From: Selaginella moellendorffii
Lineage: Eukaryota > Plantae > Lycopodiophyta
NCBI RefSeq assembly: GCF_000143415.4
Contig: NW_003314330.1
Span: 186,001 to 250,000 of the forward strand
Direction: 5' to 3'
Length of the DNA: 64,000 nucleotides
Shown here: piece after piece, positions 1 to 64,000 of the stretch
Position numbering within the stretch: position 1 is the stretch's first letter
Layout of the letters: each line of letters starts with the position of its first letter
Program-made: the position numbers and the translations under genes
The notes under the pieces: model-generated
What the model saw: only the letters and a program-made list of their open reading frames with translations
Database searches by the model: none
Told to the model about the DNA's origin: nothing

Positions 1-3000
1 GACAAAAAATCTTGCATGCTTGTAAAATATATAGAAAAATAAAACATGCTTAAATTACATGTGTGACTTACAAAATAATTTTGTGAGCACAACTTTTTCT
101 TTATGTATTGGTGCAAAGTTTATATCAGCATCATGCCACATTTGTGACTTTTTCCACAACAATTTTTTTCTCTACATGTTAGCAGGGTTTAAAGTTTGGG
201 TTTTGTAGGTATTGTGTTTTTTAACATGTAAGTTAGATTTGAAATGCTTTTTAGATGCTATAGGTTGAGCTCACTATTGTTGCATACTTGGGGCATTCTT
301 TTTATAAGTGAGTGGTTTTGCAACTAATGAAGAAATTATTGCATGCAATATTAAAAACCACCACACTCAATGCCCTAACACTCCAATTGATTAAACTTAC
401 CATTGCACTACAATTAATTGCACTTGCTGCCACTCCAATTGCACTCACCATCATGCTCTAATTGATCATGCTTGCTACTACACTAGATTAGGGCACTACA
501 CTACAAATAGGTGTGAGAAATGAAAGGCATGATCAACTGATTGATGCACAATAGTTAGATTAGGGGAGCTACACCTCCAAGCTATGAAAAGTGAGCTACA
601 ATAGTGAAAAATGAAAAAAGAGAAATAATCACAATCAACACATCACAAATCTTCACACATTAAAATGAGACAAAAAAACCCATTAAATTGCAATGTCATA
701 TTGTCTAGGATGACATGGAATGATGCTTACATAGTAGTGTGATATGTCATGCCACATGTATACATAATTTACCCCATGACAAAAATATTATACACACAAT
801 CACATTTTAATTGCTTATATAGCAATCAAAAAGTGATTGAATGCATAAAAAAAATTTATACAACTTAAAATAAAAAAGTAAATCTTCATATATAATGCTC
901 CCACATGCAATCACATATTTGTTACTATAACCTTAAACCATAATTCATTATAGATAGCTCTTAGAGTGTGAATTTGTATATCATTCCCATGCTTGTTCAT
1001 CTTTTCTTTTTTTTTCTTATTCATCACTTTTATAGGAAATGCATATTGAATAAGAATATTATACTATATAGATTGAGGATCAAACAACTTCATTTCTGTT
1101 GTTTAGCATGAGAGGCCCAATTGGCAAAGTTTTCAATCATAGTCATCATGTAATAGAAGCAATTGAACCTAGAGGAGGATGAAAATAGGATCTTCTTAAA
1201 AATTATAATCTACCTTGGTTAATTGACACTGTTAGAAGTCTTTTATAATAAAAACAAATTAAGGTTGAAATGCATGTACCTCCTAGGGACAAGTTAGGGC
1301 TGATCCATGCAATAGCAATTGGTTGTTGTTTCTTTATTGCCTTCTTTCCTCTGGCTGCCCTAGATATGCCTAACTTCAATCCAGCATGATCAAGGCTTTC
1401 CTCCAGCTAGGAATGATGCAGCCTAGCTCCTATGTCATAAGTGTGCCTTGCATTGTAGCAGATGTTAATTCCTAATGTCAAACACTCTTCTTTTACACCA
1501 TGACTGCACTAACTTTTCCTTGGGTGATGCTTGACACTTCTCTACACTTCGGGATTTCATGGCTGACTGTAAGTCTTTTGTAGATTCCCATAAACACAGC
1601 CAAAAGATGCCAGATAGGCTTGTACCTAAAGAGCACTGTGTTTCTACAATTAATTGAAAGCTACATAAGGATTCTTTTCCAACTCAACTATGGGATGGTG
1701 ACTGAATTCTTCACTCACTTTGGATCTGGAAGAATTCCAAATCACACTTGCATAAACTCAAATAAACTTAGAAATACTATGTTGCCATAATTGATGGTGA
1801 GCCATATAAAAATTCCTCACTTCTCTCTAGAAGGAAATTTTTTATAAGATCTAAGATCCAATGCTCATGATTGTCCAATGCCATTAGACTTCAAAATGTT
1901 GTTTTTATACTCTCAAACCCAAGATTCCTTCATGCTACTTAATAATGCCTTTGCTAGAGATTCCTATGTCTAGATCTCCTAACGTTTTGCCATCTTCTAG
2001 CCTTATTTTATGAATTATGCTGCAATTTTGTTAAGCTGTAACTCCTAGAAGACAACACATTAATTGCCCCACAGAATCTTTAATTTCACTATCTGAGTAA
2101 TTTCCTCCCTATCATTTATCACATCATCTTCCTATATGAATTAAACTTGACTTTAACTCTTCTCTGTTCTATGACACATGCACATTAGGTCTTATGTGCT
2201 TTTGAGATAATATCAGTTGAGAAAAGAAAAATTTGTTGACATCTTGATATTAAATTAGAAGCATTCTTTCAAGAAATAAATTGAGTTATACTTTCTCTTT
2301 CTCTTGAAAAAAGAGAATACCATGGTCTAGAATGTAGACACTAAAACATAAAATAATACTCAAAAATATGTTAGTAAAGTGCCTTAGAACTTCCCTTCTT
2401 AATAATTTAGCTAGTAAACACCAAAAAAAAGTACAATAATATTTATATATTTATTTTTTACAAAAAAAAAAAATATTATAACTTCATAATGAAATTAAAG
2501 ATGAAATATTAAATAATAATAAAAATTTGGTATTTATATTTAATTTTTAGACTTTTCTTAGAAAAAAAGAATTCTGTTAAATTAATAAATATAAATTTAA
2601 TATTTTAAGTGTTATAATTTTAATTTATTTTGTATTTGTGATACCACATACAAGATTTTGAAATGTTAGAGTTTTAAATTCACATCATATTGTATAAATA
2701 TTTACAATATGTTATAAATTAACAAATAAAATAAATAATGGACATTCATATCTAATAAATTTTAGTGATAGCAGTGAAATATCAATGAATTATTAATTTA
2801 ATTATTAAATGTAAAGATGATTATACCATTAAAAAAACTTTTTATGGTCCTGTAGTTCCAACAGTTATACCATGTGAAAACCTTTATCAGCCTTGCCAGT
2901 CATAAAATCGACCAAAAAAATTTCATTTAGACAAAGAGAGCTAAATAATCACAATGAGTAAAAAAGATCATATGCCTGATTAATATATTCTCCTTGTGTA

Positions 3001-3630
3001 TTTATACATTTTTTATATAGTTTTAATGTTATTTATCTATGTCTATTGTTTATGCTAGCTAAATAAATTTTGTTTTTTTACAATATATTTTAAACTATAA
3101 CTTCAATGATATACATAAAAATCTTTTAAATATTTTTCAAAGTAAGACAATAAACTTTTTTGATACAGTATAATTTAGTTAAGGAAACAAAACTTTATTT
3201 ATAAGTTAAACTTTTAAGTTCCTTTTAACAGATTATATTCCTTTTATTATTTTGATGCAAGTAGTATGTATATTACTAAATCAGTATTGTATACAAAAAT
3301 TATATTTTAGTTTCTTCAAATACCAAAACATATTAATTCTTGAATCAAATTTTATTTTAAAGATGTATTAAAAATTCCATATTATTTGGAAGATAAATAT
3401 ATGCTTAAATAATTTATTTGATTGTATTTTAGTTTTAAAACATGATGGTAATCTAGTTTTATACCATGGTAAAATGTTTTATGGACTACTAACAGATATT
3501 GCTTAGCACAACCATTTTTTTAATTAATAATATTTTCTATCCAAAATAATTGTAATCTAGTTCTTTATGAAACAAAATTTCCAAATAAAATTTTATAGTC
3601 ATCAAATACTTCAAATATTTTATGTTCCAT

Positions 3631-3704
3631 ATTATGATGGTGATGATTATGATGGTGATGGTGATGATGATGATATTAATAATAAGAATAATAATAATAA
3701 TAAT
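3631..3704. repeat. compound (GAT/GGT)n-(AAT)n microsatellite
   Basis: Direct reading: attatgatggtgatg...gatgatgat...aataataataat. Confidence 0.7.
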
Positions 3705-4149
3705 AAATATACAAAAATCTTATATTTTGTACCTCAATAATTATTATTTTAATCAATAAATATATTAATTTTCTTTTTCCAGGTTTTCTTTTTTTTTTTT
3801 TTGGTTGCTTTGAATGAATTTTTCTTGACAACTAGTAATACGAAATTCTTGTTAGTAAATACAGTTTTTTCTAAATAATTATTGACTTATTTTCCTGTCC
3901 TCAAGTGACTACAGAACAATTTTTCATACTAACATTTCATTAAATAGTACTCGCTTCATAAGATCTAAGGAATAAGTTAAAATGAAAAATCATTTGTCCC
4001 CTTTCAACTATCTTTTTATCAATGGTAATCTTTACTCAATATATAAAATATTTACAATCCACTACAGCCCAACTAAGGAGCAAAGGACCCTACTCCTACA
4101 TGCATACAATGCATCTTATCTCTCTTGTGTCCTGTAGTCTTCATTTGTC

Positions 4150-5450
4150 ATGCACACCCACTCCATTTTTGTAAAATACCATGCGATAGTTTGCAAGTTG
4201 GCAGCATCACCTAGCATGGAGGCTTGGTTGTGCTCTAGAGTTGATGTCCAGGTCCACAGTGACTGGTGTCATGGACATTGTTAGAAGACATGAAATACAT
4301 CCTCACTTGACTCAAGATACATTGTTTGTGTGGTGGAATTCATGGATGATGGTGGCACCTATGCTTAACTTGACTACACCAGTAAGTTACTAATATCACT
4401 AGATTCAAAGTACAAAGAAATCAAAGTTGAACAGCTATCTTGTAGATAGCATATTTTGTCTTGTTTTCCAACCATTGTTGAAATGCCTTACTAGTCTAAT
4501 AGGCAAAGTTATCATAAGGATTTATCAGGATTATTTCCAAATTAGATAGCTATTCCATCCATGTTTTCAACTCATGCCACCACTCCACAAGAGGGGTATG
4601 GAGTCATCCAGAGCACAACATACCAATTTGTCTTGGTATGAACGTCTTTGAGCCTTCACAAAATCCACCACTCATTTCCAAACTGAAGTGTCCATAAAGA
4701 CTAAGCCACTTTCCAATATTAAATTTGTGTATGGCACCCTCCACATTTGCAACTTGTGCTGGATAAACTAGATGTGAATGTCCTCTAGCATGTTACAGAT
4801 ATACTGAGGGAGTCCTAGGGTTGTAGCTTCACTCACATACAATGTCAGAGGGATGATCTTAGCTATGTAAAAAGCTTGTTTTGCTTTCCAGCTCATGACT
4901 GCATCGTTTTGTAGTCTAATTGAAAGCTATAATTTTTTCCTATTAAGGATGGGTTGCTAAATTATAGCTTTAATAGATTCACCATCATTCCAGCTTATGC
5001 ACAAAAATGAAATAGTGCATCAAAAAGCCTTTATGGTCATGGCATTTGGTGCTACTAACAACAAGTTATCAGCATACAAAAACAGATAGAGGTGTATGCC
5101 ATATTCAAATAGCTTCAAGAGCTCCTATATATATAGCAAAAAGCATAACAGATAACTAGCACATCCATTGTGGAGGGGATGGTGTCTCCTCCAACGATTA
5201 GCAATTTGACTGAGTGGTAGATTTCCCCTATTGCAGCAAGCATTAGAGTTGGGGCACTGGAATTAAAGTATCAATGCATGTCAAGGTACTTTATCAAAGG
5301 CTTTAGCAAAATTGACAAATCCCAAAAAGAGTATTTTACTTCGATTCAATCTAGTGTGCTCCATTAGAATGTGTAGTGTGATAATGTGGTCATAGCATGA
5401 GTGATGTTTTCTAAACCCTGCTTGTCCTTGAGCATTAATATGATTCTTTC
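4150..5450 (-). mobile_element. degenerate non-LTR (LINE) reverse transcriptase remnant
   Basis: Minus-strand reading gives GQAGFRKHHSCYDHI (~5430-5385), GFVNFAKAFDKV (~5323-5288) and LFLYADN (~5084-5064). These are the QAGFR, DFxKAFD and YADD motifs of LINE RTs. Many stops; boundaries approximate. Confidence 0.7.
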
Positions 5451-5649
5451 CTACGACTAAAATGTTAGTTTTTAAAGTGTTATAGTTTCAAAATTTTAAG
5501 TCATAAATGTCAATAATATTTATATCAACTAAATTACTATTAGCAATATAATGTGCCTACATTTAACTCATAATTTCTTATTAAAAGACTTTGTATTCTT
5601 ATTAAAACTAATAAGATTTTTTCTTTCTCATATCTGTATTAGACTTTTT

Positions 5650-6560
5650 GTTTAGAATTTAGGAATGAAAGTTGCATGTTGGTGTTTAAGATGTGGAGAT
5701 AATCATATTCACCTCATACACATTATCACAAATCATATCCATTTTTATGGTAGACATCCTTTAACACCAAGATATTCAAAGGATTAGATTATGTAGATCT
5801 ATTATTTTAGTAGGACAATATTTTGAAATTGGTGAAAGTTTTATAACTTTAAATGATTATGGTAATGGTGGTGGCAATGATAGTGTTTACTCAGAATGGT
5901 TACATGGGAATAAAAACAATTTAATATTTATTTATGAAGGGGCTAGTGCTTCTATTTTGTCTACTTGTTTAAATATTTTAGATGTGCAAGTTATTACTAA
6001 AGTATCAAACCAAGCAATATATCATTTTGTGAGGTAAGTTTTTCTTTAATATTATTTAGTATTGAGTTTTTATTTATTTAGATGAAAGCTCTTCAAACAA
6101 ATATTACCTGAAAATAATTTTTTTCTGAAGTGGTAAAAGTCATTAAGCACAATGGATTTACACATAACAAAAACTGATTCATACATCAATGACTGTTTGC
6201 TATTTCATAAGGAGAATAAAGACTTTCAATTTTGTCAAATTTACAACACTAGGAGGTATAAAGATTTTAATAATTTTATACCTAAGAAAATGGTGACTAA
6301 TTTCTTATTATACTTCAACTTCAAGAACAATTTTAATATAAAGAAATAGCACAATATATGATTTATTATTTTGATCATTAATCCTCTGATGAAAGAATGA
6401 GAATGCCTACAGATGGCTCAACTTGGAAAACGTTCAAAGATGATTATCCAAATTTTACTACAGATCTAAGAAATATACTTCTTAGTATGGCTAATTCTCT
6501 AACAAAACTAATGGCAAAACCATATTTATATTACGTAATTATTGCAGTAGATAATTTTAT
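5650..6560 (+). mobile_element. CACTA/En-Spm Tnp2 transposase remnant
   Basis: INDCLLFHKENKDFQFCQIYNTRRYK (6152-6349) and MRMPTDGSTWKTFKDDYPNFTTDLRNI (6397-) resemble the NDCxLY...CPxC...RYK and RHPADGxxWxxFDxxxPxFxxDxRN blocks of Tnp2. Fragmented. Confidence 0.72.
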
Positions 6561-6695
6561 ACCATCAACTCTAGCAAATAAATTTTCGTTTATTATAATT
6601 ATACTATGAATTAATTTAGATAATAATTTAATATAATTATATTTGTGACATCCAAAGGTACGATCTAACAGCTACCAGCGGCTTCAATTGCAAGC

Positions 6696-7497
6696 ATGAT
6701 CCCCACCAGCCGCCCAAGAGCCCGACGTCTCTGTATGGTGTGCATCGCTCCAGGGCCTCGATCCATCTCCATGCGCGACATGGGCACGGAGATGACCCCA
6801 ATCGCGAGCCAGGAGCCGTCAAGAACAGTGACGCGGATGCGCACTCCAATCATGACCAGCCCGGGCGTCTCGCCGGGGCGATTGCGGCCAATCCCTCCAC
6901 CGCCGCCGCCGCTGCCGCCGCCACAGGCAACCACGCCCACCATGCCACCGAATTACCGCTCCACTGGCACCGACGCCTCTCCTCCTCCGCCGCTCCCTCC
7001 GGTCGAGCAGCTCACATCGATTCCAGCGCTTCCAGCGACCCCGGGTGGAGCGACGATCCACACCACCAGGAACACTACCAGGCACGAGATCTTGGTGCTT
7101 GGCACGCAGGGGCAAGAGTAGCATCGCGGCGTGGGCGACGCGCGAGGAGGAAGAGAACGATGCGCCTCAAGGTGGTGATCCAGCAGCAGCAGCAGCAAAA
7201 TCAAACCGTTGACTATCTTAGACCGGTCGTTGACCTGGACGAGGTGAGGCGGACCATGGTTGAAAGCCGCGCGACCGCGGAGGAGGAGGCCGAGCACGCC
7301 AAGTGCATGGCGAGGTAAGCGATAGAGTTCTTTTCTTCTTGTTTGATCGATTCAGTTCTAAAGCTTCCGTTTTTCTTGTCTTTGCGATCGATTTATCGAT
7401 GCAAACAAAAAGGTATGAGCACGAGGAAGCTAAGATTTTGGCGTGGGAGAATCACCAGAAGGCCAAGGCCGAGGCAGAATTGAGACGAATGGAGGTA
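6696..7497 (+). pseudogene. remorin (group 6-like) gene fragment, frameshifted and truncated
   Basis: RSISMRDMGTEMTPIASQEPSRT and TRHEILVLGTQ, then in another frame ESRATAEEEAEHAKCMAR / YEHEEAKILAWENHQKAKAEAELRRME (remorin C-terminal domain) across a GT-AG intron (~7314-7412). 5' part and last exon not found. Confidence 0.8.
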
Positions 7498-10400
7498 AGC
7501 TGTCGCTCGCTCCCTGCTCTATGTTTATATGTTCTTTAGCTCTTTATCGTCAAGTCTAGCTTTCCACCTAGGAGTGGTTTTAGCGATCTCCGCAATAGAA
7601 TAGAATCATGAGCGTACGTCTTGGAATCCAAAGCGTACAGCACCTGTGTTGAACTTTACATCCTTCCAAATCCCTGCCAGGTTCTCTGCTTGTTTATCTC
7701 GTTTGTGTGAGATCTTTTCCTTCTCTTCTTTTTTGTTTGTCTGCTGCTGCGCTGCTACTGATTGATTCCTCACTTAACGAATGGGAGTAAATGCAGCAGG
7801 TGAAAATGGAATAGAATAGAACGTGAGGTGACAACTCTGGTTTTAATCCGTGACCGGTCAGAGTAGTCAGCGTCGGTCCAGTCCCAGTCCACAGAGAGAG
7901 AGAGAGAGAAGAGGAGCAAGTTCTTGTTGATGGTAATGTGTTTTTTCCTTGATTCAATCACTTCGTTCATTGCAAGCTTTTCTCTAAACATTAGCTTGAT
8001 TCTCAACAAGATCATCTATAACTTGTTATGGATTGGATTGTAGATCTTTCAAGTTTTGTTTTTTTTTATTTTTCTTTGCTTTCGCAATGTGTTGGCACAA
8101 TGAACTCCAAAGATTCTGACTGGCTTTCTGGAGTAGGATCTAGTTCTGTTTCCAAAGCCTTGTTTTTTAATCCTAGATAATTTTTGTGGCAGTGGAGATC
8201 GTAGTGTTGCACCTCTCTCACATTCATTTCTCATATAGAATCATCAATTAACATGAGGCTCATCTCCACAGTCACAGCACATGATTTTCAGTGATGGAAT
8301 TTTTCCAGTTCCATTCCTTCATTTAAAAATTTCATGGTTTTTATATTATTTAGTTTTTTTTTCTTTATCTTATGCTACATTCCCAGTTTCAGCTGACCAT
8401 ACTGGTCAAATTATCAATCTAAAACAATTATGGGATAAAGTGTCAAAATGTAAATCAAGAAAATCATGACTAAACCATTGTATTGCAACTCTAAGCTTGA
8501 AAAATTGCTAACCCTTTAGTTTAAAATTATCTTTACATTGTTTAAAATTTCAAATTAGTGGGATATACTGTTGTCTAGATTGTGGATTTAGAGTTTTTGG
8601 AATATAGTCAAGGAATTTAAATAAATGCATATATATTGGTTATTAATGTTTTTCACTATTTCCTGGTCACTAAACAAAAGGGCCATTATTTTTCCTTTTC
8701 AAGATCCATGATTTTAAAATGACATTTTGAAACACCACAGCTCAATGTGAGTCTTGTGAGTACTCCCATTATATTCCACCACTAAAATACCCCAATTGTG
8801 TAGTTAGAGTAAGTTTATGATGAATTATGCAAGGTATTTAAGTAGGTAGTGCCACTCATACTTGAATGAAAAGCATTAATCATTTAATCTCCCAAAGGAG
8901 TTACAATTGACATTTGAACACTTCATTAAATCATTCCATTTATTTATGCATGTTCACTTTAACATTAAACTCCATGTTGTCACTCACTAGATGGGTGTAA
9001 TATTTTTTAATCACACTACAAACATTGTATAAGGAAAAATCTTGTTTATCCATTTGCAGTCAACTGTGGAGTGATCTAGATAGAATTTTTTCCAAGCTTG
9101 ATAATTGAATGGCTCAACCAAAAAATTGTATCAACTGTAAATCAATTTCTCTACAAAACCTTTTCACTTTGATTGGAAAGTTCCTAATCTCTCTTGCAAA
9201 TCCCATCTCCTCCACTATTTGAAATGGATTATTATTAACAGTATAGTAAAGAGAGTGTGGGTGACAATTTTAGTGAAATTAGTTTAGCCAGGAAATGCTA
9301 TTAAAATGAGTTTGAGTGACATTGCATTGTCACAAAGAAAATCACCACATGTTTTGGTGATTTTGATAAGTTACATGGAGAAAATTGTGTTCTGTAGCAA
9401 GGAAAATATTCCAATGGTTCCTCACAAAGTTCTTCAAATTGTAACATTGAGAGAGAGTGTGAAAGTTTGGAGCCTATAATTTAAATCTAGGTTATGAGAA
9501 AAATCATGTGAATATCAAATTTTGAAATATTAAGGTTATGGCAAAATTGATAGTTTCACAACTCTTTATACATTATATAGATAAAAATGTTCTAAAGGGC
9601 ACTTTTTGTTCTAATAATTTAGATATTTATTATATGCTATAATAAAGATGTTTGTTAGGACATAAAATAAAATGTTTTGAATCTTGTAACTTCATTCTAC
9701 AATCTTTTCCTTTCCATGGCTTTGGATCCATGTGGCATCAAGGTTGGTTCTTGTGGCTGGCATTCCACTCGAGGGGACACTTGACATGGCTGATACTTTT
9801 TTCCATCCACGTACATCGATCCCATCACGTTAAACAGCTCTTGCTCTGTTCGTCTGATCATACAAGAACTCTAGTGAGCTTTGGAATGAAAGAGATTTCC
9901 TTACATATTTTTCCCTTCTCGCCAGAAGATCGTTCCAAATAGTAGAGCGCATATTGTAGTGAAGAAGTAGCGAACCACGTTGTAATGAGGATTCTTCCAA
10001 TAAGAACGATATTGCTTCCAGAAGCAAGCCTTGCATTGGATATAGAATGACTGAGAGTATTTGGTTGGAAAGTGGAGGTCGCTCGAGTCTGGCATTGGCT
10101 TGCTCAGTCTCTCCACAAGAGCATCGTTTTGCCTGGTGATAAAGCTGGAATCAAAACCATATCCAGAGAAGTCGTGACTTACTTGTACAGAGAAGATTGT
10201 TCGTAGTACTTTGCGAAATCGATTCCAAGTCTGACTTCGACCTCCTCAGCAGTGACATCGAGCATCCAGGTTGCTGGGTTACTTCCATCTTCAATAGGTG
10301 GAACACCTTCCACGGCCTGAGAAAAACACGAAACATGTATCATTACATATGATACCCAGCGTTTCATTAACGTACCTGGAAGAATTCTATAAGGTGGTGG

Positions 10401-11176
10401 GAGTGTCTACCGAGAGGTCCTGCATAGATCACTTGACCACCTCGTTTCATCAATAATAGCTGTGAAATCCAACCATGAACTCCCGCAATATCAGAGATGT
10501 ATGATATTTATATACCTCGTCAAAAGACTCAAATATGTCGATGCTAGGCTGGTGAATGGTGCATACCACTGTTCTTCCCGTGTCCATAGTGTTACGAACA
10601 GTTCTCATCACAATGGCTGCGGCACGAGCGTCAAGTCCCGAAGTTGGCTCGTCCATAAAAATGATGGAAGGATTCGAAACAAGCTCCACGGCAATAGTCA
10701 GCCTCTTCCTTTGCTCCACCGAGAGTCCACTCACTCCAGGGAGACCAACGAGAGCGTTTCTGAGAGGCGTGAGTTCCACAAGAGACATCACCTCCTTCAC
10801 AAACATCTGTTATAACAAAACGAAATCGAAGACGCAAGCTTTTAGAACAAGGAGAGAGCTAACAAGTTTCGCAAGGATTACCGTACCAGTCTCGTTTGTT
10901 TATCAACTTCTTTCGGAAGCCGCAACCATGACGAGTAAATGAGAGATTCTTCAACTGTCACATTTGGAGAATGGATATCAGTCTGCTCGCAGTAGCCGGA
11001 GATTCGAGCAAAAGTGTCTTACGACCAGCAAGAACATCCATTAGAGTCGTCTTCCCCGCTCCACTTACGCCAACTAGTACTGTGAGAACTCCAGGCCTGA
11101 AAGCCCTGCTCACCTCCTTGAGAAGCTGAAGCCTGTCCAGAGTTTCTCCTTGTGCTTTCATCTCCTGCGAAGTTAC

Positions 11177-11265
11177 TGAGACAAATCGGGATCAAAGCGC
11201 ACCGCGCTAGCGGACAGAACAGGAAAACCCTAATGGACACGTGGCGAGGGGTGTGTCATGTAACA
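11177..11265 (-). repeat. copia 3' LTR (89 bp)
   Basis: Direct repeat of 15399-15487. Confidence 0.95.
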
Positions 11266-14018
11266 CTCCCCCCCAAACCGAAGCCACTCACCAAACCAAA
11301 TCTGTCACGTAGGAGCTGAAACTGATGTGGCCCCAACGGCTTAGTGAGAAGATCGGCTGGCATATCCTGTGTCCCGAGATGTTGGACGGCGAGGGTGCCA
11401 CCGTCAACCAACTCACGCACGTAGTGAAATTGGACTTCAATGTGCTTCGAGCGGGCATGGTGGACGGGGTTCTTGGACATGGCAATGCTGCTTCGGTTGT
11501 CACACCAAGAAGTAGTGGGGCCAGCTTGTGCACATCCCAGCTCAGCAAGTAACCCTCGAGCCCAGACCACGTCCCTGCTACCAGTAGTGAGTGCGATGTA
11601 CTCTGCTTCTGCACTAGAAAGGGCCACCACAGATTGTCGCTTGGAGGCCCACGTGATGGCACCTCCTAAGAAGGAAAGGCAAATGCCAGAAGTCGAGCGA
11701 TGACCTTTGTTGTTGGCAAAACTAGCATCCGTGTAGCATGCTAATGATGCATCACCCCCTGAATAAGCAATGCCATAGTCCATAGTTCCCCGAAGGTATC
11801 TTACGATACGCTTGGCAGCTTGCCAATGTATGGTGGTTGGTGATGTGTTGTACTGACTCAAAGCAATAGTCGCATATGTGATGTCGGGGCGAGTCATCAG
11901 GGCCAAATATGTGAGGCAACCAATGAGATGCCGATAGGGAGTCCTAGTGGGTAGAGGCTCACCAAATTGCTCAACTGTGAGGTCGATAGCACCAACGACC
12001 ATTGGGGTCTTGACGGGGTGGCAATCACGCATACCAAACTGATCCAGCAAGACTTCGACTTTACGTCGTTGGCTAAGCATGTAACCACCAGAATCAGGGT
12101 CACGTGTGACTTCAAAGCCAAGAAAGTAGGAGACATGGCCAAGGTCCTTCATCTGGAATTGCTGGCTGAGGGCATCTTTCAGAGCAGCAATGGCATCGTT
12201 GTCATCACCCATGATGAGCAAATCATCAACGTAGAGGGCCACAATAACCATGCACTCAGCATGACCATTGACATACACATTGTGATCAGCATGACAACGA
12301 CGAAAGCCTTGAGCACGTAGGGTGGCATCAAATTTTTGATACCAAATACGGGAGCTCTGTTTTAAGCCATACAAAGCTTTCCGCAATTGCCATATAGGGC
12401 CACCAGGGGCAACATCGTCCTCAAAACCAGGAGGTATATGCATATAGATGTCCTCTTGCAAATCCCCATTCAGAAATGCAGTTTTGACATCCATATGGTG
12501 GACTGGCCATTTGCGAGCAGCCGCAAGGGCAAAAAGAGTACGAAGGCTGGCCATTTTTACAACCGGTGAGAATGTTTCATCGTAGTCAAGGCCATGGACT
12601 TGGCGAAAACCGCGAATAACCAACCGTGCCTTATAACGTACAACCTGGCCATCTTTCCCATACTTTTTGGAAAAAATCCATTTTGGATCCAAAACACGTC
12701 GTCCCGGTGGCGCTGAATCAACTGGAACATAAGTTCCATTAGCCCGAATGGAAGAAACTTCTTCCGCAATAGCTTCCATCCAAGATGAAGCCTCAGGTCC
12801 TGAGATGGCCTCATCACAGGTCATGGGGATGCCGATGTCAACAAGGCCACAAAAGTCATCAAGCTCTGCAGCATCTGCTTCAGCATTTTCCCGGACTTTT
12901 AACGAGGGCCGACGTTCCCGGGGGTGATCAAGAACTGGCATCGGATCAGGCATGCCACGACGTCGACAAGGTGGTGGAGGTGTCGGAGGCCTGTCCTCAA
13001 CTAGAGGAGCATCAGCTGGTTCAAGCATGTCCAGAAGTGGAGGATTCCCCAATGGAATCTCTGGTGGCAACTCATGAAGAGGATCTTGAGGCGGAGGCAA
13101 GAGTGGACCATCTCCCATAAGTGGGATTAAAGGAACAAGTCGAGTCTCAGCAATGAAAGAAGGATCTTGAAGAGCCTCTGTACGCATGGGAAAGTCGTCT
13201 TCATTGAACATGACATCTGTGCTTACAATAGCCTTGTGAGATGCGAGATCCCACAACTTGTAAGCTTTTCTCCCGATAGTGTCGTCCTGTGCATATCCCA
13301 CGAAGATGAATTTTTTACTCTTGGGATCTAGCTTTTTCCGAAGTTGATCAGGGGTATGTGCGTATGCTGCACAACCGAAGACCCGAAAGTGGGACACATC
13401 AGGAGTAGAACCTGTCCAAAATGCCTCAGGGGTTTTTCCATCCAAAGCAGCCGTGGCAAGGCGATTTTGTACATGCATTGCTGTGGCTATGGCCTCTTGC
13501 CAAAACATCTTGTCAAGATGTGCATCGGCTAACAAAGCACGAGCAGCATTGACAAGAGTACGATTCTTCCTTTTTGCAACACCATTTTGCTGGGGGGTGT
13601 AGCGGGCTGTAGCTTGCAGTCGTATGCCTACATCACGACAGATGCTCCGAAGCTCATTGTTGAGGTATTCACCACCACCATCAACTCGAAGAGCTTTTAT
13701 CTTTCGACCAAGGAGGTTTTCAACGTACGCCTTGTACGTTTGAAAGGCAGCAACTGCATCACTCTTACGCATCAAGAAGTGGATGCATGTTCGACGGCTA
13801 TAGTCATCAATGAATGTGATGAAATATCTTGTGCCATCGTGACTTGGCACGTCCATGGGGCCGCAAAGATCAGAATGGACTAAGTCCAGAAGTCCAAGTG
13901 CTCGATGCTTACTCGGTGAGAAATTCCGGCGGTGATGCTTGCCTAAAACACAAGCTTCACAAAATGTAGATGGGATACGTCGGAAATCCAATCCAGTAAC
14001 AATATCTTGGGATTTCAT
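11256..14018 (-). CDS. copia pol: integrase, reverse transcriptase, RNase H
   Basis: HSDLCGP, FIDDYSR, QQNGVAKRKNRT, HMDVKTAFLNG, LYGLKQ, LYVDD, SSAEAEY, KHIEV, ADLLTK. In frame with the upstream gag-PR ORF after a single TAG. Confidence 0.93.
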   Translation of the reverse strand: MKSQDIVTGLDFRRIPSTFCEACVLGKHHRRNFSPSKHRALGLLDLVHSDLCGPMDVPSHDGTRYFITFIDDYSRRTCIHFLMRKSDAVAAFQTYKAYVENLLGRKIKALRVDGGGEYLNNELRSICRDVGIRLQATARYTPQQNGVAKRKNRTLVNAARALLADAHLDKMFWQEAIATAMHVQNRLATAALDGKTPEAFWTGSTPDVSHFRVFGCAAYAHTPDQLRKKLDPKSKKFIFVGYAQDDTIGRKAYKLWDLASHKAIVSTDVMFNEDDFPMRTEALQDPSFIAETRLVPLIPLMGDGPLLPPPQDPLHELPPEIPLGNPPLLDMLEPADAPLVEDRPPTPPPPCRRRGMPDPMPVLDHPRERRPSLKVRENAEADAAELDDFCGLVDIGIPMTCDEAISGPEASSWMEAIAEEVSSIRANGTYVPVDSAPPGRRVLDPKWIFSKKYGKDGQVVRYKARLVIRGFRQVHGLDYDETFSPVVKMASLRTLFALAAARKWPVHHMDVKTAFLNGDLQEDIYMHIPPGFEDDVAPGGPIWQLRKALYGLKQSSRIWYQKFDATLRAQGFRRCHADHNVYVNGHAECMVIVALYVDDLLIMGDDNDAIAALKDALSQQFQMKDLGHVSYFLGFEVTRDPDSGGYMLSQRRKVEVLLDQFGMRDCHPVKTPMVVGAIDLTVEQFGEPLPTRTPYRHLIGCLTYLALMTRPDITYATIALSQYNTSPTTIHWQAAKRIVRYLRGTMDYGIAYSGGDASLACYTDASFANNKGHRSTSGICLSFLGGAITWASKRQSVVALSSAEAEYIALTTGSRDVVWARGLLAELGCAQAGPTTSWCDNRSSIAMSKNPVHHARSKHIEVQFHYVRELVDGGTLAVQHLGTQDMPADLLTKPLGPHQFQLLRDRFGLVSGFGLGGSVT

Positions 14019-15374
14019 CTATTGAAGAGATTGGTAATGAACATGACCGAGTCTTTTATGCCAAAGCTCCGCACGAGAATCTGCCTCCATAGTCTGAAAG
14101 GCCTGAACTGGGTCGACAGCAGTAATCTCATACAAGTCCCCAATGCGTGACCCACGAAGCAACTGTGTACCAAGCATATGAAAGTCGCTAGAGTCAACTA
14201 AAGAGACTCCTTTTGCATCAAAGACTACCACCGCATTTTGATCACATATCTTAGCGACGGACATTAAGTTTCGTCGTAGGGTGGAAACATGCATGGCACC
14301 ATCAAAGGCCATGGTCCTCCCATGATCGAGTGAGAGCCGGAATTGCCCGATGCCGTCCACAGGGATGGTGGTATTGTCACCTAAATGAACACCACGTTTT
14401 CCAATGCTCGGCTGATAACACTCAAAAAGACTCTTCTTATTGCTCATAAGATTAGTACAACCAGAGTCTAAGAGCCACCGGCTTGGTGCAGCAATTGCCT
14501 CTGTGTTGTAGAGCTCCTCAACAGCCTCATTTGCAATAGCAATTCCATCACGCTCAAGCAAATTAGCTTTCGCCAACGTAGCTAGTCGCTTGACAGGCTT
14601 GGGAGCAGGGCAATCTCGAGCCCAGTGGCCCATCTCCAAGCAGCGAGCACACTGATTCTTAGCAAGTCTGGGCTTGGCACGCCCAGATGCCACGGAATTT
14701 TGCCCTTTCTGGGCATTTGCAGCTGCATGCGGTTTTGCCACCTGGGCATCACCAGAAGCCTGCGAAGCATACATAGCCTGTGGCATTTCAGCTCTCTCGC
14801 TTCGCATGGCCTCAATGTTGCGAAGACTCCTCACGGCATCTGCCCAAGTCATCCCTGGTTGGAGAAGCAGGCTCTCAACTGCATTCTTCCAGCTCGCTGG
14901 CAAGGACCTGTAGAGCCGCAGCCTTTGCTGCTCATCCGTGAGACAGTGCTTCGCCCCAGCAGCTGCAAGTTGTGTGAAGAAGCCCTGGAGCTTGGCAGTG
15001 TGAGTCTGGATACTGCCATTTTCCTCTAGCCTCAAGGAATCCATTTGTGAATGGATGTTGAAGACATCCATTTCACTCTTGGTGCCATAAGTGTCACTCA
15101 GCCACTTCCAAAGCTCTGCCGCAGTGGACTTTGGAATCGATGGGGCAGCAAAGAGAACATTTGAGGACAAGCACATCGCAATACTCCCTCTAGCCTTGGA
15201 ATCCCGAAGGTTCCAATCACGCACCTCAGCAGCACTAGAGCCTGGAGCCAGTGATGACTCTGTCCCATCTACAATCCCCAACAAACCATGAAACAAGAGA
15301 TAGGATTCAAGATGGATCTTGAATCCCTCAAACCCTTCTCCATCAAACTCGCAGATGGATGGCTTTCCTTCCAT
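14019..15374 (-). CDS. copia gag, zinc knuckle, aspartic protease, GAG-pre-integrase
   Basis: CARCLEMGHWARDC knuckle, WLLDSGCT protease motif, LWHKRLGH. Confidence 0.92.
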   Translation of the reverse strand: MEGKPSICEFDGEGFEGFKIHLESYLLFHGLLGIVDGTESSLAPGSSAAEVRDWNLRDSKARGSIAMCLSSNVLFAAPSIPKSTAAELWKWLSDTYGTKSEMDVFNIHSQMDSLRLEENGSIQTHTAKLQGFFTQLAAAGAKHCLTDEQQRLRLYRSLPASWKNAVESLLLQPGMTWADAVRSLRNIEAMRSERAEMPQAMYASQASGDAQVAKPHAAANAQKGQNSVASGRAKPRLAKNQCARCLEMGHWARDCPAPKPVKRLATLAKANLLERDGIAIANEAVEELYNTEAIAAPSRWLLDSGCTNLMSNKKSLFECYQPSIGKRGVHLGDNTTIPVDGIGQFRLSLDHGRTMAFDGAMHVSTLRRNLMSVAKICDQNAVVVFDAKGVSLVDSSDFHMLGTQLLRGSRIGDLYEITAVDPVQAFQTMEADSRAELWHKRLGHVHYQSLQ

Positions 15375-15386
15375 AGCGCTATCCCA

Positions 15387-15398
15387 GCTCCGATACCA
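15387..15398 (-). promoter_or_regulatory. primer binding site (tRNA-iMet)
   Basis: TGGTATCGGAGC immediately inside the 5' LTR. Confidence 0.9.
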
Positions 15399-15487
15399 TG
15401 AGACAAATCGGGATCAAAGTGCACCGCGCTAGCGGACAGAACAGGAAAACCCTAATGGACACGTGGCGAGGGGTGTGTCATGTAACA
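15399..15487 (-). repeat. copia 5' LTR (89 bp)
   Basis: Direct repeat of 11177-11265; adjacent PBS. Confidence 0.95.
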
Positions 15488-18400
15488 GTTACAAAACCCA
15501 AGCCTGTCAGTGAGGATTTTAAACGTGAAGCTAAAACAGACCTTTGGCATGTCAACAAAGTAGCTGACTTTGTGGAAAGCTATGGACAGTGGCTGGAAAG
15601 GTAGCACCATGCCTGTTTTTACATCTCCAGATTCGGGGTCCCCTGAGGAAATAATGGCAGACTTTGAATATGGAAATCAATTTGAGAACAATACCATTTG
15701 AATGAAAACAAAATGATTTTCTAGAACTCTGGGATGACTTCTCCTGAGAGCTAGAGTTCACAGCTTGTCCGGTCTTGGTTTTGTGTTTCTCGTTCAATGT
15801 TTCCTCAGAAAGAATCACCGATGGTTTTCCAAAAGCTGTGAAACCAGAAGTTGAGCTACTTGAAAGTAAAGGAGTATAATCTTACGCTTGAGAACCGTTA
15901 ACGCTATAGTGAAAAAGATGTTAAAGAAAATCGCAAACCCGACAAGGGCGCCAATTCCAATCCAAAACCAAGAAGGATCTGGAAAAATCCCTCGAGCCTT
16001 GAGCACAATTGTACCGACACTTTCGGTGGAATTTGGTGCAAGCTGCAGTAGAAATTCATAGAGTAAGAGATTAAAAAAGAAAAAATGGCGAAAATTTTAC
16101 CACTCGCCATCTTGGGGCCGTGAACTCATTAACGGCAATAGCGTTTTGTGCGTACATCAGAGGCGATGACCAATAAGCCCAGATCCACCACGGATGAATA
16201 GAATCTATACCAAACTTTAGTGTCCATAAGCAAAAAAAAGGTTTGTTTTCAACTTACTTCGAGAGATGACAAAACCACCAAGAGTGAAGACGAGTACCAG
16301 CGAAAAGGAACCAAAAGTATTTGCAACGAGCATAGTTCTTCCCAAAGATGCCATGAAACGAAATCCAGACATTGCCATGTTGTGAAGCGTGAAGAGCAGC
16401 AAAAACTGGCGAAAGAATCTACATGTTTTCTACCACTCAGGGAAAGATAATGCTCATGAGGAAACATAAGTTCTTACCTTCCAACCTCTGGAGCATAGCC
16501 GATGACCCAGTAAGTTAGGAACACCCAAATCGCAGTCTCAAGCAGCGAGAAGGGCATTCTCATGATCCAAACCGGAACGGAAAATGCCCAAGACGGATAG
16601 AGCAAGTTCTGTTGCTTGTAAAATATTGGTAACCTGTTAATGGTCATTGCGAGCTCCGCAAAACCATTAAACGTGATGACAACGATCGAGTAGAAAAGAG
16701 AAGAAACCAGAATAGTTCCGTCTGTGACAGAAATGTGATTCTGCGTTCGCAAGAACACGGTCATACTCACGGTCGCCATCACCAAAATCTGCAAGGAAGA
16801 ACAATCATAGAATCATAGTTAGAACTTCGCTTAAAGAAAAAGAGAATAGTTCACACAAACCTGTGTGGTTTTAAAAGCATAGATGAAAGCATTGCGCTTC
16901 ATGAGAAGAACTTCTTTCGCAAAGCATGCTTGAAAGATGTTCCAGCTGGTTGACCCATATTGCTTTGTCACCAAAGCAGCAGGATTGCTCCTGGACTTGT
17001 CGTACGGAACTTTGAGTTCTCTCGCTAGATCCTGGCCAATATAATGCCTTGAGAAAGCTAGCGCGAAGTCTTCCACAGAAACATATCTATGAGATCTCGT
17101 TCCTTTCTTTTTCTATGAATTTACCTCTTGGAGAAAGTCTGCCACGCCTTTTCTTTCAGGACACTTGAATCCCAGCAAAGTAAAGAAGTCGAGAACCATG
17201 TTGCAGGGTCCTTGAAAGATTATACGCCCCTCGACAAGCAATATAAGATCGTCGAAGAGGTTGTAAACCTCTGGAGCCGGCTGGAGAAGCGAGACAATGA
17301 TGGTGTAGTCGGCATTGTGCACAGTTTGCCTCAAATGCTTGACAATTTGGTACGTAGTAGAGCTGTCTAGGCCTGTCGAGATCTCATCCATGAACAAAGC
17401 TTTTGCTGGTCCAACAAGAACTTCTCCTGACAGAGTAAATAAAGTCAGTACTGCTTAGAACTGTCTTGAGAGACTTTTACTTACCTGTTGTAAGTCGTTT
17501 CTTCTGCCCACCAGAAATTCCGCGACGCATTTGATCGCCAACTAGCGTGTCAGCACATATGTCGAGTCCTAAAACCTGTGGCCCCGGACATAAAACTTAA
17601 AAGTAAATGTGACGACATAGTATATAGATCAGGAACTTTACCTTGAGAACGTAGTCCGTCCGAATGTTTCGTTCCTGTCCTTCCAAAGCCAAAGCCTGAG
17701 TCACAAAAAATAATTAATAAATCCAACATAGAAGAACTATAATCACGATAGCTCTTGCCTTCATAAAAGCGTCAATATCAGGGTCTGGTTTGATTCCAGC
17801 AGCCTTCTCACGTCTACAGAGCTCCGCAAGCATATCTAAAGAGCAACCAAAGAGCTCGTCAGTGTCAAGGTCGTCAAACATCAATCTTACCATATCGTGA
17901 TCCAACACCTTGACACCGACAAGAAAAGTTCAGGGTCTCTCGGGCAGTAAGCTCCGGGGTGTGAAGGTCAGTCTGGCTGATATATCCCGACGTCCTGTGT
18001 GGCACAAACTCGCTAAACTCGCATCCATTGTATGTAACGTTCCCTGAGACCTGAAAAGCTTGTGTGTCCAACAAATATCCAAAAGAACAAAAAAAAATAG
18101 TATTACCCGGAGGTCGTGATCTAACTTTCCGCATAGTGCCTTTAAGAAAGTTGTCTTTCCCGAACCGGGAGGTCCCAGAAGTAAAGTCAGCCTGGAAAAC
18201 AATCCAGAAAAATGGGAAGAAGAAATGTTTCAACAAGGATTGCTTGATCTAGTTAGCACCTGCACGGCTTGATGATGCCAGTAACGTTGTCAAGGATGGT
18301 GAGCACTCGTTTCTTAGTAGGAGATAGCCGAAGCGATCCAAAGAGCTCCTGGAATTCCGGCCAAGAACAAAGATATCAAACACAGAGTCAACGTGGAGAA

Positions 18401-18802
18401 GGAAGAGCAGAGAAAAGATAGAGAAAGAGGAGTTCTCAGCTTATCATACTTCAATCGTGTTGATGGTGTAGTTGTAAAGCGTGGGGAGAGCCCGGCCTCC
18501 AACATAAACATCAGCATCAACATGTAAATCCTGAAAGCGAACTTCGATCTTGGGTAGATCGATCTCCACTCTAGAACAAAACAAAAAACCAAAAAAATGG
18601 AAAGAAAGAAATGAGAAACATCCAAGCACATCGTAGGCTCACGATGAAAACGGGAAATGGGAGAGAGTCTCCAAGATCAAGAGAGAAGGATTTTCCAAGC
18701 AGGCAAGAAAAGGGAGAAAGAATGGATCTTTCCATCCCTTACTTGTCAATGCGATCCCGCAGCTTCCGCAAGAATCGCTCGTTGTCCAGCGCCACTTGCT
18801 CC

Positions 18803-19108
18803 GATCGATCGTGGTTCTTTCCCTCCATGGCGGAGCTTGGGGGATCTAGCGGCGTGGTGGAGGGCGGGGGGAGGATTTCCTTGACCGAGAGTACGTGGGA
18901 GGAGAGGGTGTTTGGGCGGCCGTCGAGCGATTCGCAGCGGGCCGAGGATGAGGTGACGCTCAAGTGGATCGCGCTCCAGAAGCTGTCGAGCATGGATCGG
19001 ATCGCGCTCCAGAAGCTGTCGAGCATGGATCGAATGCGCACGGCGCTGGTCCGGGGCAATGGCGGGGAGAAGGATTTCGAGGCGGTCGCCTACAAGCAGC
19101 GGATTATG
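18803..19108 (+). pseudogene. inverted 5' part of PDR exon 1
   Basis: The + strand from ATG 18827 reads MAELGGSSG...EDEVTLKWIALQKLSSMDR...AYKQRIM, a PDR N-terminus. Its continuation EQVALDNERFLRKLRDRIDK is on the - strand from ~18801. Contains a 33-bp tandem duplication. Confidence 0.85.
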
Positions 19109-19515
19109 GCGATCGACGGGCCCGAAACATTTCGAGGCCGATCTAAGAGAAATCCGCGACTATCCGTATCCACGATCGGCCAGCATTTGGAATCGCGAAC
19201 AAAGGAGAGAAGCGCGGGTCGATTTGAAATTTAATAATTTTACTAGGAGTACAAATTTAGGCTCGCATACCTTGGCACTTTAGCAAAAGGACCCTGTTAG
19301 TGACGCAAGTAATATCATGATTTTTGTACGGCCATGTCATATGACCCAAACGAGAAAAGTAAGAGATAAAGCGACGCAACGTGGCATCCGGCCAGCCATG
19401 CATTGTGGCACGGCAAATAATATAAAGTAGCAGAAATCTAAAAAATGACTGAGGTTCATGACCGATATTTGCTGACATGGCATTTACTTGTCCATCAAAG
19501 GTTTAGTTTTGGTAA

Positions 19516-20283
19516 TTATCTCTTCTGGAAGTTAAAATATCTGATGCTAAAGGCGAAAGTAAGCGCTAGCACCAATACAAACAGTATATGGACAGCAGCA
19601 ACTTCGCCCAATCTATCCTTATGGAAACCAAATCTGTGCTTGATGTAATCTCGCACAATTTGTTGGCCTTTGCCAGGAACATCCATCACTGTTCCTTTGT
19701 CCCCGAGTTGTGAAGTTATGAGACCATTGAGCGTCCACGCAACTGAGTTAGCATAGTAATACCATCTCCACCATATCGGGATTTTCTACACAAACAACAA
19801 AAACGAGATGAAAACTCAATTATAGCAGGAGGCAATCAGCCAACTTACTGGACGCGGGATAAAAAACCCCGAGAAGAAATTCCAAAAACCAAAGAATGCA
19901 AATGAAACCACTGCTGCCAGCTGATAGTTCCGCATGAGAGACATCACCATCATCCCATGGAAGGTGAAGTATAAGAATGTGGAATACATGAAGAAGAAGA
20001 ACCAAAAGAATTTATCTGGCGACCACTCGTATGCGATTGTGGAGTAAACTATGATCAGATAGATCGCAGTTTGGATGAAGACATAAGGAATCTCGATTGC
20101 TACCTGTGGTAACATTGCATAAACCACGAGCTTAGTTTGAATATGTGTGACAAACCTGTGCTAAAGCGTATGGAATTGCTGAATACATCCCTGCTGCCCG
20201 TTCTCGATAGAATACAGTCCTCTCGACACCAACAACAGGTTGAGCTGCGGTGGAGTTGTTAATTCCGAGAAACAGGCAAGCAG
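19516..20283 (-). pseudogene. 3' exons of the PDR transporter, displaced upstream of the gene's 5' end
   Basis: ACLFLGINNSTAAQPVVGVERTVFYRERAAGMYS / VAIEIPY... / IPIWWRWYYYAN...FNFQKR-stop (TAA 19516-19518). Confidence 0.9.
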
Positions 20284-21049
20284 AAGATAAAATAGCGATC
20301 TTCTGTTGGAAGCTTCCAATTGGTTCTTCTTTGTTAGCTCAAAAACGAAAATAAAAACTTGGTGTACAAAGGTGCTGCTCAAAAGAAAGAAGGTAGTAGC
20401 CAGCCAAACTTCATGGCAGAGGTGATTAGTTCATTCCTTGTGCTCAAGCTAACAATAAACTTATTAACCTTGGGTAGTGATTTGACAAGCTAGCAGAAAC
20501 TAAAAAAGTAAAATGAACTAAATATATTAAATTGCCTAGTATAAAATGCCATTTAATATAAATATTTAAAATCAAGGTCTAAAAGAAGAAATAATTTGCT
20601 TCACATTCCAAGTAATTCTTGGTTTACTTACTAGTACTGTTATTCTTATTTATTTATTTAATTAATCAAATAAAAGTTAATGATAAAATTAATCTAAATG
20701 AATAACAACCATTGGATGGTATAATATCCTAGAATATCCAAATATATTCTAGGTATACAGGTACAGTTGGTTCTAAAGGTTTGTTAAAATTAAACTTTTG
20801 ATTATACCTTATTATCAGAAACAAATTATTATCTAACATTTTAATTCACTGACAGGGTGTCGGTGGTAGTTTAGGACTACTGGGATGCTTGCATTGGTGA
20901 CATTAATTGAGATCGTGCAGGACTGTTTGCACATGAAACGGATTGGGCAGCAGGGGTTGCACTTGGTTGCACCACGCTGGGAGATTGTGCTGATGGAAGA
21001 GGCACTATTTCCTGGCCTCTGGAGAATTGGGGATGCCAAGGAAGCGAAT

Positions 21050-22778
21050 AAAAAAGACAAAGGAAGAAGGAAGAGGCATATAGAAGAGAAACGGCACCTC
21101 GGCTTGCCGCAGCATTCCAGATCGCGAGAGAAGATCAATAACGCACTCGTAGTGATCTCCTGTCCAAAGTCCATTTCTATGGAGCCGAAGTTAACGACAC
21201 CATCGAGCAGCAGTCCGGCATGGCTACAAGCCGATAGGACGCTCTTGAAAGTCACGTGGTCGGGATCCACTCCATGGATCTGCATCGCGCTAAACAGCTC
21301 CAGTGCTTCTCCGGCAAGCCCGTTGTCAGCATAGGACGTGATCATTCCAGGAGCCGACCACCTTGTCCGGATTCCTCTCAAAAAGAGCTCGAGAGCGATG
21401 CGGCTCTTCCATAGAGGCTCACCAGTGCACTGGCGAGGAACGCATCTGGCTCCACTCCAGCGGCAACTATATCGTAGTGGATGATCCTGCCGAGCTCAAA
21501 CAAGTGGAGCGTTGTGCACGCGTCGATGGCGGTCGAGAACCTGACCTCGTTGGGAGTTAACCCTTCCAAATCCATGGACTTGAAGAGCTCGAGAGCCTCC
21601 GCCGGATTTCCAAGCTGTGCGTATGCTGCCATCATCGAGTTCCAAGTCACAAGGTTTCACTGCGGCATCTTATCGAAGACGAAGAAGCGAGCGTCCAGCG
21701 GTTCTGAGCGTAGAGGCAACGCAGAACCGTCCAGGTGACCACAGTTCTCTCCGGAATCATCGCGAAAAGCAAGCTCGAGTAGGAGGCATCGCTCAGCTCG
21801 GCGCTCATCTCGTTCCACAACACGGAGCTGTGCTGTGGCATCCTTGCGAAGAAGCTATCAGCGAGATCCATTCTTCCAGCCTTGGCATAAGCTCCTAGCA
21901 TGATATTTCCAGAGACTACGTCTCGTCCTGGCGGCATGCTCGCAAACAAGCTCTCGGCTTGAGCTGCTTGGAAGCCAGCAGCATGACGTTCCATGAAACT
22001 ATATCTCGCTCCAGCATGAGCTCAAACATCTGCTACTTTTCCAGCTTTAGCTAGAGCCTGCGTTGCCGAGTTCCACGATTCAGCGAAAAGACTGCTACAT
22101 TGACGTGAATTCCCACACCGGGCATATGCCGAGATCATTAAGTTCCAGGTGATGGTGCTTCGATCTGGCATTTTTTCGAAGTATACCTTTACGCTACCAA
22201 TGTTACCACTGTATACGTAGCCTGATCTTATGGTTGTCCAAGTCAGAGCGTCGTACAACGGCATTCTTTGTAGTAAACGTTTTGCATCCTCAAGTTCTTC
22301 TTTTTGGGTAACCGCTGATAACCTTGCGTTCCATGCTACCACGTCTCGGTATTTGTACCATGAAAGATTGTTTTCCGTCGCTGGTATTTCATTATTTTTC
22401 CCGTATGCTACTATCGTAGTTGTGGAAGAAGAAAGGCTGCTTTCGGGGAGAAGATCAAACAAGTCCCTGGCCTCCTCTAAATGCCCGGCTCTGGCTTTCA
22501 CTGCGATCGTGGTGCTCTAAGTTACCAGCGAGTGCTGAGCCATCTTTCTGAAGATTATATCCACCTATCGCAAGTTCCAGCTGTGAATGTAAGCCGCTAG
22601 TAGAAACTTCCAGCTGCTGTGCAATCGAATCGAAGGCCAGTGTGGCAGCCCCGCATTTGGACGAGGAGGTTGCCCATGTAAGTCTCCCGATGGAAGTCAT
22701 GAGTCTTGAGCTTCTCGTGAGCTTTCTGAGTAGCGCCTTTGTTCTGCTAAGAAGTGCCTCAAAGGAGGCCCTCTCCAT
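21050..22778 (-). pseudogene. PLS-class PPR pseudogene
   Basis: PPR motifs (TWNSMMAAYAQLG, PDHVTFKSVLSACSHAG, TWNLMISAYARCG) spread over several frames; multiple frameshifts. Confidence 0.85.
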
Positions 22779-22855
22779 TAGAAACCATCATTCTTGACTA
22801 AGAGGGCACAAAATTTTCACTATAGTTATCAAACTATTGATGTACAAAACTAAAA

Positions 22856-23490
22856 TTATGGCTTTTGCCACAATAGCAACATTGATTCAGCAGCATAAAC
22901 AGATAAATGCCCAGTGTTTTCAACTACAAGTTGAGTAGGAAATATACAATCAGGTTGTGGCTGGCAATAGATATTTGTGAACCAGAAACCTCTACCTAGA
23001 CTGTCTAGAAGCACCAAATTCCCATCCATTTGGAGTGTGAGCTTGCATCTACTCCTTCCACCAGTGCTGCTAGACCACAAAACCTTCACTTTATTGCAGA
23101 CAACACCATGTTGCAATCCTGCTCCAGTGAGAATTCATGCTGAGCATTACCTGAAACAGGCTTCTCCTCAACATACACAGCAGATCCCCTTGCTCCGAGC
23201 TCTCCACTGACTATGCACGAACCAAAAACGTTACAGTCTTGTTGGTATTCAAGAAAAATAGCTGGATCAAACCTGTGTTGAACACTACGATGGTCTTGAT
23301 CACTTTTGCCAGCAATATGTTTGTGGAGAGTAGAAATTCTAAGAAAATTTAAAGGCAGACCACGAATATAGTACCACACTGAATAATCCATGCCTATTGT
23401 ACCAAGAGCAGCTGCTATATGGCCATATTTGTGACGATGAGCCTCTGTTGCAACTTGTGAGCAAAACTAAGAGCCTGAACAACATACCTT
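22856..23490 (-). pseudogene. bulb-type (GNA/B-lectin) mannose-binding lectin domain gene, degenerate copy
   Basis: SGNAQHEFSLEQDCNMVL...VLWSSSTGG..CKLTLQMDGNLVL with frameshifts; paralogue of 23687-24615. Confidence 0.75.
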
Positions 23491-23686
23491 CGGGCAAATC
23501 ATGTGTAAAGTTAAATGTGTTTAAAAGCCATTTCGGATTTTGTCTTCGTCGTTGACATGATATAAATGCCAAGCAAGGAAAGAAAATCAAAATTTTGAAT
23601 CTCTAAAGTTCATACTTGACTATAGTTTTGACATTTTGGAAATTGATTTGTTTTTACTAATATAATTTTATGTGGACTTAAAAAAC

Positions 23687-24615
23687 TTAAGGCCTATGCC
23701 ACAGGAGTTGTATTGATTCTGCAGCATACAGAGACAAATGCCCGGTATTTTCAACTACAAGTTGAGTTAGAAAGATACAGTTGGGTTGTGGCTGGCAATA
23801 AATGTTTGTGAACCAGAAACCTTCATCTAAACTATCTAAAAGCACCAAATGCCCATCCATTTGTAGCGTGAGCTTGCATCCACTCTTCCCACCCGTATTG
23901 CTCGACCACAAAACCTTCCACTTCATTGCAGACAGCACCATGTTGCAATCTTGCTCCAGCGTGAATTCGTAGCGGCCATTACCTGAAACAAGCTTCTCTC
24001 CAGCATAGAGTTTGCTCCTAGCTCTCCACTGGCCATGCACGAAGCATAAACGTTACAGTCTTCGTTGTAGCTAAGATATAAATCTGGATCAAAGTATGCC
24101 TCACTGCTACCAAGTAGATGATTTTCAGTCGTAAAATTATGCATAGAGTTTAAAGGTGGGTTAGGAAAATGGTACCACACGGAATACTCTATGGCAACCA
24201 CGCTCGAAGTCGCAGATATATGACCATATTTGTAAATTTGAGCCTCCCTAACAATTTGCGAGGCCAGATAGTCGAAGGCTGGTCGTAGAGTTAACCCAGA
24301 CACCATCATTGGGGATGGGCGAAGGCTGCAGCTACCATCAGACTCCCTTGTTAGCAAAGTAAGTTTTGAGAAACAATGGAGCCTACGATTCACGTCTATG
24401 CTGAAAATCCTTTTCCATGTTCTTGGAAAATAGTGTGCCTCTGGACGAACATCTTCATCAATGTGCTGGCGAATACGTGCTTCCAAGCTGTTTACTTGCT
24501 GTAGACCTGCCATGAAGTATGGACGGCTTCGTTCCAGAAAAATGACACATGTGACGCAAATGACACATTGCCAAAGCAACGCTAACACCCTCAACATCAT
24601 CTCTTTCGCTAACAT
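23687..24615 (-). pseudogene. putative secreted protein with C-terminal bulb-type lectin domain, one apparent frameshift near 24020
   Basis: Hydrophobic N-terminus (MMLRVLALLWQCVICVTCVIFL). The lectin domain LYAGEKLVSGNGRYEFTLEQDCNMVL..VLWSSNT..LTLQMDGHLVL lies in a different frame. Confidence 0.75.
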
Positions 24616-24943
24616 ATGATATTTGAGGCTATATAACAACACGAGGCCCACCTTGTTCTTGTCTTCTTTGTTGTGACTTTGTGCTTCTTCTTTTGTCAAT
24701 CGTTGTCGATTATATTCACTCAGAAAGAAATGCAACGAGCTCTTTTGCTATTTTCAAATTTCCAGAGTATGCTATCCAGGCTCGACAAGTGGCATGACCA
24801 TGCCAATCTCGTGGCGTTCCTTTGGAGCGCAGCTGATATGTTTTATCTTCGCAGACGGCTACCTGTGTTTCCACCGACCAGAGTGAGCGATTATTTGTAG
24901 TCTCCGCAACTCCAAAGAGTCAGTCCATTGCTAGGGGTGAGAA

Positions 24944-26413
24944 ATGCCCGCTTTGTCTTGCAATTTTAACTCTCCCCATAATTCGATCATGCTCTCCAGA
25001 TCTCCAGCACCGGTTTCGGGCGATTCTAATCGAAGCAGGAACAAGATGAGAAGCAGCATTGTCGCCGCCGCTCCTGCCGCCGAAGACAGCATCACAAAAG
25101 CGGCTCCGTTGACCAAGCTCGACCTCGTCGACTACCTCGCCTCTGGTTGCAAGCCCAAATCACGCTGGAGAATCGGCACCGAGCACGAGAAATTTGGATT
25201 CAATAAGAGCACGCTCAAGCCACTTGACTACCCCCAAATCTCTCAGCTATTCGAAGCACTCTGTGAAAGATTTAACTGGCAAAAAGAAATGGAAGGTGAC
25301 AAGGTCACAGGTCTTAAGAAGGATGGACAGAGTATTTCCTTGGAACCTGGTGGTCAGCTGGAACTCAGTGGTGCTCCCCTCGAAACTCTCCACGCGACTT
25401 GTGCCGAGCTCAACTCTCACCTCTACGAGGTGAAGGCCGTGAGTGAAGAAATGGGCGTGGGATTCTTTGGGATGGGCTTCCATCCAAAGTGGCCAGTTGA
25501 AGTATTCGACATGATGCCAAAGGGGAGGTTTCAGATCATGAGGAACTACTTGCCCAAAGTTGGGAAGTTTGGCCTTGACACCATGTTCCGGACGTGCACG
25601 GTCCAGGTAAATCTCGACTTTTCATCCGAGGAGGACATGGTGAAAAAGTTTAGAGTTAGCCTGGCCTTGCAACCGGTTGTCACGGCGATCTTTGCAAACT
25701 CGCCATTCACAGAGGGCGCACCGAATGGCTACTTAAGTTACCGGAGTTTGACGTACACGGACATGGACGGGGACAGGACCGGTGATCTTCCATTCGTTTT
25801 CGAAGACGGGTTTTCTTTCGAGAGGTACGTTGACTACGCTCTTGAAGTGCCCATGGTGTTCGTCTACAGGGACGGAAAGCACGTAGATTGTACTGGCCGA
25901 TCTTTCAAAGACTTTCTCCTTGGGAGGCTACCAGAGCTTCCGGGAGAACTCCCAACGCTCAGCGACTGGGAGAATCACATCAACACCATCTATCCCGAGG
26001 TCCGGCTCAAGAAATACTTGGAGATGAGAGGGGCCGACGAGGGGCCGTGGAAGAGGCTGTGTGCTTTGCCGGCTTTGTGGGTGGGACTCTTATACGACGA
26101 AGAAGCTCTGGAGAGTGCTTATCAGTTGATCAAGGATTGGAGTCGGGCCGAGCGAGCGATGCTGAGGCGCGAAGCTCCAAAGCTGGGATTGAAGACACGG
26201 TTTAGGAACGGGACTTTGAAGGACGTAGCACAAGAAGTGTTGAAGCTGGCAAAGGAGGGACTGGAGAGAAGGGGTTACAATGAGGTGAAGTTTCTGGAAG
26301 GTGTTGCTGAGATTGTGGAAACGGGAGTGACTCCAGCGGAGAGGTTGCTAGAGTTGTACAATGGTAAGTGGGACAAATGTGTGGATCCAATGTTCCACGT
26401 GCTAGAGTATTAA
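24944..26413 (+). CDS. GSH1: glutamate-cysteine ligase (plant GSH1/GCL-like), intronless, with a putative plastid transit peptide
   Basis: [71 protein letters not shown]; intact 489-aa ORF; Ser/Arg-rich N-terminus. Confidence 0.95.
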
Positions 26414-26478
26414 ACAAAGCTTACAAAGCCATAGCTCTTTCCTCGTCTTGTAAAGTTTGAGAGATTCCACAAACTGGA

Positions 26479-28509
26479 ATGGGCGATGGAGCTTTGGGCT
26501 TTAAAGAATGTGTTGAAATGCTCAAGTCCTCCCAGTCACCCACGGACGCAAAGAGCGCCCACGCCCGGGCCTTGGACGCCGTACAGTATATGCCCGAATC
26601 GGGCACATATCTCTCGAACCTGGTCATCCAAATGTACGGCCGGTGCGGCAGCGTCCAAAATGCCCGCTGCGCCTTCGATTCCATGCCCGTTAAGAACGCC
26701 TTCTCGTGGAACCTCATGCTCGACGCGTGCATCAAGAACGGGTATCTCGAAGATGCGAGGAGAATCTTCGACGCCATGCCGGAGCGCGACATTGTCTCGT
26801 GGAACGCGATGCTCGCCGCATTTTCCTTGAGAGGGCAGCTTGGAGAAGCGAAGCTTTTGTTTGAAATCATGCCAGAGAAGGATATAGTTTCATGGAACTC
26901 GATTCTTGCGGCATTGGCAAAGTCTGTGCAGTTGAGGGCTGCTAGAGAATTGTTTGTTTCAATGCCCTTCTGGGATATCGTCTCTTGCAACACATTGCTA
27001 GGAATGTATGCCCAGAATGGACATCTTGTGGAAGCAAAGACTCTTTTTCACCAGATGAGGTATCCAGACATGGTGTCCTACAACACTATGCTCTTAGCAT
27101 ACTCTGAGAGCCGGAGCTACTTTGAGCTTCAGAGTTTGTTCTTACAAATGCCATCTTGGAACCAGGTCTCGTATAACACAATGCTGTCGGCGTATGCGCA
27201 GAGCGAGAATCCTGAAGAATCGAAGTGGATTTTTGATTCCATGCCAGAGAGAAATTTAGTGTCGTGGAATGCCATGCTCGCTTCATATGCCCAAAACGGG
27301 CATCTTGAGTGCGCCAGGTCTTTGTTTGATTCCATGCCACAGCGGAATCTTATGTCGTGGAATGGACTGCTAGCAGCATATACTTCGAGCGAATGTTCGC
27401 AGGCAGCTAGCTGCACTTTTAATTCCATGCCAGAACACAATATAAGCTCGTGGAATGCTTTACTCACTTCATGTAAGCTTGAGGAATGCACAATGGTTTT
27501 TGAAACTATGCAGGAAAGAGACTTAACGTCTTGTAATATAGCTATTTCAGCATATGCCCGAAATGGGCATATCTCAGAAGCTAGAACCTTGTTTAACAGC
27601 CTGCCAACATGGAATATGATATCTTGTACTACACTAATAGCAGCATATTCGAAGTATGGAGACATCAAAGATGCCAAACAGCTGTTTGATTGTATGCCAG
27701 AAAGAGATATAATAACATGGAATGCTATGCTGTCTGCATATTGCTTGGTAGGGCATCTTGAAGAAGCAAAGTGTTTGTTTGATCAAATGCCAGATAGAAA
27801 CCTCGTAACATGGAATGCCATGTTGGCTGCTTTCGCTCAGCATGGACATTTTGAGGAAGCAAGACCTCTTTTTTGTGGCTTTGTTACCTCTAATGGCTTG
27901 CTAACAGCATATGCTTTGTCTGGACATATAGTGCAAGCAGAACACATATTCTACAGTTTACCTGAAAAGAATTGTGTGTCTTGGACCGCAATGCTTACAG
28001 CATATGCCAAGAATGGGCAACCTGCAAAGGCCAGGAAACTCTTTCTTTATATACCTGTGAAAAGCCTTACTACTTGGAATGCATTCCTTTCTCTAAGTGC
28101 CCACAATGGGCAAAGCTATCTTGTATTAAGACTGTTTAGAAAGATGACCATGGACGGATTTAAGGCTGACAAAAATACAATCACAACTCTACTTCAAGTT
28201 TGTAGCAATACAGGTACTGTGAAATCTGGTATTAAATGTTTTCAGTCATCAATCTTAGACTATGGCCATGATCAACCCACACAACAACATTTTGGTTGCA
28301 TTGTACATCTGTTTGGGAGATCTGGATACCTTAATGAAGCATATGAGCTGATTGAAAGTATGCCTTACATCCCTGATAAACAAGAGTGGACAAGCTTTTT
28401 GGATGCTTGTAAACACCAAAAAAACATGAGGGCTGGCATTACTGCTGCCAAACACTTCAAAACGAAGTGCCTGGATTCCACATATGTTCTTCTTACAGGA
28501 GCTATTTAG
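26479..28509 (+). CDS. PLS-class pentatricopeptide repeat protein (E-like C-terminus, no DYW domain)
   Basis: Intact 676-aa ORF with many repeats of the form MPERDIVSWNAML.AY.QNG; HFGCIVHLFGRSG and MPYIPD..W.SFL.AC near the C-terminus. Confidence 0.92.
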   Translation: MGDGALGFKECVEMLKSSQSPTDAKSAHARALDAVQYMPESGTYLSNLVIQMYGRCGSVQNARCAFDSMPVKNAFSWNLMLDACIKNGYLEDARRIFDAMPERDIVSWNAMLAAFSLRGQLGEAKLLFEIMPEKDIVSWNSILAALAKSVQLRAARELFVSMPFWDIVSCNTLLGMYAQNGHLVEAKTLFHQMRYPDMVSYNTMLLAYSESRSYFELQSLFLQMPSWNQVSYNTMLSAYAQSENPEESKWIFDSMPERNLVSWNAMLASYAQNGHLECARSLFDSMPQRNLMSWNGLLAAYTSSECSQAASCTFNSMPEHNISSWNALLTSCKLEECTMVFETMQERDLTSCNIAISAYARNGHISEARTLFNSLPTWNMISCTTLIAAYSKYGDIKDAKQLFDCMPERDIITWNAMLSAYCLVGHLEEAKCLFDQMPDRNLVTWNAMLAAFAQHGHFEEARPLFCGFVTSNGLLTAYALSGHIVQAEHIFYSLPEKNCVSWTAMLTAYAKNGQPAKARKLFLYIPVKSLTTWNAFLSLSAHNGQSYLVLRLFRKMTMDGFKADKNTITTLLQVCSNTGTVKSGIKCFQSSILDYGHDQPTQQHFGCIVHLFGRSGYLNEAYELIESMPYIPDKQEWTSFLDACKHQKNMRAGITAAKHFKTKCLDSTYVLLTGAI

Positions 28510-29639
28510 CACAGTACATAATCAATTTAGAATCTTTAATATAATCTTAGTCTTACTCAGATCAAGGTCCTTAAGCAATAGTATTTATAGGAGGTGGTCT
28601 GAAAAGAACAAATAATTTTTTGTGCACTGCATTGCACCAACCTTCGTATATAATAAGAAGCCAGATTTAAAGACATTGATAACACAATAAATTAATGGAG
28701 TGAATATTTGGTTTCTACTCAAGAAACAAGTGAAAGGTATTAATGAGTAGCACCTCCCTTTTATGAACTTTACCTAATAAATAACTTAATTACTTCTTAT
28801 ACTACTCTTTGCACTCAAACCATTTGGTACTTACATCCTCAGTAAAAGAACCTAGGAATATCTATGTAAGTTGGAATTCTTCCACTACACATATTCAAAC
28901 ATTTTCTTGTCTTGGCCAGAAGTCACAAAAAATGTGGCAAGAGCACTTCACATAATCAATTTCAAGCTTTTGGATTGCCTACAACATCACAATAACCTTT
29001 TTTGCCTCCAACACCATCTGCAACAAGAGCCCCACCATAAAAATGAAGGGAAATTTTACTATGACTATTAGGAGATTTTTAGAGATGATATGTCAGAAAG
29101 ACATTAGATGCCAATACCCTCCAAAAAGAAAGAGAATTCCACCTTGGCATAGTGATGACAGTGATCCTCATTTGAAGAGGAGCTCATAACTGTAAACTCA
29201 ATGAATTAGTTTTTATTTTATTGTCCATCTCTTTATATTTATTGAGGAGTGTATTAATTATTATTAGCTATAGTAAGAATCAAACCCCAAACCTTTACTC
29301 ATAGGATTTGGACCTAACATAAATGAGTATCTAAGATTAATATAGATTAGTTTTCTAGATTAGTTGAGGGTTAGACTAGATGAGCCCACATAAAAGTAAA
29401 GTTTTGAGGATTTTATATTTAAAGTGTTCAAAATAAATTTATCTTTTCTTCTCTATTGTTTAGTATTTTAATAATTTTGTCATCTTCCCTTCTCTTAATG
29501 ATGAGTTTTTGATAGTTTAAACACTTTGATATTCCTAGATCCTCTTCTTCAGGTCAAATGAGATCTTAATACTCTAAAGTTATATGAAGCATTAAAGCAA
29601 TCTAATATAATACTTCACTCGCAACTCAATAAATTATTC

Positions 29640-30070
29640 AGCAATAATGGATATGTAGTTTGAGTTTTGTGGCTTCCTCAACCAAGTTAGGCTTTGAATT
29701 ATTATATAGCCTAACAAATATTCCATTTCGACTTCTTGTGTTGGCCTGATTAGATCTTTTCTTACTAAGACACATTCTCCACCCTTTTAAAAGAGTGATC
29801 ATATCCTTCAAGATTTGATCTATCAGTTCAGCACTTCACTAGCATGTTTAGTGATACAAATTGAGGGTTGATACTACATGATAAATGATATTGCATTAGA
29901 GTTTTAGAAAGTTACTATTGATATTTCATGGGATGATGCAGCTTTTAAGAAACATTTCTACCTTGGTCTTCATGATAATATTAAAGATTTCATGCTTTCT
30001 CATCCAAATCCAACATGGCTCATAATTGCCATTATTCTTGTTGTTTGGTATGATAATAAACTACAAGAAT
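29640..30070 (+). mobile_element. degenerate Ty3/gypsy gag fragment
   Basis: SWDDAAFKKHFYLGLHDNIKD-like reading at ~29927-29990; boundaries uncertain. Confidence 0.45.
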
Positions 30071-32413
30071 AACTATTGAATCATCGTCATAAAATATTTA
30101 TTCCTTGTTGAACAATCCTAGTCTTGGAGCAACTAACACATTATAAAAGATTAAATTTTCTATTCTATTTTAGTCACTTAACCATGTTTTTGACCACTTG
30201 GAGGAATTTCATTCACAACAACCTTTGTAGATTCTCATCTCGACTTGGGGTATTTATTAGCTTATAAATATGTGTTTTTACAACTTGTAAGTCATAAATT
30301 TTTCCTTTCCAATTTACCAGCATACCTCATGTATCTAACCATCTCTACCTTGATCTTAATTAAGTTCCTGTACTAAGGTCCCACCTATTGTACTAGCTCT
30401 TATTTGGTCACACTTAGATTCAACTACTTATTGCATGAGTAATAAGATGTTAGTTATCCATCCACAAATTCTTAAATTCTCTTTTAATCCCCCTCTTTGG
30501 ATTAGATTGGATTTAAGGTTTAGCTACACTCCCCGTACGTACAAACAACTAAGCACACCAAACATTTAAGTTCCTAAATTCCCTATGTATAACAAAACTT
30601 GATTATAAGACCCTTTAAATCCTAAACTTTGAGCGCATTTCTTGTTTTGGGACTCTAGGGGGAAACACTATGGTTTAATGGCCCAATATAGGTACCAGCC
30701 CTTAGGAAGGAGTGAAGACTAATGAGCTATATAGTATTCAAATGGGGCATCACTCTATATGAGCCAGGAACACTACAATCAATTTCCTTTCTAGGAGTGA
30801 GAGTTACTTTTGAGAATTTCTTTGGGTGGCCTTTTCAACACTACTTAAATCCGTATTCATTCCCACTCAATGCTACTAACCCCCAATTAGAACCTCAACT
30901 CAGTTTGGAAGCACTACTAGAGAGTTCTTTCAAAACTAGGTTCTAGATCTCACTATCCCTATTATATTTTTAAAGCCCCCTCCATTAAATCTCAAGTGTT
31001 TTCCAAGTTTTCCTCTGGTTCCTATGTTGCTTGGTAGGGTGGAAATTCTTTCCACTTTACATAGAACTTTATCACTTTGTGTCTTTGTCGCTAGTTTTTA
31101 CATGCATTAAGGATGGCCTCGACTTTGTATTCTTGCTCCCTTTGGATAACCTTAGGTAAAAATTTCATTTGGTCCTTACGAAATGGGTCCTCAAAGTATG
31201 ACTTGAGTAAAATCACATGGAACATATAGCACATTTTCCCTATCTCCCAGGAAAGTCAGAGATGGTAAGCCATCTTACCAATTTGAGCCTCAATTTCATA
31301 AGGCTTTGCGAATCTACTTGCTTAAGGAACCCAAAATCAATTCTAGGAATACATGCATTTACCTTTGGGCCAACTTTTGGTTGATCCCATTTGGTAACAT
31401 TAGGTTCTTAGTGTGCAATTACGCCTTCTCTCCAAATTAGAACTCTATGTTTCAGCACTTTTGGTTTGTATATTTGGTTTGTTTTTGTTGAGTCTGTTCC
31501 AAAGAATCCCTCACTAAATTTTAAATGTTGATTTTTTTTGCTGTGAATGCCTCAATTGTGAGTAACTTTTCATGATACTCAACCATGCCACATTCTACAG
31601 AACCTTCAATAACTTGCCCATTGATGATCTTCCCATATACTCACTTTGATACTCAAATGTGGTGAGTTATTATAACACATTTCCACAAGTCCTAAATGAC
31701 TTAATCAATCTGATTTTTAGAGACATAACATCACAAATAATCCTTCAGTTGCATATTCACCTTTTTCATTTGTCCATTTATCAAGAAATGTTATTACTAT
31801 AATACTTGACTCAATACTCAATACATATTTGTGAGTGATAAGCTATGTTGAATTTTAATTTGGTGCAATACTACTCTAGAAGAGTTTTCCAAAACCTGGT
31901 GAAAATTTTATCTCAATCTAAGATAATTTATTCCGGCCTTCCCTGCACTTGAACCACTTGTTTGAATAATAGCGTCACCACACCTGCATCCACTTCCATT
32001 GTAGTGGGTATAAAATGTGCTATTTTAGAAAACCTATCCACCACTACAAATATTGCATCAACCCCTCATTTAAGGGGAGTTTCGTGATGAAGTCCATTGT
32101 AAGACATTTTTATGGACGATTAAGAATTGGAAGGCTTTGCAACAAGACCCATTAGCTTTAGTTATGGCCTTTACTTGATGACATATTGGACATGTGTTTA
32201 TATAGTCTTGAATATCCTTAGCCATATCTAGCTAGTGATATTTTCTCTTAAGTAAGCCTATTGTTTTAGGCATTTCACTGTATCCTATAAAAGGTCTATT
32301 ATGACACTTTTTTAAAGTTACATTCCTTAGTTCCCCTTGTGAAACATACACCCTCATCTACTTATAATAAATGAGTCTATTGCATTCCACATAACTCATT
32401 TTTTCTTCCCTAA

Positions 32414-32575
32414 TATAGTGCATGTAATCATGGGATGAGATTTGTATACACTTTTACCATGGATCCTTGGAACCTTAGGGGATAAATGGGGATAAATAGC
32501 CACTAAGGGCTTTTTCATCAAGCAATTGCATATTTTTCAATTGGTTTAAGGGGAGAGAGATAAGGGTGTATTACA
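32414..32575 (+). repeat. decayed solo LTR of the adjacent TRIM family
   Basis: Aligns along its length with 32579-32740. Confidence 0.75.
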
Positions 32576-32578
32576 TGT

Positions 32579-33356
32579 TGTAGCGCATGTGATTATGGGA
32601 TGAGATTTGGATATACTGTCACCGTGGATCCTTGGAACTTTGGGGGATAAATGGGGATAAAATAGCCACTAAGGGCTCTCTCATAAAGCAATTGCTCCTT
32701 TTCCAGTTGGCTTAAGGGGAGAGAGATAAGGTGCACTATAGTTGGTATCGGAGCAAATGGCACGGGTTCGATTCCCATTGATTAGTGGCTACTTAAAAGT
32801 ATAATATACCCTTGAACAAGGTATATTCCTACCTCTAAATTTGAAATCGTACGTATTGGGCATCTATGCGTACGTCCTTCCTCTTGTGTGGAGTATCCAC
32901 GGACGAAGGTATCTATCGTGGGATTGCGGTACGGGTGGATGACTAGTTGCCTCATATGGAATAGCTAATCTACACAATGGAAAGATTGGTAGATTGAGTG
33001 TGGAAATGGAGGTGCTGGTTCCCCTTGGCTTAGTAGGGGTTGTTAGTCAATAGTCAATGAGAACATTGACATCTCTGAAAGGGGGGTGAATGTAGCGCAT
33101 GTGATCATGGGATGAGATTTGGATATACTGTCACCGGGGGGGGTTGTTAGTCAATAGTCAATGAGAACATTGACATCTCTGAAGGGGGGGTGAATGTAGC
33201 GCATGTGATCATGGGATGAGATTTGGATATACTGTCACCGTGGATCCTTGGAACCTTGGGGGATAAATAGAGATAAAATAGCCACTAAAGGCTTTTTCAT
33301 AAAGCAATTGCCCCTTTTCCAGTTGGCTTAAGAGGAGAGAGATAAGGTGCGTTACA
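32579..33356 (+). mobile_element. TRIM (non-autonomous miniature LTR retrotransposon)
   Basis: 162-bp LTRs (32579-32740, 33195-33356), PBS TGGTATCGGAGC at 32743, PPT AAGGGGGGG, TSD CATGT, no ORF; ~100-bp internal duplication of the PPT plus LTR start. Confidence 0.92.
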
Positions 33357-35814
33357 CATGTAATCTAGTGCATGTGGTTTTTACCCTTTATTCTATAGTG
33401 ATTTACCATAGAATAACCATGAAGTAGAACTTAAACCTTCCATATGCCATGTGTCACATCCCATGTGTCCAAAGGATAGTGGAGTGGAACCCAAGTTTTA
33501 AAGCCTTGGGCCACTAAATGAAAGAATGGAGTTAAATTCGTAAGCCTGGAGCCAAGGAGAAATGAAATCGCATCACGGAGCAACTCCCAAACATACAACC
33601 CAAGGAGCAAAAGGACAAGAGCATAGAGCAACTTGGAACAATTTTAGAGCATCCAACATTTTAATGCCAGGACCAGCACACAAAATGGAGCCAAATGGAG
33701 TCTAGTGCTATTTCAGCATACTGGTGGTTTAATGCAAGGATATGGGTACTACACCAACTAGCATAGAAATAAAACTTAGGCTTAGACCCAATTCAGATGC
33801 AAAACAAGGACAGATACGCAAGCAGGAGCTAGACTATGCCTCAGGTTGGTTAGGCATGCCTAACTTACCCACTATCCCTACTATATATTTGGAACCCCCC
33901 ACAGCTTAACTACCAAAGATTGTAGACAGTATGTTAAACAATTTAACAAAGATAACTCAAAGAACACAAAATATCATTGACAGATAAGTAAAATGCTTGT
34001 GAATGTATAACTTGAAGGAAATAACATTCAACTTATCAGAACCAATTATAACAATAATTAATAGAATAAAATGAATGTTGTAAGACTAATAAACATTCAT
34101 TCATGCCAATTGTTATATTAGCCAATCTAAATAGATTTTGGTTAATAATACAAAGGAACTCAAGTTGCTTAAGCAAGTGTCAGCAACATCCTATTGATGT
34201 CTTAAACTTAATAGACCAATTCAGAGCAAACTATAAAGAACATGTGGTATTGTGAAAAACCATAAGTTATCGAAGGGACCAACTAACTATTATGAAAGAT
34301 CATCAATAACTTTATTAATAAAAAGATGCATAATCATTATTAAAGAAACAATCTACCATCATGAAGAATGGCAAATCATTAAACACCAACAATAATCTAG
34401 TAAAATCTTTGACAAAAATAATCAATTATCCTAGATAATAGTCAATCATCACCAATAATTGCAAGATGTAAATATTAACTTTAACATAATGTAGTCCTCA
34501 ACAATTCCTAAGATATCTTAGTCATTATTTGACAGTAATTCTTCAACAATATTAGTTACAAATAACACATCATCAAGGAATGATTCACTATGTCCAAGAC
34601 TCAATGAAATCCAACACCATAGACTAAATATAACCAAATGATATTGAGAAAGGTAAAGTCAATATACCAATATAAAAACACCATGTAAGTTTAACGACAC
34701 AATCCTTTGCAACACCATATGGTAAAGCAAGGACAAGTGTCAAAAGTCTTTGACAAAGTCTACAAGCAACTATTAGTCAAAGCAATTAACAATCACTCTT
34801 CAACTTGCCTTCACAAGACTCAAACATTAAACTCATGTCATTGAGTCATATACTTGTCCAATATGAACATAATACCCTAAATATGAGATAAAGGTTCATT
34901 GATAAACATGAACTAAATGACCATTCAAATCCAACTCAATCGGAATAAGCTCATTAACATATTTAGCCAACAGCTTTGAGCATGCTATGAAACACAACCA
35001 AAGTGGAGCCGAAAGGGCACCACGTGGTAGTAGCCGAAGTGAAAGCTAAACAAGCATAACATGTTTGGACTAAAAGCTTCGACTTGAAAGGTCAAGAGCA
35101 AGAGTGGAACTCACAACGGAGTGCTCAAGGAATAAGTATGAAGTGAGCCATAAGTCTCTAGAAAAGGGACCTGAGATGGAGTCTGAGATGGACCCAAGAT
35201 GGAGTCCGGATGGAATCCAAGATGGACCCAAGATGGAGTTCGAGATGGAGTCCGAGATGGACCCAAGATGGAGTCCGAGATGGAGTTCGAGATGTAGTCC
35301 GAGATGGAATCCGAGATGGACCCGAGATGGAGTCCGAGATGGACTTGAGATGGAGTCCGAAATGGAATCCGAGATGGACCTGAGATGGACCTGAGATGGA
35401 GTCCAAGATGGACCCAAGATAGAGTCCGAAATGGAGCCCGAAATGGACCCGAGATGGAGTTTGAGATGGACCCGAGATGGAGTCTAAGATGGACCCGAGA
35501 TGGAGTCTAAGATGGACCCAAGATGGAGCTCAAGATGGATCCGAGATGGAGTCTAAGATGGAGTCTGAGATGGACCCGAGATAGATGTGAGACACAAAAT
35601 CCCTAGGCCCCAAAGTGGAGCCGGAAAGGGTGCCACGTGGTAGTGGCTGAAGCGAGAGCCAAACGAGCGTAACACGTTTGGACCAAAAGCTCCGACTTGA
35701 AAAGTCAAGAGCGGGAGTGGAACTCCCAACGAAGTGCTCGAGGAACGAGCACGAAGCGAGCAAAAAGCGAGGCTCCAAAAAGGGACCCAAAAGGACTAAC
35801 ACATGACACGTGGA

Positions 35815-36225
35815 AGTGTCCGAGATGGACTCGAGTTGGAGTCCGAAGTGGAGTCCGAGATGGACTCGAGTTGGAGTCCGAAGTGGAGTCCGAGATGGAC
35901 CCAAGTTGGAGTCCGAAGTGGAGTCCGAGATGGACCCGAGTTGGAGTCCGAAGTGGAGTCCGAGATGGAGTTCGAGATGGAGTCCGAGGTGGACCTGAGA
36001 TGGACCCGAAATGGAGTCTGAGATGGAGTCTGAGATGGAGTCCGAGGTGGACCCAAGATGGACCCGAGATGGAGTCCGAGATGGAGTCCGAGATGGACCC
36101 GAGATGGAGTCCGAGATGGACCCGAAATGGAGTCCGAGATGGACCCGAGATGGAGTCCGAGATGGACCCGAGATGGAGTCCGAGATGGAGTCCGAGATGG
36201 AGTCCGAAGTCGAGACCGAGACCGG

Positions 36226-36265
<40 letters not shown>

Positions 36266-36319
36266 AAGATCGGGACCGAGAACGAGACCGAGGCCGAGGC
36301 CGAGACCGAGCCCGAGCCC
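35815..36319. repeat. complex satellite of GAGATG/GAGTCC/GACCC units grading into (GAGACC)n
   Basis: Direct reading; equivalent decayed tracts at 35170-35580 and 37518-37720. Confidence 0.9.
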
Positions 36320-36505
36320 GAGTCCGAGTCCGAGTCCGAGTCCGAGTCCGAGTCCGAGTCCGAGTCCGAGTCCGAGTCCGAGTCCGAGTCCGAGTCCGAG
36401 TCCGAGTCCGAGTCCGAGTCCGAGTCCGAGTCCGAGTCCGAGTCCGAGTCCGAGTCCGAGTCCGAGTCCGAGTCCGAGTCCGAGTCCGAGTCCGAGTCCG
36501 AGTCC
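36320..36505. repeat. perfect hexamer array (GAGTCC)31
   Basis: 186 bp of uninterrupted GAGTCC. Confidence 0.97.
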
Positions 36506-38097
36506 GAGTTCGAGTCTGAGAGGGTGAAAGCCCAAAGCGTTCGTCTCCCAGACCCTGGGGGGTTTGGTGAGCTCCAAAAGTATAGTAGGGGGAGGACTGC
36601 AGTGGAGCCAGTTTGGCCAGGAAAGGCCAGTTTGGCCCAGGAAGGCCGGACCCAGTGTTGGGTGATGAGCTGCCCACTGGGAAGTCCAAGACTAGAGTGA
36701 ACATAGACCGACAAGCGGGGTAGCTTGGTGAAGTGTTCAAGAGTCGGCTCTAGTTCCCCCAGGAGATCGACTGGCCGATGCTCCCAGTCCAAGTGTGGGT
36801 GGCACTACCTACTTGGATACCTGGTGTGGCTCAACGGAACCCGCTCTAAGCCCATGGCTAGAGCACCCAAGGGCAGAAGGCGAGGAGAGTACCCAGGTGG
36901 CTCGCGTAAAGCCACGATGTTCCGAAATGTTGTCCCAAAGGCCCAGACTGTGGAAAGGAAGAGGAGCAGTCCTCTGGGGTAGTGACCAAGGACACAGTCG
37001 TGTGGTGAGGAAGTCCCAGAGGACCGTGGGACTTAGTGGTCGGGCCTGTGGGTCTCGATCTAGTGGCAATGTTGGCAAACACGGCCAGGGGCAGAAAGGG
37101 ACTCAGTGGGGACTGACAGAGGGATATTGGGGAAGGCTATTCCCCTTGTCGGTGGGCATCCTAAGGATGCTAAGGAGTGGATCTGAGATGACCACTCACG
37201 GATGGTTTGCCTAGTCTTGGAGAGCCAAGACGGTGATGCAAGTGGTATTGGACTACCAGTGTGGCAAAGGTGATTGGGCATGGCCTTAGCGTAACGGGCT
37301 GCTATGTCGGTGGTACCTTTGAGTGTCGGTCATAGGATCGGACATGTGGAGCACTTGGACCAAGTGCAAATGTTAAGTGGCATGGATGCCATTCTCGGGG
37401 CTAGCAAGTCCCAAGTCCTGGATTTGACTTATGGAGGTTGTGAATGAGATTCCTCCAAGTGGTCAGAGGTGTGGTTAAGTGACTAAAGTAGAATGGAAAA
37501 TTTAGTCGCTTACAATAGAGTCCGAGATGGAGTGCGAGATGGAGTGCGAGATGGACCCGAGATGGAGTCCGAAGTCGAGATTGAGACCGAGACCAGGATC
37601 GAGACCGAGACCGAGATCGAGACTGAGACCAGGACCGAGACTGAGGCTGAGGCCGAGGCCGAGACCGAGACCGAGCCCAAGTCCAAGTCCGAGTCCGAGT
37701 CCGAGTTCGAGTCCGAGTTCAAGTGTGAGAGGGTGAAAGCCCAAAGTGTTCGTCTCCCAGACCTTGGGGGGTTTGGTGAGCTCCAAAAGTATAGTAGGAG
37801 GAGGACTGCAGTGGAGCAAGTTTGGCCAGGAAATGCCAGTTTAACTTAGGAAGGTTGCACCCTGGCGTTGGGTGATGGGATAACCACTGGGAAGTCCAAA
37901 GTTAGAGTGAATATGGACTGACAAACGGGGTAGCTTGGTGAAGTGTTTAAGAGTTCCCCCAGGAGATTGAATGATCGATGCTCCCAGTCCAAATGTGGGT
38001 GGCACTACCTACTTGGATACTTGGCGTGGCTCAACGGAACCTCGCTCTAAGCCCATGGCTAGAGCACCCAAAGGTGGAAGGTGGGGAGAGTACTTAT

Positions 38098-38384
38098 ATG
38101 CTTTATTTCGTTAAAGTGGAACTTTTCATTATCCCACTTATGGTGTGTGGCCACATGCCATTTTTATAACAACAATAAAAAATTGAAGTTTTAGCTTTAT
38201 AATTTATAAATTAAAAACTTTTCATATGATTTTGTGTTATAATATTGTGAAATATAAAAAATAAATTAAAAAACTGATAGAAATATTAATAAATATTAAT
38301 TAAGTACTAGGAAATGGCATGTGGACACATGCTAATTAATGTCCCACTTTACTGAATAAGTTCCACTTTAACGAAATAAAGCAT
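38098..38384. mobile_element. 287-bp MITE related to the 13.2-kb TIR element
   Basis: TIR ATGCTTTATTTCGTTAAAGTGGAACTT; TSD TTAT (38094-38097, 38385-38388); absent from the paralogous LTR at ~36890; carries two copies of the 22-bp palindrome. Confidence 0.92.
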
Positions 38385-41300
38385 TTATGAGGTTCGCGTA
38401 GGGCCATGGTGTTTCGAAATGTTGTCCCAAAGGCCCAAACTGTGGAAAGGAAGAGGAGTAATCCTTTGGTGTGGTGACCAAGGATCCAGTCAGGTGGTGA
38501 GGGAGTCTCAGAGGACCATGGGACTTAGTGGTCAGGCCTATGGGCCTCGATCCAATGGCAGTGTTCGTGAACACGGCCATGGGCAGAAAGAGACTTGGTG
38601 GGGACCGGAAAAGGGATATTGGGGAAGGTTATTCCCTATGTCTGTGGGCATCCTAAGGATGTTAAGGAATGGATCTGGGATGATCGCTCATGAACAGATG
38701 GCCTAGTCTTTGAGAGACAGGATTGTGATGGAGGTAGTGTTAGATCATCGGTGTGACCAAGGTGAATAGGCATGGCCTTAGCGTAACGGGCCAAGATGTT
38801 GGTGGTACCTTGGGGTGTCGGTCATGGGATCGGACACGTAAAGCACTTGGACCAAGTGCAATGGTTGAGTGGCATGGATGCCATTCTTGGGGCTAGCAAG
38901 TCCCTAAGTCCAAAATAGGACTTATGGAAGTTGTGAGTGAAATTCCTCCAAGTGGTTGAAGGTGTGGTTAAGTGATTAAAGTAGAATGGAAAATTTAGTT
39001 GCTTACACATGCCTTGAGGAGGATAACTATGTATGATCAACACTTAGTTGAAACTAAAGTGAAGACCATGAGATGTACTCATATTAGTATACAACCTCCT
39101 CATAGACAAAACTTACGGGCATTAACATTTTAAACTCAAATAATTAAGTTGGACATCATTATCCTTAGCTAAGATGCAGAGCCACCAAGACCAAGTCAAA
39201 ATCAATGAGAGCTCAGTACTCTCATAGAGTCTAATGAAATGTAAGATGCAACTTGCCACTTAGTATAACATTACAAAAGAAAAGCATAAGGGTCACATTT
39301 TTAGAAAAGTGCAATAACCACTTTTCTACACCAACTCTAAACTTTATCCAACTTAATTACCTTAGCCCTAAAAGTCAACATTTCCTTCAGACCACATCAT
39401 ACAACCTATCTACTAATATTTAAACCAACTGAAGTTAACTCCAACCCCCTTCACTAGTTTGTATTGGCTTTCAAAAACAAAATGCTTTTCGGGCAAAGTG
39501 ATCAATAAATCAGCCATTGGAAAAGCTTAAGAAAATTTATAGAAATTTTCCATCCTAGAGAAAGAATGACTCTCAGTCTAGAAATATAAACTTTAAGACT
39601 TAACCAACTTCCTCCTACTAATAATTTCACATAGGTTCACCTCAACACCAATTCTCATGATCTAACAATATGTTTAAGCATTAGACATTTTGGCCATTTT
39701 TCCAACATCCAACATTGATATCTGTAAAATGCAAAATGAATATTTAAGGTTTAATCATGAAAACCACATCTTCAAATATTTATATTGCACTAACACTCTT
39801 CTTCAATCATTTTCAAGATCCAATGTGAAACCAAAACACTAACAAGAAAAATAAAATGAAAAATCAAGGTCTAAGAAAAATTCCTCATCACTTGAAATAA
39901 CAATGTCACTTTCACTAACACAAATGTTAGTGATGTCAATGCCTCAACTACACACCTTATCCATCCAACAATCTATTCTAAATGCTAATGGATCAATTGA
40001 TAAGCCATAGCAAATGAATGCTACAACTTTTTTCAACACTTCAATAAATAAACCTCAAGGAAACAAGGTACCAACATAAACTTATCATATCATAGATTAT
40101 TATTAAGAACTTAGTCAAAGTTACTACAATGCTACTACGTGCAAGTAGACTAACTTCACTATCAACCATTTTTGGATTGATCATCATTTAACCAAGCAAC
40201 TTCGCAAACACATTGCTTACTATCACATGGATATGATATAAAATCACAATGACTTGATCATTAATTGAGCAACACTATGTACAAACCCATATTATTACTT
40301 TAAAAGTTTATGTGAGTATCAAGTGCTAACTTGATTCGACAAAATGCAACATAAATATCACATTTCACTGATAAAGATTACAATATCCAACACTATTAAC
40401 TTTTATTCACAATACAGACAAGCTTATGCCACTCTTTATCCAACCGAACTCAAAACTAATCCAACACCAAACTACTCAAGGATTAATAGCAAGGTTCCCC
40501 ATAAAAGAATTGAGCATTGCAAACATAGTATTTTGAAATTGGTTTAACACCTACTAAATCATTAAAGGTACCCTTTATTCTTATAGTAAGCACAAAAATG
40601 TTGTCTTGGTTCATTTAGTGAGTTGCCTTTTTATAAACACTAGATTCAAGTAGGAATGTTTAGCCTTACATTGCCCTACTTTTAGATTTTGGGCCTTCAC
40701 CTTGGATCATTCTCTTTAATCATTTGCTAATACCATTAAGTTCCTACTTTATCCATGCAAGGTGACCACAAACTGATTGAACCACTTCACCACAATTGTA
40801 GCATAAGTTATTTCCCACACTACTAATAGATTTAGTTTTCTTATCAGTGAGTTTGTCCCTTTTTGCTTGACTCCCCCATGTATTTGCTCTTTGGCCACTG
40901 GATTTGGCTTTTTGAACTGATGACTCATTCTTAGAAAACTCTTCCTAAATTTCCCTTTGCTATATATCCCCCTTGGTTTGGCTCCTTTATTAAACAAAAA
41001 CCCAACCATATTGTGTTCCCTTTTCACAAATTATCATTAAAATACACCTTAATAACTGCATCCAATGCTTCATTGTAGGTAGTCGGGTTCCAATGCATCA
41101 CCTCACCTTAAGCCTAGGTTTATAAGCCCAATATGAAGGCATGGAATACCTATATCCATGACAAGGATCCTCTTAGTTATAAATACATTTATATACTCTT
41201 GAATGGTTCTTGTTTGTTTTAGCCTACTCAATTCATCCCTTATGTGTAGAGTAGCATTTATCACTTCCCAAGTGGGCACTAGTCCTTTGCTAGCATCTGT

Positions 41301-42080
41301 TGTTCTCTACCAAGACTTAACATTATCTACTAAATATGGTTTTGCAAATGGGATTTTTCCTGAGCTTGGTAAAGGCGACATTTAGAAATAATTCTATATA
41401 TCATAAAATAAATCCTTCACCACTTTATAGTTATTCACTCTCTTAAAGACTGGTGGGGGTTTTGGTTTGTACTTGGGAATTACATGAGAGACTAACTCTA
41501 CTTTGATTTGTTCAACTTTATTTAGTTTTGCCTCAATCTTTATTAAAAGGTTCACACCTTCTACATTGCTAACATCTGTAGTCTTTTCTTTAACTTGTAT
41601 ATGAGGGTCTCTAGTGGGCATTGGTCTGTGCAAATTGTCCTTTTAGAGTGTACAATCAAGTCTTGGATAACTAAGCCTTGCCACTAAACTCTTGTTTGGA
41701 AATTTCTTCATTGGAGTCCTCTTTATGTAAGGATTTAGCCATCTCCCACCAATCCACATCTATCTTTTGCTAGAATTGAGGAAAAGGTTTCAATACCAAA
41801 TTGTAAGCTACAAATTTTTACTTTTCATTTTGCCAACTTACCATCTATCTGACCACCTCTACATTGGCCTTAGTTAAATTCCTTGCCAAGGTTCCTGCAT
41901 ATTATACTAGCTCCTACTTGGTCTTACTTAGATTCAACTACTCATTATATGAGCAATGGGGTATTAGCCATCCATCCATGGATTCCCATATTCTCTTCCA
42001 ATCCCTCTCCCTGGGTTAGATTAGACTTAATATTCAACTACATTCCATATAGACATAAACAAGCTGAAACTCCTGAGTTT

Positions 42081-42136
42081 GGACTTCCTGGGAGGTCACC
42101 CAGCCCAGTACTATTCAAACCCAAGGACGCTTAACT
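42081..42136 (-). other. 5S rRNA-derived segment (A box, IE, C box region) in the Cassandra 3' LTR
   Basis: AGTTAAGCGTCCTTGGGTTTGAATAGTACTGGGCTGGGTGACCTCCCAGGAAGTCC versus plant 5S AGTTAAGCGTGCTTGGGCGAGAGTAGTACTAGGATGGGTGACCTCCTGGGAAGTCC. Confidence 0.9.
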
Positions 42137-42479
42137 CCAACTATCCCAAGACCCTTAACCGATTGGAAAAGGGGGTGCACTCTTATTCATGGGCCCTTTC
42201 CCTCTATATTTGAACCCCATGGATCGTCTCTCAAGTCGTTCCCTTTGGTTGCTTACAATCCACCACGCTTCCCTGCAAGTTCACGCCCTCGTGAACGGAA
42301 GCTGAGAGCCGCAGCTCTCCCGAGAGCCCCACTCTCTTGACACCCTACCCCTCGGGTCGAGCCCAGCGGGAGCAAACTGGACCAGCCAGATGTCAATCAA
42401 CATGTGGTGTGATTCCCCTAGCCAACCAACAAAGTTGGACCCGAGACCCCTCTGATACCAAATGTAAACTCCTGAGTTT

Positions 42480-42535
42480 GGACTTCCTGGGAGGTCACCC
42501 AGCCCAGTACTATTCAAACCCAAGGATGCTTAACT
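42480..42535 (-). other. 5S rRNA-derived segment in the Cassandra 5' LTR
   Basis: Same as 42081-42136 with one substitution. Confidence 0.9.
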
Positions 42536-44088
42536 CCAACTATCCCAAGACCCTTAACCGATTGGAAAAGGGGGTGCACTCTTATTCATGGGCCCTTTCC
42601 CTCTATATTTGAACCCCATGGATCGTCTCTCAAGTCGTTCCCTTTGGTTGCTTACACAAGCAAGCACACTAAGCCTCTAAATTCCTAAATTCCCTAAGTA
42701 TAATAAAACTTGATCATGAGACCCTCTAAATCCCAAGCCTTAGATACATCTTTTTCTTTAGGACCTTAGGGGGAAACATTGTGGTTTAACAGCACAATAT
42801 AAGTAACCCCCACTCCCCCACTCTTGTCTCAAAGGGAAGGCCCAAGCCCCTAGGAAGGAGTGAAGAGCAATGAGTTGCATGGACTTAGTATCGGACTTGG
42901 TCTCAAATCTGATTTTGGATCTTGGACTCAGTCTCGAATTCAATCTCAAATCTTGGACTTAGCCTCGGACTTGGTCTTGGACTCCGTCTTAAACTCAATC
43001 CTTGGACTTGATCTTAGATTCAATCTTGCACTCGATCTTGGAGTCGATCTCGGACTTAATCTCAGATTTGGTCTCATCTGATGAACTCTTTATCATTCTA
43101 ATCATGATGTTCAAGATCTTTTAGCTTATGACACATGAGGGAGTTGGTTCCTTACATAGCTATACTGACTTTACATTTAGTCCAAGTGCTTTATATATAT
43201 AGTCATATTGCAAACACTTAATGATGATTTCATTAATTGGGATTTTATACTTTCTTGTGGCATTCTTCTTCAATGAGCACGATGTCCAATTGATGAATGG
43301 TCGACAAGTCTCTTTTAGACTTATCGCACAAGACTGAGTTGATGGAACTGACAACATTTGAGACTCATTGCAACATCTTTTTCAATGTTGTCTCTATTTC
43401 AAAACCTTTATCAATCTTGGTCTTCCTTGGTTTAAACTAATGAACCTTAGGGTTTACCAAACCTTAGTTCTCCCTTTAGATCCACCATGTTGAATATTCC
43501 TTTAGAATATTCATGCCCCTCTCATCAACCACAAAAACCAAATTGGGCTCCAATACTAATGTTAGGATCTTATCCCTTACACCCTAAACCAATTGGCTAA
43601 AGGGGTGATCACTTGATTGCATGGCCCTTCCAAATAAGATCAAACTTATACTATTTACTTTTTAATACTCTCAATTATACCCTAAATATTATAAGTTAGA
43701 TCTTATTAATTTTAACTATTATAAATATAACATACCTTAAAGTAGTTTATCTCATTTATAAATAACTAATTTGACTATTATGAGAAGAATGGATTGAAGA
43801 AGAAAACTAGAAAGATTTAAAGAAGGGAAAATTGTTTATTTAACATCACACCACGTCCAATTCACTATCAGGATAATAGGACAATATTAATATTTAATAA
43901 AATATGGAAAAATACTGATATTAGGACATAGCATTGATAGCTCATGACAATCATAAATGTAAACTCCACTTTGTTATATAAGACTTTTTATGGTGAAGCA
44001 TTAATAGAATTTTGGGGCAAATAGATCCTAATTTGAATGCTAAATGTTCATATGTTTCATGATAAAAAAAATACTTGAGAAAATAGTC

Positions 44089-44660
44089 TATTGAGGTTTA
44101 AATATTGAGGGAAGGGACCCATGAATAATAATATATCCCTTTTTAAATTGATTAAGGGTATTAAGATGTATGGAGCTAATGAATAATACTAATTTAGGTG
44201 ATGTCTTGGGAAGTCTAAACTTAAAAGCTTATATTTAGTATAAAAGAAGTCTCAAATCCACTCTTTTGTTAATTAGTTAGAGGAATCATACCATATATTG
44301 AGATTAATATATGACAATCTAATTTACTCCCACTTGTATGTTTTTGAATTTGGACTTAATCCTAGGATGCTTAACCCCAAATATCTCAAAACCATTAACC
44401 AATTGAAAAAAAGTGTGCACTCTTGTTATGAGCCCTTTGGGTTTAGCCCAACTAGAACATATTAGACCACTAAATATCAATCTCAATTTGTGATTCCCCT
44501 AGTTAATTAATAGAGACTTTTCTAATACCAAATATAAATTTTTGAATGTGGATTTCTCAAAAGGTCACCTAGTCCAATACTACTCAAACCTAAAAATGTT
44601 TAACCCTAAGTATCCCAAAAATTTTAATTGATTTAAGAAGGAAATGCACTTTATTTATAA
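44089..44660. mobile_element. two decayed Cassandra copies in opposite orientations
   Basis: 44089-44300 aligns to the reverse complement of 42065-42656 and 44335-44660 aligns directly; differences are mostly C>T / G>A. Confidence 0.75.
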
Positions 44661-45098
44661 ATATAAACTTACAGAGAAGAGTGGTAAATTGTAAGTAATT
44701 ATGAAAAATAGCTTAAGATACAATCTATTATTATTCAGATATAAAGAGAAAAGGGTCTATGAATAAAATTGCACCCCATTTTCCAAACTTAGGAGTTTAT
44801 ATAATCATTCACTTAAAGGTTCTAACAATAAAAACTCTCAAAAGTGTGATGTATTCCCAATCAAGATGTCAAGACATGAAATACTTCAATAATAAACATG
44901 AGCTACTCGGGATAAGAATGTTGAAACACCACTAAGTTGAGGAGAAAGTATCTAATAATAATTGTAGAAGCACTAGTGAAAGCACTAATTTCCATTTAAT
45001 AAATCAAATAGTTAAATGTAATTAAGAGGGGGAAGGGGGGAGGATATATCTTAACAAGTATTATCCAAGAAGATTGGCCATTTAGTCTCATTGCATAT

Positions 45099-45543
45099 TG
45101 TAGCACACTTTATCTCTCTCCCTTAAGCAAATAGGAAAAAAGGGCAATTGTTTGATGAGAGAGCCTTTAATGGCTATTTTATCCCCATTTATCCTCCAAA
45201 GTTCTAAAGATCCACGGTGACAATATATTTAAATCTCATCCCATGATCATATGTGCTACACTCACTCCCCTTTCAGAGATATCAATATCCTCATTGACTA
45301 TTGACTAATAACCCCTACTGAGCCAAAGGGAATCAACACCTCCATTTCCGCATTAAATTTACCAATCCTTCGTGGATACTCCACATAAGAGGAAGGATGT
45401 ATGCATGGATGCCCAATATATACGATTTCAAATTTAGGGGTAGAAATATACCTTGCTCAAGGGTATATTATATTTTTAAGTAGCCACTAATAAATGGGAA
45501 TCAAACCTGTGCCATTTGCTCCGATACCACATGTAGCGCACTT
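45099..45543 (-). mobile_element. second copy of the 162-bp-LTR TRIM, 5' LTR truncated at ~45543
   Basis: Reverse complement of 32579-33356: LTR 45099-45260, PPT, internal region, PBS (gctccgatacca), then only ~12 bp of the other LTR. Confidence 0.85.
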
Positions 45544-45898
45544 GGGGATAGTCCAAAGTTGAGTTGAGCTCACGAGTTGAGCTCAATTCAACATAAGTCA
45601 ACTCAAGTCAACATAGTCAATAAGAAGTATTACAAAGCAAATCTAAATTGAACAAATGAAGGTTTTAACAAACTTTAAAATATTAAAATATGTAAATATC
45701 TGAGTTAAAAGTTTCTATAAGATTGAAATGTTTAAAAAAGATAAAATTCACGAGAACCTATCTTTTATAAAACTATATTATTTTATTATGACAACTGTTA
45801 CAGCTGTTATATTTGATTTGACTACTTAATATTTTGAATACTTTTACAACTGTAGATACTATTCCTTCATTCAAAAGATTTTTTAGGTTCTTGAAAAG

Positions 45899-46137
45899 AT
45901 GGGAAGCAAAAAAAATATAAGATATGTGAGTAAGAGTTGTAATGCAAAGGAATGTGAGAATGTTAATTTTGTTTCACTACCACAATCTCCATATTACACT
46001 TCTAGTCCTTATTATCCATCTGGAAATGTGAAGACTATTATCACGATTGATAAAAATGTTTTTGTTACTTTTGAAATAACAAGAGAAATGAAGAAATGAA
46101 CAGCATGGTGGAAAGCACCAAGAAATCTACTCCATAA
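45899..46137 (+). pseudogene. decayed small ORF homologous to 50084-50341
   Basis: ENVNFVSLPQSPYYT...KTIITIDKNVFVTFE versus EDVEYISLPNSPYYT...ATLTTIENAPVTSE. Confidence 0.5.
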
Positions 46138-47776
46138 AACTTTCCATGATATTTGTAATTTACATATTAATTCATATTAAAAACTCTGTTGCCTAGCTAT
46201 ATTGCAATCCTTTCATATGATAAGACCAAGGTATATTTTGCAATGAATCCTCATTAAAATTTTTTGGGAATTGTTTGTAAATAATAATAAAAAAAATCGA
46301 AATCTTTCGAAAGACTCAAAAGTAATATCACATCAAAGAATCAACTTTATCTACATTTCCAAGACTGAAAGGCAATCTCACATGAGAGAATGGTAGTATG
46401 CCAACGTGCTCTGCCACTATAATGTGGTCTATATTTCCTTACAATTTATTTCCCTAAACATTTGGTATGTGTAGAAAAGAATATATGTGTAGCAAAGTAG
46501 GATTCATCATAATGATAGAGCATGTGTATACATGATAATCTAAAATTCTAGAAGCCCTTATGTTTACAAGAAAGCTATGATTATGAAGCCCTATTCCAAG
46601 ACTGACATTTAAAGAATCTGAGTATTATCAGTTGCATAATAAATAAACCTCATTCCCAAGACTAAAACTTAGTATATAAACTATCTAGAAAAGTTGTAGT
46701 CATCATAGGTTTTTTGTTCTCCTTGAGTTCTTTAGAAGTTTGTATTGAAATGGCTCAAAGGAGAGTCATTGCTACTCGTATTTGGCCCCCCAGCATTTTA
46801 TATTAATCTCCACCTCCATCCCCAAGTTCTACCAACATTCCACCTTCACCTCCACATAACAATCCTTTTTCTACTGAGGGCTCTAGTGAAGTTGAACTAA
46901 AGCTCCCTATATATGAAATTCCGAATCTTACTACTAGAGAGGGATTGCCTCTAGTGCTTCAAAAGCAATGCCACATGTTTTTGCAAAATCTTGCTTTTGA
47001 CATGGTAGGACTACTTGAAAGCACAGAATGCTATTACATTCAGTGTCCAATATACTACTTTTTCTTGGACAAGACAAATGGCTCTATGGGTTTACAAAAT
47101 TTTCTTAAGCACTATAGGAATTGCCCAACGGCGGGTTTGGAAAATGTGCACGTGTGTACAATAGATTCAAGAATGAGTTACGGACACATACCACTATCGC
47201 TTCATGGTGAGGAATAACATCCCCTTGGGAAATATTACATCTGCTATCTACAAAATATGGGGTTTTCAGGCCACCCTACAGTAGAATGTAAAATTTAGAA
47301 TTACTTTACAATAGTATTGTCACTATTAAAAGAAAAAATATAATAAAATAATATTAGTTGTAGGTAATATACCTTGTTCTAAAAGGTGCTATCATATCAT
47401 ATACAATTGTTTACAAAATGTTGAAGGAGGAGATGGCAACACATAAGCAGTATAAAAGAAATCATTATGTTGATGATGAGGCAGAAGAAAACTAATTGCA
47501 TCCTTACATAAAATAGAAAGCTTGTTATATGTTAGATGTCAGTGAAAGTGTCAGATGTCAATAAAATTGTCAGATGTCAGTGTCAGTGTCAGATATCATA
47601 ATTGCAAATTATCATTCTCACTTGTCACCATTGTGGGGAAGATTCACCTTGCATATGTTGAGCCATAGCTTCTACATAGTCAGAGAGACTTCCAAAGCCT
47701 CCAATTCTAGAAACTCTAGATGACTGTGATCTATAAAATAGAATTAAACATATATTGAAATTTTAATAAACATAAT

Positions 47777-49216
47777 TTACCTCCTTAAGGTTGAAGGCAA
47801 CTCACGAAATCCTCTGAGCCGGCGTTTAAAGAAATGATGTTCTTCAATAGCAAACACTGACTTACCAGAGTCACATGCTGCCTCCACCATAGAACCGCTA
47901 TCTGTTGTGCAATCAATCACAACACCATTTGGTGGGCAATAGAGCCCAAGCAAAACTTGTATTGCCGATGGAGTTCGAAATCGGTACCCTGGAAACGTGT
48001 TGTGGATTTGCTCATCCACAAGGTTGGGTATGATGTTAGTGGAACTATTGTACCCAGGCAAAACACGTGTTGCACGTTCACTATCACGAAACCCATCATG
48101 TGTGTTTTTGCAGAAGGCATGATAGGTCCATATCATAACCTGGAAAATAAAAATATTTAGAAATTAGATAAAAATATAAGATACATACTCACCTTTTTAG
48201 GCTTCCCTTGGACACCCCTCGTATTGACACCAATAGGATCCATGATGCACCTGGAAGAGAATGACTTGAAATGAACTTCTGTTGCGCATGTCATAAGCTC
48301 ATACATCTAGTTGGGGTCGTTCGGTAGGATGAAGACGGCATGGCCAGCTTCGAGCATAAGTGCTTCGGACAATAGGAATGCATTGCGCATATGGTCAGGT
48401 GTGAGAAAGTTCCAATCCTCAACTTTCCTATCGATATCTGAAAGACCATCTGGAAAGTCGAAGAGAATGAAGTCCACAACTAGGAGTAAGGGCCTTTGTA
48501 TCTTTCGGCACCAACGGTTGAACTGGTGTTGTATATCCATGTTGATGTCGTCTTCCATGAAAGATGTCAACAATCTACTGTAAGAGCCAATGAAGATACC
48601 CACAATGCCTCACTGTGTTACTGGGGACACAGAATGAACATATAAAAGAGCTAAGTGAATGAAAAAAACAATAAATAGTATACTATTGTCATATGGCATG
48701 TTGTCAATGAGAGTTCCTCTAACTCCTCTTCACAAGCATCTCGTCGAGCTGGAATGAAATTACTATCAACAGTCATTGCTGCAAAAAACATGTATTACCA
48801 CCTTTAGTTTGTAAAATTCACTTTTGCTTACCTCGTGGTTGACGTGATATTCTGTGAACCACTTGATCATCATTATTTACTAGTAAAACCTGATCTGGAT
48901 TTTGGTTGTTTGATGGTTGAACTGGAGCCTAATCCTGGCTGTCTGGTGGTGGAACACAAACTTAATCTGGAGCTTCCTCATCCTCGTCTCCATTGTCATT
49001 TGCATTGCCATCGTTGCTAGCATTGACAATTTCCTTGCGATTTAGTGTAAAGGTCTCCTTGCCTAGAAGTTCTAACTCCCAAAAGCATTCTATCTTCTGT
49101 GCCTTCAAAACTCTCGCAAACATTTGTTAGGTACATTCTTCCATCCCTTACACCCTTTACAACAAGTCGAGTGCAAACTGGTGTCTCAAATGGCATGCCT
49201 CTATATTGAAGATACC
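47777..49216 (-). pseudogene. 3' exons of a ParB/methyltransferase-like gene: beta-class N4C/N6A DNA methyltransferase-like domain
   Basis: VDFILFDFPDGL (DPPY-like motif IV) followed by RTPSAIQVLLGLYCPPNGVVIDCTTDSGSMVEAACDSGKSVFAIE (motif X-I-II pattern KP..L..LI...GD.VLDPFxGSG...AA...GR..IG.E); short GT-AG introns; lesions present. Confidence 0.62.
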
Positions 49217-49320
49217 TATAAACAATATATATTAAAAAACAATCTTAGAAATCATATTATACCTATAAGCTACATGTCGCATAAAATAAAGTTGACCATG
49301 TTAGATCATAAGTTGTTGTG

Positions 49321-49405
49321 CCCCGCCACCCCATAGAGGTACAAAGAAGTTCCCATAGTTCTGGGCACCATGCCCATGAGCGATTATGCCAAACAAAGAC
49401 ACAGG
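49321..49405 (+). repeat. 85-bp ectopic copy of transposase-internal sequence 52105-52189
   Basis: 84/85 identical; lies 16 bp outside the left TSD. Confidence 0.92.
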
Positions 49406-50083
49406 TGTGCTTGTAGACTTCTCTAAAGCTCTATTTCGTTAAAGTGGGATTTATTCAGTAAAATGGGACTAGGTACAAATTTTCAAGTATTTGAAAATGA
49501 CGTGAAATTATATGTTTTTTGTCCAGGGGCTAGATATATCTGGGGCATGGTGACTAGTGCAGTGACTTTATGTCCAGACTGAGTCCATCTGGTTGTATAA
49601 TAAATCTCATTGTCAAGGTGAACAAGCCGAATCTGAAGCTAAAGAAGAGCGATGGCATGCGCGCACACACTATTTGTTTGTTCATTGAGCGTGTGGTGAA
49701 CTTTCCAAGATGAACGTCATTCCTATTAGCCAGACATATAACTTAATGGTGAGAACATTTAGATATTATTCAATGTTATCTTTTTCTAACGAATCTAATT
49801 GTGAAGGTGTAGCAAGAGGCATTGCTAGTCTGGAGAAGTCATTTAACTCATTTGACCCTTGAAATTTTCATGAAACTAAATAACATTCATATTATTAAGG
49901 AATTTCTCTAGTACCTTTTTTTTACGACATAGAGGCTTGCATTTCTTTCAAAGGTGATTTAGTAAAAGGCCTGAGGGCACATGCCATTCTATTTCTCAGA
50001 CCGGTATTAAGATATACTAGTGCAAAGGGAAAAAGGTATTTGGTGATCAAGTAAATGGCATGAGGGCACACGCCATTATAAGC

Positions 50084-50341
50084 CTAAGCGCTAGTGGACA
50101 CCTCCTTTTTGGTACTCTCAGCGGTACTATCATCCTTCTCCGGGTCAGTTGTTTTGCTTTGGATTGTTGTTTCTGACGTTACTGGGGCGTTCTCGATAGT
50201 TGTTAATGTTGCCGTTTGTTCAGAAAAATGATCACCTGGAGTATAGTACGGGGAGTTTGGAAGACTTATATATTCTACATCTTCACCTATCTCCTTCTCC
50301 GTCTCCTTTTCTGCCTCACTTACAGATTTTGTGCTTGCCAT
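50084..50341 (-). CDS. small acidic Ser/Thr-rich hypothetical protein of the transposon
   Basis: ATG at 50341 (MASTKSVSEAE...); a diverged homologue at 45899 supports coding status. Confidence 0.45.
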   Translation of the reverse strand: MASTKSVSEAEKETEKEIGEDVEYISLPNSPYYTPGDHFSEQTATLTTIENAPVTSETTIQSKTTDPEKDDSTAESTKKEVSTSA

Positions 50342-50629
50342 GAGAACGCTCTTCACCCTAAAATATGGAGTTCGTTGTGTTATAAAAGGAAACCAACACA
50401 CACGCTGCAAGGGAATGATGGTACATAAAGCACGTAAGCCCACAATATGGGTTTATGTGCCATTAATATGGGCCACACGCCATATTATTAGATTTATGCA
50501 CGTGTGATTGGTAAATGCATATGTCACATCATCTTTGTTTTACCTCACACACTATATCAAGCCTCCTCTGATTCAGATTCGGATTGTTCACCTTGAAATA
50601 AAATACATTAGAAACTTAGTAAAGGAATA

Positions 50630-53600
50630 TTAATGAATCTCACCTTGAACCCGGGTTATGAATGCTCTTGCTGCATCTCTTGCATGGTCTAGCAAGGTGA
50701 TGGTGGCACTCTGCTTCCGCATCCAACCATGCACAACATTATCCACCGATATGCTCATGCTGGGATCCCTTGGATTCAGCACCCATCTCTTTTCTAGGCA
50801 ATCCTTCGTATATCCGGAACTTGGCTTGAACCACTCCACAGTTACATTGAAGGAGTTAGTTTTCGCGTCCTCCTCTGCATCAGTGATGCAGCGCCCTACC
50901 CATATCATTTGTTTTTTATTACTGGGTCTGACAAGCACGACCATTCCTTTGCAGACCTGTACTGGATTGAATGCTGAATCCGGCTTCTTGTTCCTCGGCC
51001 CACAATAGTGATCCTCAACATCGTTATCTGTCACTGCATTTCCAGAGGACATTGTTCCGCTACTATCTGGTGCTCTGGGTTCTGGCCAAAAGGACTCTTC
51101 CAATTCTTCATATACAACCGGCCCATTTTGGATAGCAGATATAATATTCTCCCAGTATTCGAGCAAAGGCTTGCACCTCTGAAAATAGGATTCTCCACCA
51201 AACACCAACCCCCTCTTCCAGAAGGCAATATGCTGTTTAATCCCAGCCACTATACTTTCCTGGTCTTTGAGTCCATCCGGGTGCATCGGCCGTGGGGAAC
51301 CCTAAGGAATCATAGGTTCCCCAGTTATGGGATCTCTCTTGAAGAGTTCAATGCCGTCCACTAGCAGCCACACTATGTCCCATTCTCTCATCTTGTACCT
51401 CATCACTGGAGCACCGTCACACATGCTGAAATGAAACTAAAGAGGCTTGGAGTGGCCAATCAGCGTTTCGGATCCGTCCCTGATGTAGCCTCTTACAAAC
51501 CCCTTAAAGTCTGGAACCTCTGTCACAAGTGCAACTTCAACAGTGCTTTTGATGCAATTTTGGAATTCATCGTAGAGTTGTGGGAGGGTGAGGACATTGG
51601 ATCGCCGGAGGGACTCTGCCAGGTGACTGAACATGGCATCGATGTCTTCATGAGTGTGCCCAACCATGAGAAAGCCAAGTGTAACCGTTTCAAATATGCC
51701 TTTGGCAACAAGCATCGCCAAGTACGCGAAGACGTACATGTTTTTGTTCTCACTGCCAGCATTGTCTGTTTGGAGCAGAAGATGGGGTGGAAGGCCACAT
51801 CGGCCGCAAGAACTTCCTTGAGATTCTGCTTCGTTTGGATGAGGCTGTGCATTCACCGGGCGACCAGCCTCGTCGGAATGGCATGAGGCCTCACGTGATA
51901 ACCCTACAATCTGACGGCCAACATATTCACTGGGATGGCATGGGGCCCCACACGATACTGCAAGCCTTTGCTCCTCCTCCAGCTGAACCTTGTATGGGGT
52001 TCGATCGACAAGGGCCTTATGCAAGGGTTAGCCGTTCAGCTCAGTCTGCGCACTTTGCAGAGACCTTAAGTGTTTTGCTAGGGACGCAATCATCATGTTT
52101 GCACCCCCGCCACCCCATAGAGGTACAAAGAAGTTCCCATAGTTCTGGGCACCATGCCCATGAGCGATTATGCCAAACAGAGACACAGGCAGCTGCATGG
52201 ATGAAGAGATTGCCTTGGGGGCAGGATTGAGTCGAAGTAAACATGTCTTTTTCTGGTCCATTTTGTCGTGGATGATGCAGAGGTAAGAGTCAGGTCTCTC
52301 CATGGAGAGAATCCTGTTATGATAATATGCAGTCCTGCAGCTTCTCTGCTCGATGTTGTGGTCGAGCCGCCTTCTAACCAACGTCTCTCGCTCTTGAGCG
52401 CTGCAAGAATTCTTCGACAAAGCCATTTTGATAGCAGTGCACTCGTCACACTTTGAAAAGCTGGAGTACTTTCCTATACTCACATCCCTGAACTTGTTGT
52501 TCCACAATCTACTAAATCTAGATTGGCTTAGCCTCCTGTAGCCATTACTCTGGAGTTCCCGATTCACATCTTCCAATATGGCCCCCTTGGTATACATGGA
52601 AGGGAGAACTAGTTGGGTGTCTCGTGTTCCATCTTCCAAGAGGCGGGTTTTATGTGGTTGCTGCTCGCTACATGTCTCGACAAACCTCTTGAAGATTGCC
52701 TCTCCATATACAACATGACCCCTGGTTTTGTGCGTACCATCGTTCCCATGGACTGCCTGTTGAACCCTTTGTTCCTCGAACTCAGTTTTGATTCTGTAGA
52801 ATGTGGTTCGAGGGACTCCATAAATGATTCTCCATGCCTTCATGCAGACCAAACCCCTCTGGAAGACCATGCCCCCCACCTGATGTTCTGAAGCATCAAC
52901 AGATGACCGTAATGCCTCATACACAAAATTGCGAGTTGCCTTCCAGGACAATGTCTTGTATCTTGCTCTCTCCTCTTCAATAGCATCCCAATCAGCATGT
53001 TGACAGCACCTCCTCTTGCAACAAGCAACTGTCGAGACCATTCGAACCTCCATCGCCATTTTCTGCCTTTTCGGTTCGTTGCTCAGATCCCTTTGGCTGC
53101 ACTTTAGAAAGGTGTACTTTCTTTTCCCATGAAGAGATGTTCTGTCATCAGTTGTAGTGGTGTTTGATTGTGAATCCTTCACATTCTCAAACACTAAGTG
53201 CCTCAATTTCCACCGCACAATGCTTCCAATAGTCAGACTGTTTTCTTCTGTGTCAACAACCTCTAAAATCGCAACTCCAATATCATCCCAGCCCAATTCT
53301 TGATTAGCAACCGCATCTCTTGGATCGACAACTGTGGCTAAGCCCTCAGCTACCACCTCCCCCTCGGGGTTGTTTAGAAACACCTTCACCTGAATCCATG
53401 TAGCACGGTTTTTAAGATCCACGGAGGGAACATGCGTCGCACTTGCGCTGTCCCCAACATCTGCTTTCTTCTGAAGATTTTTCAAGGCAACAACAACATT
53501 TACCCCGACGACCATCTCTCCTCGTTCAATAGCGACCACATTCCCATCGAAGACAGTCTCTACTGATACAACAGCATTGCCTTCCCCAAGGCTTTGACAG

Positions 53601-53698
53601 TGTATAACAAAGTTCCGATCCATAGACACAAGGGTCCCTTTTGCAACTCTCTTCCCACCATTCAAAATGTAAACCTTTTCCCCAACCCTGAAGGCCAT
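50630..53698 (-). pseudogene. Sola-like DDD transposase (1022 codons, single frame, three premature stops)
   Basis: CCKRRC and FSKCDEC Cys clusters; catalytic-type blocks IIHDKMDQKKT, LQTDNAGSENKN, FLMVGHTHEDIDAMFS. The three annotated ORFs are one frame broken by TAA 52028-52030, TAG 51437-51439 and TAG 51302-51304. Confidence 0.82.
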
Positions 53699-54993
53699 TC
53701 TGAAAGTGCAGAAAAGAAGTTAAGACCATACAAAAAATGATTGGAGAATGGCCTAAATCATAACATACCAAACAACCTCAATAGCATGAGGCCACATGCC
53801 ATTATTCAAACATGCTATTGACACCCACGTGAAATTTCGCATTCACAAAATTGGCATGAGGCCTCATGCCCTCTTGATATACACACAGCTGCAAGCAAGT
53901 AAAAACATACATGACAATACGCTAGCCATGAAATTGCAAGGGCCCAAGATGGCATGTGGCCTCATGCCATTTCTAAATGTGGTCCTAAGCCATTCCATGG
54001 TGAACATACCAGGAAGCACAAGTGCCGAATATCAAGAGGAAGCGGTAGCCACACCAAAGACAGTGCCGCTCGCAACACCGCAACTACTCGTAGTGCCGCT
54101 CGCAACACCGCAACTGCTCATAGCGCCACTCGCACAAACTGCCACTCGCATAAACTGCCGCTCGCAATGGCGCTCGCAATGCCGCAACCGCTCGTAGACG
54201 CATAAACCACAGCCCACAACGCCGCTTACACAAGCAGCACTCACTGCGCTCAGCGGAACCAAGAACACGGCGCACAAAAATGATAGACCTAGGAATGAGT
54301 TCGAGAATTCAAAAATAACACACGCTTGAACGTCACATCAAATCCTCTGACAAACCAGATCTTATGATTCCTCTGACAAATTTCAAACTGAGTAGCTTCT
54401 AGACTTTGCTGTCGGAGGTTGAACTTTGTCACATCATGTCCTTGCCTCGATCCAGCTGTGCCATGTCAGTGATTCGAACTTTGCCATGCCATGTCAGCGA
54501 TCCGCGCCAAGATTATTCGCCGTGTAAAGAAATAATTATGCTGTGTGTGTACGTCCATTTATGGCAATATAAGGCCACACGCCATTCAAAGAATAATGCT
54601 AGTCGAGCATTTTTTGGTGCATTTTTGGGTTCAAAATTGCATGAGCCCACACGCTATAAAGTTTATCTGCACCAAAAATAGAAACAGCTTTATTTACTTG
54701 GGAATTTAAGTGGTTGAGGCATTTTTAAACTTACAAACACATGCCCTACTTACATTCCTTTGGTTGCTTAAAATTCAAAAATATTATAAACCTTTCTTTT
54801 TGCATTTTCAATGTTTTCAATTATGGTTTTTGATTTTCGCAGGACCAGCCTAGTAATCTATTTGCATCCCGTCATGTTTATAGCTAGCTTTCGTTTGTCC
54901 CCTTCGCTAGCCTGAGATACATCTGCTCGGCATCTGCCTCTTACAGCATTTGCCCAGAAAGGGCATCTTTCTTCACGCAGCATTTGCCACATG

Positions 54994-55019
54994 TTTAGGG
55001 TTTAGGGTTTAGGGTTTAG
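54994..55019 (+). repeat. short plant telomere-type repeat (TTTAGGG)3.7
   Basis: tttagggtttagggtttagggtttag. Confidence 0.85.
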
Positions 55020-56642
55020 CAATTCAGTAGCTTGATAAACATGCAAATATAGAACTTGATGCAAAATCCTTTGATATGTCACAATGCCCCTAGGACCATA
55101 AACACATTTCAATAGAGAGGGTCTTTTCATTTCATAACTCCTTACGTAGATCTTGGTGAAACCAGAGTTAGTGAAGTTGGTTTCTTGTGATCCCACATCT
55201 GATTGTGATGTCCCTTTGCAGTGTCGATGGAAAGGTCAATCCACACCAAACTGTAAAATCTTGGAGCAAAATAACGGTCGGATCTATGGCAAATGCCCCT
55301 GAAACATTGTAAGGCTCGTGTGGTCTCATGTGGTGTCCGATCGAGATGCTTCTTTGCAGGGTCATCAAGAAAGACATTGTATACCATTCTGTAAAATCTA
55401 GTTGCGATCTAACGGTTGGATCTCCAGAAAACTCAAAAAACTCTCGCGCATGTCAGAATATCCTAGAAATATACTCCTATGTGACCCTGAAAATGGCATG
55501 CGGCCCCACGCCATTCAAGAGATAACGGCAGATGACGCCGAGAATTTTTTGGCGCATTTTTTGGGTTCAAAATTGCATGAGCCCACACGCTATAAAGTTT
55601 ATCTTTGCCAAATAGAGAAAAGTTTATCTGTGTCATGTGAGGTAGTTACAGTCCTTTGTGCTCGACATCTGCCTCTTGCAGCATTTGCACTGAAAGGGAA
55701 TTTTTCTCCAGTCAGCATTTGGCCCTGAAAATGGCATGCACCCATACGCCATTCAAGGAATAACGCCACAGGATGCCTGGATTTTTGGGTTTAAAATGTT
55801 TAGGGTTTTTTGGGTTTTTTCAAAATATTTTGGGTCCAATGTTTTTTGGGCTTCTTTGGTTCAAAATTGCATGAGCCCACACGCTATAATATTGATTTGA
55901 GAGAAAAATAGAAACAGATAGAATTTCTTTATTTAGCTGAACATCTGCCATTTTTGGAAATACAAGATGCTTTGGAATATCCAATCATGCATGGTATAAA
56001 TATAGCGAGGGTATTAAATGATATCCCAATCATGATCTTTCTTTTGGATTTTGCGTGCATGCAGTCCGAGGAATGATGACGTTGCGGATTTCTTTTGGAT
56101 TTTGCATGCTTGCATGCGCGCGGCAATCCAGAAATTAATGGTGGCGCCCAAGTCCGAGGAATAATGACGTGGCAGGATTACCAACCGTTGTGACATTTCG
56201 CGCGTGTGAGGTTAGGTTTTGCATTTTGCTTCGTACTTGCGCTCGCACACTCGCGCTCGCGCTCACGCTCGCACACTCGCGCTCGCGCTCGCATCACACT
56301 CGCGCTCCCGCTCGCATCGCGCTCCCACTCGCGATCACGCTCACTTCTCTACAGGTTTCTCGTGTGCATCGGCATCCACTCGCGCTTGCATCACACTTGC
56401 GCTCGCATCGCGCTCGTGTGCATCGGCGTCCACTTCAAGACACACCCAGTTTGTAACTTCGCCGCCAACTCCGCCGCCCACTCTGCCACCCACACGCAGC
56501 CCACTTGGCGTCCCGGGAGATTTCAGCGCCACTCTCCAACTGTAAGTGGCAGAGTAGCCTTGCTACTACGATCCGCTGCACACACAGTGCACATTCGCCA
56601 GCGAGTCCGGCCTCGATTGTCACGGCCTTCATTCGGCTTCAA

Positions 56643-59600
56643 ATGGTAAGTCTTTTAGGCCAAGTAGAAAATGGCATGAGGCCACATGCCATTCAGTAGC
56701 AACATTGGCATGCATCGATTGGGCTCTCGAGTGCAGTCCGGTTACAGATGGCATGTAGCCTCACGCCATCTTAGGATGCAGCCTCAAGATATCTGATGCA
56801 GTGGTGAATGGCGTGTGGCCTCACGTTATTTCCAGCTGCTAGTTTTTCATCTGTCAGCTCTAATTGTTGTGCATTTCTGAACAGGCAAGGAATTGCATTC
56901 TTCTTCCAGCCACTGTCAATGTGGATGCAGAGAAGGGGGAGGAGCTCTCCAGTTGGACTTTCGGGATGGAAGGCGAGGATCTGAGGCTGTACAACACAGA
57001 TGGTGGGAGAAAAGAATGCATGGGGATCCTCATCCAAGTGACAGACACTCCATGCAGTTCCATGCAAGAATATGGACTGGCACTTGTGGTAAAGACAGCG
57101 TCCGCCTTCAAGATCCACCTTGCACATCCTAGCGGCTTCCTGGAGGGGGGCAGCGGCTATGAAGAATTCCTAGAGGGAGCTAGGGAGAGGTTGTCCAGGA
57201 GGCCCACAATTTCAAAGATGCTGCGGGTCTATGAAGATCACATGGAATCCACGGACCTCACCTACGGCGATGTTCAAAAACTATATTCCAACATTGAGCC
57301 GTTGAGAGTGCCTCCAGTTCGCGAAGCGAAGGGGAAGGGGGTCGATCTGGAAACTACCCCGAAGCAGAAAAGGGTGGTCAAGCTCAAGCCGACATCCGAC
57401 TCTCTTGCTCCAAAAAAGAAGCTACTCGGTGATGCCATTGCCTCGGGTTCGAACACTACACCCACCAAAAAGAAGAGCCGCAAAGAGCAGAAAGAGCAAG
57501 AAGAGGTAGCAAAAATCGTCGCAGATAATAGTACGTGTTACTATTCCAACAAAGTATATACAATCGACGTGAGCCGTATCGACATCCAAAGAAAATACAA
57601 CCACAGGCTAGTATCTGATGAGTGGGTGGAGAAACTGAAGCAGAAGATGCTGGCAAGTCCAGTAACACCCGACATCGCAGACGTGATCCCCTACTACCGA
57701 ACAATGAAGGGCGAGACGAGGTTTCCAGACTTGATCAATAGGAAGGTGTTGGACGATCAGAACATCCAGTTCTATGCCGTCTCCGGGCAGCATTCTAGCT
57801 TGGCGATGCAAGAGATAGTTCTGGATATTATGGTGGGCGAGGAGGTGAAGAAAGTCTTCAAGACAAGAGTTGTCCGCCTGATAAAAGGCAACTCGCCCCT
57901 CCGATCTATCATATCCATCTCCCACGCGCAGAATGTCAAGCAAGAAACGTGCTACAAATCGGGTCTGCACGAGACATTGGCACGAACACGGAAGCTTTGG
58001 GTTCAACTGAAGAAGCCACAAAAACCAGGACAAGGATGTGCACTAGCAACTAGCGCCTGGTAGGTAAGCCTCGTTGCATGTGGCATAGCATGTGGCCTCA
58101 CGCCATTTCCATTGCAGGAATTCTCAAGTCTTCTCTCGAAAACACTGGGGGTCAATGACACACTCAGCATCCATAACATTCTACTCGCGACAAAAGCTAT
58201 TTTTGACAAATGGGTAGATGTGCTGAGGAGGTACCATGACGGGGAGTTGCTAAACTCAATGGGTGTGGAGGACGGTCGAAAGCCCAATGATTTGAAGCTC
58301 AACACCTTGCGTTTTTCGTGGTCTCTAGACGACGACGACCTTCTGACAGTGGCTAATGCTCTTCTACGTGGTGAGGTAGTCTTCAAAAAGACCAAAATGA
58401 CTCCCGGCCATATTGTGACATACGAGGACTTGTGCACGACTCTGAGAGCTCGTGCGCTATTGAAGGATTGGATCTTCGAGCAAGTGGCCGTGGAGAGGGT
58501 GAGCATCGACACCACGCAAGAGATGATGGAAGAGCTGGAGTTGTCAAATGAAGACATCGACGACTACGTGAAGGGGGCCCCCAAGTTCATTGATCTGCTG
58601 CGGGATGCCACAAAAAGTAAAGCTGAGAAGTTGGATCAGTATCCAAATTTCATTAAGAGGGATGTCGACCGCCGGCTTCAGAAACAGCTCGACCCCGCAG
58701 CAGAGGCCTATCGAGAACCTTACCGGGTATACGTGAATTCGGATGAGGATCAAAGGTGGAGGAGCATCGTTTCCCGCGGAGATGAGCAAGTCAAGAACAT
58801 CTTTTGTGTGATGGACTTCACAAACGAGGAGATCACTCATGCAGACGAAGTCAGCTCCATCATTGACTTAATGGTGGGACTTGCGGAGGTGGAATCTTCA
58901 GTCCACTATATGATCTACGACTCCGAATCCTATCACAAGTTCTGGAAGGCCTTGAACGAGGTGAAGGCTCGGTTGAAAGGCAAGGAGATGCAGAAGATCC
59001 ATGGGATAATGGCTAAGAAGAAGATACCGACGAATGTCCACATCTTCACACTCGCCCTTGTTATTGGTCTTACAGCAGAGTGGGACTGGAGTGACTTCCT
59101 AGCTTCGTTCGACAAGGCCGATCGAATTGATCTGAGGGAGGTCAATTTACCCGTGCCTAAGGAACTGAAGACAGCTATGGAGCTTTTGAATCCAGAGAAA
59201 GCTCCAGGTGCAGCATGGGAAATGCTCAGCTGGGTCTTCAACGCAATAGCAGCTGCTTCCGACTCCAAGGGCAAATGCGTTGTCGAGTACAACTGCGGCG
59301 GACTATTCTTTCGAGCCGCACTACTCAAGGGTGTCCCGTGTGTTGCGGTGACAAACTCCATTGAAGAGGTGACTTCAATGAAGCATATAATTACAGTTGC
59401 CAAAGAAAAACAGTATCTTCTCTGCGAACCTGGTGAGTACGCACTTTAAGTTTAAATGTTATCTCACAAGCTCTGTATGCAGGAGCATGGCCACCCCCAG
59501 ATGCTGAAACGGCGTTAACAGCTACTGTTAAAGATACCCATGTTAGGCCGAGCTCACAACCTGCACAAGGTAAGGTCACGTGAGGCCTCACGCCATTTTG

Positions 59601-62172
59601 ATTATAGATCGTTGTGAATATTCAGACACGAGGACTGAAAAGCGCACTGGTGGCGCGTCGAAGAAGGACAAACAGACAAGCAATAGGAAAAAAGGAGGTA
59701 CAAATTATATTTGCAATGGCGTGTGGTCTCATGCCATTCCTTGCAGGAGACATTTCTTCAAAGGCAAAACAGGCAAGCACCAGCCAAGCTCAAACTGACA
59801 GTGGTCATAAAAAGCGAAAGCACGTTGGACAGTCGTTGGGATCAGAGGCGTTTGATTCGAAAAGGAAGAAGGGCAACGAAAAGATGATAGGTAATGCCTT
59901 GCGGTCACCACCTCCTGACTCAGATTCCTATGGTGGACTCCCCTTCCCCAATCTCAATGGAGAGGTACAATGGATGAGGGATGCTTTTCAAGTCAGGGCC
60001 ATGTTTTTCTCATCTCGTTGTCTTCGAAGGGTGCAAGAACGTGCAGAAACCATGTTAAGACAGTCGGGTGAGGATACGGTCCTAGGTCACGCACTAAAAC
60101 AGGCTATGGATGTCTTGTATTTTGAGATGGAGACTCGGCCAGATGATTTTCCCAAGATGGTCCTGGAAGAACAAGCCATCCAGCCTGAGCAGCCTATGGA
60201 AGAAATGCAGGAGGGGGATGAGGAGCCAGAGAAAGATAATGAGCAGGAAGAGCAGAAGGACGAAGAGGAGGACAAAGAAGAGGAGGACGAAGAAGAGGAG
60301 GACGAAGAGGACTTGGATGGTCTTCACAATGGTGATGATCACAATAACGACGACGACGATGATGACGACGATGGCCAGCCTGAGGTGGCCAAAGAGCAGC
60401 GGAGGAAGGTCATACAAGACAAACCATCAGGTAAATAATAGTACATCCATTCCTAACCTTTTACCATTTCTAACATTGTCCATGTAGGTTGCAAAGCAAA
60501 TGGTAAGTAGAGATTATTCAGTTGAATTAAGATACAAACTCTAGCCTTTAGTGTCGAGGAAGGATAGTGCCAAGCAAGGGTCGAAACGTATGTCCAATCC
60601 TTCAGAATCAGCAGTGTGCCCAAGTGATATCGGTCCTAGTTCCTCAATAGCAGTTGATGGTAAATACAGTATAATCGATTCAATGTGCTAATGAGTTTGT
60701 TTTTAGTAGCCAGTAGGGAGGATACCATCTCAATCGAAGGGAGATATTTGGATATGCATATGGATCCGCCAGTGGAATCTACTTGCCTGCAAGAGTCATC
60801 AGAGCTGGTGGAGGCTACTATCCATATCAACGCCAAGCAAGTTGACCACGCTCCACTTGATGCTGCCCATACCACTGAGTCAATCTTGTCCACGTATCCA
60901 ACTGACCGCCCCAGCCGCCGAGCCGGTCGTATCCTCATTTCCAATGGACTCAATGTGTGCCCAATCGTCTGACTACACGCCGTTGGAACCTCCCTACACC
61001 GCCTCTGCTGCCTGTTCGGTCATGTCCACTTTGCCAACGGAGGCACCAGCTGAAATGGCGTGTGATCACACGCCATCGGAACCACCCCATGCCACTGTTG
61101 AGCCAGTTGTACCAGAGTCTACAGCTGAAATGGCATGTGCCCACACGCCATCGGATGCGATTGACCCCACATTGCAGAGGAGAGTATTTCCGCCCTTCAC
61201 GTTTCCTCGACCAAAACCCTCTCAACGACCATCGGGAGCACCATTCGCTAATATTGTAGATGGTAAAATTGACTTGTACCATTTTTTATGCTGACGCATT
61301 TCATTTCAGAGTCACGGCGAAGGTACTGTATCGTTTTTGATCTGAACGGTGTCCTTTTCTCCCATGAGCGTGGCTCGTCCTCGAATGTCACTGCACCCTC
61401 GAAAGCCTGCGGTCGCAAGTTGGTCAAAAGAGACAGATTCACATTAATCACACGGGAGAAACTGCGGGATCTAATAATGACCATGTGACACTTAAAACAG
61501 GGGGCCGGGTTCAATTTGCAATTGGGAGTTTGGACATCCATGATGCGCCACAATGCATTAACGTTGCTACAGATGATGCACGATCAGACGCGAGTAATAT
61601 TACCATTTGACTTTCTCCTAACGCAGGAGGATTGCTTGACTATGGTCCATGTGAGGGGTAGCAAGCCCATCTTCGTCAAGCCAGAGGCTGTAGTGATGAA
61701 CCGGACTGCTAGGTCAAGTGAAATCCTCATCATCGATGACTCGCCGATTAAAACTGCAGCGAACACGCACACATATGCAATGCACCCCATCTCTTGCAGT
61801 ATGGAAACTAGGGAGAAGAAACCATATGTTCTGGGGGACCTTGCAAAACGGCTTGGAGCGATGGTGATAGAGAACCGGCCAGTCCAGGAGGTGGCTGCAG
61901 AAATCAACCAAATGGTAGATGGAACGGTATATCAGAAGCCATTTGATCGGACAGACACCAGTCATCATTTATGGCATGTATATTGTCTAGCCAAGCACTA
62001 TCCGCATCTCCATAATCTGCTCAACCGGATGGGTTCTTCGACCACTGAACATGAGCGTGGACGTATTAGAGAAGAGATGGCATTACTATTGGGCTTAAAT
62101 CATGATAGTGTGGAGAGTGATGAAATTCCAAGATTATTGTATAGGCGTTGGAGGCAAAAAATAACAGTCTGA
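56643..62172 (+). pseudogene. multi-exon transposon cargo gene: ParB/Srx-like, degenerate Rossmann MTase-like, acidic tract, FCP1/NIF-type HAD domain
   Basis: ATG 56643 then GT-AG introns 56646-56884, 58064-58117, 59433-59482, 59570-59625, 59698-59746 and more. Motifs: IDVSRIDI...RLVSDEWVEKLK...FYAVSGQHS; CVVEYNCGGLFFRAALLKGVPCVAV; IVFDLNGVL...VWTS...QEDC...FVKP...IIDDSPIK. Stops TAG 58061-58063 and TGA 61486-61488. Whether the HAD exon is the same gene is inferred. Confidence 0.7.
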
Positions 62173-62618
62173 GATGGCATGTATTTATTTAAAAATGTAA
62201 CTTATTATGGCATGGGGTTCCATGCCATTGTATTAATATTAAAAGACAATTCTTTGAGAGGATTTGCATTATACTAGAAGTGTTACAACATGTTATTGGA
62301 AGTCTACGAAGTTGTTTTATTAATAAGGGGAAAGTAAAGATTGAATGGGGACTTGGGCTCCACCTAGACTCGGAGCAACTGAGCCAATATTAAAAGGATG
62401 GAAAGAAATTGGACGACGATGACAAGGAGAAGAGAGAGGTGAAGCAGTGGCAGGGGGAGGAGAAGTGATTGAGTAGACATTTCCTTGTTTAAAATAAAAT
62501 GGCATGTGCCTCAATGCAGTTGAATTTTGTTATATTTATATACTATATAAAGGTTTGGAAACTTTATTTTACAAGTGGGATAATGACAATTCCCACTTTA
62601 ACGAAATAGAGCTTTCTA

Positions 62619-64000
62619 GCAACCACCCTTCTTTGATCCCTTTCAATAACGTGTTGATGTAGGTGTTGAAAGACATGAATGTGCCATCTGGATCGTCACC
62701 AATGTGTGGTGCCAAAAACTTCTCACCTTCACTTATAGTTTGCGTGATGTAGACAGCCCTTCTTATCATGTTCTCAAATAGTTCTGGCAATCCTTTCTTT
62801 CTGTTCATTAACCAAACATTGAGGAACTCCAAAGTCTTTATCTATTGCTTATATGGAAGCTTTAATATTGCGATATTGTAAATCATGTCATCTGGAGTTT
62901 TGTTCACTATAAAAGTAACATATGCATAATTGAGAAAAATGAAGTGTGATAAGAAACTTACTTTCATGAAAAGAAATTTCAGCTATAGTCTCTAGCCACT
63001 CCTTCGGCCTGCGATTGTCTGCAATGCATACTAGTTTCTTCAACTTTGAGGACTTTGCATGTTGAATTTTGTGCTCAATTTGTACGAACTCAATTAAGAC
63101 CTCTTCCTGACTCTTCTCCGGATATGCAAGTTCATAAGCGTCTTGCTTGACCTTCACCAAAGGCTAAAAACCAAAACATTTAAAAGAGGCTTTTATAAAA
63201 TAAAAGGGAAAGATGTACTTTACACCATACAGCGAGCATAAAATTGATTGGGTTGTTGAACCAAGTTGTACTGTCATTTTGAGTGCGTGAGTGCCAAACA
63301 AGTGTTGCAAGATCATCACCATAATGTTGGCGAATGTCATCCTCACTAAAGTTTGCCAAAAATTGAAGTTGCTCGATGTCATGGACAAGGTTTTGTTTTT
63401 GAACAATGAACTGCCTAAGCATATATTTAAACACAACAAAATAAGTTAGTGGAGTTAGAGGTAAAACTATAAAACTTACGCACTGATCTTTTGGTAGGCC
63501 AAGATAAGTTTGTTGACATCCAAAGGTCCCCTCACGTAGACATGGCCGACTGGAATGTTGATATGGTAGATGGGATCATTGCGAAAATGATCGTCGATAC
63601 ACTTCATCCAAGCTCCATATCGGTGGTTACCGTCAATAATTTAGAACATTGTCCCCGCAAGCTGTTGAGTCTCAGGATGTCTGATAATCATGTCATCAAA
63701 TTCTAGGGACTTCCTCCTCCAAATAAGATCCCAGCTATTCACAATCTCGGGTGTGACAGTAATGATCTCCATTGTTCCTAGCTTGCAAAAATAGACTAGA
63801 AACATACCGATATTTGTTGCAAGGCCATTTTGTTTGAACAAACTATATATATCCAGGTTGACATACTTGGATGCTGTGTGGACAAGGTTCGTCTGCTGCA
63901 AACGGCAAAAGGGGATTTCTCTGATCAAGTCACAAGAGCCTGGCCACTTGAGCGCCTTAAGTGTTTAGTGAACTGCTTTTTCCTTTATCCGCATAACAGT
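62619..64000 (-). pseudogene. 5' exons of the interrupted gene: ParB-like domain (continues beyond the window)
   Basis: IREIPFCRL...MF*IIDGNHRYGAWM (~63641-63605), the ParB/Srx DGxHR signature; short introns; broken at the TSD of the 13.2-kb element and resuming on the same strand below 49421. Confidence 0.65.

Follow-up and report, generated by a model that had tools for sequence, protein, structure and literature searches.

A circularly permuted, non-functional PDR transporter gene in Selaginella moellendorffii and its possible origin from a gene-sized DNA circle

The window, i.e. the whole 64-kb stretch of DNA that was analysed, harbors a dead and probably additional copy of a full-size ABCG gene of Selaginella moellendorffii, which fits the PDR1/TUR2-like group. 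In this copy, the last fifth of the gene lies ahead of the first four-fifths and both parts are separated by a single exact cut inside an exon. The permutation is exact, the introns are kept, the copy stands isolated, its ends are clean and it carries additional lesions. Since the break lies within an exon and the introns are retained, the underlying event took place on the DNA level, and the copy thus arrived or was rebuilt as DNA and not via RNA. A gene-sized DNA circle that re-enters a chromosome would leave the permutation pattern seen here. As the most likely origin of the copy, to which we assign a probability of roughly 40%, we consider a circle of one gene unit whose ends were joined into the DNA that separates a PPR pseudogene from a remorin gene; the circle itself, where it came from and how the events followed one another are what we infer.

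The permuted gene and its join

The block is composed of the following parts:
19516-20283, minus strand: 3′ part comprising the second membrane domain, ...(A)ACLFLG through ...NFQKR plus stop
20283-20156, 20103-19849 and 19785-19519, minus strand: exon pieces of the 3′ part, followed by the stop codon TAA at 19518-19516
20155-20104 and 19848-19786, minus strand: introns of the 3′ part
19120-19515, minus strand: spacer of 396 bp from the stop to the exon-1 sequence
18827-19119, plus strand: initial 97 codons of exon 1 (MAELGG...RIMAID), in situ inversion with blunt breaks
15542-18826, minus strand: remaining exon 1 (EGKNHDRSEQVALDNERFLRKLRDRIDK), NBD1 and TMD1 up to ...YFVDMPK, with exons collinear with those of relatives
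9810-11164, minus strand: NBD2 and the start of TMD2, up to ...NVMGSMY plus G

All four domains of a full-size ABCG/PDR transporter (TIGR00956; Pfam ABC_trans_N, ABC_tran and ABC2_membrane) are present and collinear with those of family members, the profile positions of TIGR00956 and Pfam agree, and more than 20 short introns are kept according to the exon map. The exons, which were used unspliced and one by one in the protein searches, span residues 6-1482 of the Ginkgo PDR protein Gb_05443 (P0381) consecutively when both the permutation and the inversion are reversed. The stretch 15542-18826 matches Ginkgo residues 95-893, TIGR00956 positions 232-323 and 428-531 as well as Pfam ABC_trans_N and ABC2_membrane, the stretch 9810-11164 matches Ginkgo residues 895-1265 and TIGR00956 positions 877-973 and 1051-1123, and the 3′ part matches Pfam ABC2_membrane positions 59-97, 96-185 and 186-210 and aligns to residues 1267-1482 of Ginkgo P0381 and 1237-1453 of Closterium P0196. 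The domain order is NBD-TMD-NBD-TMD with canonical Walker and signature motifs, which is the order and motif set of the plant full-size ABCG/PDR proteins of the PDR1/TUR2/ABCG40-like group; unlike the members of this group, the copy is permuted, does not work and is disrupted by a stop codon, a frameshift, an inverted piece and a transposable element. The 5′ part shares 69% identity with the Ginkgo protein. When compared to 122 full-length PDRs, the identities of the 5′ and the 3′ part co-vary (r = 0.64) and both peak in the PDR1/TUR2-like group, hence the two parts fit one gene type. The PDB holds no plant PDR structure.

The 5′ part stops at 9810 after ...GSMY and a single G, and the 3′ part runs from 20283, where it starts with CT followed by ACLFLG..., to the TAA at 19518-19516. 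Along the minus strand, the sequences at the two block ends are ...GGA TCG ATG TAC G|tggatgg at 9810 and ...ttatctt|CT GCT TGC CTG TTT CTC GGA at 20283, identical to what the initial annotation had reported. Its claim that the ends join in frame with neither gap nor overlap was likewise borne out, as G and CT form an alanine codon that yields GSMY-A-ACLFLG, and four comparisons with relatives agree. The Pfam ABC2_membrane profile is split at the join between positions 58 and 59: 9904-10116 corresponds to positions 2-42, the 16 residues that end at 9810 to positions 43-58, and 20162-20281 continues from position 59. The TIGR00956 positions follow one another across the join in the order 1051-1123, 1138-1174, 1174-1269 and 1271-1301. 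In the Ginkgo protein P0381, the 5′ part reaches residue 1265, residue 1266 is the split alanine codon and the 3′ part covers residues 1267-1482 plus the stop; in Closterium P0196, the corresponding residues are 1235, 1236 and 1237. The tyrosine is spaced by three residues from the LF.G motif in all 92 of the site-spanning homologous fragments (among 120 retrieved), as it is in the join, and several of the fragments spanning the site read GSMYAACLFLG. The broken exon comprises 9853-9810 and would, if rejoined with 20283-20156, become an exon of 172 nt. A base-exact coincidence of two independent ends has a chance of about 1 in 6000, where exactness at the level of the base presupposes that the donor codon was GCT. 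As about 250,000 windows were scanned, one chance case is conceivable, yet far from expected, and the possibility is not negligible.

The 3′ exons were also said to lie upstream of exon 1 at a distance of about 400 bp. The distance holds, with 396 bp separating the stop from position 19119, but the exon-1 piece that adjoins the spacer is inverted and lies on the plus strand. The spacer displays no coding similarity to PDR proteins and is not repeated elsewhere in the window. It probably comprises the 3′ UTR followed by a little intergenic sequence and, at about 19120-19260, the TATA-like promoter of the gene itself with the 5′ UTR, and any junction that arose by circle closure or within an array would fall between 19120 and 19515.

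Lesions, surroundings and relatives of the copy

The initial annotation had assumed a whole gene within the block. This did not withstand inspection: at least five further lesions are present and no whole working gene remains. An uninterrupted reading frame is not found, since the frame is split at residue 1266, contains a TAG codon and a frameshift and has its first 97 codons inverted. Besides the inverted piece, the lesions are:
18966-19031, plus strand: perfect 33-bp tandem duplication within the inverted piece, two copies with 100% identity, repeating IALQKLSSMDR
17086-17124, minus strand: degenerate stretch interrupted in frame by TAG at 17115-17113, 13 codons compared to 19 in relatives (VTSKKDQQQYW...PYR)
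11015-11018, minus strand: deletion site with about 55 nt lost, where the frames overlap and AAGAC is common to both sides of the join
11172-15492, minus strand: Ty1/copia retrotransposon in a short intron, with Pfam Retrotran_gag_2, rve and RVT_2

The inversion in exon 1 is 293 bp long, and at its edge the sequence CCATGG (18825-18830) provides an ATG on both strands. The plus-strand reading frame of the inverted piece is identical to Ginkgo P0381 at 33 of 79 positions (residues 6-86) and reaches a score of 69 against Malus P0267, compared to a mean of 27.8 (sd 4.6, maximum 51) for 500 shuffled sequences, while the minus-strand frames of 18827-19119 score only at background against PDR. For the degenerate stretch at 17086-17124, which leaves Ginkgo residues 436-454 and Closterium residues 427-445 unmatched, no usable splice that would restore the frame was found. 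The deletion at 11015-11018 removed 17 codons (GGYIEG..ISGYPK.Q) after AGRKT, corresponding to Ginkgo residues 945-961 and Closterium residues 915-931, and shifted the frame. The copia element is young. Its LTRs of 89 bp (15487-15399 and 11265-11177) differ by one base, its target-site duplication GTAAC is intact, its primer site is of the tRNA-iMet type, and gag and pol are open with one in-frame stop between them.

The block is flanked as follows:
about 21100-22780, minus strand: frame-broken PPR pseudogene with Pfam PPR repeats
20284-20832, no strand assigned: upstream flank, AT-rich, downstream of the PPR pseudogene
7600-9809, no strand assigned: downstream flank, AT-rich, beyond the 3′ end of the remorin-like gene
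7303-7536, plus strand: Remorin_C domain of the remorin-like gene (Pfam Remorin_C, E = 2.3e-10)

Using tblastn with five PDR proteins, matches within the 64 kb were confined to 9811-20290, and neither flank nor the spacer showed PDR similarity. Self-BLAST revealed no second PDR copy in the window. The two flanks share no similarity in either orientation and no common repeats, and at the block ends we found no terminal inverted repeats, no target-site duplication and no direct or inverted repeats that connect the ends. The absence of such features together with the unrelated flanks is the pattern expected from blunt end joining. The window contains no runs of N, so both junctions sit in continuous sequence. 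An insertion of the block into the PPR pseudogene itself was rejected, since the PPR homology stops near 21100 and is absent past the block.

Searches for relatives did not bring up a parental gene. By exact look-up, the reading frames across 9810, the inverted exon-1 frame and several exon frames were absent from the protein collection. A word search among proteins of 37-119 aa with the frame across 20283 gave a top match of 80% identity and no near-identical parental fragment, and for the next 3′ exon the top match was 60% identical, and the 3′ fragment was not represented by any short annotated protein. The search of representative proteins returned chiefly fragments and one full-length PDR from Closterium. 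In a profile search, for which an alignment of four long PDRs and nine exons of the window served as the query, no Selaginella protein was among the 120 matches listed, the named ones being from seed plants and Closterium. A protein look-up placed XP_002974231.2 on an allelic contig of 1,997,012 bp, which suggests that the assembly contains two haplotypes.

Origin of the permuted copy

The preferred reading starts from a closed circle of exactly one gene unit, which would have held the gene and about 400 bp with the 3′ flank, the 5′ flank and the promoter. Such a circle may have formed when two tandem PDR copies recombined or when a single gene was excised and its ends were joined. It would then have broken once, in an exon and directly after the first base of an alanine codon, and both blunt ends would have been ligated by non-homologous end joining into a break in the intergenic DNA that has the PPR pseudogene on one side and the remorin gene on the other. 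In the predicted result, the last 216 codons precede the promoter, which in turn precedes the first 1265 codons, with no loss and no repeat. The copy would have been dead on arrival and may later have acquired the 293-bp inversion, the 33-bp duplication, the stop codon, two deletions and the copia insertion, although part of these lesions may predate the move and have been present in the donor. The order of the parts is reversed and amounts to exactly one unit with neither gap nor overlap, and the junctions to the target are free of homology. The earlier proposal of a circle that was opened once and integrated is thus upheld in part: the exact permutation, the event on the DNA level, the isolated position and the clean ends speak for it, but the gene in the block is not whole. 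A more specific reading would see in the copy a fossil, fixed in the germline and exact to the nucleotide, of an extrachromosomal circle the size of a gene. A tandem array of PDR genes would have shed this circle, which was then opened a single time and returned to the genome of the lycophyte; we put this reading forward only tentatively.

The inverted exon-1 piece lies beside the junction, which makes a balanced local reshuffle plausible, a possibility overlooked in the initial annotation. According to this scenario, several double-strand breaks within about 6.6 kb of a native PDR gene freed pieces that were religated in the wrong order and orientation: with Z and Y for the upstream and downstream flank and A, B and C for successive gene segments, Z|5′ flank|A|B|C with 3′ flank|Y would have become Z, C with 3′ flank, 5′ flank, inverted A, B, Y. 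A single event would cover both the exact swap and the inverted piece. The inversion at 18827-19119 directly adjoins the spacer and its ends are likewise blunt and free of loss, which hints at one multi-break event, and every piece of the gene is present exactly once. Moreover, a swap of adjacent segments is equally exact without a donor, and none was found in the protein searches. That none of the short proteins in the collection exceeds 80% identity with the 3′ exons adds little, since the length filter of the search kept full-length relatives out of view. On the other hand, five breaks in a small region would have had to leave zero bases lost at the exon break, and the remaining lesions are clearly independent events, so that the inversion may be independent too. 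On balance, we consider an in situ rearrangement of this kind unlikely.

The initial annotation had named excision from a tandem array as the alternative, and this remains among the readings we weighed. The block would then be a slice of one period or a remnant of a tandem PDR array, either because a linear piece with the 3′ part of a first copy, the spacer and the 5′ part of a second copy was pasted into a break or because a resident array of two copies shed its outer parts. The middle of the block, with the 3′ end, about 400 bp, the promoter and exon 1, does resemble an ordinary tandem-gene junction. However, the matching ends would require either a coincidence, with the chance of about 1 in 6000 given above for independent ends, or cutting of both identical copies at one and the same specific sequence. 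The join has neither overlap nor gap, and no further PDR sequence occurs within 9.8 kb on one side and 43.7 kb on the other side. An array slice or remnant appears still less probable than the in situ rearrangement.

Collapsed tandem units do emerge from assemblies as exact circular permutations, and the two haplotypes suggested by the protein look-up complicate assembling; the block might accordingly be a collapsed unit that was linearised arbitrarily and misjoined to unrelated flanks. Against such an artefact stand the junctions in continuous, N-free sequence, the absence of similarity between the flanks and the gene that could create a false overlap, the lesions unique to the block and the transposable element with its intact target-site duplication, and we regard it as very improbable. 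Three further candidates were rejected: a retrocopy, because more than 20 introns are kept and the break lies inside an exon; a fragment captured by a transposon (Pack-MULE, Helitron or similar), because terminal inverted repeats and a target-site duplication are absent and the latter would appear as an overlap at the join; and the insertion of a transposable element at the break point followed by recombination between elements, because the join lacks an overlap and neither flank is the end of such an element.

Comparison with known systems and implications

Extrachromosomal circles are abundant in plants. To our knowledge, their reintegration in plant germlines is little documented and inherited natural cases are scarce. 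In cattle, the KIT translocations behind colour-sidedness, described by Durkin et al. in 2012, reportedly proceeded by circular intermediates, with a segment of hundreds of kilobases and with source and target characterised. The cattle segments and the PDR copy are both germline-fixed, contain a gene and would be circularly permuted in order relative to their source, but in cattle the gene is functional and a phenotype is present. Circularly permuted proteins can also arise by permutation-by-duplication, where a tandem duplication is followed by the loss of both outer ends and an in-frame fusion is required. The PDR block resembles the intermediate of this route in its arrangement of 3′ part, spacer and 5′ part. 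Whereas the route yields a working permuted protein, a stop codon, 396 bp and a promoter lie between the two PDR parts, and their copy is non-functional.

According to published work, circular DNA intermediates leave as their signature a reversal of order from A-B to B-A with breakpoints that carry microhomology only (Chicote et al. 2020, PMC7450558). For human segmental duplications formed via circles, A-B/C-D becomes B-A/D-C; these duplications are large, their donor loci are known and a replicative mechanism has been proposed (PMC7450558). The PDR copy likewise shows a reversed order of its parts and breakpoints without homology, but differs from the duplications of Chicote et al. 2020 (PMC7450558) in that the unit is a single gene of 6.2 kb (10.5 kb with the copia element) and the break is codon-exact inside an exon.

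As the gene is dead, no functional consequence follows under either origin, be it from a circle or from a gene native to the site. If the gene was native, the locus would be an example of a small-scale balanced rearrangement with multiple breaks. Few footprints of a returning circle can be read from sequence alone, and a gene copy with an exact permutation is among them; if the circle origin held true, as judged by a donor and an empty site, the copy would represent a clean case of tandem defence-gene arrays seeding dispersed copies.

Order of the two parts of the PDR gene

The two parts of the PDR/ABCG transporter gene on the minus strand of block 9810–20283 lie in swapped order, the 5′ part ending at 9810 and the 3′ part running from 20283 to the stop codon at 19518–19516. 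Upon re-reading, the sequence at both block ends matched letter for letter that given in the initial annotation, in which joining the ends yields GSMYAACLFLG in frame. We mapped the gene exon by exon by reference, aligning each exon separately to full-length relatives without a joined model. The best relative in hand is a Ginkgo PDR (P0381, Gb_05443; 1482 residues), with which the 5′ part shares 69% and the 3′ part 58% identity. The exons of the 5′ part are collinear with its residues 6 to 1265, the last base of residue 1265 being located at 9811. Residue 1266 (Ala) corresponds to the split codon, composed of G at 9810 and CT at 20283–20282, and residues 1267–1482 are matched by the 3′ part up to the stop. 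Alignment to a Closterium PDR agrees, the 5′ part ending at its residue 1235, the split codon matching 1236 and the 3′ part starting at 1237. On the Pfam ABC2_membrane profile, positions 2–42 correspond to 9904–10116, which leaves the last 16 residues of the 5′ part for positions 43–58, and the 3′ part covers positions 59–97, 96–185 and 186–210; TIGR00956 positions are likewise consistent with an exact join. Among 120 retrieved homologous fragments, all those spanning the site (92/92) possess three residues between the tyrosine and LF.G, as in the join, and several homologous fragments contain GSMYAACLFLG verbatim. The permutation first proposed from the sequence is real and, as far as can be checked without the donor, exact. 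The broken exon would measure 172 nt if rejoined. Since the break falls mid-exon and the short introns are all kept, the permutation arose at the DNA level.

As a weak test of whether the two parts match different paralogues, we compared both with 122 full-length PDRs. Their identities co-vary across this set (r = 0.64) and are alike highest in the PDR1/TUR2-like group, so that the two parts fit one gene type. Exon-sized queries miss full-length proteins, and a profile search was built to overcome this; no Selaginella protein is among the 120 matches listed in this PDR search.

Exon-1 inversion and further lesions

Exon 1 had been placed beyond a spacer of about 400 bp. The spacer was recovered, with a size of 396 bp (19120–19515), but the adjoining exon-1 piece sits on the opposite strand. 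Plus strand 18827–19119 codes for MAELGG...LKWIALQKLSSMDR...RIMAID, the exon-1 start of a PDR gene, with 33 of 79 residues identical to Ginkgo P0381 residues 6–86. Against the N-terminus of a Malus PDR it scores 69 (shuffles: mean 27.8, sd 4.6, maximum 51), and the minus-strand frames score at background. From 18826 onwards the coding sequence is again on the minus strand, continuing with EGKNHDRSEQVALDNERFLRKLRDRIDK. The plus-strand piece is a 293-bp inversion in place with blunt ends, or 260 bp once a perfect 33-bp tandem duplication inside it (18966–19031) is discounted. The inversion left a CCATGG palindrome at 18825–18830 that provides the gene strand with an ATG in frame (MEGKNHDRSEQ...), and a copy carrying the inversion alone could still make the protein minus its first ~97 residues.

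An in-frame TAG is present at 17115–17113, where the gene has 13 codons compared to 19 residues (VTSKKDQQQYW...PYR) in relatives, and near 11016 the 17 codons GGYIEG..ISGYPK.Q are absent and the frame is shifted. An intron also harbors a transposable element:

15492–11172, minus strand: Ty1/copia element, near-intact and young

Its LTRs are unusually short (89 bp) and one base apart, the target-site duplication is GTAAC and the primer-binding site is of the tRNA-iMet type. Gag and pol are open, with one in-frame stop (14021–14019) parting gag/protease from integrase/RT. Lesions aside, the PDR catalytic motifs are canonical; the copy is fairly young and thoroughly dead.

Surroundings of the block

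Features around the block
7303–7536, plus strand: Remorin_C (Pfam) of a remorin-like gene below the block
about 21100–22780, minus strand: PPR gene above the block, broken into at least five ORFs in different frames, which looks like a pseudogene
22852–24093, minus strand: bulb-type lectin-like ORF, present twice in tandem with 80% identity across about 420 bp; Pfam B_lectin match weak (E = 2e-4, under gathering score)
24944–26413, plus strand: plastid-type glutamate-cysteine ligase, intronless, 489 aa, with a letter-identical NCBI entry
26479–28509, plus strand: intact 676-aa PPR gene
34998–39007: GC-rich (at most 57% GC) nested tandem and dispersed repeats, units ~150–600 bp, 70–86% identical

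The 90%-identity cluster of the ligase includes 455-aa forms (isoform X2 / EFJ24453.1) and XP_002974231.2, an allelic S. moellendorffii copy on a 1,997,012-bp contig that most likely represents the other haplotype.

The remorin-like gene and the PPR pseudogene both point towards the block. As PPR homology ends near 21100 and does not resume past the block, the block does not split the PPR pseudogene. Matches of five PDR proteins by tblastn are confined to 9811–20290 within the window, a relaxed search detected no PDR-like sequence in either flank or the spacer, and self-BLAST revealed no second copy of the block in the window. The flanks show no similarity to each other in either orientation, no terminal repeats and no match to the rest of the window. 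Where the spacer adjoins the inverted ATG end (about 19120–19260), it contains a stretch resembling a TATA box and a leader rich in CT, which we infer to be the native promoter and 5′ UTR of the gene. The GC content of the first 110–150 bp of the flanks is 47% (9700–9809) and 38% (20284–20430), and 29% and 24% farther out. These edges gave no coding or repeat match and may represent either filler DNA or simply UTRs.

Origin of the permutation

An exact permutation implies that the mechanism must couple the two ends. We tentatively favor, with a probability of roughly 0.4, the circle proposed in the initial annotation: a closed circle holding one gene unit would have been opened at a single point and end-joined into a break in intergenic DNA. 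This requires no coincidence and agrees with the isolated position of the block. Reversed order and junctions without homology are the published signature of circular intermediates (PMC7450558), and the PDR block resembles such copies in both respects. As a whole, the circle interpretation is plausible but unproven. Less probable is that a PDR gene already resident at the site was rearranged in a local, balanced reshuffle with multiple breaks; this would account equally well for the exactness and would explain the adjoining exon-1 inversion by one and the same event. Somewhat more doubtful is a piece taken from, or left over from, a tandem array. In that case either the ends would match by a coincidence of ~1 in 6000, or both of two identical copies would have been cut at the same site in a sequence-specific manner, and no array is left in the window. 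Misassembly is improbable, since the sequence is continuous (no N bases in the 64-kb window), no similarity could produce a false overlap and the block bears unique lesions. The PDR block adds a further case, here in a dead gene, to a kind of structural footprint that is already known.
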